Origin: an uncultured Gammaproteobacteria bacterium
Lineage (GTDB): Bacteria > Patescibacteriota > Microgenomatia > CAYXHB01
DNA: 48,458 nt
Assembly (NCBI GenBank): GCA_964444295.1
Contig: CAYUGO010000001.1
Coordinates: 1 to 48,458, forward strand
Direction of reading: 5' to 3'
Under the pieces are notes generated by a model. The model made no database searches, was not told the origin of the DNA, and saw nothing but the letters and a program-made list of their open reading frames with translations. Of the stretch, positions 1-48,458 are shown in pieces (positions within the stretch are counted from its first letter, which is position 1; the number at the start of each line of letters is the position of its first letter). The position numbers were made by a program, and so were the translations under genes.

Positions 1-115
1 TCCCTGTCTCACCTGGAGATGCCTGCTGGTGTAGGGATTGAGATTAAGATGTAAGGGTAGAAAAAAAGTCTGGGAGTATAGTGGCGGTTTTGTTATTTAT
101 GCTAGATTTAAGTTG

Positions 116-913
116 ATGTCTTTCTTGTCGCATTCATTTACTACTAGAAAAAATAATTCAAGAGTTTTAAGTCTAATTAAATTAAGTATTGGCTTTTTAT
201 ATGCGATCGTAATTTGTTCTGTGTGTATTTTTGTACTAAAAGATACTTATTCACTCGAAAGTATTTCCAGAAAAAAGATAGTGATTAAAGATAATCTATC
301 TAGAGCAATTCAGTTAGACACAAAAGGTACAATTAGTTCTACTCCTTCAAATGTAGATGAGTTTCAAAAACCTAAATATGAGGTAAAACAAGTGGGTGAT
401 TATAAATACTATTCGAATCCAAGTATAGGATTATCATTTCGTTTCCCCAGTGACTGGGATTTACAAACTTCAAATGCTGATACTGCAAATGAATTTCCAT
501 GTGTAATCCCAGTTGCCTCGATAAATTCTGATAATTTGGGGGGGCTCGCAGTATGCGTGAACTTTGATCCTATCATACCCCTGATAGAAAATAGAAATGA
601 AAATAAGGAAGCACTTGAAGGAAGATTTTTGGCTTTGCTAAACGAAAAGGAAATCGGATATAAATGGGATTTTAGAACAACTCGATACCAGATTGTTCGT
701 AAGTTACAAATATCAGGACTAAAAGCAACTGAGGTTTTGGTAAAACCTACCCCAGATATGATTGGAGAGTCTTTTTATAATCATGTTATATTTATACAAC
801 ATCCGACTCAAGGCTTAAAAGGTATTGTGATGGGCGAGACATATAAGAAAGAATATATTAAAAATGAACCAATGATGCGATCTATAGTGGACAGTGTAAG
901 TTATAAATATTAA
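116..913 (+). CDS. Hypothetical membrane-anchored protein (one N-terminal TM helix, extracytoplasmic domain)
   Basis: ORF 38..913. The first ATG giving a sensible N-terminus is at 116 (MSFLSH...). Hydrophobic helix LIKLSIGFLYAIVICSVCIFVL. No catalytic motif seen. The motif YSNPSIGLSFRFPSDW recurs in the C-terminal domain of the 10250..11980 product. Confidence 0.55.
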   Translation: MSFLSHSFTTRKNNSRVLSLIKLSIGFLYAIVICSVCIFVLKDTYSLESISRKKIVIKDNLSRAIQLDTKGTISSTPSNVDEFQKPKYEVKQVGDYKYYSNPSIGLSFRFPSDWDLQTSNADTANEFPCVIPVASINSDNLGGLAVCVNFDPIIPLIENRNENKEALEGRFLALLNEKEIGYKWDFRTTRYQIVRKLQISGLKATEVLVKPTPDMIGESFYNHVIFIQHPTQGLKGIVMGETYKKEYIKNEPMMRSIVDSVSYKY

Positions 914-952
914 ATATATAATTAACAAATATAATTTGTATAAAAACGGAAA

Positions 953-980
953 TTGCATTCATAATGCAAAGGTGTAATAT
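953..980 (+). promoter_or_regulatory. Sigma70-like promoter candidate, TTGCAT-N16-TAATAT, 9 nt upstream of the GTG start at 990
   Basis: TTGCAT at 953-958, 16-nt spacer, TAATAT at 975-980. The -35 also forms a 7-bp hairpin (TTGCATT cat AATGCAA, 953-969). The intergenic DNA is AT-rich, so chance matches are likely. Confidence 0.3.
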
Positions 981-989
981 TAATAGTTA

Positions 990-1961
990 GTGAACAGAAT
1001 ATTAGGTTGGGTTAAGAATAATAAATTAGCGGTGCTTTTGGGTTTTTTATTTTTGGGGTACTGGTGGCTAAATAATGGGGGTTTGTGGCAATACATGAGT
1101 CTTAGTAATGGACGTAGCTCCTATAGTTATGGAGGAAGGATGGAAGACTCATATGGAACTAATGCTGGTATGCCGATGGCTCAAAGTATAGGTGTTACCA
1201 CAATAGGTTCTAAGAAAATCAGCAATCCAAGCCTTTCTCCCGCTGCGCCTTCTGGGTCAAGCGATCGGATGACCGTGCAAAGTGGATCTTTGGCATTACT
1301 CGTTAAGGATGTTAGAGAAACACAAAATAAAATTAGTCAATATGTCCAAAGTGGAGGTGGATATGTAGTTAACATGAGTACTAATAGACCCAGTGAACAA
1401 CCATATGGAAATATGAGTGTGCGAGTTATGGCTGATAAATTAGACGCGAGCTTTGAGTATTTTAGAAGTTTGGGAGTTAAAGTGACGAGTGAGACCTTGA
1501 ATGGATATGATGTAACAGACCAATATGAGGATTTAGAGACTAGTTTGGGATATTTACAGAGATCCTTGGCACAAATCCAATCAATTCAAGACCAAGCTGA
1601 GAGTTATGACGAGATTCTTGCCGGAACCCGTGAAGTTATAAGTTTACAGCAGCAAATTGATAATTTAAAAGGCAGACAATTGTACTTGGAACAAACTTCT
1701 AAGTTGGCGCTAGTTAACATTAGTATGTCAGCAGATGAATTTGCCCTCCCATACGCACCTGATAGTAATTTCCGCCCAGCGGTGATTTTTAAATTAGCAG
1801 TTCGATCTTTACTCACGACATTACAAGGATTTGGGACGTTAGGAATCTGGATTGCAGTATACAGCTTGGTTTGGATTCCGTTGATAATACTCATTTGGTT
1901 TGTAAATAGAATTATCAGAAGGAGAAATACTAAAAAATTAAATAGACATCCTTTGAATTGA
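990..1961 (+). CDS. DUF4349-like membrane protein (N-terminal TM helix, coiled-coil core, C-terminal TM helices)
   Basis: GTG start. Layout is N-terminal TM helix (LAVLLGFLFLGYWW), then SLALLVKDV...MSVRV...DVTDQYEDLETSL...QQQIDNLKGRQ coiled-coil region, then C-terminal hydrophobic helices. This matches the DUF4349 architecture as I remember it. Confidence 0.6.
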   Translation: MNRILGWVKNNKLAVLLGFLFLGYWWLNNGGLWQYMSLSNGRSSYSYGGRMEDSYGTNAGMPMAQSIGVTTIGSKKISNPSLSPAAPSGSSDRMTVQSGSLALLVKDVRETQNKISQYVQSGGGYVVNMSTNRPSEQPYGNMSVRVMADKLDASFEYFRSLGVKVTSETLNGYDVTDQYEDLETSLGYLQRSLAQIQSIQDQAESYDEILAGTREVISLQQQIDNLKGRQLYLEQTSKLALVNISMSADEFALPYAPDSNFRPAVIFKLAVRSLLTTLQGFGTLGIWIAVYSLVWIPLIILIWFVNRIIRRRNTKKLNRHPLN

Positions 1962-2002
1962 TCTTTGTAGATTGGGAGAGTAATTATGTGTATTATTAGA
2001 AA

Positions 2003-2458
2003 ATGACTGATACCATTTTTGATAAAATTGTTAGGAAAGAAGTTAGGAGTTGGATAATCTGGGAGAGCGAAACTCACTTAGCATTTTTGACACCTTATGG
2101 GAACACTTGGGGACAAACTGTAGTCATACCTAAAGAAAATTTAGGAGATGATGCATTTGAAATGGAGAAAAATGATTACGTTAATCTGACGGTGGCTTGC
2201 CGTGAAGTTGTAGATTTGTTGAAAAAAGGACTGGGTGTCGTGCGGGTGGCTATGGTAATTGAAGGCACAGGAGTCCCATATGTTCATGCCAAACTTTTTC
2301 CATTGCACGGTAAGCTTGCCAAAAATATTGACCTGGAGCAACCAAGTCATCAAGAGTTTTATCCTGAATATGTCGGATACATTTCTACTGTCGAAGGTCC
2401 AAAGATGAATGATGAGGATCTTGATAAAATTGCTGCAAGAATTAAATCTGCAATGTAA
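2003..2458 (+). CDS. HIT-superfamily protein with a degenerate histidine triad
   Basis: N-terminal IFDKIVRKEV..., HLAFLTPY, then GTGVPYVHAKLFPLHG where HxHxH is expected. Only the central His is retained. Confidence 0.65.
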   Translation: MTDTIFDKIVRKEVRSWIIWESETHLAFLTPYGNTWGQTVVIPKENLGDDAFEMEKNDYVNLTVACREVVDLLKKGLGVVRVAMVIEGTGVPYVHAKLFPLHGKLAKNIDLEQPSHQEFYPEYVGYISTVEGPKMNDEDLDKIAARIKSAM

Positions 2459-2491
2459 TTATTATTAGTAAACTGTAGTATTCTAATATTG

Positions 2492-3511
2492 ATGATTAAA
2501 TTTTGGGCTGGATTGTTGTTGGGAATATTGATTGCCGGGAGTATTAGTGCGGGGGGAATAATTTATTATTTAAATAGAGCCGAAAAAAAATTGGCAGGCG
2601 TGGAGAATTATTGGCCAACTTTTGATAATGAGAGTGAAAAACCATTATCAAAATTTTCTTTTCCAGAATTAGCTAAAGAAAAGTTTTTGCCGACTAAAAT
2701 TGAGATACTTGAAGAAATAGATAAAGGGGATGGATGGACAAGTAATAAAATTATGTACACTTGGGACGAGAGGAAAATTTCTGGACAAATAACGAATCCC
2801 GATAGAACCTTATTTAGTGGCCAAAGACCAGTGATCGTCATGGTTCGAGGCTGGGTGGAACCAAGTACATATGAAACCGGCGTGGGAACAAGAAATGTTG
2901 CCAAGGTCTTGGCTAGCAAGGGTTTTGTAACTATATCGACTGACTTCTTGGGGTATGGGGACTCAGACAAACCTGAAGATGATGTATGGTGGGAGAGATT
3001 TAGTAAGCCTTCTCAAGTAATTCAATTAATTAAATCACTTGAGACTCTTGATAATGTTGATGTCGAAAGAATTGGAATGTGGGGCCACAGTAATGGCGGA
3101 CAAATTACTTTGTCAGTTTTGGAAATAACAGGAGCTGATTATCCTACAAGTTTATGGGCTCCGGTGAGTGTGTCTTTCCCCTATGGGATTTTGGTATTTA
3201 CTGAAGGGACTGAGGACGATGGTATGGCTTTACGACGAAGTTTGGCAGCGTTGGAATGGAATTATGACGTGCGGGTTTTTTCGATTTCTTCGTATTTTGA
3301 TAGGATCAAAGCTCCGATTATTCTACATCAGGGAACTAGTGATGTTGATGTTTTGCCAGTATGGTCTGATGCTTTGGCAAATAGATTAAGGAAATTGAAA
3401 GTACCAATTACATATCATTTGTATCAAGGGGCTGACCATAATTTGAGACCAGCTTGGAACACCGCAGTAGAGCGAGATGTAGAGTTTTTTAGCGAGAAAC
3501 TAAAACCATAA
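2492..3511 (+). CDS. Alpha/beta hydrolase (S9 prolyl-oligopeptidase / dienelactone-hydrolase-like), membrane-anchored
   Basis: ORF starts with TTG at 2489 and ATG at 2492. N-terminal TM helix. Nucleophile elbow GMWGHSNGG (GxSxG). Downstream HQGTSDVDV (Asp) and GADHNL (His) complete a plausible triad. Confidence 0.75.
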   Translation: MIKFWAGLLLGILIAGSISAGGIIYYLNRAEKKLAGVENYWPTFDNESEKPLSKFSFPELAKEKFLPTKIEILEEIDKGDGWTSNKIMYTWDERKISGQITNPDRTLFSGQRPVIVMVRGWVEPSTYETGVGTRNVAKVLASKGFVTISTDFLGYGDSDKPEDDVWWERFSKPSQVIQLIKSLETLDNVDVERIGMWGHSNGGQITLSVLEITGADYPTSLWAPVSVSFPYGILVFTEGTEDDGMALRRSLAALEWNYDVRVFSISSYFDRIKAPIILHQGTSDVDVLPVWSDALANRLRKLKVPITYHLYQGADHNLRPAWNTAVERDVEFFSEKLKP

Positions 3512-3538
3512 TTATTATTTGACAATAAAATAAAGTCA

Positions 3539-4570
3539 TTGCATAGTGAGTTAATGAGGTTATTGCAAGATCATTGGGACGAAGTAATCGGTAAAACAGT
3601 CTTAGTTCGGTGTAATTATGATGTGGATATCGAAGATGGAAAAGTTCTTGATACAACTCGAGTCGAAGACAGTTTGGAAACAATAAGAGCATTGCTTGAT
3701 AACGGGTGCAAGCTAGTATTACTGGCTCATTTGGGGCGTCCTGATGGCGAAGCCAAAGCTGAATTTTCTCTGGCTCCAGTTCATGCGCTTTTGGGGGATT
3801 TGATTGGGGAGCCAATTTCGTTCGTAAATGAATTAAACGCAGATTTGGTTAGAAATGCGGCAACTAGAATTGTAATGATGGAAAATTTACGTTTCTGGTC
3901 GGAGGAAGAAGCCAATGACGATCAATTTGCCCAAACACTATCCTCAATGGGTGATTATTATGTTAATGAAGCTTTTGCTAATTGCCACAGAGCACATGCT
4001 TCAATTGTAGGAATTCCCAAACATTTACCGCATGTGGCAGGACTTCACTTGTCAAGAGAATACGAGATTCTGACCAAGGCTCGACATGATCCAGCTAAGC
4101 CACTAGTGGTAGTAATTGGAGGGTCAAAAGTTGAAACCAAAGCTCCGTTGGTTGACGCTTTTCGGGATATTGCTGATTGGATTTTGGTAGGGGGAAAGAT
4201 AGCAACGGAAATATCTGACGAACACAAGGCAATGCCTAATTTGATAATTGCTGATTTGGTAGAGAGTGGTAAAGATATTACGGAAGACAGTGCAAGATTG
4301 TTTAGCGAAAAAATCATGGCAGCAAAAAGTGTGATTTGGAACGGTACAATGGGAATTTTTGAAGAAGATGAATATAAACTAGGAACAACTATTGTTGCTC
4401 AAGCGGTGAACACTACTGAGGCTTTTACTGTGGTGGGTGGTGGTGATACCGAAGCTGCATTGACTGTCCTTAATATGGAGGATGGCATTGACCATATCAG
4501 TACAGGTGGAGGCGCAATGTTGGATTATCTTTGTGATGGATCACTGGTTGGATTTGATGCTTTGGCATAA
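3539..4570 (+). CDS. pgk: Phosphoglycerate kinase (compact form)
   Basis: Motifs VLVRCNYDV, LLAHLGRPDG, NLRFW, NEAFANCHRAHAS, VVIGGSKV, WNGTMGIFE, GGGDT, STGGGA. TTG start at 3539; an alternative ATG lies at 3554. The product is 343 aa, shorter than typical bacterial PGK. Confidence 0.9.
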   Translation: MHSELMRLLQDHWDEVIGKTVLVRCNYDVDIEDGKVLDTTRVEDSLETIRALLDNGCKLVLLAHLGRPDGEAKAEFSLAPVHALLGDLIGEPISFVNELNADLVRNAATRIVMMENLRFWSEEEANDDQFAQTLSSMGDYYVNEAFANCHRAHASIVGIPKHLPHVAGLHLSREYEILTKARHDPAKPLVVVIGGSKVETKAPLVDAFRDIADWILVGGKIATEISDEHKAMPNLIIADLVESGKDITEDSARLFSEKIMAAKSVIWNGTMGIFEEDEYKLGTTIVAQAVNTTEAFTVVGGGDTEAALTVLNMEDGIDHISTGGGAMLDYLCDGSLVGFDALA

Positions 4571-4616
4571 TTTGGACGGTTGACAAGTGACGCAAACATC
4601 TGAGCATAATATATAC

Positions 4617-5663
4617 ATGGTAAAAATTGGAATTAATGGATTTGGAAGAATTGGAAGATTGGCTTTTCGGGTAGCAACAATGAATCACTCAAGTGATGCA
4701 GAAATCGCGGTAATCAATACTTCCGGTTCGATGAGTGCTAGCGGATGGATGATGTTGGTTAAGTACGACACAAATTTCAAGAGATATCCGTTTGAGATTA
4801 GCGCAGAAGATGTCAAAAATCCTAAAGAAGCTACTGATGAAGATCCATTGATTGGTTACATTATTGTGCAAGGCAAAAAATATCCTGTGCTAGCGCAGAA
4901 GAATCCTGAAAAGATTCCTTGGGGAGGATATGGAGTTGATGTGGTAATTGAGTCAACAGGTGTATTTATCGACACAAAAGGTGCATCTGGACATTTCGTG
5001 GGCGGAGCAAAGAAGGTTGTTCTTTCGGCACCTGCTAAAGGTGATGACATTCCCACTTACGTACTTGGAGTTAATCAAACAGGAGGAGAAAAAATTATAT
5101 CTAATGCTTCCTGTACGACGAATTGTATATCGCCTGTAACAAAGGTAATAATGAGCAATTTCGGGATTCAAAAGGCAATGATGACCACGATTCACAGTTT
5201 TACTGATGATCAAAGGCTTCATGATAACTCACATAAGGATTTACGACGTGCCCGTGCTGCAGGACAAAATATCGTGCCAACCACTACGGGAGCTGCTGTG
5301 GCAACAGGATTAGTTATTCCTGAAATAGTGGGCAAATTCGATGGAATTGCTATCAGGGTACCAACGCCAGCTGGATCTGTGTCTGATATAACTTTTTTAA
5401 CCGAAAAAGATACTACAGTTGAGGAAGTTAACAAAGTTTTGACTGAAGCTGCGAACAAACCTGAGTTTGCGGGAATATTGGCAGTTACAAGTGATCCTTT
5501 AGTATCTTCTGATATTATCGGACAAACTTATTCGGCTATCGTTGATTTGGAATTCACTCAAGTAGTAGGTGGAAATATGGTAAAAGTTTTGGCTTGGTAT
5601 GATAATGAATGGGGATATACAAATAGGTTGGTTGAGCAAGCGATTTTGGCAGCTGGACTATAG
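4617..5663 (+). CDS. gap: Glyceraldehyde-3-phosphate dehydrogenase
   Basis: Rossmann motif KIGINGFGRIGR directly after the ATG at 4617 (ORF opens with GTG at 4587). Catalytic SNASCTTNC. C-terminal WYDNEWGY. Confidence 0.95.
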   Translation: MVKIGINGFGRIGRLAFRVATMNHSSDAEIAVINTSGSMSASGWMMLVKYDTNFKRYPFEISAEDVKNPKEATDEDPLIGYIIVQGKKYPVLAQKNPEKIPWGGYGVDVVIESTGVFIDTKGASGHFVGGAKKVVLSAPAKGDDIPTYVLGVNQTGGEKIISNASCTTNCISPVTKVIMSNFGIQKAMMTTIHSFTDDQRLHDNSHKDLRRARAAGQNIVPTTTGAAVATGLVIPEIVGKFDGIAIRVPTPAGSVSDITFLTEKDTTVEEVNKVLTEAANKPEFAGILAVTSDPLVSSDIIGQTYSAIVDLEFTQVVGGNMVKVLAWYDNEWGYTNRLVEQAILAAGL

Positions 5664-5708
5664 GTGTGAATTTGGTTTTTAGGTTAGATTTGAGTATGAT
5701 GGTAATTA

Positions 5709-6452
5709 ATGATGTTTAATTGGAATAAAGGTTTGGTGATTAAAATAATAGTTTTGGTAGTTTTGGGATTAGGGTGGTGGTATACAGGCACGCAAATATC
5801 CAAAAAACCGCAATCTATTGTAGAAGGAGGGCGTAATTTGCCTGATTTTAAGGCGATTACCAGTTCGTATGCTGTTTTTTATACAACGGCTGATCTGATT
5901 GATAAAACTAACACTGTTGTGCAGTTTCCTTATTACTTCTCTACCCCACATCAACCTTTATTTTTGAATTTGCAAACGAATCCGGGAACAAATGAAGTAA
6001 TAATCTTAGTGGATCATCCAATTATAGAAAAAATTAAGACTTGGTCCAAAATTGTCAGCAAGGACTTAGTTTTGTATCAAAGGGAACAACAATTTAGCTC
6101 AATTGATAACTTTATTAATAGTCCCCCTAAATCGGGTAAAGTTGTGGCGGATTCTGCGTTGATATTTAATAAAAAAATCAAACCTGATGCTAACATCTTG
6201 TCCCTTGGCGAATGGACAAGCGAAACTGATTTTGATTATTTCTTAACTACTTACCATGAGCCGACAATAAAAGATTATTACAATATTGCAGAATTTAGTG
6301 TGGATGCTAGCGATGGGTATCTTAAAGAATGTGGAGAGGACAAAGATGATTGTCATCCAACGTTAACCTGGAAATTGGATATGCCAAATAGCGGAGATGA
6401 AACATTGTTTCTAGGTGAGGTACATGTTGATTTTCGTCAATCTTCTAAATAA
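5709..6452 (+). CDS. Hypothetical membrane-anchored protein
   Basis: N-terminal TM helix (LVIKIIVLVVLGLGWWY) followed by a soluble domain with no motif I recognise. Sits between gap and glgA in the same orientation. Confidence 0.5.
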   Translation: MMFNWNKGLVIKIIVLVVLGLGWWYTGTQISKKPQSIVEGGRNLPDFKAITSSYAVFYTTADLIDKTNTVVQFPYYFSTPHQPLFLNLQTNPGTNEVIILVDHPIIEKIKTWSKIVSKDLVLYQREQQFSSIDNFINSPPKSGKVVADSALIFNKKIKPDANILSLGEWTSETDFDYFLTTYHEPTIKDYYNIAEFSVDASDGYLKECGEDKDDCHPTLTWKLDMPNSGDETLFLGEVHVDFRQSSK

Positions 6453-6454
6453 AT

Positions 6455-7861
6455 ATGAAAGTAGTATCAATTGCTTCTGAAGTAGCTTCTATTCACAAAA
6501 CCGGTGGATTAGGTGATGTGGTGAGAGATCTGGCATTGGAATTGAGAAAAAACGATGTTGAAATTGATGTTTTGATTCCTATGTATTCGCATTTGGTAAA
6601 CGAAGAGAATATGAGAAACAAAATATGGGACGGAACGATTAATTTCGGAGGGGACTTGCGACAAGTATCTTTATATATGGTGAGAATCCCCAATACCGAT
6701 ATTAATTGCTATATGATTTATGAACCAAAAATAATATCAAATAATAGTTGTAACGATGTAGCTCGATATGGATTGCTAAGTAAGGTTGTAGTTAAATTAC
6801 TAATCGATAAGATAATAACTTGCGACCTGTTGCATTTGCATGACTGGCATTTAGGTTTATTACCATTAATTGCCAAGCATGAAGGATTATTAATTCCAAC
6901 TTTGTTAACGATTCATAATGTACTCTTTCAAGGCGATACTGAACCTACTATTCTTGACGATTTGGGAATTAAATGGGATTATTTGCCAGAACTCCTGTGG
7001 GACGTACAGGATGGTGACTTGAATTTTTTGATGCAAGGAATAATCCACAGTGATTATGTGACGACTGTTAGTCCAACGTATAAGAATGAAATTCTAAGTG
7101 AACCAAGTGCTGGGGGGATGAGTAGTGCCTTAATTAACAAAAATGATAAATTTAGTGGAATACTAAATGGGATAGATATAAATGTATGGAATCCAGAAAA
7201 TGATTTTTTCTTAGACTCAAAATTTAATATATCAAATTACAGGGAAGGGAAAGGTAGCGCTCGAAATCAGTTATCAAATTCACTCAAGAAAAAAATTGAG
7301 GAGGATGATATTTTGTTATCGTACATTGGCAGAGCTGATAGCCGTCAAAAAGGAATTGGGTTAATTCTTGATGCTGTGAATAATATGGGGCTACTGAATA
7401 GTAATCTGCGACTGGTTATGCTTACAGAGGGTGACGATCAGCTGGAAAACCAAATTATCCAAACTGCGAATCGATTTGATCGAATGGATGCATTTATAAA
7501 ATTTGATGATCAGCTAGCACATGTTTTGTATGCTGCAAGTGATATGTCGCTAATTCCATCATGGTATGAGCCTTGTGGTTTAGTACAAATGATGGCCATG
7601 CGATACGGAAGTGTACCCATTGCCAGAGCAACCGGAGGGTTAATTGATACGATTGATGACAAAGTTAATGGTTATTTGTTTGAACAATTTGAGGCGAGAA
7701 GTTTGTTAGAGTCGATAAAAATAGCCGAAGAAAAGTTTAGATTAGCAAATGAATGGGATGAAATTGTAAAAAATTGCATGGTGCATAATTGGAGTTGGGA
7801 GAATTCTGCGCGTGAGTATAAAGCCTTATATACTAGGATGATAGAGAAAAACTCATGTTAG
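6455..7861 (+). CDS. glgA: Glycogen/starch synthase (GT5, bacterial GlgA type)
   Basis: N-terminal SEVASIHKTGGLGDVV (KTGGL motif), HLHDWH, TVSPTY, and C-terminal PSWYEPCGLVQM...ATGGL. Confidence 0.85.
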   Translation: MKVVSIASEVASIHKTGGLGDVVRDLALELRKNDVEIDVLIPMYSHLVNEENMRNKIWDGTINFGGDLRQVSLYMVRIPNTDINCYMIYEPKIISNNSCNDVARYGLLSKVVVKLLIDKIITCDLLHLHDWHLGLLPLIAKHEGLLIPTLLTIHNVLFQGDTEPTILDDLGIKWDYLPELLWDVQDGDLNFLMQGIIHSDYVTTVSPTYKNEILSEPSAGGMSSALINKNDKFSGILNGIDINVWNPENDFFLDSKFNISNYREGKGSARNQLSNSLKKKIEEDDILLSYIGRADSRQKGIGLILDAVNNMGLLNSNLRLVMLTEGDDQLENQIIQTANRFDRMDAFIKFDDQLAHVLYAASDMSLIPSWYEPCGLVQMMAMRYGSVPIARATGGLIDTIDDKVNGYLFEQFEARSLLESIKIAEEKFRLANEWDEIVKNCMVHNWSWENSAREYKALYTRMIEKNSC

Positions 7862-7872
7862 CTGAGACATCA

Positions 7873-7901
7873 TTGACAGTTGAGTGTTTTTTGCCTAATA
7901 T
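7873..7901 (+). promoter_or_regulatory. Near-consensus sigma70-like promoter, TTGACA-N17-TAATAT, ahead of the surface-protein cluster
   Basis: TTGACA at 7873-7878, 17-nt spacer, TAATAT at 7896-7901. Lies 32 nt upstream of the ATG at 7934. Confidence 0.45.
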
Positions 7902-7933
7902 CGAATTTAGTTGAGGTTTATTGAAAACTAGAT

Positions 7934-8881
7934 ATGACAAAAAAAATATTTTATCTATTTGTACTCGTTTTGTTGGGTGGAGGATTTTTTTTAACTAATG
8001 GTGGAAAGGTGTACGCACAAGCAGGAAGGTCTCTGACAATTATTCCACCGAAGTTTGATGGCTTATTTGCTAACCCAGGAGATACTGCTGTTGAAACATT
8101 GAGGGTTAGGAACGACTCTGATACTCCTGTAACATATGGAATTAAGATTGAGGACTTTACAACCAGCGGTGAAGAGGGACAGGTTGTGTTGGAAGAAGGG
8201 GAAAGCGACAAGAATTTTTCTTTAGCCTCATGGATTGAGATGGAAACCAGTGACATAGTCTTACAGCCACTTGAAGAAAGAACGATATCTTTTGTAATTA
8301 ACGTTCCACGTAACGCAGAACCAGGCGGACATTATGCTTCGATATTGTTTCAGTCGACAGCTGAACAAATCCCTGGAAATGCTGCCGTAGCACAAAGAGT
8401 TGGATCGTTAGTGTTGCTAAGAGTTTCGGGGAACGTTGATGAGAATGCTGAGTTGCTGACATTTTCTACTCCTAATTATCAAAAAAGCGGACCAATAACT
8501 TTTTCGATGAGAGTTGAGAATAAGGGAAATGTCCACGTGCAACCTCAAGGCACAATTATTATCAAAAATATGTTTGGGAAAAAGGTAGCTGAAATTCCAT
8601 TGGATAGCAGAAATGTTTTGCCAGGTGCTGTAAGAAAAATGGATACGGTTTGGAATCAAGAAAGATTACTTGGAAGATATACTGCCACACTTATTTCTCA
8701 ATATGGAGAAGGTGCTAAGAAAAACACGCTATCTGCTGCAATTAATTTTACGGTTGCATCACCAGTAGCAATCGTACTCATTGTTGTCGGAACTATCGCA
8801 GTGCTGGGTATCTTGGTTTTTATGATTGCCGGATGGGGACGAATGTCTAAGGCAATGAAAATGATTGCTACAGGGAAATAG
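7934..8881 (+). CDS. Secreted Ig-fold surface protein with a C-terminal TM anchor (DUF916/DUF3324-like)
   Basis: Signal peptide (LFVLVLLGGGFFL...VYAQA). Two beta-rich modules (LRVRNDSDTPVTY; FSMRVENKGNVHVQPQG). C-terminal helix VAIVLIVVGTIAVLGILVFMIAGW followed by basic residues. The family assignment is from memory. Confidence 0.5.
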   Translation: MTKKIFYLFVLVLLGGGFFLTNGGKVYAQAGRSLTIIPPKFDGLFANPGDTAVETLRVRNDSDTPVTYGIKIEDFTTSGEEGQVVLEEGESDKNFSLASWIEMETSDIVLQPLEERTISFVINVPRNAEPGGHYASILFQSTAEQIPGNAAVAQRVGSLVLLRVSGNVDENAELLTFSTPNYQKSGPITFSMRVENKGNVHVQPQGTIIIKNMFGKKVAEIPLDSRNVLPGAVRKMDTVWNQERLLGRYTATLISQYGEGAKKNTLSAAINFTVASPVAIVLIVVGTIAVLGILVFMIAGWGRMSKAMKMIATGK

Positions 8882-8956
8882 TTCTGGGTTTAGTTCTTCG
8901 TTAATAACTTGTTAGAATAAAGAGTAAGTTTATTGATAAAATGAGTTACTACCTTT

Positions 8957-10192
8957 ATGATTCCAATAAGAAAATTAATCTCATCAATATTAATTTGCTT
9001 AATCGGACTGGTAGTATTTATGAATGCTGGGGATGAAGTTTTTGGTGTAGGGAATTTGCAAGCAGTCAAGGATACAATCGGAAGCTCTTCGCCAGGGGCA
9101 ACAAATATTGCCCATGAAGTGAAATTCCGGTTGCCAATTAATTCCCTGGCAATCACTAGCACTGACTACATTACCATTGATTTAGGTAATTTTTCTGATG
9201 TATCGGTGGCTACAAATATTACTGGAATTTATGGAGGCACGCCTGTCTTTAGTCTAGTCGGAAAGGAAGCGAAAATAACAGGCATTATTGTTGACCCTGG
9301 GGTTGAACTTACAGTTACGGGAATTACGGCAACGAATCCCGCATCTTTGGCTAATTTTGGAGTTACGATAATTATTTCTGAAGATATTAATGGATTAATC
9401 GTGAAAAATATTGGTACGGTGATTGCTTCTGGGAGTGATGGCTCGTTTAGCGTGACTGCTTCGATTGATCCGCCTGTGGCGTCACTTGTGATTTCAGGAT
9501 ACACATCTCCTGGGACTTTTGTGACATTTACCAATAATGGAGCTGTAATTGGCACCGATTCAGCTGGTCCCACTGGATTCTTCAGTCAGGTTTTTACAGG
9601 ACTGCAGCCCATGACTCACTCTCTGAGGATTTATGGTGTGGATCAGAGTTTACGAGCAACTGCGCCGATTTTTTTGGAAATATATACACCGATTTATCAA
9701 GAAACTACGATCAGCGATATTATTTTGCCCCCGACGATAGAGCTTGATAGTAATGTGGTGATACGAGGAGATGATTTGGTGGTTAGCGGGTCTGCTGTTC
9801 CCAACGGGGATATTAGTCTATTAACTGAGTCATATTTACGCAACTACTCAACTACTGTAGATGTTAATGGAAATTGGAATTATACAATTGCCAACACCAT
9901 TGACTATTTGCCTGGAGATTATCGTGCTTATGGGATTGTGCAATCTGGTTCATTACAAAGCCTTGCAGGAACCGCTTTAGGGTTTACAGTTACATCACAA
10001 GCGACGACACCAACTCCGGCAAATTGTAACATTGCTCAAGCAGATTTGAATTGCGATACTCATGTAAACTTATTTGATTTTAGTATTTTGATGTATTACT
10101 GGGGGACAACTCAACCAGCTGGAGATATCAATAATGATGGGGTGGTGAACTTATTTGATTTTAGTATCATGATGTACTACTGGGGGACATAG
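8957..10192 (+). CDS. Secreted Ig-like-repeat protein with a C-terminal dockerin module
   Basis: Signal/TM segment (ILICLIGLVVFMNA), beta-rich Ig-like modules, then two 22-aa segments, DLNCDTHVNLFDFSILMYYWGT and DINNDGVVNLFDFSIMMYYWGT. Both have the EF-hand-like D1-N3-D5-N9-D12 calcium-loop pattern typical of dockerins. Confidence 0.7.
   Translation: MIPIRKLISSILICLIGLVVFMNAGDEVFGVGNLQAVKDTIGSSSPGATNIAHEVKFRLPINSLAITSTDYITIDLGNFSDVSVATNITGIYGGTPVFSLVGKEAKITGIIVDPGVELTVTGITATNPASLANFGVTIIISEDINGLIVKNIGTVIASGSDGSFSVTASIDPPVASLVISGYTSPGTFVTFTNNGAVIGTDSAGPTGFFSQVFTGLQPMTHSLRIYGVDQSLRATAPIFLEIYTPIYQETTISDIILPPTIELDSNVVIRGDDLVVSGSAVPNGDISLLTESYLRNYSTTVDVNGNWNYTIANTIDYLPGDYRAYGIVQSGSLQSLAGTALGFTVTSQATTPTPANCNIAQADLNCDTHVNLFDFSILMYYWGTTQPAGDINNDGVVNLFDFSIMMYYWGT
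10043..10189 (+). repeat. Tandem duplicated dockerin segments (2 x 66 nt, separated by 15 nt)
   Basis: Segments at 10043-10108 and 10124-10189. Their last 42 nt (10067-10108 versus 10148-10189) are identical at 39 of 42 positions by direct comparison. Confidence 0.8.
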
Positions 10193-10249
10193 TAAGACCC
10201 AATTGCAGAAAGGGGCATTGATTTGGTACGCTTGAGAGTAGTTATAATT

Positions 10250-11980
10250 ATGGCAAGAACTAAACAGTCTTTAAGCACAAGTACTCGCAATGGAAGTAGT
10301 TTTTATCGGAAGCTATCTCCTGTTAAGAAACACGTCAACAATAGGAGGAAAACAGTGAGTAGAAACGATGAATACGATCATCTACTGGCAGATCTTAAAG
10401 ATGAATTAACTGAAAAATTTGAGGTGGAACTTCGAGAAAAATTAGCAGAGGCGACTGCCAAAATTAATAAGCAGAAATCAGAAGTTAAGTATAGGATGAA
10501 TGAAAAATATGACAGTGATGATGAGTATGAAACTGAAAATTCTCGACAGCACCGACATCCATCTTGGCCTTGGGAGCCAGTTGTCCACAGTCATCAGCAG
10601 GATAATTATAGAAAGGCAGTAAGTCGCGAAAATAATTACGAAGAGGAAGAACCACGAAATGATTGGCGTCAATTAACACAATATAGAAATGATCCGCCAG
10701 CTTATAAATATGAGGATGAAGAATACTCATCACCTAAACTTCGCCGACCCATTGACGTTAGACAACCCAAATATGAGAGGAGCGAAGGCAATCCACGTTA
10801 CGAGCATCATGCAATGCAAGAACATAGACAAAGCGGTCATGCTGAAAATTCTAAGCCAGCGAAGTTTGAGGCTGAGTTAGAAGCACTGAAAGATAAGGTT
10901 GGGTTCTTGGAAAAGGAGTTACTGGCTTCGTATCAAAGAGAAACTGGTCTAAAAACAAGCGTCGAAAAATTAGAACAAGAGGTGGTGAGCAGACAAGCCG
11001 GATTAAGACAACAATTAGATACATTGCGAAAAGATGTCGTACCAGCTACAGAGCCAGCCAAAGATGAAAATAAATTGACTTCTCTATCAATGCAATTGAC
11101 GCAGGTTATGCAGTCAATGAATACAATGATGGATGATGACCCAGATGGAAGTGTGAAAGATGTTCCTAAGGCTGTTATGCCTATTGCCGTTGATGAAGTA
11201 GCTGAAGAGGTTAGCAAGAAACAAGAAGATAAAAAAAAAGAAGTTAGCCCTAAACCTATAGAAAAAGTTAAAGAATCGGGTAAAAGTAAAAAGAAAAAAG
11301 TAATGTGGCTATTTGCTTCGCTGGTATTGGTAATTGGGGGAGTTGCAGCTGGAGCATTTTTCTTTTTAAATGGACAAACAACGGTTGATCCGGAGCTTAT
11401 CAAAAATTACTTGCCTGAGGGTCAGAGCCAATCTGAACAAGCTACTCCGACGAGTCAGGCAGAAGTCGCTCCTGAAATTGCTGATAGCGAAAATGGTTCG
11501 GTACAGGGAGCAGCAACCAGCACATCACCACCTGGTAATAATTTTGAACAATCTAATGCCGACGTGGCATATGGCGAGACACGCTGGGACACGCACAAAA
11601 ACCCCCAACTGGGGGTTCAGTTTGATTATCCGAGTAATTCGGCTAATGTGGTGAGAACTGATACGAGTGTCACGGTGCTGCGTAAGACAGGATATATATT
11701 TAAAATTCAGTATGTTAAAACTGCTTTGGATTTGAAGGATTACTGGAATCAAATTAAGGCTAGAAATTTGGTTTATAAATCAAGCGAAACTACTTTTCGT
11801 GATCTTCCTGCACTTTTTTTGGAGTTAGATGATCAATCAGATTATCCAGGGAATCGATATTTAGTTAAAAAAGATGATGTTATTTATGATATATGGTATG
11901 CGATTAATTCTAGTAATTTATCGGATGATGACGCCAAAAGAATTGACATTATTCTTAATTCTTTCAAATTTTTGGAATAA
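10250..11980 (+). CDS. Bitopic protein: long charged/coiled-coil cytoplasmic N-terminus, one TM helix, extracytoplasmic C-terminal domain
   Basis: ATG at 10250 (MARTKQ...); the ORF opens at 10223. About 370 aa are rich in E/K/R/Y with coiled-coil stretches (LEALKDKVGFLEKELL..., KLEQEVVSRQAGLRQQL). A K-rich patch precedes the TM helix MWLFASLVLVIGGVAAGAFFFL. The C-terminal domain carries NPQLGVQFDYPS. Confidence 0.6.
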   Translation: MARTKQSLSTSTRNGSSFYRKLSPVKKHVNNRRKTVSRNDEYDHLLADLKDELTEKFEVELREKLAEATAKINKQKSEVKYRMNEKYDSDDEYETENSRQHRHPSWPWEPVVHSHQQDNYRKAVSRENNYEEEEPRNDWRQLTQYRNDPPAYKYEDEEYSSPKLRRPIDVRQPKYERSEGNPRYEHHAMQEHRQSGHAENSKPAKFEAELEALKDKVGFLEKELLASYQRETGLKTSVEKLEQEVVSRQAGLRQQLDTLRKDVVPATEPAKDENKLTSLSMQLTQVMQSMNTMMDDDPDGSVKDVPKAVMPIAVDEVAEEVSKKQEDKKKEVSPKPIEKVKESGKSKKKKVMWLFASLVLVIGGVAAGAFFFLNGQTTVDPELIKNYLPEGQSQSEQATPTSQAEVAPEIADSENGSVQGAATSTSPPGNNFEQSNADVAYGETRWDTHKNPQLGVQFDYPSNSANVVRTDTSVTVLRKTGYIFKIQYVKTALDLKDYWNQIKARNLVYKSSETTFRDLPALFLELDDQSDYPGNRYLVKKDDVIYDIWYAINSSNLSDDDAKRIDIILNSFKFLE

Positions 11981-12022
11981 TAAGTTTGAGGATCATTTGT
12001 TGTAACATATAATGCAATTACT

Positions 12023-12544
12023 ATGAAGTTATTGAAATTGGGATTAGTTGGAGCAATTACGATTATTGTAATTGGAATTGTTTGGAAATATGGAACTAAA
12101 GGCAAAGTCTCGGGTGTATACACTGGACCACCAGGGACATATGAAATAGAAGTGCCCGAAAGAATTAGTTCGACTGATCCATTTGTAATCAAATTAAATG
12201 TTGATACCAAGGGTCAGAGTATAAATGCAGTTGGCTTGCACTTGAAGTTTGCTACCAATCGACTGCAAATACTTAATATGGATACAACCAAGTCTTTTTG
12301 TGAACTGTATCCAGAAAATAGATATGACAATCAAACAGGTGAGATCAAAATTTCATGCGGATTGCCATCACCGGGATTTAATGGTCAAGGAACACTAGCA
12401 GTAATAACCTTTGAACCACTGAGTGTAGGGACGACTGAGTTACAAGTACTTGAGGATAGTGCGATATTGCTAAATGACGGAAAAGCTACAAATATCTTGA
12501 AAGAATATCCTATTCGAGATGTTTTGATAGTGGGGAATCTTTAG
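12023..12544 (+). CDS. Membrane-anchored cohesin-like domain protein
   Basis: N-terminal TM helix (LGLVGAITIIVIGIVW). Then a roughly 140-aa beta domain, FVIKLNVDTKGQSINAVGLHLKF...GEIKISCGLP...GTLAVITFEPLSVGTTELQV, which resembles the cohesin pattern. Confidence 0.6.
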   Translation: MKLLKLGLVGAITIIVIGIVWKYGTKGKVSGVYTGPPGTYEIEVPERISSTDPFVIKLNVDTKGQSINAVGLHLKFATNRLQILNMDTTKSFCELYPENRYDNQTGEIKISCGLPSPGFNGQGTLAVITFEPLSVGTTELQVLEDSAILLNDGKATNILKEYPIRDVLIVGNL

Positions 12545-12587
12545 GGTGATAGTTGGCGATAATCAGGTCATTCGTGTAAAGTAAATT

Positions 12588-13814
12588 ATGTCTATGTCTC
12601 ATCGGATATATGTGGTTTTGCTAAGCGTGGTTGTTTTTTTGATGTCAAGCAAAAGCGCTTGGGCAGCACCATATTTTTATATTGATGGACCAGCGTCAAT
12701 CACGGTAGGGCAACCAGAGAATTATTATTTGCGCATTAATCCTGATGGAAATGAGCTGAATACTCTTCAGGCCGTATTTAACATTCCTAATGGTTATTTT
12801 TCAAACGCACGTATCGATATTACAGACACACGTTCGCCCACCCCCACTCCAATCTATTTAACTCCCCCACCAACTCCAACTCCCCAACTAGTTCACAGAT
12901 GTGATATTTATATCAAACCAAGTACTGTCCCAGATTCTAATGGAAATGTGATTGTTTCTTGTGGATTCACAACTCCGAATACTCCTGCAGAAGGAGCATT
13001 TGTAGCACGAATAGTATTATCTGCCGCAAATACAGGAAATATAAGCTTAAATTTCGATAATGCTCAGAGCCAATTTATTGGGGGGCGCGGCAATTCAGTA
13101 ACAGCAGGAGTTTCTATAAATAAGCCTATTACTATTGCTGGAGTCGGAGTTACTTTAACGCCGACACCGACTCCAACTCCAACTGGGACGATTATTCCAA
13201 CTCCAACCAATACACCTACCGCCTCACCGACACCGATAGCAGGGCCTACCACTGTAACGCCAACTACAGGAGCTAGCGGAGGTGACTCTTATGGACTTAA
13301 TGCTAGTGATGTAAATTTTGTGACTATCGCACCCTTCCCAACCCCTACGACTGGGGACAATGCTCCACTTGAGGTGGTTGAAGAAAATAACACTGTGCCC
13401 ACGCCGCCACCAATTACTCCAAGACCCCCTGCAACTCCTTTTCCGACTCCTAACCCAGACGGAAGCACACAAGACAGTGGTGAGGTTCTGGCGGTGCAGT
13501 CGATACGGGATCTTTTGATTCCTGGCAAATCAAGTGCTGATAAGAATGTTGTTTTATTTAATTTTATTTCACTAATAACGTTATTTAGCATTATTATTGT
13601 AATTATCTGGCGGATAATAATGCTAAAAAGAAGAAATAAACTTAAACAAAGACATATAGCTGATCTTATCAATGGTGAGCTAGCGACATTAGAAACCAAG
13701 TTAACAGTACTTGAGGAGAAAGATGGTGCCAAAAGTTTCCAGGATGAGTTTGAAAAAACTCTTGATAATATACAACAGGAATTAAATGTTGATGAAAAAA
13801 AGAAAACTGAGTAG
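12588..13814 (+). CDS. Cohesin-like domain protein with Pro/Thr linkers, a C-terminal TM helix and a cytoplasmic coiled-coil tail
   Basis: Signal peptide (VVFLMSSKSAWA). The domain is paralogous to the 12023..12544 product (LQAVFNIP..., RCDIY...VSCGFT..., ARIVLSAANTGNISLNF). PT-rich linkers follow, then TM helix FISLITLFSIIIVIIW and a KRRNKLKQR...coiled-coil tail. Confidence 0.6.
   Translation: MSMSHRIYVVLLSVVVFLMSSKSAWAAPYFYIDGPASITVGQPENYYLRINPDGNELNTLQAVFNIPNGYFSNARIDITDTRSPTPTPIYLTPPPTPTPQLVHRCDIYIKPSTVPDSNGNVIVSCGFTTPNTPAEGAFVARIVLSAANTGNISLNFDNAQSQFIGGRGNSVTAGVSINKPITIAGVGVTLTPTPTPTPTGTIIPTPTNTPTASPTPIAGPTTVTPTTGASGGDSYGLNASDVNFVTIAPFPTPTTGDNAPLEVVEENNTVPTPPPITPRPPATPFPTPNPDGSTQDSGEVLAVQSIRDLLIPGKSSADKNVVLFNFISLITLFSIIIVIIWRIIMLKRRNKLKQRHIADLINGELATLETKLTVLEEKDGAKSFQDEFEKTLDNIQQELNVDEKKKTE
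13152..13460 (+). repeat. Pro/Thr-rich low-complexity coding tract (linker)
   Basis: Encodes TLTPTPTPTPTGTIIPTPTNTPTASPTPIAGPTTVTPTTG...PTPTTG...TVPTPPPITPRPPATPFPTPNP. The DNA shows reiterated ACTCCA/ACACCG units. A shorter PT tract lies at about 12838-12890, inside the cohesin-like domain. Confidence 0.8.
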
Positions 13815-13852
13815 ATTGATATCTTGTATTACTTGGTACAATAGCTTTAGTT

Positions 13853-14968
13853 ATGGATAGAAGTTTTAGTAAAATTGGCTTGGGTTTTTTGACGATGTTA
13901 TTGATTACGTTAAATGGGTGTGCGAATAATGTGAATGAGCCAAAGGAACCCATTACTCAAGAATTAACTCAAGAAGAAAATGAGGTTAAAAGCATAGACA
14001 ATATTATTAAAGATTCTTCAGTGATCGCTGTACGCAGATCTGATCGTTTGTTGTTGGTTAATCCCGAGAATAAAGAGTTCGTGGATTTATATCACTTGCA
14101 AATTGATGAAGTGCCATTAAGTAATGAATTGTTTGATTTTAAAGTTAGTCCTAATCACAAATGGATAATATGGTATTCGTCGCGTAAAGGATTGTTGGCT
14201 TTAGATATTGAAAAGAAAGAAGTTGAGGTTATTGCAACTGTAACTGAATGGTTTAATAGAAATCCGTATTTTGAATTGGACGACGAAAATGATGTTGTTT
14301 ATTGGATAGATGATAATGGTGCGGTATTAAACGAATTGGAATTGGATACGAAAAATCTTAATCCAATTCCAATTCCGTATCCCTTTGGAAACATTTTTAA
14401 AGTATCGCCAGATAATGAGAGATTTCTGTACATTACAGGATTTAATAATGAAAATTCAGCACGACCGAGATTTATGTTTTCCGATAGAAAAGGTAATCTT
14501 GATTCAACTTTTGCCAGTCAAGTTGAGCTGTCGAGTAGATTCACGGTGGAATGGAGTCCAGACAATGAGGGGATTTTGACAATTTTTGATGATCAGGTTT
14601 GGTTTTATCCTTACAATAATCCCAGTATTCCAACGAGATTTGTCCAGTATGAAAGTGGAGTTGGGGCAAGAGATATAAGAAAGTTCGGGAATGAAATATT
14701 TGTACTGGATTCCGAAGGTTATTGGCATAGATATGATTATGTAAGCAAAAAGGAAACGGCTAGAATCCCTACCGATATTGCTAAAGAATTAAGGAAACCT
14801 GTTTTTTATCCATGGGCAGATCAAATGCTTTTGATAAGTGAAAACTCCCAGGATGAAGATAATAAATTCCAAAGACTATGGTTATCAAATTACAGAGGCC
14901 AGAAAAAAATGGTATTATCGCACTTTGGGGAGGCGCAGATAGCGACGTTTAATGAACAATTGGATTAA
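13853..14968 (+). CDS. Putative lipoprotein with PD40/TolB-like beta-propeller repeats
   Basis: Signal sequence ending in LITLNGC (lipobox-like, with a non-canonical Asn at -2). Repeated SPD/SPN motifs (VSPNHKWIIW, VSPDNERFLY, WSPDNEGIL). Confidence 0.55.
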   Translation: MDRSFSKIGLGFLTMLLITLNGCANNVNEPKEPITQELTQEENEVKSIDNIIKDSSVIAVRRSDRLLLVNPENKEFVDLYHLQIDEVPLSNELFDFKVSPNHKWIIWYSSRKGLLALDIEKKEVEVIATVTEWFNRNPYFELDDENDVVYWIDDNGAVLNELELDTKNLNPIPIPYPFGNIFKVSPDNERFLYITGFNNENSARPRFMFSDRKGNLDSTFASQVELSSRFTVEWSPDNEGILTIFDDQVWFYPYNNPSIPTRFVQYESGVGARDIRKFGNEIFVLDSEGYWHRYDYVSKKETARIPTDIAKELRKPVFYPWADQMLLISENSQDEDNKFQRLWLSNYRGQKKMVLSHFGEAQIATFNEQLD

Positions 14969-15007
14969 ACCAAGTCATAAAGAATTTTTTGAAGGGTAAT
15001 TTGTTGT

Positions 15008-17263
15008 TTAATTGGGTAAACTATTTAATTCCTGGAGTAATTCTTGTGCTGGTTTGTATTCGGAATTATATTTGAGGATGTAATTTAACTCTTGTTTGCT
15101 TTCATTAATGTAGCCTCCGCTTTGATACAGTTGGGCGAGTGTAAATCTGGCATCTGGAGATTGAGGGTTTCGAAAGACTGCCTTAAGAAGAGTTTGATAA
15201 GCTTGATTGAGAGCTTGTGAGTCTTGGTTGGTTTTGCTAGTTTCGAATTCTGCTTGGAACTGGGTCAAAATTTCTTGAGAAGTGGGGCTCGTGTTCCCCG
15301 GCTTGTAGCGCGGATCTCCACTATATTGGTCAACTTGATCTAGTAATTTGCGTGGTTGAGATACAAGTGAATTAAATTTGATGGCAGCTTCTTGGTGGAA
15401 ACGGCCGGCTTGAGGATAACCAAATTTGCTGTAAAGAAATCCTAATGTCATGTGTTTATAAGCAAAATAATCTTTGAGACCTGTTTGGAAATAGTTCTTA
15501 GAAGGGATACTTTGGGATAATAAATCATTAGATATTTTGTATAATTCTGGATCGTCGGTTAATGTGTCTGGAACAATAGTCGCAACTTGATATAGATAAC
15601 CTCGAGGAATTAAATAGAAAGGGTTAGCATCAAAGCCCATGTAATCTGAATAAAATCCATCAGGTTCCGTCAGATAAGTAACCCGATGAGATACATTCCA
15701 ACTTATTAGATCACTGGCAAAAAAAGGATTATATCCATAAGGATAACCTTGATATTGAGGATTTCTTGTTAGGAAATATTTAAGATAATAATTGTTCTTG
15801 ATAAGTACAGTAACGTCAGGGCGATAATTTTCGACGAGTTGCTCATAAAGTAAGCTATAGCAAGATATATCAGAAAAACATATAACAACTGAGTTTGGTA
15901 AAGCAGTGTCTAGCATGGTGTGTGCATAATCTCTAAGTATTGTATTATTACGCTGAATTGCCGTGTCTTTATTTGATTGCACTTGGTAAAAAATACTTAG
16001 AATTATTACTAAAGCTAAAATATTTGTTGATGAAATTCTATGCTTCTTGGAACTTTGTGAGAAAAGTTTGACCATGCTTACAACCCCTGAAACTGTAATT
16101 AATATAAAGCTGATATGTCCCAGCATATATTGCCGATGTGAGATTCCGACTCCCAGTCTGTACTCCAAGTTATCAGAACTATATTCGGGAACTCCCATAT
16201 AAGTTCCAAATAAAATGCCTGAAAATATAAAAAAACTTAGGATTGTAATATAAATTGATTTAGGGAGAACTTTCCAGCTAGCAATTGAACCAGTGATAGT
16301 TAGGGCAATAACTGGCCAGGTGAGTTGGTTGATTAGGAAGCCTAAATATGCCATTAGGCCACGAATATAGAAATCTATTGATTTAAGGTCTAGATAGGCA
16401 GCAACTTCTCTTTTCTGGTCTAAAATTACACCTGTATAGTCTCTCCGAGCAATCAAACGCCACCAACCATTAATAGTTTGCTCGAAAACCCATGACATAT
16501 CTGCTTGATTGCTATTGAGATAAAACAATAGAAGGTTAGGGATTAGCCAAGCTAAAAATGCAACTAAGATCGCCGGCAACAATTGTCTGGTGATAAGTTT
16601 TTTGGTATTAATTTTTGCTCTTAGCGACCAATAAATCATGATAAATGCAATGAACACACTAGGGTATAAGAGAATGAATGTATGAACTGTTGATAAACCA
16701 AGTCCTAGCAATCCCCAGATTAAAAACCATAACTTGGATGGTCCAAAATTGTTGGAATTAAGAACGCTTATTTGCCATTTGATGATTGTGAAAATGAGAA
16801 TCGAAGCAAATAAATTATTTAGAGCACCTACTTCAACAATGCCTCCATATAACCAAAAAATCGCAGAGAAAGTAAGTAGTAAACTAGTGGCGATTGCAAT
16901 TAGTTGTGATTTAATCGTTGCCTGGGGATTTATAAATTTAAGTATCTGGAGGCCACACATTGCCATGAAACCAACCGCAAAAGCGTGCGTAGTCATGGAA
17001 AGAATATGAGCGCGGAAAGCCATGCTAGTGCCAATTGGGAGCAATGTAAATAGCTTGGTGATTAAAACTACCAATGGGTATCCTGAGGGATGGGCGACAC
17101 CAAGAAGATATCCTACTGTAGCTATTTCATCCGAATCACCATACCCGATATTAGTTCTGGGGGCTGAATAATAATAAGTAGCAAACGAAATTAATACCAC
17201 AAATATAAGACCATAAAGAGGAATACGTTTAGGGTTGGAGAGAAAAGAAACAAGATTCCTCAT
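15008..17263 (-). CDS. DUF2723-family (TMEM260-like) GT-C membrane glycosyltransferase with a C-terminal TPR-like domain
   Basis: First-loop motif GYGDSDEIATVGYLLGVAHPSGYPL, at least 10 predicted TM helices, and a soluble C-terminal region with TPR-like repeats (ALNQAYQTLLKAV..., FTLAQLYQSGGY...). Its start overlaps the upstream paralog's stop by 4 nt (17260-17263). Confidence 0.7.
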   Translation of the reverse strand: MRNLVSFLSNPKRIPLYGLIFVVLISFATYYYSAPRTNIGYGDSDEIATVGYLLGVAHPSGYPLVVLITKLFTLLPIGTSMAFRAHILSMTTHAFAVGFMAMCGLQILKFINPQATIKSQLIAIATSLLLTFSAIFWLYGGIVEVGALNNLFASILIFTIIKWQISVLNSNNFGPSKLWFLIWGLLGLGLSTVHTFILLYPSVFIAFIMIYWSLRAKINTKKLITRQLLPAILVAFLAWLIPNLLLFYLNSNQADMSWVFEQTINGWWRLIARRDYTGVILDQKREVAAYLDLKSIDFYIRGLMAYLGFLINQLTWPVIALTITGSIASWKVLPKSIYITILSFFIFSGILFGTYMGVPEYSSDNLEYRLGVGISHRQYMLGHISFILITVSGVVSMVKLFSQSSKKHRISSTNILALVIILSIFYQVQSNKDTAIQRNNTILRDYAHTMLDTALPNSVVICFSDISCYSLLYEQLVENYRPDVTVLIKNNYYLKYFLTRNPQYQGYPYGYNPFFASDLISWNVSHRVTYLTEPDGFYSDYMGFDANPFYLIPRGYLYQVATIVPDTLTDDPELYKISNDLLSQSIPSKNYFQTGLKDYFAYKHMTLGFLYSKFGYPQAGRFHQEAAIKFNSLVSQPRKLLDQVDQYSGDPRYKPGNTSPTSQEILTQFQAEFETSKTNQDSQALNQAYQTLLKAVFRNPQSPDARFTLAQLYQSGGYINESKQELNYILKYNSEYKPAQELLQELNSLPN

Positions 17264-19494
17264 AGAACAATAGACGGAGAAGACTGGTTAGGAGAAAATG
17301 ATTGCAATTCTTCAAGAGCTTGGACTGCGATTTCATTTTGAGGATCGAGCACCAATACATTTCGATACTCAATAATGGCTGAAGGAATTTGATTGATTTC
17401 TTTAAATGTTTGGGCTGCTGCCAGTCTGGCTTTGACTTGATCAGGATAGACAGTCATAGACCCCACTGCTAATTTGTGAGCAACATCAAGACGACGTTTG
17501 TCTTTCCATTGATCAATTAATTTTAGGAATTCATCTAGCACTATTGGTTTTTGGGTTGCAGCAAATCTGGAATCTGGGTGACCTGACTCGATAGAACTCC
17601 TGACTTGATCAAAATTGGTCTCTATCGGTTCTTGCAATTGAAGATAATCATTGAGGCTCCCTGCTACGTTAAGTTCTTGACGAGATTGGTCTCGATAACC
17701 AGCTCTAAGATAAATTACGCTATTAAACTGGTAAGTCCTGATTACATTACTTAAGAAATAAAGTCTCATCCTATCACTGCTAGGAATGGGAGTAGCCATA
17801 ACTGACTCTGATAAATTAAAGTCGCTATCTGGGAATTCACTTGGTTGTGTTCTTACTAATTCTCCATAGATGCCGTAAGGCACGTAATAAGTAAAGCCTT
17901 CGTTTATTCCTAAGAGATGATAATAGTATTCGGAAATTTCTACCGCGTAGACTGGTCTTTTATCGATGCTCCAGGTAATGTAGTCAAATGTTCTAAAGGG
18001 ATCGTCTGCGTAGAGGAAATTACGAAGATCAGGCTGAGCGGCAAGTTGTTTGGCAACTAAGGGATAAGCGCGAGGTAGAATAATCACATCAGGGCGGCGG
18101 CGATTTACGGATTGTTCATACATTAACGCAAAACAGCTGGTGTCAGTAAAACACGTGACTAGTGAGTTCGGCTTGACCTGGTCTAGAATCTTGGAATAAG
18201 TTTGGGAAACAAATCTGAAATTGCGGAGATTTGATAGCGGATACTGGAAATATATGGTAATAGTTTGGGAAATTATAATAATTGAAAAAATTACGATCGC
18301 AGTTTTGTAAACTTGAACATTGAGAACTTGAAGCCCAAGCTGAAGTCGATTAATAATAAAATTAAGTCCGAGGGAAAATGTTAAGGGCCAAAAAACATAA
18401 CCCATCAAGAGCAATCTTTGCGCGTTGGCTTGAGAGCCAAAATGATTTGGCCAACCAAGAATACCTGCAAAAAAAGGACCTGTTATTAGAACAGTTGTTA
18501 AATATACGATGAATAAGGGGATGTTTTTGCGTGCCATGACATAAAAACCAAATAGGGATGTGATAATCACAAAATATCCAAATTGATTGGCAATTTCTGT
18601 CAAATATTTAGGGAGGAATTTAAAAATTGCTTCCATATTAATCTGAGGCAAATACCCATTAATAACCTGTCCTGTTTCGGGGATGACCCCACTAAACTCA
18701 GATCTGACAACATGCCTTAGGAAACCTGAAAATGTAGGATCGAAGTTCCAAGAAAAAAATGCATTTTGAGTATTTTGAAAGAATAAAATTAGATAGCTAA
18801 ATGAAATTGTTAGAAATGAAATCAAAATAAGCTGTACCCAATAGCGAAATTTAATTTGTTTGAAGTTTAAAATAACTGCTAACAATAATAAGGGGCTAAT
18901 TAAAACAATTGTGTGGTGGTGGCTGAGTGATAAACCAAGAAGAACTGCATTAACTATCCAAAATCTTAATGAAGTTGGTTTATATATGATGCTAATTAGA
19001 CTTCTATATATTAAAGCAGTTGTTAATAACACGTGGAGCGCAAATACTTCGGTGATTGTACCGTATAACCAAAATAATTGAGTTATTCCAATAGCAACGA
19101 CTGAAATAAATGAGGTTACTTTATGCGCAGTTGACTTATTTAATAAGTTGGATGTGTCGAAATATTTAAGTAAATGTCTTATTGCTTTATAAATTAAAAC
19201 AAGTGTGGTGATGGAAAAAATTGTACTTAATAAATGACCTTTGAATGCAATTGATCCTGCTATAGGCAACTTAATCCACAAACTTAAAATAAGCATATAC
19301 AAAGGATAACCAGGTGGATGAGCGACTCCGTTTTGGTATGCAACTGCAAGAAATTGATCTGAATCAGAATAGCCAACGTTTACCTGGGCGATTGTTGTGA
19401 TGTAGAGAATGGAGAAAACGATTATTATAAGCGTCACCCAAAAGTTATCTTTATTTATGAGGCGGTTTATCATATTGAACAGCAGTATATACAA
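17260..19494 (-). CDS. DUF2723-family (TMEM260-like) GT-C membrane glycosyltransferase with a C-terminal TPR-like domain (tandem paralog)
   Basis: Motif GYSDSDQFLAVAYQNGVAHPPGYPLY, polytopic TM core, C-terminal TPR-like region (AAAQTFKEINQIPSAIIEYRNVLVLDPQN). An alternative start lies at 19473 (MINRL...). Confidence 0.7.
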   Translation of the reverse strand: MYILLFNMINRLINKDNFWVTLIIIVFSILYITTIAQVNVGYSDSDQFLAVAYQNGVAHPPGYPLYMLILSLWIKLPIAGSIAFKGHLLSTIFSITTLVLIYKAIRHLLKYFDTSNLLNKSTAHKVTSFISVVAIGITQLFWLYGTITEVFALHVLLTTALIYRSLISIIYKPTSLRFWIVNAVLLGLSLSHHHTIVLISPLLLLAVILNFKQIKFRYWVQLILISFLTISFSYLILFFQNTQNAFFSWNFDPTFSGFLRHVVRSEFSGVIPETGQVINGYLPQINMEAIFKFLPKYLTEIANQFGYFVIITSLFGFYVMARKNIPLFIVYLTTVLITGPFFAGILGWPNHFGSQANAQRLLLMGYVFWPLTFSLGLNFIINRLQLGLQVLNVQVYKTAIVIFSIIIISQTITIYFQYPLSNLRNFRFVSQTYSKILDQVKPNSLVTCFTDTSCFALMYEQSVNRRRPDVIILPRAYPLVAKQLAAQPDLRNFLYADDPFRTFDYITWSIDKRPVYAVEISEYYYHLLGINEGFTYYVPYGIYGELVRTQPSEFPDSDFNLSESVMATPIPSSDRMRLYFLSNVIRTYQFNSVIYLRAGYRDQSRQELNVAGSLNDYLQLQEPIETNFDQVRSSIESGHPDSRFAATQKPIVLDEFLKLIDQWKDKRRLDVAHKLAVGSMTVYPDQVKARLAAAQTFKEINQIPSAIIEYRNVLVLDPQNEIAVQALEELQSFSPNQSSPSIVL

Positions 19495-19540
19495 TCAGTT
19501 TAAGTTTACCAAATTATTTTGGCTTATATATAATCAACTT

Positions 19541-21562
19541 CTACGTAGGTTTGATAATAATTGCTGTTCTTGAAGGCAGATAAATTTTGACGCTGCCTGG
19601 CTGATTATGAAATTGACCTTCTACATACGGGTAACCATTGGAAGTATCAATACGTCCAAATCCTCCTAATTTCAAATCGTCAGTGTTAAATATAATCTCA
19701 TATTGACTGGCCGATGGAACTCCAATCTGATAGTCAGGGTATGATTGGTTTGGATGAAGATTGACGATCAACACATGTTCATTTTTTTGAGCGATGAGAC
19801 ATTTGTGAGCTTCGTGTATGTAAAGTAAGTTGGGAAATTCTTGAGAAAGAATTTGAAAATTAATATCGAGATTCATAAGCTGTTGATCAAAATTATTGAG
19901 ATATTGATAACGGAGTTGAGGGTTATCAACCAAAGACCATTGGCGTCTGGCGTAGTGATATGAGTAATTATTACCTGCCCGAGGGAAGTCCACCCATTCG
20001 GGATGACCAAACTCATTGCCAATGAAATTAAGCCAGGATTCTCCACCGAGGAAGTATGTCATTACACGGATAATTTTGTGCAGGGCAATTCCTCTGTCTA
20101 TAACAATATCTTTGGTATCAATATCCATGTTGTGATACATATGTGAGTCCATCAACCAAAAAGCAATCGTTTTATCCCCGACTAATGACTGATCATGCGA
20201 CTCAACATAGGCAATATGCGATTCATGTCTACGGCGGTTAGTAAGCATTTGGTATATATCCTCTATGGACCAGTGATCATCCACTTTATCGCGTAATAAT
20301 TTTATCCAGTAATCAGGAATTCCCATAGCCAAACGATAGTCAAACCCAAGTCCGCATTCTTGCACAGGGCGGGCTAACCCGGGTATCCCTGAAACTTCTT
20401 CAGCAATTGTGATTGCAGGCTTGGTATGAGCAACTTCATTTGCTAGTTGAAGATAAGCAACGGCATCTTTATCGACATTGTTATTAAAGTAATCATCATA
20501 ACTAGCAAACGATCTATGTCCATGATCGAAGTAAATCATACTTGTAACACCATCGAATCTTAGACCATCAAAACGGAACTCCTCCTGCCAATATCTAACA
20601 TTACTAAGAAGGAAACGGAGAACTTCGAGCTGTCCATAATCGAAAAGCCGAGTATCCCAGTCAGGGTGAAGCCCTTTGGCTCCTGCATGGAAATATTGAC
20701 CCTCTGTCCCGTCAAAGTTATTTAGACCTTCATCATAGTTTTTTACTGAATGAGAATGAACAATATCTAATAAGACGGAAATTCCTAAATTATGACAAGC
20801 ATCAATTAGCTGCTTAAGATCATCTGGGGATCCAAAGTAATTACTGACAGCAAAAAAATTACTGACTTGATATCCAAAGCTTCCATAGTAAGGATGGTGC
20901 ATGACTGCCATGAGTTGAATGGCGTTATAACCTTGGTTATGAATACGGGGCAAAATTAGCTGAGTAAATTCGTGGAAAGAACCAACCTTACCTTCTTCTT
21001 GTGCCATTCCAATGTGTGCTTCATAAATACGGAGCGATTTGGGGACAGATGGTGATTGATGTTGCCATTGATAAGGTGTGTCAGGAGAGAAATGTTGACC
21101 GGTGAAACTGCCATCAGGGAGTTTGGATATGCTTTTGATATAAGCTGGGATACGATCACGAGCTTCGGATTGGGTGAGGACATGAACCTTAAGATGACTT
21201 AGATGTTGAAGAACTGATCCTTGGTCTGTATCAGGGAGAAAAATACTCCAAACTCCATTTGAGTCCCGTAACAATGGATGGCTTGATCTGTCCCATTGAT
21301 TAAAATCACCAATTAAATTTAGTTGCATGGCACCCGGGGCCCATTCTCGATACCACCAGCCTGATCGGTCTTGAGATTGTCCGCGATTAAAACCAAGATA
21401 CTCATGTCCATGACTGGCATTTTCGATTGATCCGTAAGCTTTGATTAGTCGGCTACGAACCCAGCCGTAATGATTGTTACGATCTTCAAGATTCTGTTTA
21501 TATGGTTCTAGCCAAGGATCCAGCTGAATTAATTTCCCGGGATGATACATAATTGTCATCAT
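19541..21562 (-). CDS. glgB: 1,4-alpha-glucan branching enzyme, eukaryote-like type (GH13 subfamily 8-like)
   Basis: N-terminus LDPWLEPYK...WYREWAPGA...GDFNQWD resembles GBE1-type enzymes. GH13 regions DIVHSH, DGLRFDGVTSMIY, IAEEVSG, YVESHDQ and GNEFGHPEW are all present. Confidence 0.88.
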   Translation of the reverse strand: MMTIMYHPGKLIQLDPWLEPYKQNLEDRNNHYGWVRSRLIKAYGSIENASHGHEYLGFNRGQSQDRSGWWYREWAPGAMQLNLIGDFNQWDRSSHPLLRDSNGVWSIFLPDTDQGSVLQHLSHLKVHVLTQSEARDRIPAYIKSISKLPDGSFTGQHFSPDTPYQWQHQSPSVPKSLRIYEAHIGMAQEEGKVGSFHEFTQLILPRIHNQGYNAIQLMAVMHHPYYGSFGYQVSNFFAVSNYFGSPDDLKQLIDACHNLGISVLLDIVHSHSVKNYDEGLNNFDGTEGQYFHAGAKGLHPDWDTRLFDYGQLEVLRFLLSNVRYWQEEFRFDGLRFDGVTSMIYFDHGHRSFASYDDYFNNNVDKDAVAYLQLANEVAHTKPAITIAEEVSGIPGLARPVQECGLGFDYRLAMGIPDYWIKLLRDKVDDHWSIEDIYQMLTNRRRHESHIAYVESHDQSLVGDKTIAFWLMDSHMYHNMDIDTKDIVIDRGIALHKIIRVMTYFLGGESWLNFIGNEFGHPEWVDFPRAGNNYSYHYARRQWSLVDNPQLRYQYLNNFDQQLMNLDINFQILSQEFPNLLYIHEAHKCLIAQKNEHVLIVNLHPNQSYPDYQIGVPSASQYEIIFNTDDLKLGGFGRIDTSNGYPYVEGQFHNQPGSVKIYLPSRTAIIIKPT

Positions 21563-21627
21563 ACCTGATTTGAGCTGTTTAGTTGAATACGGTATGTAAG
21601 AATTGAAAAATCATGTAATCTTAATTA

Positions 21628-22908
21628 ATGAACAAATGTTGGTTAAGTGATGGGTGGATATATCAAGTATTTTGTGGAAGATGGGAAGGTTTGGATGAAG
21701 ACAAATCTTTTTGGGAAAATTTAAATGAGCTAGATTGGGATAAATTAATAAGTTTGGGGATGAAAACGGTATATTTACTTGGGGTTTGGGAGAATGAAGG
21801 ACCTATCATTGTAGACGAAGAAGAAGGTCAAAATCTGGAAGGGAAAAATGGACGAGTTCCATCAATGATGGCGATTTCAAACCATGCTAAGCCAAGTGGA
21901 ATATTTGGGTCCGTAGATGAACTGAAAATGTTGATATCAACGCTACATGCCAAAGGGGTAAGAATAATTGCTGATTTTGTACCCAATCATACTTCTACCG
22001 CTCATCCTTGGATTCAAACGCATCCTGAGTATTATCTGAAAGAAAGGAATGAGTTTATATATGAATTTAGTGGAGACGTAGTGAAACTAGATTATGGAAA
22101 TAATGATTTACGAAGTGAAATGAGTAATGTCGTAGAAAAAATATATGAGCTGGGATTTGATGGAGTTCGTTGTGACATGGCTCATTTAATTCCAAATGAC
22201 TTTTGGAGTAAGTTGATAAAAAATATGAAAAGTATAAACGATGATTTTGTATTTCTGGCTGAGTGCTATGGAGATACGCCGTTTGATCAAAAGAATATTA
22301 ATACATTGATTGAGTCGGGTTTTGACGGAACTTATGATCATGTTTTTTATGGTAATTTGGCACGCGTAGTTATTGACGGACATTCAAGTTGGGAGATAGC
22401 TAATCACTTAAATTATTTAAAAACTGAAACTGATCGTGAGAAAATTCGTGTTCATTATGCAGGCAATCATGATGATCCGCCATTGAACAATCGACATCAT
22501 GACGAGAGTCTGGGAGAAAAAGTTAATAAATATAGACAAGCTTTAGTCTGCTTAGTGCTTCTTGGGGGTGGGGTTGGTTTGTTTGCCAATGGATTCCTTA
22601 GAGGTATGAATCGAAGGCTAAACCATCACTCAATTGATATGCTGAGTAAAGATAGCAATGAATTACTAAGCGAAATTGGCAATGATTTAAAAGAAAAAAT
22701 CCAGTTATGTAATTTGGTTAGAGGTAAAATTAATAGTTGGGAGGTTGATCAAGAATTATTAATTGGGAAAGATGAAAATGATATTACGAAAGTAATAATC
22801 AATCTGACACCAAATCAATGTCAAATTCCCAGCTTTTTGACATTTGCGTCACATATTAGAAATGAAGAAGATAGTATTGTCCCAGGACAGGTAGAAATTT
22901 ATATTTGA
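21628..22908 (+). CDS. GH13 alpha-amylase-family glycoside hydrolase/transferase (specificity unknown)
   Basis: Conserved regions I DFVPNHTS, II GFDGVRCDMAHL, III FLAECY and IV YAGNHDD. The full catalytic Asp/Glu/Asp set appears present. No signal peptide. Confidence 0.8.
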   Translation: MNKCWLSDGWIYQVFCGRWEGLDEDKSFWENLNELDWDKLISLGMKTVYLLGVWENEGPIIVDEEEGQNLEGKNGRVPSMMAISNHAKPSGIFGSVDELKMLISTLHAKGVRIIADFVPNHTSTAHPWIQTHPEYYLKERNEFIYEFSGDVVKLDYGNNDLRSEMSNVVEKIYELGFDGVRCDMAHLIPNDFWSKLIKNMKSINDDFVFLAECYGDTPFDQKNINTLIESGFDGTYDHVFYGNLARVVIDGHSSWEIANHLNYLKTETDREKIRVHYAGNHDDPPLNNRHHDESLGEKVNKYRQALVCLVLLGGGVGLFANGFLRGMNRRLNHHSIDMLSKDSNELLSEIGNDLKEKIQLCNLVRGKINSWEVDQELLIGKDENDITKVIINLTPNQCQIPSFLTFASHIRNEEDSIVPGQVEIYI

Positions 22909-23130
22909 TTAACTTAAATATCAAACTTATTGCGTCAAATGTGGATCTATTTAGTTTTGAAATTTTTTGCCTTTTGACTTTAGTTGTACGGGGTTCTACT
23001 ATGATATTTGCATACAATTTTGCCTCAGATGCGAGGTAAATTGGAATGTGCATTAAAAATACCAAATATACTGAAAATAATAATTAGTGATTTTCTACAC
23101 AAAAAAAATATTTAATAGAACTTAACAAAA

Positions 23131-24354
23131 ATGACTCTGCCAAAAGTGCTCATGTTCGGGTGGGAATTACCACCGCATAACAGCGGAGGTCTAGGAGTGG
23201 CATGCTACGGACTGACGAAGGGATTAAGTGATTTGGGCGCAAAAATTACATTTATTTTGCCCAAAAAACTTGAGGTAAATGCTCCATTTATGGAAGTAAA
23301 ATTTGATCGATTACCCTTGGTCAATGCGGTAGCAGTAAATTCTTTGCTCCAAGCTTATATGACGGCTTGGGGGTATCGAAAAATAATTGTTAATGGCAAA
23401 GAACTGGATCTAACGACAATGGGAGATACTATATATGAGGAAGCTATTAGGTTTGGAAACGTAGCATCACAATGGGCAAGTCATCTAGATCATGATTTAA
23501 TCCACGTCCATGATTGGATGACATATCCTGCGGGGAGAGCGGCTTCGAGTGTCAGCGGGAATCCTTGGGTGGCACATGTCCATGCAACTGAGTATGATCG
23601 AGCTGGTGACCGGCCTGACACTAGGATTGCTCAGATCGAGTATGAGGGATTAAACAATGCGGATCGTGTAATATGTGTAAGTGATTTGACCAAGCGTACA
23701 GTGATGCGCAAGTACGGGATAAAAGGAGATAAGATTGATATTGTATATAACGGAGTCTCAATGGATGATTTCCCCCGAGTTGACACACACGATCTGTTGC
23801 CTAATTCAAAAGTAGTATTGTTTTTGGGGAGGCTGACGATGCAGAAGGGTTTGGAGTATTTTTTGCAGGCTGCGAAACGAGTGCTTGAGTATGAACCAAA
23901 GGCTGTGTTTGTGATAGCAGGCTCGGGAGATCTAGAACAACAGCTAATTTTGCAGGCAAGTTTGTTAGGGATCGGCGATAAGGTTATCTTTACTGGTTTT
24001 ATAAGAAATCCATTGCAAAGAGCAAGTTTGTTTCAGAGGGCTGATGTATTTGTCATGCCTTCAGTCTCAGAACCATTCGGGCTTGTCGCACTAGAAGCTT
24101 TGGCTAATCAAAAACCTGTGATCATGTCGTATGAGTCGGGAGTGGCTGAAGTAATTAAACATGCACTCAAGGCTCATTTTTGGGACACTAATGAACTGGC
24201 CAATATGATGGTCAGTGTGTTGCGACATAAGGAATTAGGTAACGAACTAGCCAGTGGTGGTTATCGAGAAATGCAAAAACTATCTTGGAACGAGGCCGCA
24301 AATCGAACTATGGATGTTTATAATAAGTTAGTGATAAGAAATGGAGTTTATTAA
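23131..24354 (+). CDS. GT4/GT-B glycosyltransferase, glycogen-synthase-like
   Basis: N-terminus GWELPPHNSGGLGVACYGL (synthase-like GGLG loop), HVHDWM, and C-terminal MPSVSEPFGLVALEA (E-x7-E). Sits immediately upstream of the GH57 gene. Confidence 0.72.
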   Translation: MTLPKVLMFGWELPPHNSGGLGVACYGLTKGLSDLGAKITFILPKKLEVNAPFMEVKFDRLPLVNAVAVNSLLQAYMTAWGYRKIIVNGKELDLTTMGDTIYEEAIRFGNVASQWASHLDHDLIHVHDWMTYPAGRAASSVSGNPWVAHVHATEYDRAGDRPDTRIAQIEYEGLNNADRVICVSDLTKRTVMRKYGIKGDKIDIVYNGVSMDDFPRVDTHDLLPNSKVVLFLGRLTMQKGLEYFLQAAKRVLEYEPKAVFVIAGSGDLEQQLILQASLLGIGDKVIFTGFIRNPLQRASLFQRADVFVMPSVSEPFGLVALEALANQKPVIMSYESGVAEVIKHALKAHFWDTNELANMMVSVLRHKELGNELASGGYREMQKLSWNEAANRTMDVYNKLVIRNGVY

Positions 24355-24356
24355 AT

Positions 24357-25568
24357 ATGGCTAGCGTGTGTTTTTATTTTCAAATCCATCAACCATTTAG
24401 ATTAAAACCTTATCAGGTTTTTCATATCGGTAAAGATCATAAGTATTTTGGTGATGAAGAAAATACGGATAACGATAACAAAACAATTTTGCAAAAAGTT
24501 GCTAAAAATAGTTATTTACCAGGGCTGAAATTAATTAAAAAAATGCTTGAAGACCATGAAGAATTTAAGGTCAGTTTTTCGATTAGCGGAATGGCAATTG
24601 AACAATTTGAGCAATACGCACCAGAGGTAATTGAGGTGTTAAAAGACATAGCTAGTAATCCAAGAGTAGAATTTTTGGCTGAAACTTATTATCACAGCTT
24701 GGCTTCTGTATATAGTGAAACGGAGTTTGCTAGCCAAGTAAAGATTCATCATGAGAAAATAAAATCTTTGTTTGGATATTCTCCAACAGCATTGAGAAAC
24801 ACAGAATTAATATATGATAATAAATTGGCGGCAGTGGCTGAACAAATGGGATATGAAGTAATTTTGGCGGAAGGAGCTGATGAAATTTTGCAGTGGCGGT
24901 CACCAAATTTTGTGTACGCTCCTATAGGTACCCAAAATGTTAAGTTAATGCTAAAAAACTACAGGCTTTCAGATGACATTGCTTTTAGATTTTCGGATCG
25001 CAATTGGGAAGGGTGGCCTTTAACAGCTGAGAAATATGCGAATTGGTTGGCCGATGTAAATGGAAATGGTTATGTAATTAATTTGTTTTTGGATTTTGAA
25101 ACATTGGGCGAACATCATGGCGACGGGAGTGGAATTTTTGATTTTTTCCGTCATTTACCAAAAGCGGTTTTAGAACATCAAGATATGGATTTTGTGACGG
25201 TGAGTGAAGCTGCACGGAAATACCCACCTGTCGATTTGGTAGATGTTGTTAATCCAATTTCTTGGGCAGATACGAAAAGAGATTTGTCAGCGTGGACTGA
25301 AAATGCAATGCAAAGAAATGCAATAAAATCGTTGTATGAAATTGAGGAACAGGTTATGAATAGCGGTGAAATTGAACTAATACATGACTGGAGAAGATTG
25401 CAGACTAGTGATCATTTTTACTACATGAGTACCAAGTTATTTGGAGATGGTGAAGTGCATGCTTATTTTAGCCCATATGAATCTCCGTATAATGCCTTTA
25501 CAAACTATATGAATGTGCTTCATGATATTACTTATAGATTAAATAATTTGATTAGTAACGAATCTTAG
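24357..25568 (+). CDS. GH57-family glycoside hydrolase (alpha-amylase / glucan-processing enzyme)
   Basis: GH57 region I CFYFQIHQPFRL. Candidate nucleophile region RNTELIYD. Region IV-like LDFETLGEHHG (D-x-E-x-x-G). Confidence 0.78.
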   Translation: MASVCFYFQIHQPFRLKPYQVFHIGKDHKYFGDEENTDNDNKTILQKVAKNSYLPGLKLIKKMLEDHEEFKVSFSISGMAIEQFEQYAPEVIEVLKDIASNPRVEFLAETYYHSLASVYSETEFASQVKIHHEKIKSLFGYSPTALRNTELIYDNKLAAVAEQMGYEVILAEGADEILQWRSPNFVYAPIGTQNVKLMLKNYRLSDDIAFRFSDRNWEGWPLTAEKYANWLADVNGNGYVINLFLDFETLGEHHGDGSGIFDFFRHLPKAVLEHQDMDFVTVSEAARKYPPVDLVDVVNPISWADTKRDLSAWTENAMQRNAIKSLYEIEEQVMNSGEIELIHDWRRLQTSDHFYYMSTKLFGDGEVHAYFSPYESPYNAFTNYMNVLHDITYRLNNLISNES

Positions 25569-25572
25569 AAAT

Positions 25573-26214
25573 ATGCTTAATATTCTTGAATATTTGTATA
25601 GTGAACCAAAGTGGCAAGCGAAATTAACTGATGAATCTAAGTTTTTTGTGTGCCAAGATGGAACAAAAATTGATAGTCTAATTGGACTGAGGGAAATGCT
25701 GATGTCGATGTCAGATGAAACATTAGGGACGATGGTAAGTGATGAATACAACTATTTGGCATCTTGGGTTGCAGATGCTATCGGTGATTCGACATTGGCA
25801 GCAGAGCTACAGTCGAGAACCGCACGATGGGAATTATTGAGTGCACTTGAGAGTCATATGATACGGAACTTGGCGTTGCCGAGTTATCTAGGATCACGGT
25901 GGCTCAGAAGTGCAAATAATGCGTTTGTAATTAATGATCAAGTTAGCATCACTAACTTGATTGAAGCAAAAGAGATGTTAGAGAGAGACGGGAACAATGA
26001 GTTATATGCCAATATTAAGCACAACAAACATGATTTTGTAAATTGGGTGAGATATTCCGTGGGTGACTATATATTGGCTGATATGATTGAGGAAACCGAA
26101 AACATCGAAAAAAATAACTCATTAATTATTGATCATATACAAATGTTGGTTTTGGCTGAAAAATCAGCACATGAATCATGTGGCTGTGGGAATTGTGATA
26201 CTTGTGGGAAATAG
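25573..26214 (+). CDS. Hypothetical protein: two tandem copies of a roughly 60-aa module plus a C-terminal CxCxxCxxC knuckle
   Basis: Internal repeat FFVCQDGTKIDSLIGLREMLMSMSDE...YLASWVADAIGDSTLAAEL versus AFVINDQVSITNLIEAKEMLERDGNNE...FVNWVRYSVGDYILADMI. The C-terminus is HESCGCGNCDTCGK. Starts 4 nt after the GH57 stop. Confidence 0.5.
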   Translation: MLNILEYLYSEPKWQAKLTDESKFFVCQDGTKIDSLIGLREMLMSMSDETLGTMVSDEYNYLASWVADAIGDSTLAAELQSRTARWELLSALESHMIRNLALPSYLGSRWLRSANNAFVINDQVSITNLIEAKEMLERDGNNELYANIKHNKHDFVNWVRYSVGDYILADMIEETENIEKNNSLIIDHIQMLVLAEKSAHESCGCGNCDTCGK

Positions 26215-26292
26215 TAAAAATGTGGCAAGAGAAAAATTTGCAGTGGCGTAAAGAGTAGAGGAAATCGTAAATCACAAAAGATGTTTTAAATA

Positions 26293-27309
26293 CTATGTGG
26301 TGAAATCATGCGGGTAAATTTCTTGAATGGTTTTGAGTAATAGTTGGCTTGCTTGGTTGGGAGACATTTTTAGATTAATTCCAGCAGCTGCAGGGTGTCC
26401 GCCGCCGCCAAGTTGGGCTGCAATTTGACCTAGATTATACTTCTTTGAGTCCCGAGTTCTAAGACTAACTTTGACGACATTTGGATCTATTTCTATAAAA
26501 CTGGCTACGATTTCCCAACCGATTACTGATTTTAAAATATTTGCGACTTCGCTATTCTGGATGAAATTGGGATCAATATCATGATTATCTAAATCTTGGT
26601 AACTTATATTAGATATGATAATTTTCGAGTTTGAATATGATTCTAAATGAGTTAAGGCTAGACCTAGGTATTTGACCATGTCTGAGTGTTGATGATTATT
26701 AAGGTCAAATAAATATTGAGGGAATTCAGGGTTAATCTTTGCCAATTGTGCACCAGCAGTAAGGGTTTTGGTGGTGGTCCCGGGATACTCAAATCCACCT
26801 GTGTCGCTGTGAATCCCTACATATAAATTAATAGCCATCTGAGGGGTTATATTTAATTCCCAAGATTGAAAAAGATAGAATAATATTTCGCAGACTGAAG
26901 GGGCCGATGGATCAATCAAATTAATATCTCCGAACCCTTGATTGGTAATATGATGATCAATCACGATAGTCTGCAGATGAGTTGGAAAATTCACTGGTGA
27001 AGATTTGGTTATTTGATTTGGTGAAGATGAATCTTGAATGATAAATAAATCAAACTGCGATAAGTCTATTTGATTAAATGATTGAGATAGAACTTGATCA
27101 TATCCAGGAAGATGTTCAAAAATGTCTGACTTAGGAGAATCACCTGAGATAATCTTGAATTGTTTATTTAATTGAAGAAGTGCTTCTGACATAGCCAAAA
27201 CTCCCCCGACGCTATCAGCATCCGGACTAGGGTGGCAGTGCAATAAAATACAATGTGATTTATTAATTGCTTCTAAAATCTGAGTTGATATTGATGTAAA
27301 ATCTCCCAT
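26293..27309 (-). CDS. nrnA: DHH/DHHA1 phosphoesterase (NrnA-like oligoribonuclease / pAp phosphatase)
   Basis: Motifs HCHPSPDADSVGG, VIDHHITN (DHH), GIHSDTGGF, and DHHA1 GGGGHPAAAG. Confidence 0.75.
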   Translation of the reverse strand: MGDFTSISTQILEAINKSHCILLHCHPSPDADSVGGVLAMSEALLQLNKQFKIISGDSPKSDIFEHLPGYDQVLSQSFNQIDLSQFDLFIIQDSSSPNQITKSSPVNFPTHLQTIVIDHHITNQGFGDINLIDPSAPSVCEILFYLFQSWELNITPQMAINLYVGIHSDTGGFEYPGTTTKTLTAGAQLAKINPEFPQYLFDLNNHQHSDMVKYLGLALTHLESYSNSKIIISNISYQDLDNHDIDPNFIQNSEVANILKSVIGWEIVASFIEIDPNVVKVSLRTRDSKKYNLGQIAAQLGGGGHPAAAGINLKMSPNQASQLLLKTIQEIYPHDFTT

Positions 27310-27311
27310 AT

Positions 27312-28262
27312 TTATATAAAAAGTTTCCCAGCTAAATACTTGCGCCAGACTTCATATAATTCTGCGGTAGCAATTACATCCCGAGAAACATATTTTACTA
27401 TTTCATCAAGTTTGCCCTGATGAAATAATTTGGATACTTCCATACCAGAAATACCTGGCAATTTAGGATTGGAAATATCAAGGGCTTTGCAGATTGTTTC
27501 TAATTTGAATGGTCGATTATTAAGTCGGAATTTGTAAGATAGGTCAACAAACTTATCATCGGATCCGTGCGTTTGAAACGGAACTTTAATTCGGTTGACT
27601 GCAGATCTGAAAGTTAAAAAAGGAAAATCAAAGCCTGAACCATTGTATGTAACAAATCTTTGGTACTGGCTAGCAATGTCCCAGAAATCACTAATCATCT
27701 CAGACTCTGTTGAATAAGCTTGGGAAGTAAAGTTTTCTACTTCTATTGTGGCCTTTTCAGGTGATAAGTATAAAACTTTACCCTGATTTGAATTAGGATT
27801 ATAGAGTCCGATAGTCAAGACAGATCCATACATAGGATATAAGCCTGTTCTGCCATGCAATTGTCGTTTGGTCCCTTTGAAATCTTTTTCTAGATTATTA
27901 ATAAAGTAATCTTTGTCAGTTTTGTCTAAAAATGTAAGAGATTTGCCAACTGTTTCAATGTCAAAAACCAAAGTAGGAACAGCGACAAGGTATGGTTCGA
28001 TATCTTCATCTGTTATTAGCTTGGCTGATTTTATATTAATTATTTTTTCTTGTTGATAGTTATCTAAAATTCCTGTGATGTGGAATACTTTACTTGGAAT
28101 TAAATGGACACTGGGCAAAGCTTCAGGCCAAACTCTTGCACCGATTAATCCTGCTTGTGTGCTTAATTGTACATATTGATAATCGTCTCCAGCTGCAGTT
28201 TTTTTGGAATCACATGATATTACTGCAAATTTATCATTTATCTTAGTGGAGAGGTCTGACAT
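27312..28262 (-). CDS. DEDDy 3'-5' exonuclease (PolB-exonuclease-like / RNase H fold) with an N-terminal OB-fold-like domain
   Basis: ExoI LVFDIETVG (DxE), ExoII FVTYNGSGFDFPFL, ExoIII KYVSRDVIATAELY (YxxxD). The N-terminal roughly 90 aa is beta-rich and OB-like. Its stop lies 2 nt before the nrnA-like start. Confidence 0.62.
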   Translation of the reverse strand: MSDLSTKINDKFAVISCDSKKTAAGDDYQYVQLSTQAGLIGARVWPEALPSVHLIPSKVFHITGILDNYQQEKIINIKSAKLITDEDIEPYLVAVPTLVFDIETVGKSLTFLDKTDKDYFINNLEKDFKGTKRQLHGRTGLYPMYGSVLTIGLYNPNSNQGKVLYLSPEKATIEVENFTSQAYSTESEMISDFWDIASQYQRFVTYNGSGFDFPFLTFRSAVNRIKVPFQTHGSDDKFVDLSYKFRLNNRPFKLETICKALDISNPKLPGISGMEVSKLFHQGKLDEIVKYVSRDVIATAELYEVWRKYLAGKLFI

Positions 28263-28348
28263 AGCTGTATTTTACATAAGTATATTGCAAAGAGTCAGTA
28301 TGTATTTCAGAACGATTAACTTCGCTAATAGTTTCCTGGTGCTTAGGG

Positions 28349-28377
28349 TTTACAAAACCTATATTATAGGATATACT
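28349..28377 (+). promoter_or_regulatory. Sigma70-like promoter candidate, TTTACA-N17-TATACT, with the -10 only 10 nt from the ATG at 28388
   Basis: TTTACA at 28349-28354, 17-nt spacer, TATACT at 28372-28377. No purine-rich SD lies between the -10 and the start codon. Confidence 0.4.
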
Positions 28378-28387
28378 ATGGCGACTT

Positions 28388-29923
28388 ATGTTACTACTTG
28401 TGAATGGCAAAAAAATACTATTTGACTGGGCATCTGTCATTACAGCCTTATTACTAATATTATTTGTTTTTGTTGCGGGATCTAACCTGCAATATAATAC
28501 CGCGTTTGTAGATGAAGCTATTTATGCAAATGTGGGTGAGGAATTCATGCGTCAAGCATATTGGGATGCGCCACTGAGCTGGATGGGAGGCTCTTATGCC
28601 TATCCTGTTATGAGTGCAACGATAAACAGACTTTCGGGATTATGGGGTATAAGAATGGCATCAACTATTATGGTTTTGATTGTCGCTTGGTGCGTAGGAA
28701 TAATCGGCAAACGAGTAGCTGGTAATTGGGGGCGACCACTAGCCATTGGTTTTTATCTTTTTTCGGCGCCAACTCTTAGCGTAGCTCAATTAGCTACCTA
28801 CGATGCACCAAGTATGATGACATTTACAATTGGTGCATTAGCTCTGATATTGAGCCTTGATCAACAGGGGTGGAAAAAATATTCATTGATTGCCCTTTCG
28901 GGAATTATGATAGGCGGATCTATATTAATTAAATACGTGACCATTTTGGCTACCGCACCTCTGGCGTTGCTGCACATTACCGCAAAGAAACAATGGTTTT
29001 TAGGCGGTTTGTTTTGGGGATGGATATTAATCGCTATAATTTCTCCGTATGTGTATCTAAACTATACGGATCTACATGCATATGCGATCGGCGGTAATTC
29101 AATTGAGATTACTTCACGAATGAGGATTTTGCTGCAAATGATTGAACAGATTCCCGCTCAATTTATTGGAGCTCTGTTAACTGCAATACTATTAGTTATT
29201 AATAGAAATAAGGGTAAAAAAGATAGAATCTGGATAATTTTATTAATAGGTGCAGCTCCGATTATTTATCACCTTGGTTCTGGAAACATTAGATCATTTA
29301 ACAAACATTTGTCTTTGGCAACAGTTATGTGGGCTCCACTGTCTGCCTGGAGCACAATTACTATTTCGAAGATGTATAGACATTATCGTTTGTCACATGG
29401 ACTTGTTGCTAATAGTATGCAGTTGATTAATTCAATTGTTTTGATTGCTATTTTTACCAGTTTATGGACTACCTTCAGCATTCATTGGCGATTTGAAAGA
29501 TCATGGCCTTCAGCCAGTAAAACTGTAGAGTATTTGGATAAGAGATTAACAACGGGGGATAAGGTGTTTGCTGAGGGGGCAGCTACTTATAAGTATCATT
29601 TATTCCGAGGGTTTGGAGATCCATCTGCATGGCCAAGCACTTGGTATTATCAAAGAGATGGCAAATATGGAACTGAAGCGATGAAGGATGCGATTGAAAA
29701 CCAAGAATTTAGATACATAATTCTTAACAAATATTTTACAAGTGAAACAGATGAAGCTATACTTCCAACAGTTATTGAGAATTATGAGCCTGTATTTGAT
29801 GAGAAATATCTTCTCTCTGGCGTCCATGAAATGACTACTACTGTTTGGGAAAAGAAATCTAAAAAGCAGTTTGGGTTCTTTGATTTGTTAGTAAAATCTG
29901 AAATTGAATCGAATTTAATTTAA
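28388..29923 (+). CDS. GT-C fold membrane glycosyltransferase (ArnT/PMT-like)
   Basis: First-loop acidic motif AFVDEAIYANVGEEF, at least 9 TM helices, and a soluble C-terminal domain of about 130 aa. Confidence 0.6.
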   Translation: MLLLVNGKKILFDWASVITALLLILFVFVAGSNLQYNTAFVDEAIYANVGEEFMRQAYWDAPLSWMGGSYAYPVMSATINRLSGLWGIRMASTIMVLIVAWCVGIIGKRVAGNWGRPLAIGFYLFSAPTLSVAQLATYDAPSMMTFTIGALALILSLDQQGWKKYSLIALSGIMIGGSILIKYVTILATAPLALLHITAKKQWFLGGLFWGWILIAIISPYVYLNYTDLHAYAIGGNSIEITSRMRILLQMIEQIPAQFIGALLTAILLVINRNKGKKDRIWIILLIGAAPIIYHLGSGNIRSFNKHLSLATVMWAPLSAWSTITISKMYRHYRLSHGLVANSMQLINSIVLIAIFTSLWTTFSIHWRFERSWPSASKTVEYLDKRLTTGDKVFAEGAATYKYHLFRGFGDPSAWPSTWYYQRDGKYGTEAMKDAIENQEFRYIILNKYFTSETDEAILPTVIENYEPVFDEKYLLSGVHEMTTTVWEKKSKKQFGFFDLLVKSEIESNLI

Positions 29924-29928
29924 TAAAT

Positions 29929-31569
29929 ATGTTAATTCAATCAAATAATTATATTCAAAATAAAAACTGGCAACGAATCCCTGGATCAATATTTATGATG
30001 GCAGGTTTGGTTTATTTGTCTTGGTTAGTTATGAACCTTAATTATGACAACTTGTTAATTTCGATCCCTTTTGGGTTGGTGCAGATATTAACTTTTTTTA
30101 TTGTAAGCATTTCAGTAATAAATAATTGGTCAAGTACTTATAGAAAAGATCGACTACAAAAGAGTGTAACACCTGATGTAGGGGTAGTTATTCCTACATA
30201 CGGAGAAATAATTCAAATAATTGAACCGACAGTTTTATCATTATTAAATTCAAATTATGAAGGAAAAATTGTAATAGTTTTGTCTAATGATGAACGCAGC
30301 CAAAAGAAGGAGAACCAACTTCAGATGCTTGAGGAACGAATAAACAATCTGCTTATTAGCCAGAATTATAAAGGTGAAAGAGTATTCTATCTAAGACATT
30401 CAAGTCCTCATGACCAAGCCAAGGCAGGAAATTTGAATCAAGCTATGGAATATATTAAAGAAAGGCATCCTGAAATTGAACTGTTAATAACTGAGGATGC
30501 CGATGAAATTGCCTATGCTGATTTTGTAGATGCAGTGGTGGGATATTTTGAGAATCCGCAAGTCGCATATGTGCAAACAATCAAACAATCTCTGACTCAT
30601 CCAAGTGATCCGTTTGGAAATCAGGATCTTATGTTTTATTGCCGGACTGCGGCATCACGGGATGCTTGCAACTCAATGTTTTCGTGCGGATCTGGAGTCA
30701 TGTGGAGAATTAGGGCGTTGGAAGATGTCGGAGGGTTTAATACTTGGAACTTAGTTGAAGACCTAACAACTTCATACGAAATGTTAAGCCGTGGATGGGA
30801 ATCCAGATTTCATTATGAGCCTATGTCTGAAGGTCTGGCTCCTGAGGATTTGCCTAATTATATAAAACAACGCGGAACTTGGGCTATCGATACGATGAGA
30901 ATTTTCTTCTGGAATAATCCATTGTGGAAAAAAGGTTTGACATGGAGACAGAAGTTGCAGTTTTTGGAACCCTGTTTGTTTTATATAAATGGATTTGTAA
31001 CTACAAGCATGATTATCGTGGCCTCATTAAGCTTATTGTTTGAAGCCTGGCCGACAACCGCAAATGCTTGGGAACATGGATTAATGATGTTGCCATACTT
31101 CTTGGCAATGGAAACATATTTCTTGATTCTGGCTGGGAATATTCCATACTATCGGGTTCGCCAAATGTGGGTGGGTCTTGCACCAGTGTTTGTCAAAGCT
31201 ACGATTATCGCCTTAATGTATGGACCAAATAAGAAACCTAAATACAAAGTTACCCGCAAACAAAATCAGTATTCTAATTATTTATACATGGTTTGGCCGC
31301 AAATCGGATTACTAGGATTATTGGTTGCTGGTTTAGGTAAAACTATTTTGACTACTCCACTCTATAGCGCTTTTGACTGGGGAGCTGTTTTCTGGAGTTT
31401 GTATTTGGCTTCATTTTTGGTACAAATTATCAAGATATCATACTGGGGTTGGCAACCAATCTATCAATTAAATGTATCGATATTGGATCAAAATGTGTTG
31501 GGAAGAATTAAAAATGGTCTAACTTCAGCAATTAAAGAGGCTCTTCCTATACAAATTAGTAAAGATTAA
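29929..31569 (+). CDS. Processive GT2 polysaccharide synthase, cellulose-synthase (BcsA/CelA)-like, without a PilZ domain
   Basis: Two N-terminal TM helices. Motifs VVIPTYGE, QAKAGNLNQA, ITEDADE (DxD), SCGSGVMWR, LVEDLTTSYE (TED-like), and KQRGTWAID in place of QxxRW. Multiple C-terminal TM helices. Confidence 0.75.
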   Translation: MLIQSNNYIQNKNWQRIPGSIFMMAGLVYLSWLVMNLNYDNLLISIPFGLVQILTFFIVSISVINNWSSTYRKDRLQKSVTPDVGVVIPTYGEIIQIIEPTVLSLLNSNYEGKIVIVLSNDERSQKKENQLQMLEERINNLLISQNYKGERVFYLRHSSPHDQAKAGNLNQAMEYIKERHPEIELLITEDADEIAYADFVDAVVGYFENPQVAYVQTIKQSLTHPSDPFGNQDLMFYCRTAASRDACNSMFSCGSGVMWRIRALEDVGGFNTWNLVEDLTTSYEMLSRGWESRFHYEPMSEGLAPEDLPNYIKQRGTWAIDTMRIFFWNNPLWKKGLTWRQKLQFLEPCLFYINGFVTTSMIIVASLSLLFEAWPTTANAWEHGLMMLPYFLAMETYFLILAGNIPYYRVRQMWVGLAPVFVKATIIALMYGPNKKPKYKVTRKQNQYSNYLYMVWPQIGLLGLLVAGLGKTILTTPLYSAFDWGAVFWSLYLASFLVQIIKISYWGWQPIYQLNVSILDQNVLGRIKNGLTSAIKEALPIQISKD

Positions 31570-32396
31570 GAATCATTTTGGGGAACAACAATTACCCGCT
31601 TTATAATCGGTTTGGGAATATCGACATGCTCTCCGGTGGGATAATCACGAATAGATTGCCATAGATTAGAACTGGTGTAACGGAAATTACGTCCATTACG
31701 AGTCCCTGGATCTTGAGTGATGAATTGTTGTGTGTTGGCATCATATCCATTAATCACCAACATATGCCGATTAGGTCCTGGAGCTGTAAAGTTGGGGTTG
31801 TCCAAAAGTTGACCATTCATGGGTGCAATAATTAGTTTGTTTGTTTGCAAAATACGAATTAAATCACTGACATCTTTAGGTGTAATAATTTCAATATTTG
31901 ATAATTGGAAATAACCTTGAAGAATCCTTGTGACTGTATCTTCTACCGATGTATCCACGAATGAATTGTAGTTATCTGTTTGATATTGGGCTAATTTAAT
32001 AATTGTATCGTTAGCAATTTGGGGAGTAAGAGGGAGATTATGTACCCAAGAATAAACAATCAAGCTGGATGTTTCTTCACATGCATCTTGAAATCTAGCA
32101 TCTGACCATTGTCCATAAGGAGCTTGAGAAGCAAAAGGTGCATTCCGAATTACTGTTTGAATTGGTGGAAGTGATGGAGATAGCGATATTGGAGTGATGG
32201 TTGGTTTAGCAGACGAAGGAACTGGAGTAGTGGTCGGAAAATTAGAGATGGATTCAGAAGATGATTCACGAGTTGGTTGATATTGAATAATTGTTATCAA
32301 GCTTAATAATGAAAATAAGACGATAAGGAAAATCCAAATATAACGAAAAGTGACTGATGTTGGTAATTGATTATGAGAGGGTTTTCTTAAGTTCAT
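31566..32396 (-). CDS. Membrane-anchored C39-like cysteine peptidase domain protein (Peptidase_C39_2-like)
   Basis: N-terminal TM helix (YIWIFLIVLFSLLSLITII), an S/T/P-rich linker, then RNAPFASQAPYGQWSDARFQDACEETS (candidate Cys) and HMLVINGYD (candidate His). Confidence 0.6.
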   Translation of the reverse strand: MNLRKPSHNQLPTSVTFRYIWIFLIVLFSLLSLITIIQYQPTRESSSESISNFPTTTPVPSSAKPTITPISLSPSLPPIQTVIRNAPFASQAPYGQWSDARFQDACEETSSLIVYSWVHNLPLTPQIANDTIIKLAQYQTDNYNSFVDTSVEDTVTRILQGYFQLSNIEIITPKDVSDLIRILQTNKLIIAPMNGQLLDNPNFTAPGPNRHMLVINGYDANTQQFITQDPGTRNGRNFRYTSSNLWQSIRDYPTGEHVDIPKPIIKRVIVVPQNDS

Positions 32397-33075
32397 CTAG
32401 TTGCTGGGAACGTAATGTGAGGGAAGGATTAGAATCAATAATCTGAGCTGCCTTGTCAATATAACTTGTCACTTGCGGGAGTTTTTGGAAATGATGACTT
32501 AATCTGGCAAGCCGCATGTAAGCACCTGAAGTCCAGACATCTTTGCTATATTTATCTTCGTCTAATGAAGATAATTGTTGTGCAAGGGATTCTAGCTTGG
32601 GAATCACTTGATCATCTCCTGCCATGCCTCGGGCAAAAAGTAAATGCACTTGGAAATCAATTCTAACAGCAAGGCGATCATGATTGGGTGGAGGAAAATT
32701 ATTAAGATTATCAAAAGCTTTTTGGAAATAAATCGCAGCTTGTTGCCAGTCTGTTTCAAATTCTTGATAGTATTTGCCAGTGTTGAAATATGGCAAAGCC
32801 AAGGCTTGAGGGAGGCGGGAATTTTGGGCAATTTCTACAGCTACTAAAACTGAATGGTGAGCTTGAACCTGATATGCATCAGCCATTTGAGGCGATACTT
32901 GCTGATGTAAATGTTTGAAGACATTAAATCTAGAACACATCACCTCAGAAGCACCTAGTAAATCATCCTCTTGAATATAGGAAACAAAAGCTCGATCAGT
33001 TAATTCTAAAGATGTAGCAAAATCTCCAGATTCACGAGCAGTTTCTGCTTGAGTGTGAAGTTCGCGTGCGGTCAT
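32371..33075 (-). CDS. Hypothetical helical-repeat (TPR-like) protein
   Basis: All-alpha repetitive composition (AETARESGDFATSLELTDRAF..., NTGKYYQEFETDWQQAAIYFQKAF...). Its 3' end overlaps the C39-like gene start by 26 nt. Confidence 0.45.
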   Translation of the reverse strand: MTARELHTQAETARESGDFATSLELTDRAFVSYIQEDDLLGASEVMCSRFNVFKHLHQQVSPQMADAYQVQAHHSVLVAVEIAQNSRLPQALALPYFNTGKYYQEFETDWQQAAIYFQKAFDNLNNFPPPNHDRLAVRIDFQVHLLFARGMAGDDQVIPKLESLAQQLSSLDEDKYSKDVWTSGAYMRLARLSHHFQKLPQVTSYIDKAAQIIDSNPSLTLRSQQLDELKKTLS

Positions 33076-33113
33076 AGAGTGATTATACGATATGAGAATA
33101 GGGAAATTTGAAT

Positions 33114-33797
33114 TTATGTAAATATTTCTAAAGGGATGTCTAATCTTTTTATGATCTGCATTTGAGTTTGAATCTGGGCATCGGTGTGAAAGATGATATG
33201 AACTTGATCTAATAAAATTGATTCATAAAGTAACTCTTTTGTGTCGTTTTGGATGGTTTTAATTAATGAATCATGCCAATCGTTTTGAGAAATTTTTCCT
33301 AGAGTTATATGTGGATCAAATTTGTCACGAGCGTAGACAAATCCATTGTTGTATAAGTTATCAATTTCAATTGAATTAAATTTATTTTGGGTTAAACGTT
33401 GGAAATCTTTTTGTCTAATTGTACCTGGATTACGATATTTAAGCAGAATATCCATTAATAAATTATGTTGTTGATTAAGCCATTGTTGGTCTATTGATAA
33501 TTTGATGAATTGATCTCCATCGCGGGTAGGCTCGATAATGACTTTAATAATATTAAGTTGGTGTGCATATTTCCATTGATGAACAAATTCCACTGCCTCA
33601 TCAAAAGCCGGTTGATTATCAGATTCTGACATTGGTAATAGAATTAATCCGATGTGAGGAGGAAGATCAAATGAATTAGGCCATTTTGATTGAAAATCTG
33701 ATTTTATCTGATCAATTAGTTTAGATTTTAGGTCAAAACCGACCGACAATATTGTCTCTACCGAATTCCATTGATACATAGTACTAGGAGTATACAA
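33114..33797 (-). CDS. Possible 2H phosphoesterase (LigT-like) superfamily protein
   Basis: Two H-x-T/S-like motifs at the expected spacing, PPHIGLILLP (with Gly in place of Thr/Ser) and DPHITLGKI. The call is weak. Confidence 0.35.
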   Translation of the reverse strand: MYTPSTMYQWNSVETILSVGFDLKSKLIDQIKSDFQSKWPNSFDLPPHIGLILLPMSESDNQPAFDEAVEFVHQWKYAHQLNIIKVIIEPTRDGDQFIKLSIDQQWLNQQHNLLMDILLKYRNPGTIRQKDFQRLTQNKFNSIEIDNLYNNGFVYARDKFDPHITLGKISQNDWHDSLIKTIQNDTKELLYESILLDQVHIIFHTDAQIQTQMQIIKRLDIPLEIFT

Positions 33798-33821
33798 TAT
33801 GCTTGTGACATACTTATCTTA

Positions 33822-35351
33822 ATGCTTGCCAAAGTTATTTCAGGAGCGGTGGTAGGGCTGGAAACAACTCAGATTACAGTTGAGGTAGACGTATCTAACA
33901 TGGGATTGTTTCGGTTCACGGTTGTAGGATTGCCTGATAAAGCGGTGGAAGAAGCAAGGGAAAGAGTGATGAGTGCGGTAAAAAATAGTAATGCAAGTTT
34001 TCCACAACATCGGATTACTGTTAATTTGGCTCCGGCTGATATCCCGAAAATAGGGCCTGCTTATGATCTGCCAATTGCTTTGGGAATATTAATAGCTCAT
34101 GGAGAAATTGAGGCTAATATTGAAAAATATATGTTTGTAGGAGAGTTGTCCCTAGATGGATCGATAAGACATACAAATGGAGTTTTGCCTTTGGCAATTT
34201 TGGCTAGAGACTTAGGATTGAGGAGGATTTTTGTGCCAAGCGTAGATGCAAGAGAAGCATCTGTGGTTTCGGGAATTGAAATCGTGGGATTAGATTCATT
34301 ATCACAATTATTGCAAATTCTTGCAGGTCAAATTGAAGCTCCAGTGCATGGATACACTCCATATGTAAATCTCTTAACTGAATTGTCCAGTAGTATATTT
34401 GATTTTGCTGATGTTAAAGGTCAAGAGCAAGCAAAAAGAGCAATGGAAATTGCGGCAGCTGGCCATCACAACATTATGTTGCATGGAGTCCCTGGCGCAG
34501 GGAAAACGATGCTTTCTCGTGCATTGCCTTCGATATTACCTTCGATGGATGAGTCAGAAGCTTTGGAGGTGACTAAGATTTATTCAGTAACAGGAAATTT
34601 GCCTAGTGAGAAATCATTAATGACTATTCGTCCTTTTCGATCTCCTCATCATACTACCAGTCGAATTGGATTAATCGGCGGGGGTAGTCATCCAATGCCA
34701 GGAGAGATTTCTCTAGCTCATCGAGGAGTGTTGTTTTTGGATGAGTTACCAGAATTTCCTCGAGATGTGTTGGAGGCGTTGCGGCAACCATTGGAGGATG
34801 GAATTGTAACTATTTCTCGAGCTGCTGGGACAATTCAGTATCCAGCAGAATTTTTGCTGGTTGCAGCTGCCAATCCTTGTCCATGCGGATATTATGGCAG
34901 TTCTTCACGAGCCTGTACTTGCCCTGCAGGACAAATTGGCCGATATCAGAAGAAATTGTCAGGTCCTCTACTCGATCGAATTGATTTGCATGTGCAGGTT
35001 AATTCAGTTCCGTTGGATAAATTAACAAGTATTGAAGAAGGTGAAAAATCAAACGAAATTAGAGTTCGAGTTGAGAAAGCTCGCGCAATGCAAAGACAAA
35101 GATTTGTAGATTTGAAGTTGCACGCCAATGGGCAGATGTCCAGCCAGCATGTGAGGAAAATTTGTTCACTTGATATTGAGAGCGAGTCTCTTCTCAAACG
35201 AGCTGCAGATCAGTTACACTTATCGGCACGGGCTTATTTTAGAATTATCAAAGTAGCGCGAACTATTGCGGATTTATCCGAGACTGAGAATATTACTAAG
35301 GCTCACATTGCCGAGGCATTACAGTATCGAACCATGATCCAAAATTTATAA
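33822..35351 (+). CDS. comM: YifB/ComM-family Mg-chelatase-like AAA+ ATPase
   Basis: Start at 33822 (MLAKVISGAVVG...) removes the overlap with the divergent gene. N-terminal Lon-protease-like ChlI domain, Walker A HGVPGAGKT, Walker B VLFLDE, Cys cluster CPCGYYGSSSRACTCP, C-terminal AHIAEALQYR. Confidence 0.9.
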   Translation: MLAKVISGAVVGLETTQITVEVDVSNMGLFRFTVVGLPDKAVEEARERVMSAVKNSNASFPQHRITVNLAPADIPKIGPAYDLPIALGILIAHGEIEANIEKYMFVGELSLDGSIRHTNGVLPLAILARDLGLRRIFVPSVDAREASVVSGIEIVGLDSLSQLLQILAGQIEAPVHGYTPYVNLLTELSSSIFDFADVKGQEQAKRAMEIAAAGHHNIMLHGVPGAGKTMLSRALPSILPSMDESEALEVTKIYSVTGNLPSEKSLMTIRPFRSPHHTTSRIGLIGGGSHPMPGEISLAHRGVLFLDELPEFPRDVLEALRQPLEDGIVTISRAAGTIQYPAEFLLVAAANPCPCGYYGSSSRACTCPAGQIGRYQKKLSGPLLDRIDLHVQVNSVPLDKLTSIEEGEKSNEIRVRVEKARAMQRQRFVDLKLHANGQMSSQHVRKICSLDIESESLLKRAADQLHLSARAYFRIIKVARTIADLSETENITKAHIAEALQYRTMIQNL

Positions 35352-35353
35352 AT

Positions 35354-35941
35354 ATGTATATCGATATTTCTATTCCTATTAATATGAAAAGTGCTGAGTT
35401 GAAGGCTAATGCTTTTGAGGAGGCGATAAATCATTCAATCTTTATCGATCAGCACATGGTATTTGGAACACATTTGGATTTGCCAAATATTGGAGCTGAG
35501 GCGGTTGAGTTTGATAATCTAATCGGAGATTGTTTGGTGGTGAAAATCCCGGATTCAGCAAAGGCTATTGAGCTGGGTCATTTGTTAAAACTGCCGTTAG
35601 TTCCCGGCGGTCGGGTAATATTTAAAACAAAAAATTCATCAGGATGGCAGAAGGCTGGCCATCCACCTGATCCAATTGGGATTGATATTAGAGCTGTACA
35701 GTTTTTGGCTGATAGGAAATTGAAATTAGTGGGGATTGATGGCTGGTCTGTGGATAAGAAAGATAGTGATACTTTGACAAGTCATAAACTGTTACTGGAA
35801 AGTGGAAGTTATTTGTTAGAAAGTTTGTACCTAGATCACGTTGCGCCTGGAAATTACAAAATGTTGGTGTTGCCATTAATGATTCAAGATGCCAAAGTTG
35901 TGCCTTGTCGGGCGATACTGCAAAAAGAAGATCGATTGTAG
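35354..35941 (+). CDS. Cyclase-family (kynurenine-formamidase-like fold) protein, probably degenerate
   Basis: FGTHLDLPN resembles the HxGTHxDxPxH signature, but the flanking His residues are absent. Short at 195 aa. Starts 2 nt after comM. Confidence 0.4.
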   Translation: MYIDISIPINMKSAELKANAFEEAINHSIFIDQHMVFGTHLDLPNIGAEAVEFDNLIGDCLVVKIPDSAKAIELGHLLKLPLVPGGRVIFKTKNSSGWQKAGHPPDPIGIDIRAVQFLADRKLKLVGIDGWSVDKKDSDTLTSHKLLLESGSYLLESLYLDHVAPGNYKMLVLPLMIQDAKVVPCRAILQKEDRL

Positions 35942-35964
35942 AGAAGAATACTTGACAGTTAAGT

Positions 35965-38409
35965 TTAGGAAATTACCAAAGGTTTTATTTTAATTTTTTT
36001 GGTAGGCTGAGACTGGAAATTAATTAAGGCTAGTGGCAAGACTTCATCTAAGTGTGACACGGGAACAATGTCTAGGTCTTTTTTTACGTTTAAGGGTATT
36101 TCTTCCAGATCCTTGATGTTGTCTTTGGGAATAAGAACTCGTTTGATACCCGCTTTGTGAGCTGCGATGAGTTTTTCTTTAAGACCACCAATTTCTGTAA
36201 CTCTGCCACGTAATGTAATTTCACCTGTCATAGCGACTTCTTTGTGGGTTGGAGTATTGGTAAAGGCTGAGGTTAGCGCTGTGGCAATTGCAGCACCGGC
36301 TGATGGTCCATCTTTGGGAACGGCTCCTTCGGGGACGTGAATGTGAACGTTAATTTTGCTGGCTTCTTTGGAATCGATACCCCAATCAGGAGATCTCATC
36401 CTGATGTATGTAAATGCAGCCTTAGCTGATTCCTGCATAACTTGACCAAGTTGACCTGTGAGCAAAAGTGTACCTTTGCCATTAGGGACAATGCCGACTT
36501 CGATGAAGAGGATGTCTCCACCGACTGGCGTATAAGCAAGCCCGGTCGCAATACCAATTCCATCTTCTGTATCTGCAAGTTGTGAAGAAAACTTTGGTGG
36601 TCCTAGATATTTACCAAGGTCAGATTGCTTGATTTTGATGGCGGAAGTTTTGGGCTTTTCGGAATAATTTCGAGCAATTTTGCGTGATATTTGGGCAATA
36701 TTTCTTTCAAGTTCGCGGACGCCTGCTTCTCGAGTGTAACGATTGATAATTTGGTGGAGAGCTTGATCTTCAAGCTTGATTTTGGCTGAATCAAGTCCAT
36801 GACGTTTGACTTGTTTGTCCACTAAGTATTTTTTGGCGATGTGGAATTTTTCATCTTCGGTGTAGGAAGAAAACTTGATGATCTCTAATCGATCACGCAA
36901 GGCCGGAGGAATTGTATCAAGCATGTTGGCAGTTGCTATAAACATGACCTGAGAGAGGTCAAAGGGAACTTCGAGATAGTGATCTGAAAATTCATGATTT
37001 TGTTCTGGATCGAGGGCTTCAAGTAAGGCAGCTGAAGGGTCCCCCCGCATATCCATGCCCATCTTGTCTATTTCATCTAACATAAATACTGGGTTTTTGG
37101 TGCCAGCAGTTTTGATACCTTGGATGATTCTCCCGGGTAATGCTCCCACATAAGTCCGTCGATGACCTCTAATCTCGGCTTCGTCGCGAACTCCACCTAG
37201 AGAAACCCTGATGAATTCACGGCCTAAGCTCTTGGCAATTGATTTTCCGATGGAGGTTTTGCCGACACCGGGAGGTCCAACGAAACAAAGGATCGCAGGG
37301 ATAAAGTCTTGTTTTTTGGATTTATCTTTAGATTTTGCTAATGCATTCTTACGCATGTTCATAACTGCTAAGAATTCGATAATGCGCTCTTTGATCTTCT
37401 CTAGTCCGTAGTGATCTTTTTCAAGAATTTCGATAGCGTCTTTGAGTGACTTATCATCATTGGTTACCTTGGACCACGGCATATCGGTCAACCATTCAAG
37501 ATAGTTACGGATGTAACCTGACTCCGGGTTATTTACTGACATGTTGGATAGACGCTTAAGTTCTTTGTCCGCTCGTGTTTTGACGTCTTTGGGCATTTGA
37601 GCTTTTTTGATTTTTTTCTTAAGTTCAGCAATCTCCGGATCTTGATCATCGGCATCTATTCCTAATGTGTTTAATTCAGCATCAATTGTTTTCCTGCGTT
37701 CACGTAGAACTGCTTCACGCATTGATCTGTTGATACGTTTCTGGGTTTTGGTAGCGATTGATTGCTCAAGCTCAAGAACCTTAACCTCACGGGTTAAATG
37801 AGCAATAATCAAATTAAGACGCTCTTGAATAGATGAAGTTTCGAGGATTTGTTGTTTGTCGGGTATGCTTATTTCAAGGGATGAGGCGATCTGGTCGCAG
37901 AGTTCTGTTTCGCTGACACCTGCCATTAATCTCATAAAAATACTAAGGTCCACACCCTTGCCGAGATTTACAGCTTGTTTGAAAAGATTCGTTAGATGCT
38001 TGGAAAGTGCGGTGATTTCGTCACCATGATTGTTATCATCTTCAATGGGAGTTATCTGGGCCATCCAGAATTGACCGTCGGTGTTGACATGACTAATGGC
38101 AACTCTCTGGATACCTTTGACCAAGGCGTGAATAACTCCTTCGATAGTAAGAATTTTGTCGATTTGGATTTGGACACCCACTGAATATAGATCATCAGGC
38201 GTGGGATCTGTAACTGCAGAATCTTTTTGGGTTACGAGACAGATCGTTTTGTTAAACTGTTCAGCGGCATTAACAGCGGCCACTGATTTGGATCTACCAA
38301 AAGTTAGTACTGGCTCAGTGTGAGGGAAGATTACAACATCTCGGACAGGAACCAAAGGGACTTCTTTGGAGAGGGGCGAATTAGTTATTTGCGGTGACAA
38401 AGTAGTCAT
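35965..38409 (-). CDS. lon: ATP-dependent Lon protease (LonA)
   Basis: LON N-domain, Walker A GPPGVGKTS, Walker B FMLDEIDK, protease motif PKDGPSAG with downstream Lys (KEKLIAAHKAG). Confidence 0.97.
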   Translation of the reverse strand: MTTLSPQITNSPLSKEVPLVPVRDVVIFPHTEPVLTFGRSKSVAAVNAAEQFNKTICLVTQKDSAVTDPTPDDLYSVGVQIQIDKILTIEGVIHALVKGIQRVAISHVNTDGQFWMAQITPIEDDNNHGDEITALSKHLTNLFKQAVNLGKGVDLSIFMRLMAGVSETELCDQIASSLEISIPDKQQILETSSIQERLNLIIAHLTREVKVLELEQSIATKTQKRINRSMREAVLRERRKTIDAELNTLGIDADDQDPEIAELKKKIKKAQMPKDVKTRADKELKRLSNMSVNNPESGYIRNYLEWLTDMPWSKVTNDDKSLKDAIEILEKDHYGLEKIKERIIEFLAVMNMRKNALAKSKDKSKKQDFIPAILCFVGPPGVGKTSIGKSIAKSLGREFIRVSLGGVRDEAEIRGHRRTYVGALPGRIIQGIKTAGTKNPVFMLDEIDKMGMDMRGDPSAALLEALDPEQNHEFSDHYLEVPFDLSQVMFIATANMLDTIPPALRDRLEIIKFSSYTEDEKFHIAKKYLVDKQVKRHGLDSAKIKLEDQALHQIINRYTREAGVRELERNIAQISRKIARNYSEKPKTSAIKIKQSDLGKYLGPPKFSSQLADTEDGIGIATGLAYTPVGGDILFIEVGIVPNGKGTLLLTGQLGQVMQESAKAAFTYIRMRSPDWGIDSKEASKINVHIHVPEGAVPKDGPSAGAAIATALTSAFTNTPTHKEVAMTGEITLRGRVTEIGGLKEKLIAAHKAGIKRVLIPKDNIKDLEEIPLNVKKDLDIVPVSHLDEVLPLALINFQSQPTKKIKIKPLVIS

Positions 38410-38412
38410 ATT

Positions 38413-38439
38413 TTAGCACTCTATCATATGGGTTGCTAA
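38413..38439. promoter_or_regulatory. CIRCE-like inverted repeat (candidate HrcA operator) just upstream of lon
   Basis: TTAGCACTC-N9-GGTTGCTAA versus the CIRCE consensus TTAGCACTC-N9-GAGTGCTAA. The left arm matches 9/9, the right arm 7/9, and the spacing is exact. It overlaps the predicted lon promoter. Confidence 0.5.
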
Positions 38440-38446
38440 GAGTCAA
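38418..38446 (-). promoter_or_regulatory. Sigma70-like promoter candidate for lon, TTGACT-N17-TAGAGT (read on the minus strand)
   Basis: On the plus strand, agtcaa at 38441-38446 is the -35 and actcta at 38418-38423 is the -10. Only 8 nt separate the -10 from the ATG at 38409. Confidence 0.4.
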
Positions 38447-38453
38447 CCTGCGG

Positions 38454-38885
38454 TTAACCGAGTAGGTAAGAATGAACAGAAATTGCAATCACAGCTCCAA
38501 TAATAGCGCCAATAAAAACATCATACCATGTGTGAATGTGCACCATGATTCGAGAAATACCGACAATTATGGAGGCAATAATTAAGGATGTCCCGATAAT
38601 TGGATTGAAATAAAACAAGCTCACAGCGGCGGTCATTGAAGCTGCGGTATGGCCTGAGGGAAAGCTTTTGTCGGTTGGGGGATCAATCATAAGCGATTTT
38701 CTACCAAGTCTGATGTATGGCCTGGGCTGATTGGTCACTTCCTTGAGGAGAATGATTATGAATGTGGTAATTGATAAAGCGATTAAAGACTTAAGGCTAA
38801 ATTTGTACTGACCCAGAAAACCAATAAGAATAATTGGAGCAATTAAGAAAGAGATAAGATATTTGGCGATAAATTCAATAATCAT
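38454..38885 (-). CDS. PAP2-family membrane phosphatase (undecaprenyl-diphosphate / lipid phosphatase-like)
   Basis: All three PAP2 motifs are present: KEVTNQPRP, PSGHTA and SRIMVHIHTWYDV. Four TM helices. Confidence 0.8.
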   Translation of the reverse strand: MIIEFIAKYLISFLIAPIILIGFLGQYKFSLKSLIALSITTFIIILLKEVTNQPRPYIRLGRKSLMIDPPTDKSFPSGHTAASMTAAVSLFYFNPIIGTSLIIASIIVGISRIMVHIHTWYDVFIGAIIGAVIAISVHSYLLG

Positions 38886-38962
38886 TAAATGATTATAAAC
38901 TAAAAACTAATTCAAATTAATTAATATTTAATGAAAAAACTATTTGTGTTGCAGGTATACAA

Positions 38963-39547
38963 ATGCTACGATGTGGGTACATGAGCAATAGCTTACTCGC
39001 AGATGCCACGACTATTACGGGATTAAGTGATACAGGACAAAATAGCTTAAGTGTTGCTGGAACTTCGTGGGTGGGATTAGCCATGGCGTTGATAGTTTGT
39101 TTAGTTTTACTAGTAGCTGCAATATTATTGATACCAAGATTTTTTGATAAAATGCTAAATATCGGACCAATTATGGGCATTGTGGCTTTGGTTGGAGCTG
39201 GGATAGCTTTCCCTTATGCGGTTAATTTGGCACTAACTCCAACTCGTACTTCCACTAGTGCATCGGCTGACATAAGCATCGGTGATATTGAGTTTTTACC
39301 CACCACAAATGGAATTCTGACAGTCAAGTGGACTACTAATAAAGCTGCCCTGTCGGCAATAAGATATGGGGCTAAAGAAACTGTTCTGGATAAAGCTGCT
39401 TTTCCAGAAGATCCAGGAACAAAAAAAACTAGCCACAAAGCGATAATAGTAGGACTGGAATCAGGAGAAAAATATTATTTTGAGATAATAATTGGTGAAA
39501 AAAGGTTTAATAAAGACGGTAAACCTTTAGAATATTTGATGCCATAG
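38963..39547 (+). CDS. Hypothetical membrane protein with an FN3-like extracytoplasmic domain
   Basis: Two hydrophobic helices (WVGLAMALIVCLVLLVAAILLI; IMGIVALVGAGIAFPYAV), then LTVKWTTNKAALSAIRYG...GEKYYFEI, which is typical of FN3 / purple-acid-phosphatase-N-like sandwiches. The true start is uncertain. Confidence 0.45.
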   Translation: MLRCGYMSNSLLADATTITGLSDTGQNSLSVAGTSWVGLAMALIVCLVLLVAAILLIPRFFDKMLNIGPIMGIVALVGAGIAFPYAVNLALTPTRTSTSASADISIGDIEFLPTTNGILTVKWTTNKAALSAIRYGAKETVLDKAAFPEDPGTKKTSHKAIIVGLESGEKYYFEIIIGEKRFNKDGKPLEYLMP

Positions 39548-39557
39548 TAAAGAGAAA

Positions 39558-41012
39558 TTAGGAAACTTCGGGTCTTAATGTGGGGAAAAGAATTACATCC
39601 TTGATTGTCGGCTGATCAGTCATAAAGGCGACTACTCTGTCTATACCCATGCCCCAACCTGCGGTTGGTGGCATGCCGTATTCGAGGGCTCTAATATAAT
39701 CTAAGTCCGTTTCTTGGAACTCTTCGGCACCAGAATCTTTGGCTTGGGATTCTTCTTGCCAACGTGCGGCTTGATCGATAGGATCATTTAATTCATTGTA
39801 AGCTTTGAGATATTCATGACCTGCAATTAATAATTGGAAACTAGAAACCTTGGTGGGATCCTCTGCTTTGCGCTTGGCTAAGGGCAACATTTGAGTTGGG
39901 TAATCCGTTAAGAACAATGGTCCATCTAATGTTGGTCTAATGTGGTGTTTGTATAATTCGTCTAACAACTTGCCATAACCGGCAAGCGGCACGTTGGTGG
40001 GAAGCAAATTGTTTTTGGTTATAAATTCTATTAATGATGATTCTGTATTTATTAGATCAATATCAAGTTTAAGATGTTTAATTAGCAAGTCATGAAAAGT
40101 AATTCTAGGCCAATCTGCACTAAAGTCATAGTCTTTGCCTTGATAAGTAATTACTTGAGTATTAAAAACTGTGTTGAGTATATGACGCCACATTTTTTGG
40201 GTGAAATCCATCAGTGTATTGTAATCAACATATGCCCAATAAAATTCAACTTGAGTAAATTCAGGATTGTGTTCCTTGCTCATTCCTTCGTTACGAAAAT
40301 CTTTGGCAACTTCATAGACTTTTTCAAAGCCTCCAACAATCAATCTTTTAAGATATAGTTCATTGGAAATGCGCAAGAATAAATCGCTGTCTAGCGCATT
40401 GTGATGAGTCAAGAAAGGCTTAGCCGTAGCCCCTCCATAGATTGGTTGCAGTACTGGAGTTTCGACTTCAAGGAAACCATTTTCGTCGAGAAAGTTTCTT
40501 ATTGCAGTTAAAATCTTTGTTCTGGTTGTAAATACCTTTTTTACTTCCGGATTAACTATCAAATCTACATATCGTTGACGATAGCGTTCTTCGACATCAG
40601 TTAAACCGTGCCATTTTTCAGGCAAGGGGCGAATTGATTTAGAAAGTAATTGAAGACTGTTTACAAAGAGGGAAGTTTCGCCTGACTGGGAGGAGGATAC
40701 TTCTCCTATTGCAAGGATGAAATCACCGATGTCTAAATTTTCTACTATTTTCCAGTTGTCTGAATTAATTAAATCAGCTTTGAACATTAATTGAATTTGG
40801 CCAGATGCATCTATAAGATCAGCAAAAATTAATTTACCGTGACCGCGTTTGGCAATTAATCTCCCTGCAATCGTTTGGGTCGTTGAGAGTTTTTTGGCGT
40901 CGTCTATTAGCGTTCTTTCTCCTGAATACTGAGGATAAGAATTGATGTTTTGGGACGAAAGATTTTGGATTTTTTTAAGTCTTTCTTGTCGGATATCATC
41001 AAGTCGTGACAT
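39558..41012 (-). CDS. lysS: Lysine--tRNA ligase (class II)
   Basis: N-terminal OB anticodon-binding domain (GRLIAKRGHGKLIFADL). Class II motifs ...FLEVETPVLQ..., RISNELYLKRL, FRNEG, and GMGIDRVVAFMT. Confidence 0.95.
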   Translation of the reverse strand: MSRLDDIRQERLKKIQNLSSQNINSYPQYSGERTLIDDAKKLSTTQTIAGRLIAKRGHGKLIFADLIDASGQIQLMFKADLINSDNWKIVENLDIGDFILAIGEVSSSQSGETSLFVNSLQLLSKSIRPLPEKWHGLTDVEERYRQRYVDLIVNPEVKKVFTTRTKILTAIRNFLDENGFLEVETPVLQPIYGGATAKPFLTHHNALDSDLFLRISNELYLKRLIVGGFEKVYEVAKDFRNEGMSKEHNPEFTQVEFYWAYVDYNTLMDFTQKMWRHILNTVFNTQVITYQGKDYDFSADWPRITFHDLLIKHLKLDIDLINTESSLIEFITKNNLLPTNVPLAGYGKLLDELYKHHIRPTLDGPLFLTDYPTQMLPLAKRKAEDPTKVSSFQLLIAGHEYLKAYNELNDPIDQAARWQEESQAKDSGAEEFQETDLDYIRALEYGMPPTAGWGMGIDRVVAFMTDQPTIKDVILFPTLRPEVS

Positions 41013-41090
41013 ATGAACGTATTGTATCAGAAAACGAAGTGTTGAAAATTAATTGTCTGAGGAAAATCTGAACAAACGAAGTTAAAAGTT

Positions 41091-41558
41091 TTATTCTACT
41101 GAAACTATGTGATACTCAACCATGCCAGATGGAGCTTTGACTTGAGCTACTTCGCCCGATTTTTTGCCACCGATAGCCATACCAATCGGAGAAGACAAAG
41201 ATATCTTGTTTTGCTTGGGATCCGCTTCCATGTCACCAACGATATTGTAGGTAAGTTCATTTTTTTTGTTAGCTATTTTGAGGACGACCCTACTGCCAAT
41301 TCCGATAGAATCTCCTGACTTGGCATGAACCACTTGAGCGTTAGATAGTGCTTCTTCAATTTCTGAGATGCGGTCATCCATGAAAGAAAGTTCTTCTCGG
41401 GCTGATATGTAATCGCTGTTCTCTGACAAATCACCTTGTTCACGGGCATGTGACAAACGATCAACCAGCTTAGGTCGTTTTACTTCCTTGAGGTTATTAA
41501 GCTCTGTTTGGAGATCATTTATTCCATTAACTGTTAAATGGACTTTTTTGGGTTTCAT
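41091..41558 (-). CDS. greA: Transcription elongation factor GreA
   Basis: N-terminal coiled coil with REQGDLSENSDYISAREE (GreA acidic tip motif) and a C-terminal FKBP-like domain. Confidence 0.92.
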   Translation of the reverse strand: MKPKKVHLTVNGINDLQTELNNLKEVKRPKLVDRLSHAREQGDLSENSDYISAREELSFMDDRISEIEEALSNAQVVHAKSGDSIGIGSRVVLKIANKKNELTYNIVGDMEADPKQNKISLSSPIGMAIGGKKSGEVAQVKAPSGMVEYHIVSVE

Positions 41559-41579
41559 AAAATATTGAATTAGGTTAAC

Positions 41580-41608
41580 ACTCTATACTGAGGTATTTTT
41601 TTTGTCAA
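41580..41608 (-). promoter_or_regulatory. Sigma70-like promoter candidate for greA, TTGACA-N17-TAGAGT (read on the minus strand)
   Basis: On the plus strand, tgtcaa at 41603-41608 is the -35 and actcta at 41580-41585 is the -10. Shares the extended sequence ATAGAGTG(C/T)TAA with the lon upstream region. Confidence 0.45.
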
Positions 41609-41763
41609 ATGTATATCCGATATTAATATTCTAGGTAGATAATTTTGATAAATTTTGCACAACAGTAAATTAATATGTTACAAAATTAGAAATACTATGT
41701 CCGGAGTAGAATTAAAATACCTTGAGAGCCGATATAGTATCAAAGAGTTAATAAAAAAGCAAA

Positions 41764-42168
41764 TTATAACCAATATGCATAAATTCCACTAATTAACATA
41801 AACGAAATTAGATAATAAATTGAGTCGATTAGAAACAATGATTTGGGTCGGCGAGCGAATAAAGTGGTGGTTAGCATCGTAGTTGCGACAAATCCAAACC
41901 AGCAAGTGGCTCCAACTGTAATGAATTGGAAAAATGTGGAAGGCCCAACTGCTGCTACAACCTGAGATAAAACATATGCAACAATTAGAGCATTAAGCAT
42001 GGCAATCGCATAATTACTGTTTGATGTACTTGTGTTTTCGGCACTGACATCTGGATGTAAAACAAGACTGGTCCATCTTTTTTGCCATAACCGATACCAC
42101 ACTGCTCCAAAACCCATATGTGCTATTCCCGCTACTAGAACTGCGAACATGTTGATTTGGTAGTTCAT
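41764..42168 (-). CDS. DUF1761-like small integral membrane protein
   Basis: 134 aa, four TM helices. The N-terminus MNYQINMFAVLVAGIAHMGFGAVWY resembles DUF1761 as I remember it. Confidence 0.55.
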   Translation of the reverse strand: MNYQINMFAVLVAGIAHMGFGAVWYRLWQKRWTSLVLHPDVSAENTSTSNSNYAIAMLNALIVAYVLSQVVAAVGPSTFFQFITVGATCWFGFVATTMLTTTLFARRPKSLFLIDSIYYLISFMLISGIYAYWL

Positions 42169-42197
42169 AATTTAATTTAACAAATAAAGGCTTAGAA

Positions 42198-42980
42198 TCA
42201 AAATTTTGAGAATAATTGGCTAATACGCAGAACGAAGTTAATCAAATGATGGGTGATGACTCCATGATAACGCTTGCTACCAGGAATAAGTCTTTGCCAA
42301 GCTTTGGGATCAGGTTTTGCGCTAGCTCCATGATAATGGATAACTTCGACTGTAGGATCGTAGATAATTTGGTAATTATTTTGATTAAGACGACGACAGA
42401 ATTCTAAATCCTCGAAGTACATAAAGTAATTTTGGTCCAATTTACCTATTTTTTGAAAAACTGCTTTGGAAATACACATACATGCCATGACTGCGGCTTC
42501 TACTGATGTAGGAGCTGAAACAGAAGGCGTATATTTGGAGAAAGCAAATGGTTGATGAAACCAGAATTCTTTGATGGCACCAATTAATGTGGGAAGGGGA
42601 AAAATGGAAGCTTGAACTGTACGATCGGAATTTAATAGTTTGGGGACGGTGGCACCAATTCTGGAATTAGCAAAATGTGAGATTAGTTGGTTGGATATAG
42701 GCATAGTAAGTTTCGTATCGGAATTGATAAGGATGATATATTCTGACTTAACTAGATCAATCGCTAGATTGTTGGCATGAGCAAATCCGAGATTATTATT
42801 ATTAGCAATAATTTTGGTTTGAGGAAATTTCTGTTTGATACTAATTACTGAGTCATCTTTTGAATTGTTGTCAACAACTATTACCTGGCTATCAGGTTCG
42901 AATTGATAAATTGATTTGAGGCAGTCTAAAGTTAATTGCCGAGTATTGAAAGAAGGAATGATGAAAGTAACCTGAACCAT
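42198..42980 (-). CDS. GT2 glycosyltransferase (RfbF/WbbL-like)
   Basis: Start moved to 42980 (MVQVTFIIPSFN...); the ORF-track extension to 43196 has no GT2 homology pattern. Motifs VVDNNSKDDS, GFAHANN, INSDT, YFEDLEFCRR. Confidence 0.8.
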   Translation of the reverse strand: MVQVTFIIPSFNTRQLTLDCLKSIYQFEPDSQVIVVDNNSKDDSVISIKQKFPQTKIIANNNNLGFAHANNLAIDLVKSEYIILINSDTKLTMPISNQLISHFANSRIGATVPKLLNSDRTVQASIFPLPTLIGAIKEFWFHQPFAFSKYTPSVSAPTSVEAAVMACMCISKAVFQKIGKLDQNYFMYFEDLEFCRRLNQNNYQIIYDPTVEVIHYHGASAKPDPKAWQRLIPGSKRYHGVITHHLINFVLRISQLFSKF

Positions 42981-43029
42981 TTTAGTATTTGTGAAACAAA
43001 CAATGTCTATATTATAGTAAATATTACAT

Positions 43030-43971
43030 ATGAGTGCTTTGATGATTTCTGAGCAATTGCGTGGCGGAATAAGAAGTGAGGTGGATTTATCGGGTAGGAA
43101 AAAAAGCAATGAAGATATGCGTCCAATTGGATCTTTAAGTCCTTTGGAAAAATGGCAACGATTGGATGAGGAGAAATTAACTAATGTAGGCAGCATAAGC
43201 GTGGTGCCATCGAAATTTCCTTATGCTAAAGATTTGGGGATTATGTTAATTCCTCATTTTAATGGCAATCGACCACCTCGGGATGTGCGTGAGATTGAAA
43301 AAAATTGGGGAATAAAAACACTGCAATATTTAAACAAGGGTGTGAATAATTACATGAAAGAACGACCCGAAACTGATCAAGTGATTTATGGCGTAAACGG
43401 AGGACCCTTTAGATCAATTAGGGAACTTCTTCATATCCAAATTGCAGGAATAAAACCTTCTGAATGGAGTTATTTGGATGAAGATTCCCTGGATACATTT
43501 AAATCCGGCGTTAGAGGATTGATTACAGGTAATACGGTGGGGAAAGAAATTACTTCTGCCGTAGGGGAACGAATTACACGGCTTTTCCCTGAATTTTTAG
43601 CTAGAGAAAGCTTACAGATACGATCATGCGGATCGGCATATTTTGATTTATCAACTGGTCTTAATAGCGAAACTGATTTCTGTGAAGAGCAGTTTGAAGT
43701 TTGGAAGATGGCTGATTCTATGGTTAGAGAAGAATTTGATAAAAGAGATGTCGGGGTGGAGTACCGGTGTCATGCTATTAGCTTTGGGCAGGAGCAAGGA
43801 AACGTAAATGCAACAATGACAATTCATGCAGCTGTAGCTTTTGGGAAAACAAATGGGGGTATTATGGAAAGCAATAGACTCATATTATCTAGCCAAACTC
43901 AAAAACTAACTGAAGAAGAAAATGAACACTATTTTGCAACTGGAAACGAATTTGGTCAAATGATGAATTAA
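43030..43971 (+). CDS. Hypothetical protein with HIT/GalT-like signatures (possible nucleotidyl-transferase or phosphorylase)
   Basis: VVPSKFPYAKDLGIMLIPH resembles the HIT-fold NKYP...H.L.IP strand pair. GVNGGPFRSIRELLHIQIAG has an H-x-Q where GalT/Ap4A-phosphorylase-type enzymes have HxHxQ. The 313-aa length fits a two-lobed GalT-like fold. The call is weak. Confidence 0.3.
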   Translation: MSALMISEQLRGGIRSEVDLSGRKKSNEDMRPIGSLSPLEKWQRLDEEKLTNVGSISVVPSKFPYAKDLGIMLIPHFNGNRPPRDVREIEKNWGIKTLQYLNKGVNNYMKERPETDQVIYGVNGGPFRSIRELLHIQIAGIKPSEWSYLDEDSLDTFKSGVRGLITGNTVGKEITSAVGERITRLFPEFLARESLQIRSCGSAYFDLSTGLNSETDFCEEQFEVWKMADSMVREEFDKRDVGVEYRCHAISFGQEQGNVNATMTIHAAVAFGKTNGGIMESNRLILSSQTQKLTEEENEHYFATGNEFGQMMN

Positions 43972-44777
43972 TGTTTTATTTTTCTGGTGAGTGCGTGGAA
44001 AACAATTCTGAAGTACCCAGGATGTTTAATTAATCGAAAAAATAGAAAAAAAAGATGGATGGTCCATTGGGAAATCGAGAGAAATTTCCAAGTAAAGAGT
44101 AAGTGATTGCGCTCTTGAATTTTTGTTTTGTAGTTTTTATCAATGTATACACCTATTGTTTTTTCATGCTCATGCTGGACACAAGCATCCGGATCCCACA
44201 AATTTATCCAGCCTCGATGAGTTGCTCTGGTGCAGATATCAATATCTTCCCAATAAAAAGGGTCATATATAGAATCTAAACCTTGTAATTGATCCCAATA
44301 TTTTTTGCGAAAGGCACCCGATCCCCCTGATACCCACATTGTTTTGGTAACCGTTGTGGGTCGAGGAAGAATTGGTCGGTGTGTAATATATCCTTGAGAA
44401 AATGTTTGTTCTGTTGGTCCAAATTGAGATTCAGACAAGGAAACCGCAAAGACTTCTGGATTTTTAAAGTCATCATCTAGATAATTAAGGATGTCCAAGG
44501 CCGGAACTGCATCAAGATTTAATAAAATCACAATGTCAGTTGTAGCCAAAGCAACCCCTCTATTTACAGTTGTACCAAAACCAAAGTTTTTTTCGTTACG
44601 CATTACATTTACAGTTGGAAAATGTTTCTGTATATACCGATAGTCATTTTGGGGCGAATGATCATCGATGATTATGAATTCATTGACGGGCAATTTGAAA
44701 ATTTGAGGGAAATTGATCTTAAGGTGATTAATGCCATTCCAACTGGGAATTACAACTGAATATGTAAACTTGGCCAT
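43968..44777 (-). CDS. GT2 glycosyltransferase
   Basis: Motifs YSVVIPSWNG, IIIDDHSPQND, GFGTTVNRG, LNLDAV, FYWEDIDICTRA. Confidence 0.8.
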   Translation of the reverse strand: MAKFTYSVVIPSWNGINHLKINFPQIFKLPVNEFIIIDDHSPQNDYRYIQKHFPTVNVMRNEKNFGFGTTVNRGVALATTDIVILLNLDAVPALDILNYLDDDFKNPEVFAVSLSESQFGPTEQTFSQGYITHRPILPRPTTVTKTMWVSGGSGAFRKKYWDQLQGLDSIYDPFYWEDIDICTRATHRGWINLWDPDACVQHEHEKTIGVYIDKNYKTKIQERNHLLFTWKFLSISQWTIHLFFLFFRLIKHPGYFRIVFHALTRKIKH

Positions 44778-44778
44778 A

Positions 44779-45843
44779 TTAAAGAGTAGGAATAATTGTT
44801 TTAAAAGAATTGATAAATATTTGTTTTGAGAAATCCCGAGATCTTAAAATAGCGGATTTTGAGAGTATTTTTTGTTTGGATGTATCAGTTATTATTTTTT
44901 GGGTTTGCGTGACTAACTCATTTATGGAAGAAACTAAATAACCCGATTCAGAGGTAATTATTTCTTTAAATCCACCTTTATTAATAACCAAGGGAATACA
45001 GCCTGCAGACATGGCTTCCACTAATGACATTCCGAAATGCTCACATTTTTCGGGACTTATCTTTTCATTAATGCCAATACCCGCTAATGACCAATAAAAA
45101 CGAGAGTGTTGATAGAGTTGTTTTATTTGAGCAAACGTCGGATTTAAATGGATATTAATTGGGAACCCTTGAATATCGGTTTTGATTTCATTTATTAAAG
45201 TATCTGAACCAACCTCCGTACTGCCTGCAAGAATAAGGCGGTAGTTTTTCGCGTTTGAGTTGTATAGCTTTTTAAATGCTTCAATTAATTGAATATGCCC
45301 TTTATTTTGGAGCAAGGTGGAAAATCTGCCAACATAGATTATTTGATTTTCCTTTGAGTGATTTATGGATTCAAAATCATTAATTGGAGGGTAGATAACT
45401 TTTGATTGAATACCAAATTCATGATCAATATGTTTTTTTGTAAATTGCGAGTTGGTAATGTAGTGGTGTATATATTTTTCTTTAAGTTTATTTACGATAC
45501 TATTCCCGGAAATATTGTGAAACGGAACTTGAAAATGAATAATATTATTTTTGCCACCTATTAACCACGGCAAACTGCCATCAGAAACGGAAAAAACAAC
45601 ATCGTATTTTTTTAGTTTTGTGTACCTTGATAATGGCGACTGGGTAAAAATATATGGTTCAAGTCCAAAGTCTTTAAGACTCAGTGAGAATTTATTATAT
45701 GCTTGAGCGCGAAGATCATTTTGTTCATGCCAAACTAAGTCAACTTGGTAGCCTGATTTTTGCATTGCTTCAATTAAAGTCAAAACATATAGCTCGCCTC
45801 CCCCCAATGAGTCAAAATATGGACTATGAAATAGGGCGCGCAT
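44779..45843 (-). CDS. GT4 (group 1, GT-B) glycosyltransferase
   Basis: N-terminus FDSLGGGELYVL and C-terminus EHFGMSLVEAMSAGCIPLV (E-x7-E). Confidence 0.8.
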   Translation of the reverse strand: MRALFHSPYFDSLGGGELYVLTLIEAMQKSGYQVDLVWHEQNDLRAQAYNKFSLSLKDFGLEPYIFTQSPLSRYTKLKKYDVVFSVSDGSLPWLIGGKNNIIHFQVPFHNISGNSIVNKLKEKYIHHYITNSQFTKKHIDHEFGIQSKVIYPPINDFESINHSKENQIIYVGRFSTLLQNKGHIQLIEAFKKLYNSNAKNYRLILAGSTEVGSDTLINEIKTDIQGFPINIHLNPTFAQIKQLYQHSRFYWSLAGIGINEKISPEKCEHFGMSLVEAMSAGCIPLVINKGGFKEIITSESGYLVSSINELVTQTQKIITDTSKQKILSKSAILRSRDFSKQIFINSFKTIIPTL

Positions 45844-45864
45844 AAGGTTATGTTATCAGAAACT

Positions 45865-46632
45865 CTATTTATGGTTCTGTTGTAGTTCCCAAAGTTTGGT
45901 ATAAGAAATTGACTTACTAAATGCTTGATAAATTCCATCTATAATGCCTTCCGTTTTATCCATAAATCCGCGTTTGATAATAATCCGCGACCAGATTTGT
46001 GATAGAAAAGGGCGAATGAACCGATAGCTTTTCATCGGGGGATGATTTGATTCAAATAAAAGCTGACCTTCGGTGTTAGACCAAGTTTGAGTTTTGGTGA
46101 CCATGTCTTCCAAGTGAGTATGCTTATAATGTTTGAGAAAATTGTGAAGATGACTTGTTTGTCCTAAAATTTGGGGCTGCTCATGAACTTCTCCTTGATA
46201 ACTTATCAGATTAGGTCGATATATAAGTCTCATGACGTAATCTGGCCACCAGCCTGAGTGTTTCATAGGTCGATTAAGAATATAGTTAAGTCGAGGAATC
46301 GCAAATGCAACGAAATCGTTTTGAGAAGTTTTTTTGTTAATTTCTTGAGCTAGGTCTGGTGTGACCACTTCGTCTGCATCGACAAATAATATCCAGTCAT
46401 TACTTGCTTCTTTGGATGAATTAAATCTCCAATGGCTAAAATTGCTTCCAGATTGCAGTACTATTTTGGATTTATATTTAGAAGCGATCTTTTGAAGTTT
46501 ACCTGTAATTGCACTGGTGGAAAGAATTCTTTCTTGACACCACATGGTCGAGTTGAGAGCTTGTGGAAGTTGTTCCATGGCATCGAACCATTGGGGATTA
46601 ATAATTATGATTGCAGAGATACTAGAATTCAT
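45865..46632 (-). CDS. GT2 glycosyltransferase, WaaE/KdtX-like, with a degenerate N-terminal nucleotide-binding motif
   Basis: LFVDADEVVTPDL and HSGWWPDYVMRLIYR are shared with the 47559..48455 product. Where that paralog has VLVDMESTDDT, this protein has ERILSTSAITG. Confidence 0.65.
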   Translation of the reverse strand: MNSSISAIIIINPQWFDAMEQLPQALNSTMWCQERILSTSAITGKLQKIASKYKSKIVLQSGSNFSHWRFNSSKEASNDWILFVDADEVVTPDLAQEINKKTSQNDFVAFAIPRLNYILNRPMKHSGWWPDYVMRLIYRPNLISYQGEVHEQPQILGQTSHLHNFLKHYKHTHLEDMVTKTQTWSNTEGQLLFESNHPPMKSYRFIRPFLSQIWSRIIIKRGFMDKTEGIIDGIYQAFSKSISYTKLWELQQNHK

Positions 46633-46637
46633 ATGAA

Positions 46638-47549
46638 TTAAAAGTAATTACTTTTGTTAAAATTTCGCAAATAAAAATCTTTAACACCGAGTTTTTGGTA
46701 AGAACGACCTGATATCAACATTTTGACACTTTCACGAAATAAAGAAATTTTAGTTCTGAGTGGTGCATATTTTTGGCCAAGCAATAACCTATTACGTGTT
46801 AAATAATAGTCATGTAAATTAGATCCTGATCCACTAGATGATGAGTTTATATGCCAAAGTTTGGCTGAGGGGACATACCAGATTTGGTCATTTTTATTAA
46901 TACTTAAACATAAATCAGAGTCTTCGTAATAAAGATAATAACGATCGTCAAATAAATCATGATCCTGCCAAAGTTTTTTGTGAATAAGCATGGCGCAACC
47001 TGTAGCGACCGGAATTTGAATTGGTTGGTCGTATTGACCTTGGTCGACTTCATCGATACCCCGATGAGAAATAATCAAATTATTCCAATCAATAGTACCT
47101 CCTGCATACCAGATAACTTTGCCAAGTTGGTCATTAGTATAGCGTTGATGATGAAATTCATGATGAGGTGCAAAATAGATTTTTGGACTTAGGATTACTG
47201 ATTTAGGCTTGCACAGGGCGAACTCATATAGATTCTTTAATAAATCAGGGTGGGTCATTGTGTCGTTATTAAGAAGGAAAACCCAGTCTGCGCCTAATTC
47301 TCTTGCGTACTTTACTCCAAGATTGTTCCCCCCAGTAAAGCCACTGTTTTTGTCACTTGTAATAATCTTGAGTCGGGAGAATTTGGATGATAAATATTTA
47401 ACTGAATCATCTACAGAATGATTATCTACAATAACGACTTGGTGATTCACTCCCTCTGGAATTGTTAATTTGTTAAGGGATTTGATGCAATTGTATGTAT
47501 CAGTTTTGCCGTTGTAATTCAGTATGATAGTAACAATGGTTGTATCCAT
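46638..47549 (-). CDS. GT2 glycosyltransferase (RfbF/WbbL-like)
   Basis: Motifs IILNYNGKTDT, VIVDNHSVDDS, GFTGGNNLG, LNNDT, YYEDSDLCLS. Confidence 0.82.
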   Translation of the reverse strand: MDTTIVTIILNYNGKTDTYNCIKSLNKLTIPEGVNHQVVIVDNHSVDDSVKYLSSKFSRLKIITSDKNSGFTGGNNLGVKYARELGADWVFLLNNDTMTHPDLLKNLYEFALCKPKSVILSPKIYFAPHHEFHHQRYTNDQLGKVIWYAGGTIDWNNLIISHRGIDEVDQGQYDQPIQIPVATGCAMLIHKKLWQDHDLFDDRYYLYYEDSDLCLSINKNDQIWYVPSAKLWHINSSSSGSGSNLHDYYLTRNRLLLGQKYAPLRTKISLFRESVKMLISGRSYQKLGVKDFYLRNFNKSNYF

Positions 47550-47558
47550 GTTAGATGG

Positions 47559-48455
47559 TTAAAAAAACTTGCTTTTGAGCTTGCTAAAGAAACGTTGAGT
47601 TGAGTCAGCTTGTGTTTGAGATTGCCAATAATAGTAGTCTTTGATTTGTTTATTAATAATTGTGAAAACAGAATCCTGGGAAAGATTATCCGATTTGAAT
47701 TGGGTGGATTGCCAAAGCTTAAGATAAAGAACTAGCTCTGAAACAGATTGAAGTAAACAAACAGCTAACCCATGCAAGCCATCCTTATATCCTTGTCCGG
47801 CAAAGTACCGACTGAGAAATTCAGATGATGGTTTGGATATTAAATCAGTCCATGTAAATTGATGTCTTTGATTAATTAAATCAACAACCTGGTGATCTGT
47901 ATATCTATTCATCCTATCTAAAAATTGTGAAATGTTTTGATAATTGTGATGTTCTATACTTAATTTTGTTTTGGGTTCTATAAATAATTCTTGACCTTTT
48001 TTTTTGGGGATTGAGTGTATTTTGTTATTCCAAATTACCTGATTTTTTTTGAAGAATCTAATATTATAGTCTGGCCACCATCTAGCGTGCTTGATAAGTT
48101 GACCGAAAATAATGTTGCTTCGGGGAACCCAAACATAATCAGCTAATTGATTTTGGATGATACTATCAAATTGCGTGAGTAATTGAGAGCTAGCCCGTTC
48201 ATCAGCATCGATGATAAATATCCAGTCTCCTGATGTTTTGGAGATAGCAAAATTTCTTGCAGGTTCTACATATCCAACATTTGGATGACTAAAAATGGTT
48301 AATTTATTTTTTTGGGCAATTTTCTTTGTATCATCTGTACTCTCCATATCAACTAAGACTATTTCATCTGCCCAGTTTTTGACTGAGTCTATACAACCCT
48401 GGAGCATTTCTTGTTCGTTGCGGGTATTAATAACTACTGATTTGGTGATATTCAT
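47559..48455 (-). CDS. GT2 glycosyltransferase, WaaE/KdtX-like
   Basis: Motifs VVINTRNEQEML, VLVDMESTDDT, IIDADERAS, HARWWPDYNIRFFKK. The ATG lies 3 nt from the window edge, so a longer N-terminus cannot be excluded. Confidence 0.75.
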   Translation of the reverse strand: MNITKSVVINTRNEQEMLQGCIDSVKNWADEIVLVDMESTDDTKKIAQKNKLTIFSHPNVGYVEPARNFAISKTSGDWIFIIDADERASSQLLTQFDSIIQNQLADYVWVPRSNIIFGQLIKHARWWPDYNIRFFKKNQVIWNNKIHSIPKKKGQELFIEPKTKLSIEHHNYQNISQFLDRMNRYTDHQVVDLINQRHQFTWTDLISKPSSEFLSRYFAGQGYKDGLHGLAVCLLQSVSELVLYLKLWQSTQFKSDNLSQDSVFTIINKQIKDYYYWQSQTQADSTQRFFSKLKSKFF

Positions 48456-48458
48456 ATG

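Follow-up and report, generated by a model that had tools for sequence, protein, structure and literature searches.

In the window (the whole stretch of DNA that was analyzed, 48,458 nucleotides), six co-directional open reading frames (ORFs), g1 to g6, all lie on the forward strand, as the initial annotation had proposed. These ORFs are separated by gaps of 30 to 75 nt, and no terminator-like sites were found in the gaps. Ahead of them, the near-consensus promoter claimed earlier was recovered as a sigma-70-like sequence at 7873..7901 of the forward strand (TTGACA-17-TAATAT, 10 of 12 matches), with the start codon of g1 33 nt downstream. Both hexamers are identical in the relatives L006 and L001 (the latter having a g4 protein that is 67% identical), and the surrounding spacer has diverged; promoter-like sites in the region numbered 24 against 23.1 expected from shuffles, which is not above chance.

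The first gene, g1 (7934..8881, + strand), encodes two Ig-like domains behind a signal peptide, with a C-terminal transmembrane (TM) anchor at residues 265 to 305; its topology was read from hydropathy, as was that of g3, g4, and g5. The anchor had been annotated correctly, but the generic Ig-fold assignment gave way to a specific one, as the two domains correspond to DUF916/PGBD and one DUF3324-like domain. Pfam WxLIP_PGBD scored 28.8 bits on g1 (cutoff, 27.3) and matched 17 of 31 g1 homologues, and the g1 family profile matched the solved E. faecium EfmWxLIP1 (9i25_C and 9i1y_A; E 5e-9) across both domains. These profiles place g1 in WxLIP, a family of the WxL surface clusters of Gram-positive bacteria.

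The second gene, g2 (8957..10192, + strand), encodes a secreted stalk protein composed of a signal peptide, an N-terminal domain that is lineage specific and confined to the eight nearest loci, Big_6 Ig-like domains (30.9 bits, over the Pfam cutoff), a TPTP linker, and a C-terminal dockerin. Dockerin_1 and Big_6 were matched in 54 and 44 of 63 g2 homologues, respectively. The two-segment type I dockerin of g2 occupies 10043..10189 (+ strand) at the extreme C terminus and scored 28.8 bits with Dockerin_1 (cutoff, 22.9). Its calcium loops read D-L-N-C-D-T-H-V-N-L-F-D from nt 10043 and D-I-N-N-D-G-V-V-N-L-F-D from nt 10124; no further dockerin calcium-loop motif was found in the six frames of the window, in line with the earlier statement that no dockerin-bearing enzyme is visible there. 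The family consensus, DLNxDGxVNLxDFSI[LM]xYYW[TG]G, is present twice, and the D/N ligand positions 1, 3, 5, 9, and 12 vary little or not at all across 32 dockerin sequences. Moreover, the profile of these 32 family members matched solved type I dockerins (5nrm_B, 2y3n_B, 2yik_A, 1daq_A, and 2mte_A; E 2e-8 to 2e-5), and the dockerin forms the exact C-terminal end in 65 of 68 g2 homologues. The Pfam score, both calcium loops, and the profile matches thus bear out the two-segment dockerin annotated previously, and the C terminus of g2 is, on this sequence evidence, a true type I dockerin.

Further downstream, g4 (12023..12544, + strand) encodes a single cohesin domain, which a tether of ∼12 residues joins to the N-terminal signal-anchor that holds it at the membrane; hydropathy indicated anchoring at the N terminus only, with the positive-inside rule being ambiguous for this anchor. 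The adjoining g5 (12588..13814, + strand) comprises a signal peptide, a cohesin domain (aa 29 to 184, with a PT-rich loop insert at 78 to 118), a PT-rich linker (46% P+T), a juxtamembrane motif conserved in the alignment, a TM helix, and a charged, helical cytoplasmic tail of ∼60 aa. Hydropathy thus agrees with the anchoring that the initial annotation gave to both proteins. Foldseek searches of the PDB with the AF2 model of g4 (pLDDT 85) returned cohesins in all of the top 25 places, the best being 2vo8 (E 6e-8, TM 0.78), and the g5 model, with low confidence (60.7 for the whole protein, pLDDT of 62 to 88 for the domain), had cohesins as its top six matches (E 8e-7, target TM 0.66 to 0.76). 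When g5 was compared with the g4 family by hhalign, the match reached 97.2% (E 3e-11). In terms of Pfam, the dockerin of g2 exceeds its cutoff, but g4 remains below that for Cohesin (19.5 bits versus 24.1) and g5 gave no Cohesin match. In addition, the identity of g4 to solved cohesins is 10 to 16%, and sequence searches with g4, g5, or the 60-member family profile gave no match to solved cohesins. On the predicted structures and profile comparison, the cohesin fold is common to g4 and the g5 N-terminal domain, two distant paralogues, as the first reading had it. Within the g4 family, conservation is higher on strands 3, 5, 6, and 8, numbered by sequence order (2.40 versus 1.71 bits; Mann-Whitney p 6e-4), and these strands constitute the dockerin-binding sheet in canonical cohesins.

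The remaining genes occur in the nearest relatives only, as does the g5 tail. Between g2 and g4, g3 (10223..11980, + strand; the ATG at 10250 is the likely true start and yields 576 aa, the same as the JGI gene call) encodes a protein with ∼350 charged cytoplasmic residues (18% D/E, 19% K/R), one TM helix at residues 358 to 385 by hydropathy, and an extracellular part of ∼190 aa, consistent with the bitopic protein described before; a PsbP_2 match was weak (E 9e-4, below cutoff), and homologues were restricted to L006-L013. The last gene, g6 (13853..14968, + strand), had been called a PD40 beta-propeller lipoprotein. Its lipoprotein nature is supported by Cys23, which stands in a lipobox-like context and is invariant in eight homologues, but Pfam PD40 did not match g6, and the g6 family, found in L006-L012 only, gave sub-threshold matches to various beta-propellers; g6 may be a beta-propeller. 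Upstream of the cluster, g0 (5709..6452, + strand) encodes 247 aa; its product is anchored in the membrane by the N terminus and matched nothing in Pfam. In this window, glgA separates g0 from g1; in L008, L009, L011, and L013, the g0 homologues immediately precede the homologue of g1, glgA not intervening, and g0 is probably a further member of the module that is specific to this lineage. On the other flank, two tandem TMEM260-like GT-C glycosyltransferase genes (15008..19494, − strand; Pfam TMEM260-like, E 6e-22 and 1e-23) are convergent with the module and adjoin it in the eight nearest loci, and their products might possibly glycosylate its PT linkers or Ig domains.

Gene order was followed in a cohesin-side sample of 80 species genomes (one per species, all with named relatives in Patescibacteria) and a dockerin-side sample of 80 metagenome loci, both seeded with conserved peptides of the g2/g4 subfamily and therefore biased toward g2-like and g4-like genes, so that other dockerin proteins may exist elsewhere in the genomes; Southlakia, for instance, has SEML1_0315, an unrelated and essential dockerin-domain protein of 927 aa. 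In the cohesin-side sample, a dockerin ORF was present at 70 of the 80 loci, always on the same strand and within 3 kb of a cohesin ORF (median gap, 23.5 nt), with 2.2 cohesin ORFs per locus and the order WxLIP-dockerin-cohesin-cohesin at 40 loci. Among the metagenome loci, a cohesin ORF lay within 3 kb downstream of the dockerin ORF at 48 of 53 testable loci, and a WxLIP ORF lay directly upstream of it at 37 of 39. The conserved core thus consists of four genes in fixed order, namely, g1 (WxLIP), g2 (dockerin), and g4 and g5 (cohesins); the six-gene order suggested at first holds for these four, whereas a single lineage has g3, g6, and the g5 tail as accessories. The cohesin-dockerin annotation is accompanied by HMM and structural matches as well as by gene order conserved in two independent samplings.

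We consider it probable, at roughly 60%, that the cluster is a dedicated non-cellulosomal cohesin-dockerin anchor for an Ig stalk, representing the local version of a Patescibacteria surface module, in which the binding itself is putative; adjacency of genes speaks for shared function and not for contact. In such an assembly, g1, g2, g4, and g5 would be exported by Sec. The g4 cohesin would sit close against the external surface of the cytoplasmic membrane, and the paralogous cohesin of g5 would stand on a long, probably glycosylated PT-rich stalk, crossing the membrane into its cytoplasmic helical tail. The g2 dockerin may fold around two Ca2+ ions and plug into one or either cohesin, by which the Ig stalk would become attached noncovalently to the cell. 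By analogy with the Firmicute WxLIP, g1 may be anchored alongside and bind peptidoglycan and/or stabilize a partner beta-sandwich. The whole would serve these monoderm, host-dependent bacteria as a scaffold of the envelope or as an adhesin stalk, with g0, g3, and g6 as putative accessories of the Microgenomates/Beckwithbacteria-like lineage.

Alternatively, the products could form a peptidoglycan-associated complex of the WxL/Csc type, in which g1 would give a beta-hairpin to a partner beta-sandwich (g2 or another), and the cohesin-like and dockerin-like modules would be structural or bind other things; the dockerin, for instance, could be a Ca2+-stabilized glycan or host-binding module, a role speculated upon for the Southlakia dockerin by Wang et al. 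(PMC10633639). The homology of g1 to WxLIP over both domains and the position of WxLIP directly upstream of the dockerin gene point in this direction, as does the prediction that Firmicutes WxLIP inserts a hairpin into WxL domains (PMC10599100). Moreover, WxLIP is preceded at many distant loci by two proteins, one small and secreted and the other giant; SEML1_0628-0626 of Southlakia show this arrangement, and the small protein there is structurally WxL-like. Nevertheless, we regard this explanation as unlikely, since neither g2 and its 63 homologues nor the small upstream proteins showed a WxL domain, hhalign did not connect those small proteins to g0 or to the N-terminal domain of g2, and both the at least two cohesin genes always following the dockerin gene and the conserved residues on the presumed dockerin-binding strands are left unexplained. 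It is compatible with a cohesin-dockerin anchor, and the two can coexist.

It is more doubtful that g4 and g5 constitute a minimal cellulosome-like display receiving several dockerin enzymes or adhesins encoded elsewhere, with g2 as one client of many. The g4-family profile does find scaffoldin-like proteins that combine up to nine cohesins with a dockerin, and one of these adjoins a GH44 gene on a metagenome contig that is unassigned; two loci have an adaptor-like ORF carrying cohesin and dockerin, and Saccharibacteria encode another dockerin-domain protein at a different place in the genome. However, no protein with more than one cohesin was found in the 80 genome loci, the window holds no second dockerin, and the 10 kb flanking the cohesin gene on each side hold almost no other dockerins in the 80 genomes. 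In the 80 metagenome loci, dockerin proteins range from 256 to 590 aa (none >700 aa), and an Ig-domain profile matched ORFs at 74 loci, the carriers being mostly g2-like and nearly all inside the module. No dockerin-bearing enzymes were found in the window or the sampled loci, in agreement with the earlier view that this is not a cellulosome. Patescibacteria are not known to degrade plant cell walls. Finally, a likeness of fold only, in which the beta-sandwich and EF-hand-like motifs came to resemble cohesin and dockerin through convergence or very old divergence among unrelated envelope proteins sharing an operon, would fit the Pfam scores of g4 and g5, the lack of sequence matches to solved cohesins, and the low identity to these but is highly improbable and largely refuted, as the g4-family HMM retrieves Pfam-positive multi-cohesin proteins (for P0026, E 5.5e-75 to this profile and 1.4e-82 to Pfam Cohesin), Pfam Cohesin matches 19 of 60 close relatives (E ≤ 1e-3), cohesins fill the leading Foldseek places, and the dockerin exceeds its Pfam cutoff, with its profile matching solved dockerins.

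The predicted cohesin-dockerin anchor can be compared with three known systems. Cellulosomes are anchored through type I/II cohesin-dockerin pairs and SLH- or sortase-anchored scaffoldins (C. thermocellum OlpC/SdbA and R. flavefaciens ScaE). Similarly, the Ca2+-dependent two-segment dockerin here would plug into a cell-bound cohesin and retain a secreted protein; its profile matches enzyme dockerins of C. thermocellum, A. cellulolyticus, and B. cellulosolvens, and the OlpC (4dh2) and ScaE (2zf9) cohesins are among the fold matches of g4. In contrast to cellulosomes, the module lacks multi-cohesin scaffoldins, CBM, dockerin enzymes, and SLH or LPXTG anchors, TM helices serving as anchors, and its dockerin has a distinctive DFSI[LM]xYYW[TG]G C terminus, with 5 to 9 residues linking the segments. 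In the WxL/Csc clusters of Firmicutes, WxLIP (DUF916+DUF3324+TM) is encoded together with WxL proteins, both small and large, and with an LPXTG protein; these surface proteins presumably assemble into a complex (PMC10599100 and PMC1534035). As a WxLIP homologue, g1 has the identical three-part architecture and likewise lies in an operon of secreted surface proteins, but the defining WxL-domain proteins are absent here, a dockerin protein and membrane cohesins standing beside WxLIP instead.

A further parallel is with non-cellulosomal cohesin-dockerin pairs, a recognized class according to the passages of PMC9012536 and PMC10066038 citing Peer et al. (2009). Examples are the GH33/GH84 toxin-complex cohesins of C. 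perfringens (2vo8, 2jh2, and 2w1n), a cohesin of Archaeoglobus fulgidus (2xdh), and cohesin/dockerin proteins of ANME archaea. As in these, single cohesin and dockerin modules are predicted here to join proteins noncovalently outside plant cell wall degradation; the best structural match of g4 is itself a Clostridium perfringens cohesin, and 2xdh was also matched. Unlike in these pairs, the cohesins here are integral to the membrane, by an N-terminal anchor in g4 and a C-terminal TM helix with cytoplasmic tail in g5, and belong to a fixed operon with a WxLIP gene that is conserved across the superphylum; the C. perfringens modules reside on secreted glycoside hydrolases, whereas the dockerin here is on a nonenzymatic Ig stalk. 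Accordingly, the initial claim of a system not previously described does not extend to the class, which PMC9012536 treats as known, but the Patescibacteria WxLIP-dockerin-cohesin operon does seem to be undescribed in the literature searched. Given that the same neighborhood recurs across the ultra-small Patescibacteria (CPR), it is probably a basic, hitherto undescribed way of fixing a protein stalk to the cell surface.

The two-segment dockerin that the initial annotation had placed at the C terminus of the second gene product in the cluster (g2; 8957 to 10192, plus strand) was borne out. A type I dockerin is built from two duplicated segments of ~22 residues; in each of them, an EF-hand-like Ca2+ loop with D/N at positions 1, 3, 5, 9, and 12 is followed by a helix. 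The g2 product matched Pfam Dockerin_1 (PF00404) at 28.8 bits, over the gathering threshold of 22.9, as well as Big_6 (30.9 bits, over the Pfam cutoff), and its final 57 residues comprised two near-identical segments, DLNCDTHVNLFDFSILMYYWGT and DINNDGVVNLFDFSIMMYYWGT (coding starts at nt 10043 and 10124), whose Ca2+ loops, DLNCDTHVNLFD and DINNDGVVNLFD, were each followed by FSI[LM]MYYWGT. This pair was the sole occurrence of such a loop motif in any frame of the window. In an alignment of 32 family dockerins, the Ca2+-ligand positions were invariant or at least 90% conserved, and the resulting 32-member profile matched solved type I dockerins of Acetivibrio cellulolyticus, B. cellulosolvens, and C. 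thermocellum (E values of 2e-8 to 2e-5), with alignments spanning both segments. Moreover, Dockerin_1 was matched by 54 of 63 g2 homologues at E ≤1e-3, and 65 of 68 terminated in one or two dockerin segments. A word-index query consisting of the 59-aa dockerin by itself yielded just two short fragments.

The cohesin fold is a nine-stranded flattened beta-barrel (jelly-roll), and the fourth and fifth genes (g4, 12023 to 12544; g5, 12588 to 13814) had been described as paralogous cohesin-like proteins. Pfam profiles sustained the dockerin but not these two assignments, as g4 scored 19.5 bits against Cohesin (PF00963), under the cutoff of 24.1 for membership by sequence, and g5 had no Pfam Cohesin match. 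At the level of structure, cohesins occupied all top 25 Foldseek matches in the PDB for the AF2 model of g4 (pLDDT 85), the best being the noncellulosomal cohesin of a C. perfringens GH33 enzyme (2vo8; E value 6e-8, TM score 0.78), with the A. fulgidus cohesin 2xdh also among the matches. Among PDB sequences, phmmer queries with g4 and g5 retrieved nothing above noise, and a 60-member g4-family profile matched no solved cohesin, so the fold search and the relatives positive in Pfam provide the link to solved cohesins. The g4-family profile, run exhaustively in HMMER, retrieved 5,367 cluster representatives (E ≤1e-3), many of them single-domain proteins of 165 to 195 aa and some multi-domain; one of the latter, P0026, carried nine Pfam Cohesin domains (E value 1.4e-82) plus a dockerin, and 19 of 60 single-domain relatives passed Pfam Cohesin at E ≤1e-3. 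Given the fold matches, the multi-cohesin relative, and these Pfam-positive single-domain proteins, g4 is a divergent but genuine cohesin.

Paralogy of g4 and g5 was visible at the profile level only: BLASTP detected no similarity between them, while profile-profile alignment (hhalign) placed g5 residues 26 to 159 on the g4 domain with 97.2% probability (E value 3e-11). The AF2 model of g5 had low overall confidence (pLDDT 60.7) because of its linkers, with moderate values of 62 to 88 in the cohesin domain, for which all top 6 Foldseek matches were cohesins; the description of two cohesin-like paralogues thus holds for both proteins. Canonical cohesins bind dockerin on the 8-3-6-5 sheet, and in the g4 family, with strands numbered by sequence order, strands 3, 5, 6, and 8 with their loops were more conserved (2.40 bits) than strands 1, 2, 4, 7, and 9 (1.71 bits; P = 6e-4). 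Near-identical dockerin segments are the sequence basis of the type I dual binding mode; the two g2 segments are near-identical, and g4 and g5 may be alternative partners of the g2 dockerin. Conservation among g5 orthologues peaked not in the cohesin domain but at residues ~255 to 345 (13350 to 13620), where an extracellular juxtamembrane motif (LEVVEEDNTVP...TPRPxATPF...GEVLAVQSLRELLIPGKSxADKTVV) is followed by the transmembrane (TM) helix and the first part of the cytoplasmic helix. In the cohesin domain of g5, one loop was broken by a 40-residue PT-rich insert (residues 78 to 118; 12819 to 12941), which was disordered in the model and was seen only in the window protein and the 82%-identical P0008.

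The best multi-domain g4-family match was a 2,276-aa protein of a metagenome contig (Ga0616349_0002182; L086, positions 1 to 14820), which combines nine cohesins with Big_7 and fn3 domains and ends in a dockerin. Its neighbors are two small proteins with one cohesin each, a GH44 enzyme, and a pair of cupredoxin-like genes; the system is scaffoldin-like.

Conservation of the cluster was assessed from both partners. For the cohesin side, one genome per GTDB species was scanned with conserved g4-family peptides, and ORFs were called in the 80 loci returned and searched with iterated HMMs. All informatively named loci among these 80 belonged to Patescibacteria, including Beckwith-, Berkel-, Sacchari-, Uhr-, Giovannoni-, Falkow-, Woese-, Kaiser-, and Jorgensenbacteria, Paceibacterota, and others. 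Cohesin ORFs were present in 80/80 loci (mean of 2.2 per locus), always with a single cohesin per protein; an N-terminal hydrophobic segment together with a C-terminal TM helix was found in 127 of 174 cohesin ORFs, and the median tail past the last TM helix was 51 residues. A dockerin ORF occurred in 70 loci; in every case, it shared its strand with a cohesin ORF lying no more than 3 kb away (median gap of 23.5 nt), and several of the 10 loci lacking it end at contig ends. A gene for a WxLIP-type protein, the class to which the first gene (g1) belongs (see below), was found in 56/80 loci. For the dockerin side, metagenome contigs were scanned with the dockerin alignment and the best 80 loci were kept. 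Among these, where enough flank was available, a cohesin ORF started within 3 kb downstream of the dockerin in 48 of 53 loci, and a WxLIP ORF ended within 1.5 kb upstream in 37 of 39. Complete dockerin-bearing ORFs in these best 80 loci measured 256 to 590 aa (median of 350), with no large enzyme, and most carriers were g2-like with Ig domains. As both samplings were seeded with conserved peptides of this subfamily, they are biased toward it; within that sampling, the pairing of dockerin and cohesin genes is close to obligate.

The expectation that all six genes would keep their order was supported in part. The order WxLIP-dockerin-cohesin-cohesin (W-D-C-C) was found in 40/80 loci, most others being close variants, while g3 (10223 to 11980), g6 (13853 to 14968), the juxtamembrane region plus tail of g5, the N-terminal domain of g2, and an upstream gene, g0, were confined to the 7 to 8 nearest loci (L006 to L013). 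The conserved unit should thus be redrawn as the W-D-C-C core, with lineage-specific accessories around it. Two loci followed the order W-D-C-C-C-D, in which a 248-aa ORF at the module end (L040, 12312 to 13058; L046, 12302 to 13048) matched both cohesin and dockerin HMMs; these proteins look like adaptors. Several module-bearing contigs (L006, L007, L011, L012, L022, and others) are TPA_asm MAG records titled "uncultured Gammaproteobacteria" or "Pseudomonadales," and their closest matches were Patescibacteria-titled loci; these titles are probably placeholders or wrong taxonomy.

The first gene (g1; 7934 to 8881) had been labeled a generic Ig-fold protein with a C-terminal TM anchor. The anchor was retained and the label was replaced, since g1 matched Pfam WxLIP_PGBD at 28.8 bits (cutoff of 27.3) and its family profile aligned with both domains of the solved Enterococcus faecium EfmWxLIP1 (chain residues 23 to 253; E value 5e-9), giving, with the TM helix, the full-length WxLIP composition of PGBD, HBD, and TM helix. 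Firmicute WxLIPs have been proposed to bind peptidoglycan and to stabilize a partner by hairpin insertion (PMC10599100), and g1 may, by analogy, do the same. In the product of the third gene, g3, a charged cytoplasmic part of ~350 residues is joined by a single TM helix to an ectodomain that matched PsbP_2 below threshold; the mechanically called g3 ORF begins at a TTG (10223), and both the 576-aa gene call of JGI and the L001 orthologue (MARTK...) favor the ATG at 10250 as its true start. A PD40 beta-propeller had been assigned to the lipoprotein g6, whose lipobox cysteine was invariant; this assignment, the one part of the initial observation left unconfirmed, was not recovered, as Pfam gave no PD40 match at E ≤1, and its eight homologues had sub-threshold matches to assorted beta-propellers (best E value 0.001).

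The six ORFs lay on the plus strand exactly where the initial annotation had them, with intergenic gaps of 30 to 75 nt, and a scan of these gaps found no terminator-like sites. Upstream, TTGACA-17-TAATAT (7873 to 7901) agreed with the promoter consensus at 10 of 12 positions. Promoter-like sites were not enriched in the region (24 observed versus 23.1 expected from shuffled sequence); both hexamers of this one were unchanged in the related loci L006 and L001 (g4 protein 67% identical to that of the window), even though the L001 spacer had diverged, so a real promoter is likely here. The window, an entire contig of 48,458 bp, contained no tRNA genes or Rfam matches, and its taxonomic placement is based on the named relatives. 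Glycolysis and glycogen genes flanked the cluster, with PGK, GAPDH, and glgA (6455 to 7861) upstream and, downstream, a branching-enzyme-like gene with CBM48 (19541 to 21562) and an alpha-amylase-family gene (21628 to 22908). This bracketing of a surface module by glycogen metabolism genes was common to the window and L001. The initial annotation omitted g0 (5709 to 6452, plus strand), a 247-aa membrane-anchored protein without a Pfam match. In L008, L009, L011, and L013, its homologue immediately preceded the WxLIP gene, while glgA separated the two genes in the window, L006, L001, and L010, as if glgA had been inserted into the module between g0 and g1. On the minus strand, convergent with the module, two tandem genes (15008 to 17263 and 17260 to 19494) encode TMEM260-like proteins (protein O-mannosyltransferase-like, GT-C); both also adjoined the module in the eight nearest relatives, and glycosylation of g2 and g5, at their PT-rich linkers or Ig domains, is a possible role for these enzymes.

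In many Patescibacteria, at more distant loci (L055, 1312 to 6805; L021, 3 to 6201; L015, 2635 to 7470; and others), a small secreted protein of ~200 to 230 aa preceded the WxLIP, often together with a giant protein of >1,500 aa. This arrangement recalls the Southlakia (Saccharibacteria) locus SEML1_0628-0626, where the small protein is similar in structure to WxL proteins; no Pfam WxL match was found in the small secreted proteins of the distant loci. The idea that the N-terminal domain of g2 or g0 is a hidden WxL-like partner of g1 was not supported, with hhalign probabilities of <1% against these small proteins. Southlakia also has an essential dockerin-domain protein, SEML1_0315, for which no cohesin partner was named (Wang et al. 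2023). It is not a g2 orthologue, because it is 927 aa long and its gene is isolated, with a hydrolase gene on one side and a tRNA gene on the other, and the Southlakia DUF916 locus (SEML1_0623-0628) is nonessential and annotated without cohesin or dockerin. Since no partner was named for SEML1_0315, membrane cohesins of the g4/g5 type are candidate receptors for it.

Taken together, homology and conserved synteny in both directions support well the reading of this cluster as a noncellulosomal pair of membrane cohesin and dockerin-Ig protein. In this pair, the g2 dockerin would plug into the cohesin of g4 and/or g5 as a dedicated anchor, for which the module identities, the near-obligate adjacency of the genes, the location of this dockerin at the very C terminus of a nonenzymatic Ig protein, and the membrane anchoring of every cohesin all argue. 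We infer the dockerin-cohesin binding, the choice of partner, and the adhesion or scaffold role. A bolder reading, to which we give clearly less than even odds, is that the W-D-C-C module forms an organelle for attachment or scaffolding that spans the envelope and is universal in Patescibacteria. In this organelle, a Ca2+-dependent dockerin-cohesin joint would couple the external Ig stalk to bitopic cohesins. The stalk would then link the wall, S-layer, or host contact to these proteins, whose conserved cytoplasmic tails (median of ~50 aa across the phylum) would pass force or signal inward; the module would stand in for the sortase or SLH anchoring of other monoderms, and its membrane cohesins might also receive other dockerin proteins, including the essential one of Saccharibacteria.

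A large part of bacterial diversity falls within the Patescibacteria, which live attached to other microbes. To our knowledge, how they construct their envelope and anchor surface structures is mostly unknown. The membrane cohesin and dockerin-Ig pair offers a concrete hypothesis, with membrane-embedded cohesins as putative sockets for a dockerin-tipped Ig stalk beside a WxLIP protein. Conservation of the module spans Microgenomates, Saccharibacteria, and Parcubacteria-type lineages and is thus phylum-wide in a poorly understood group, and the module would take cohesin-dockerin biology beyond enzyme display, to what is probably a core function of the envelope. Moreover, it supplies a small set of self-contained pairs, each of a 135-aa cohesin with a 60-aa dockerin, that are open to in vitro testing without culturing.

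Cellulosomes are built on multi-cohesin scaffoldins that integrate dockerin-bearing glycoside hydrolases, usually with a CBM. The present cluster differs in having no scaffoldin, each cohesin ORF of the 80 genome loci carrying one cohesin, and no dockerin-bearing enzyme, the sole dockerin of the window (g2) being without a catalytic domain; the initial view that it is not a cellulosome was therefore correct. Nor does it fall under the published definition of WxL clusters, i.e., at least one WxLIP and at least two WxL proteins within four genes (Hassan, Chaudhuri, and Williamson 2023), because WxL proteins are lacking: Pfam found no WxL domain in the six window proteins or in 63 g2 homologues. 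The initial annotation had held that the architecture was not a described system. This needs to be qualified for noncellulosomal cohesin-dockerin modules, which form a recognized class (Peer et al. 2009, as cited in PMC9012536 and PMC10066038), and seems to stand for the Patescibacteria operon, as full-text searches on Patescibacteria, CPR, or Saccharibacteria returned no description of a W-D-C-C operon; there, the nearest mention is the essential "dockerin domain" protein of Southlakia, with a different architecture. The noncellulosomal class supplies the nearest structural neighbors of g4, the solved cohesins of C. perfringens and A. fulgidus. In contrast to that class, the cohesins described here are integral membrane proteins, an Ig stalk takes the place of an enzyme as their presumed partner, and the pair is coupled to a WxLIP gene in an operon conserved across a superphylum.
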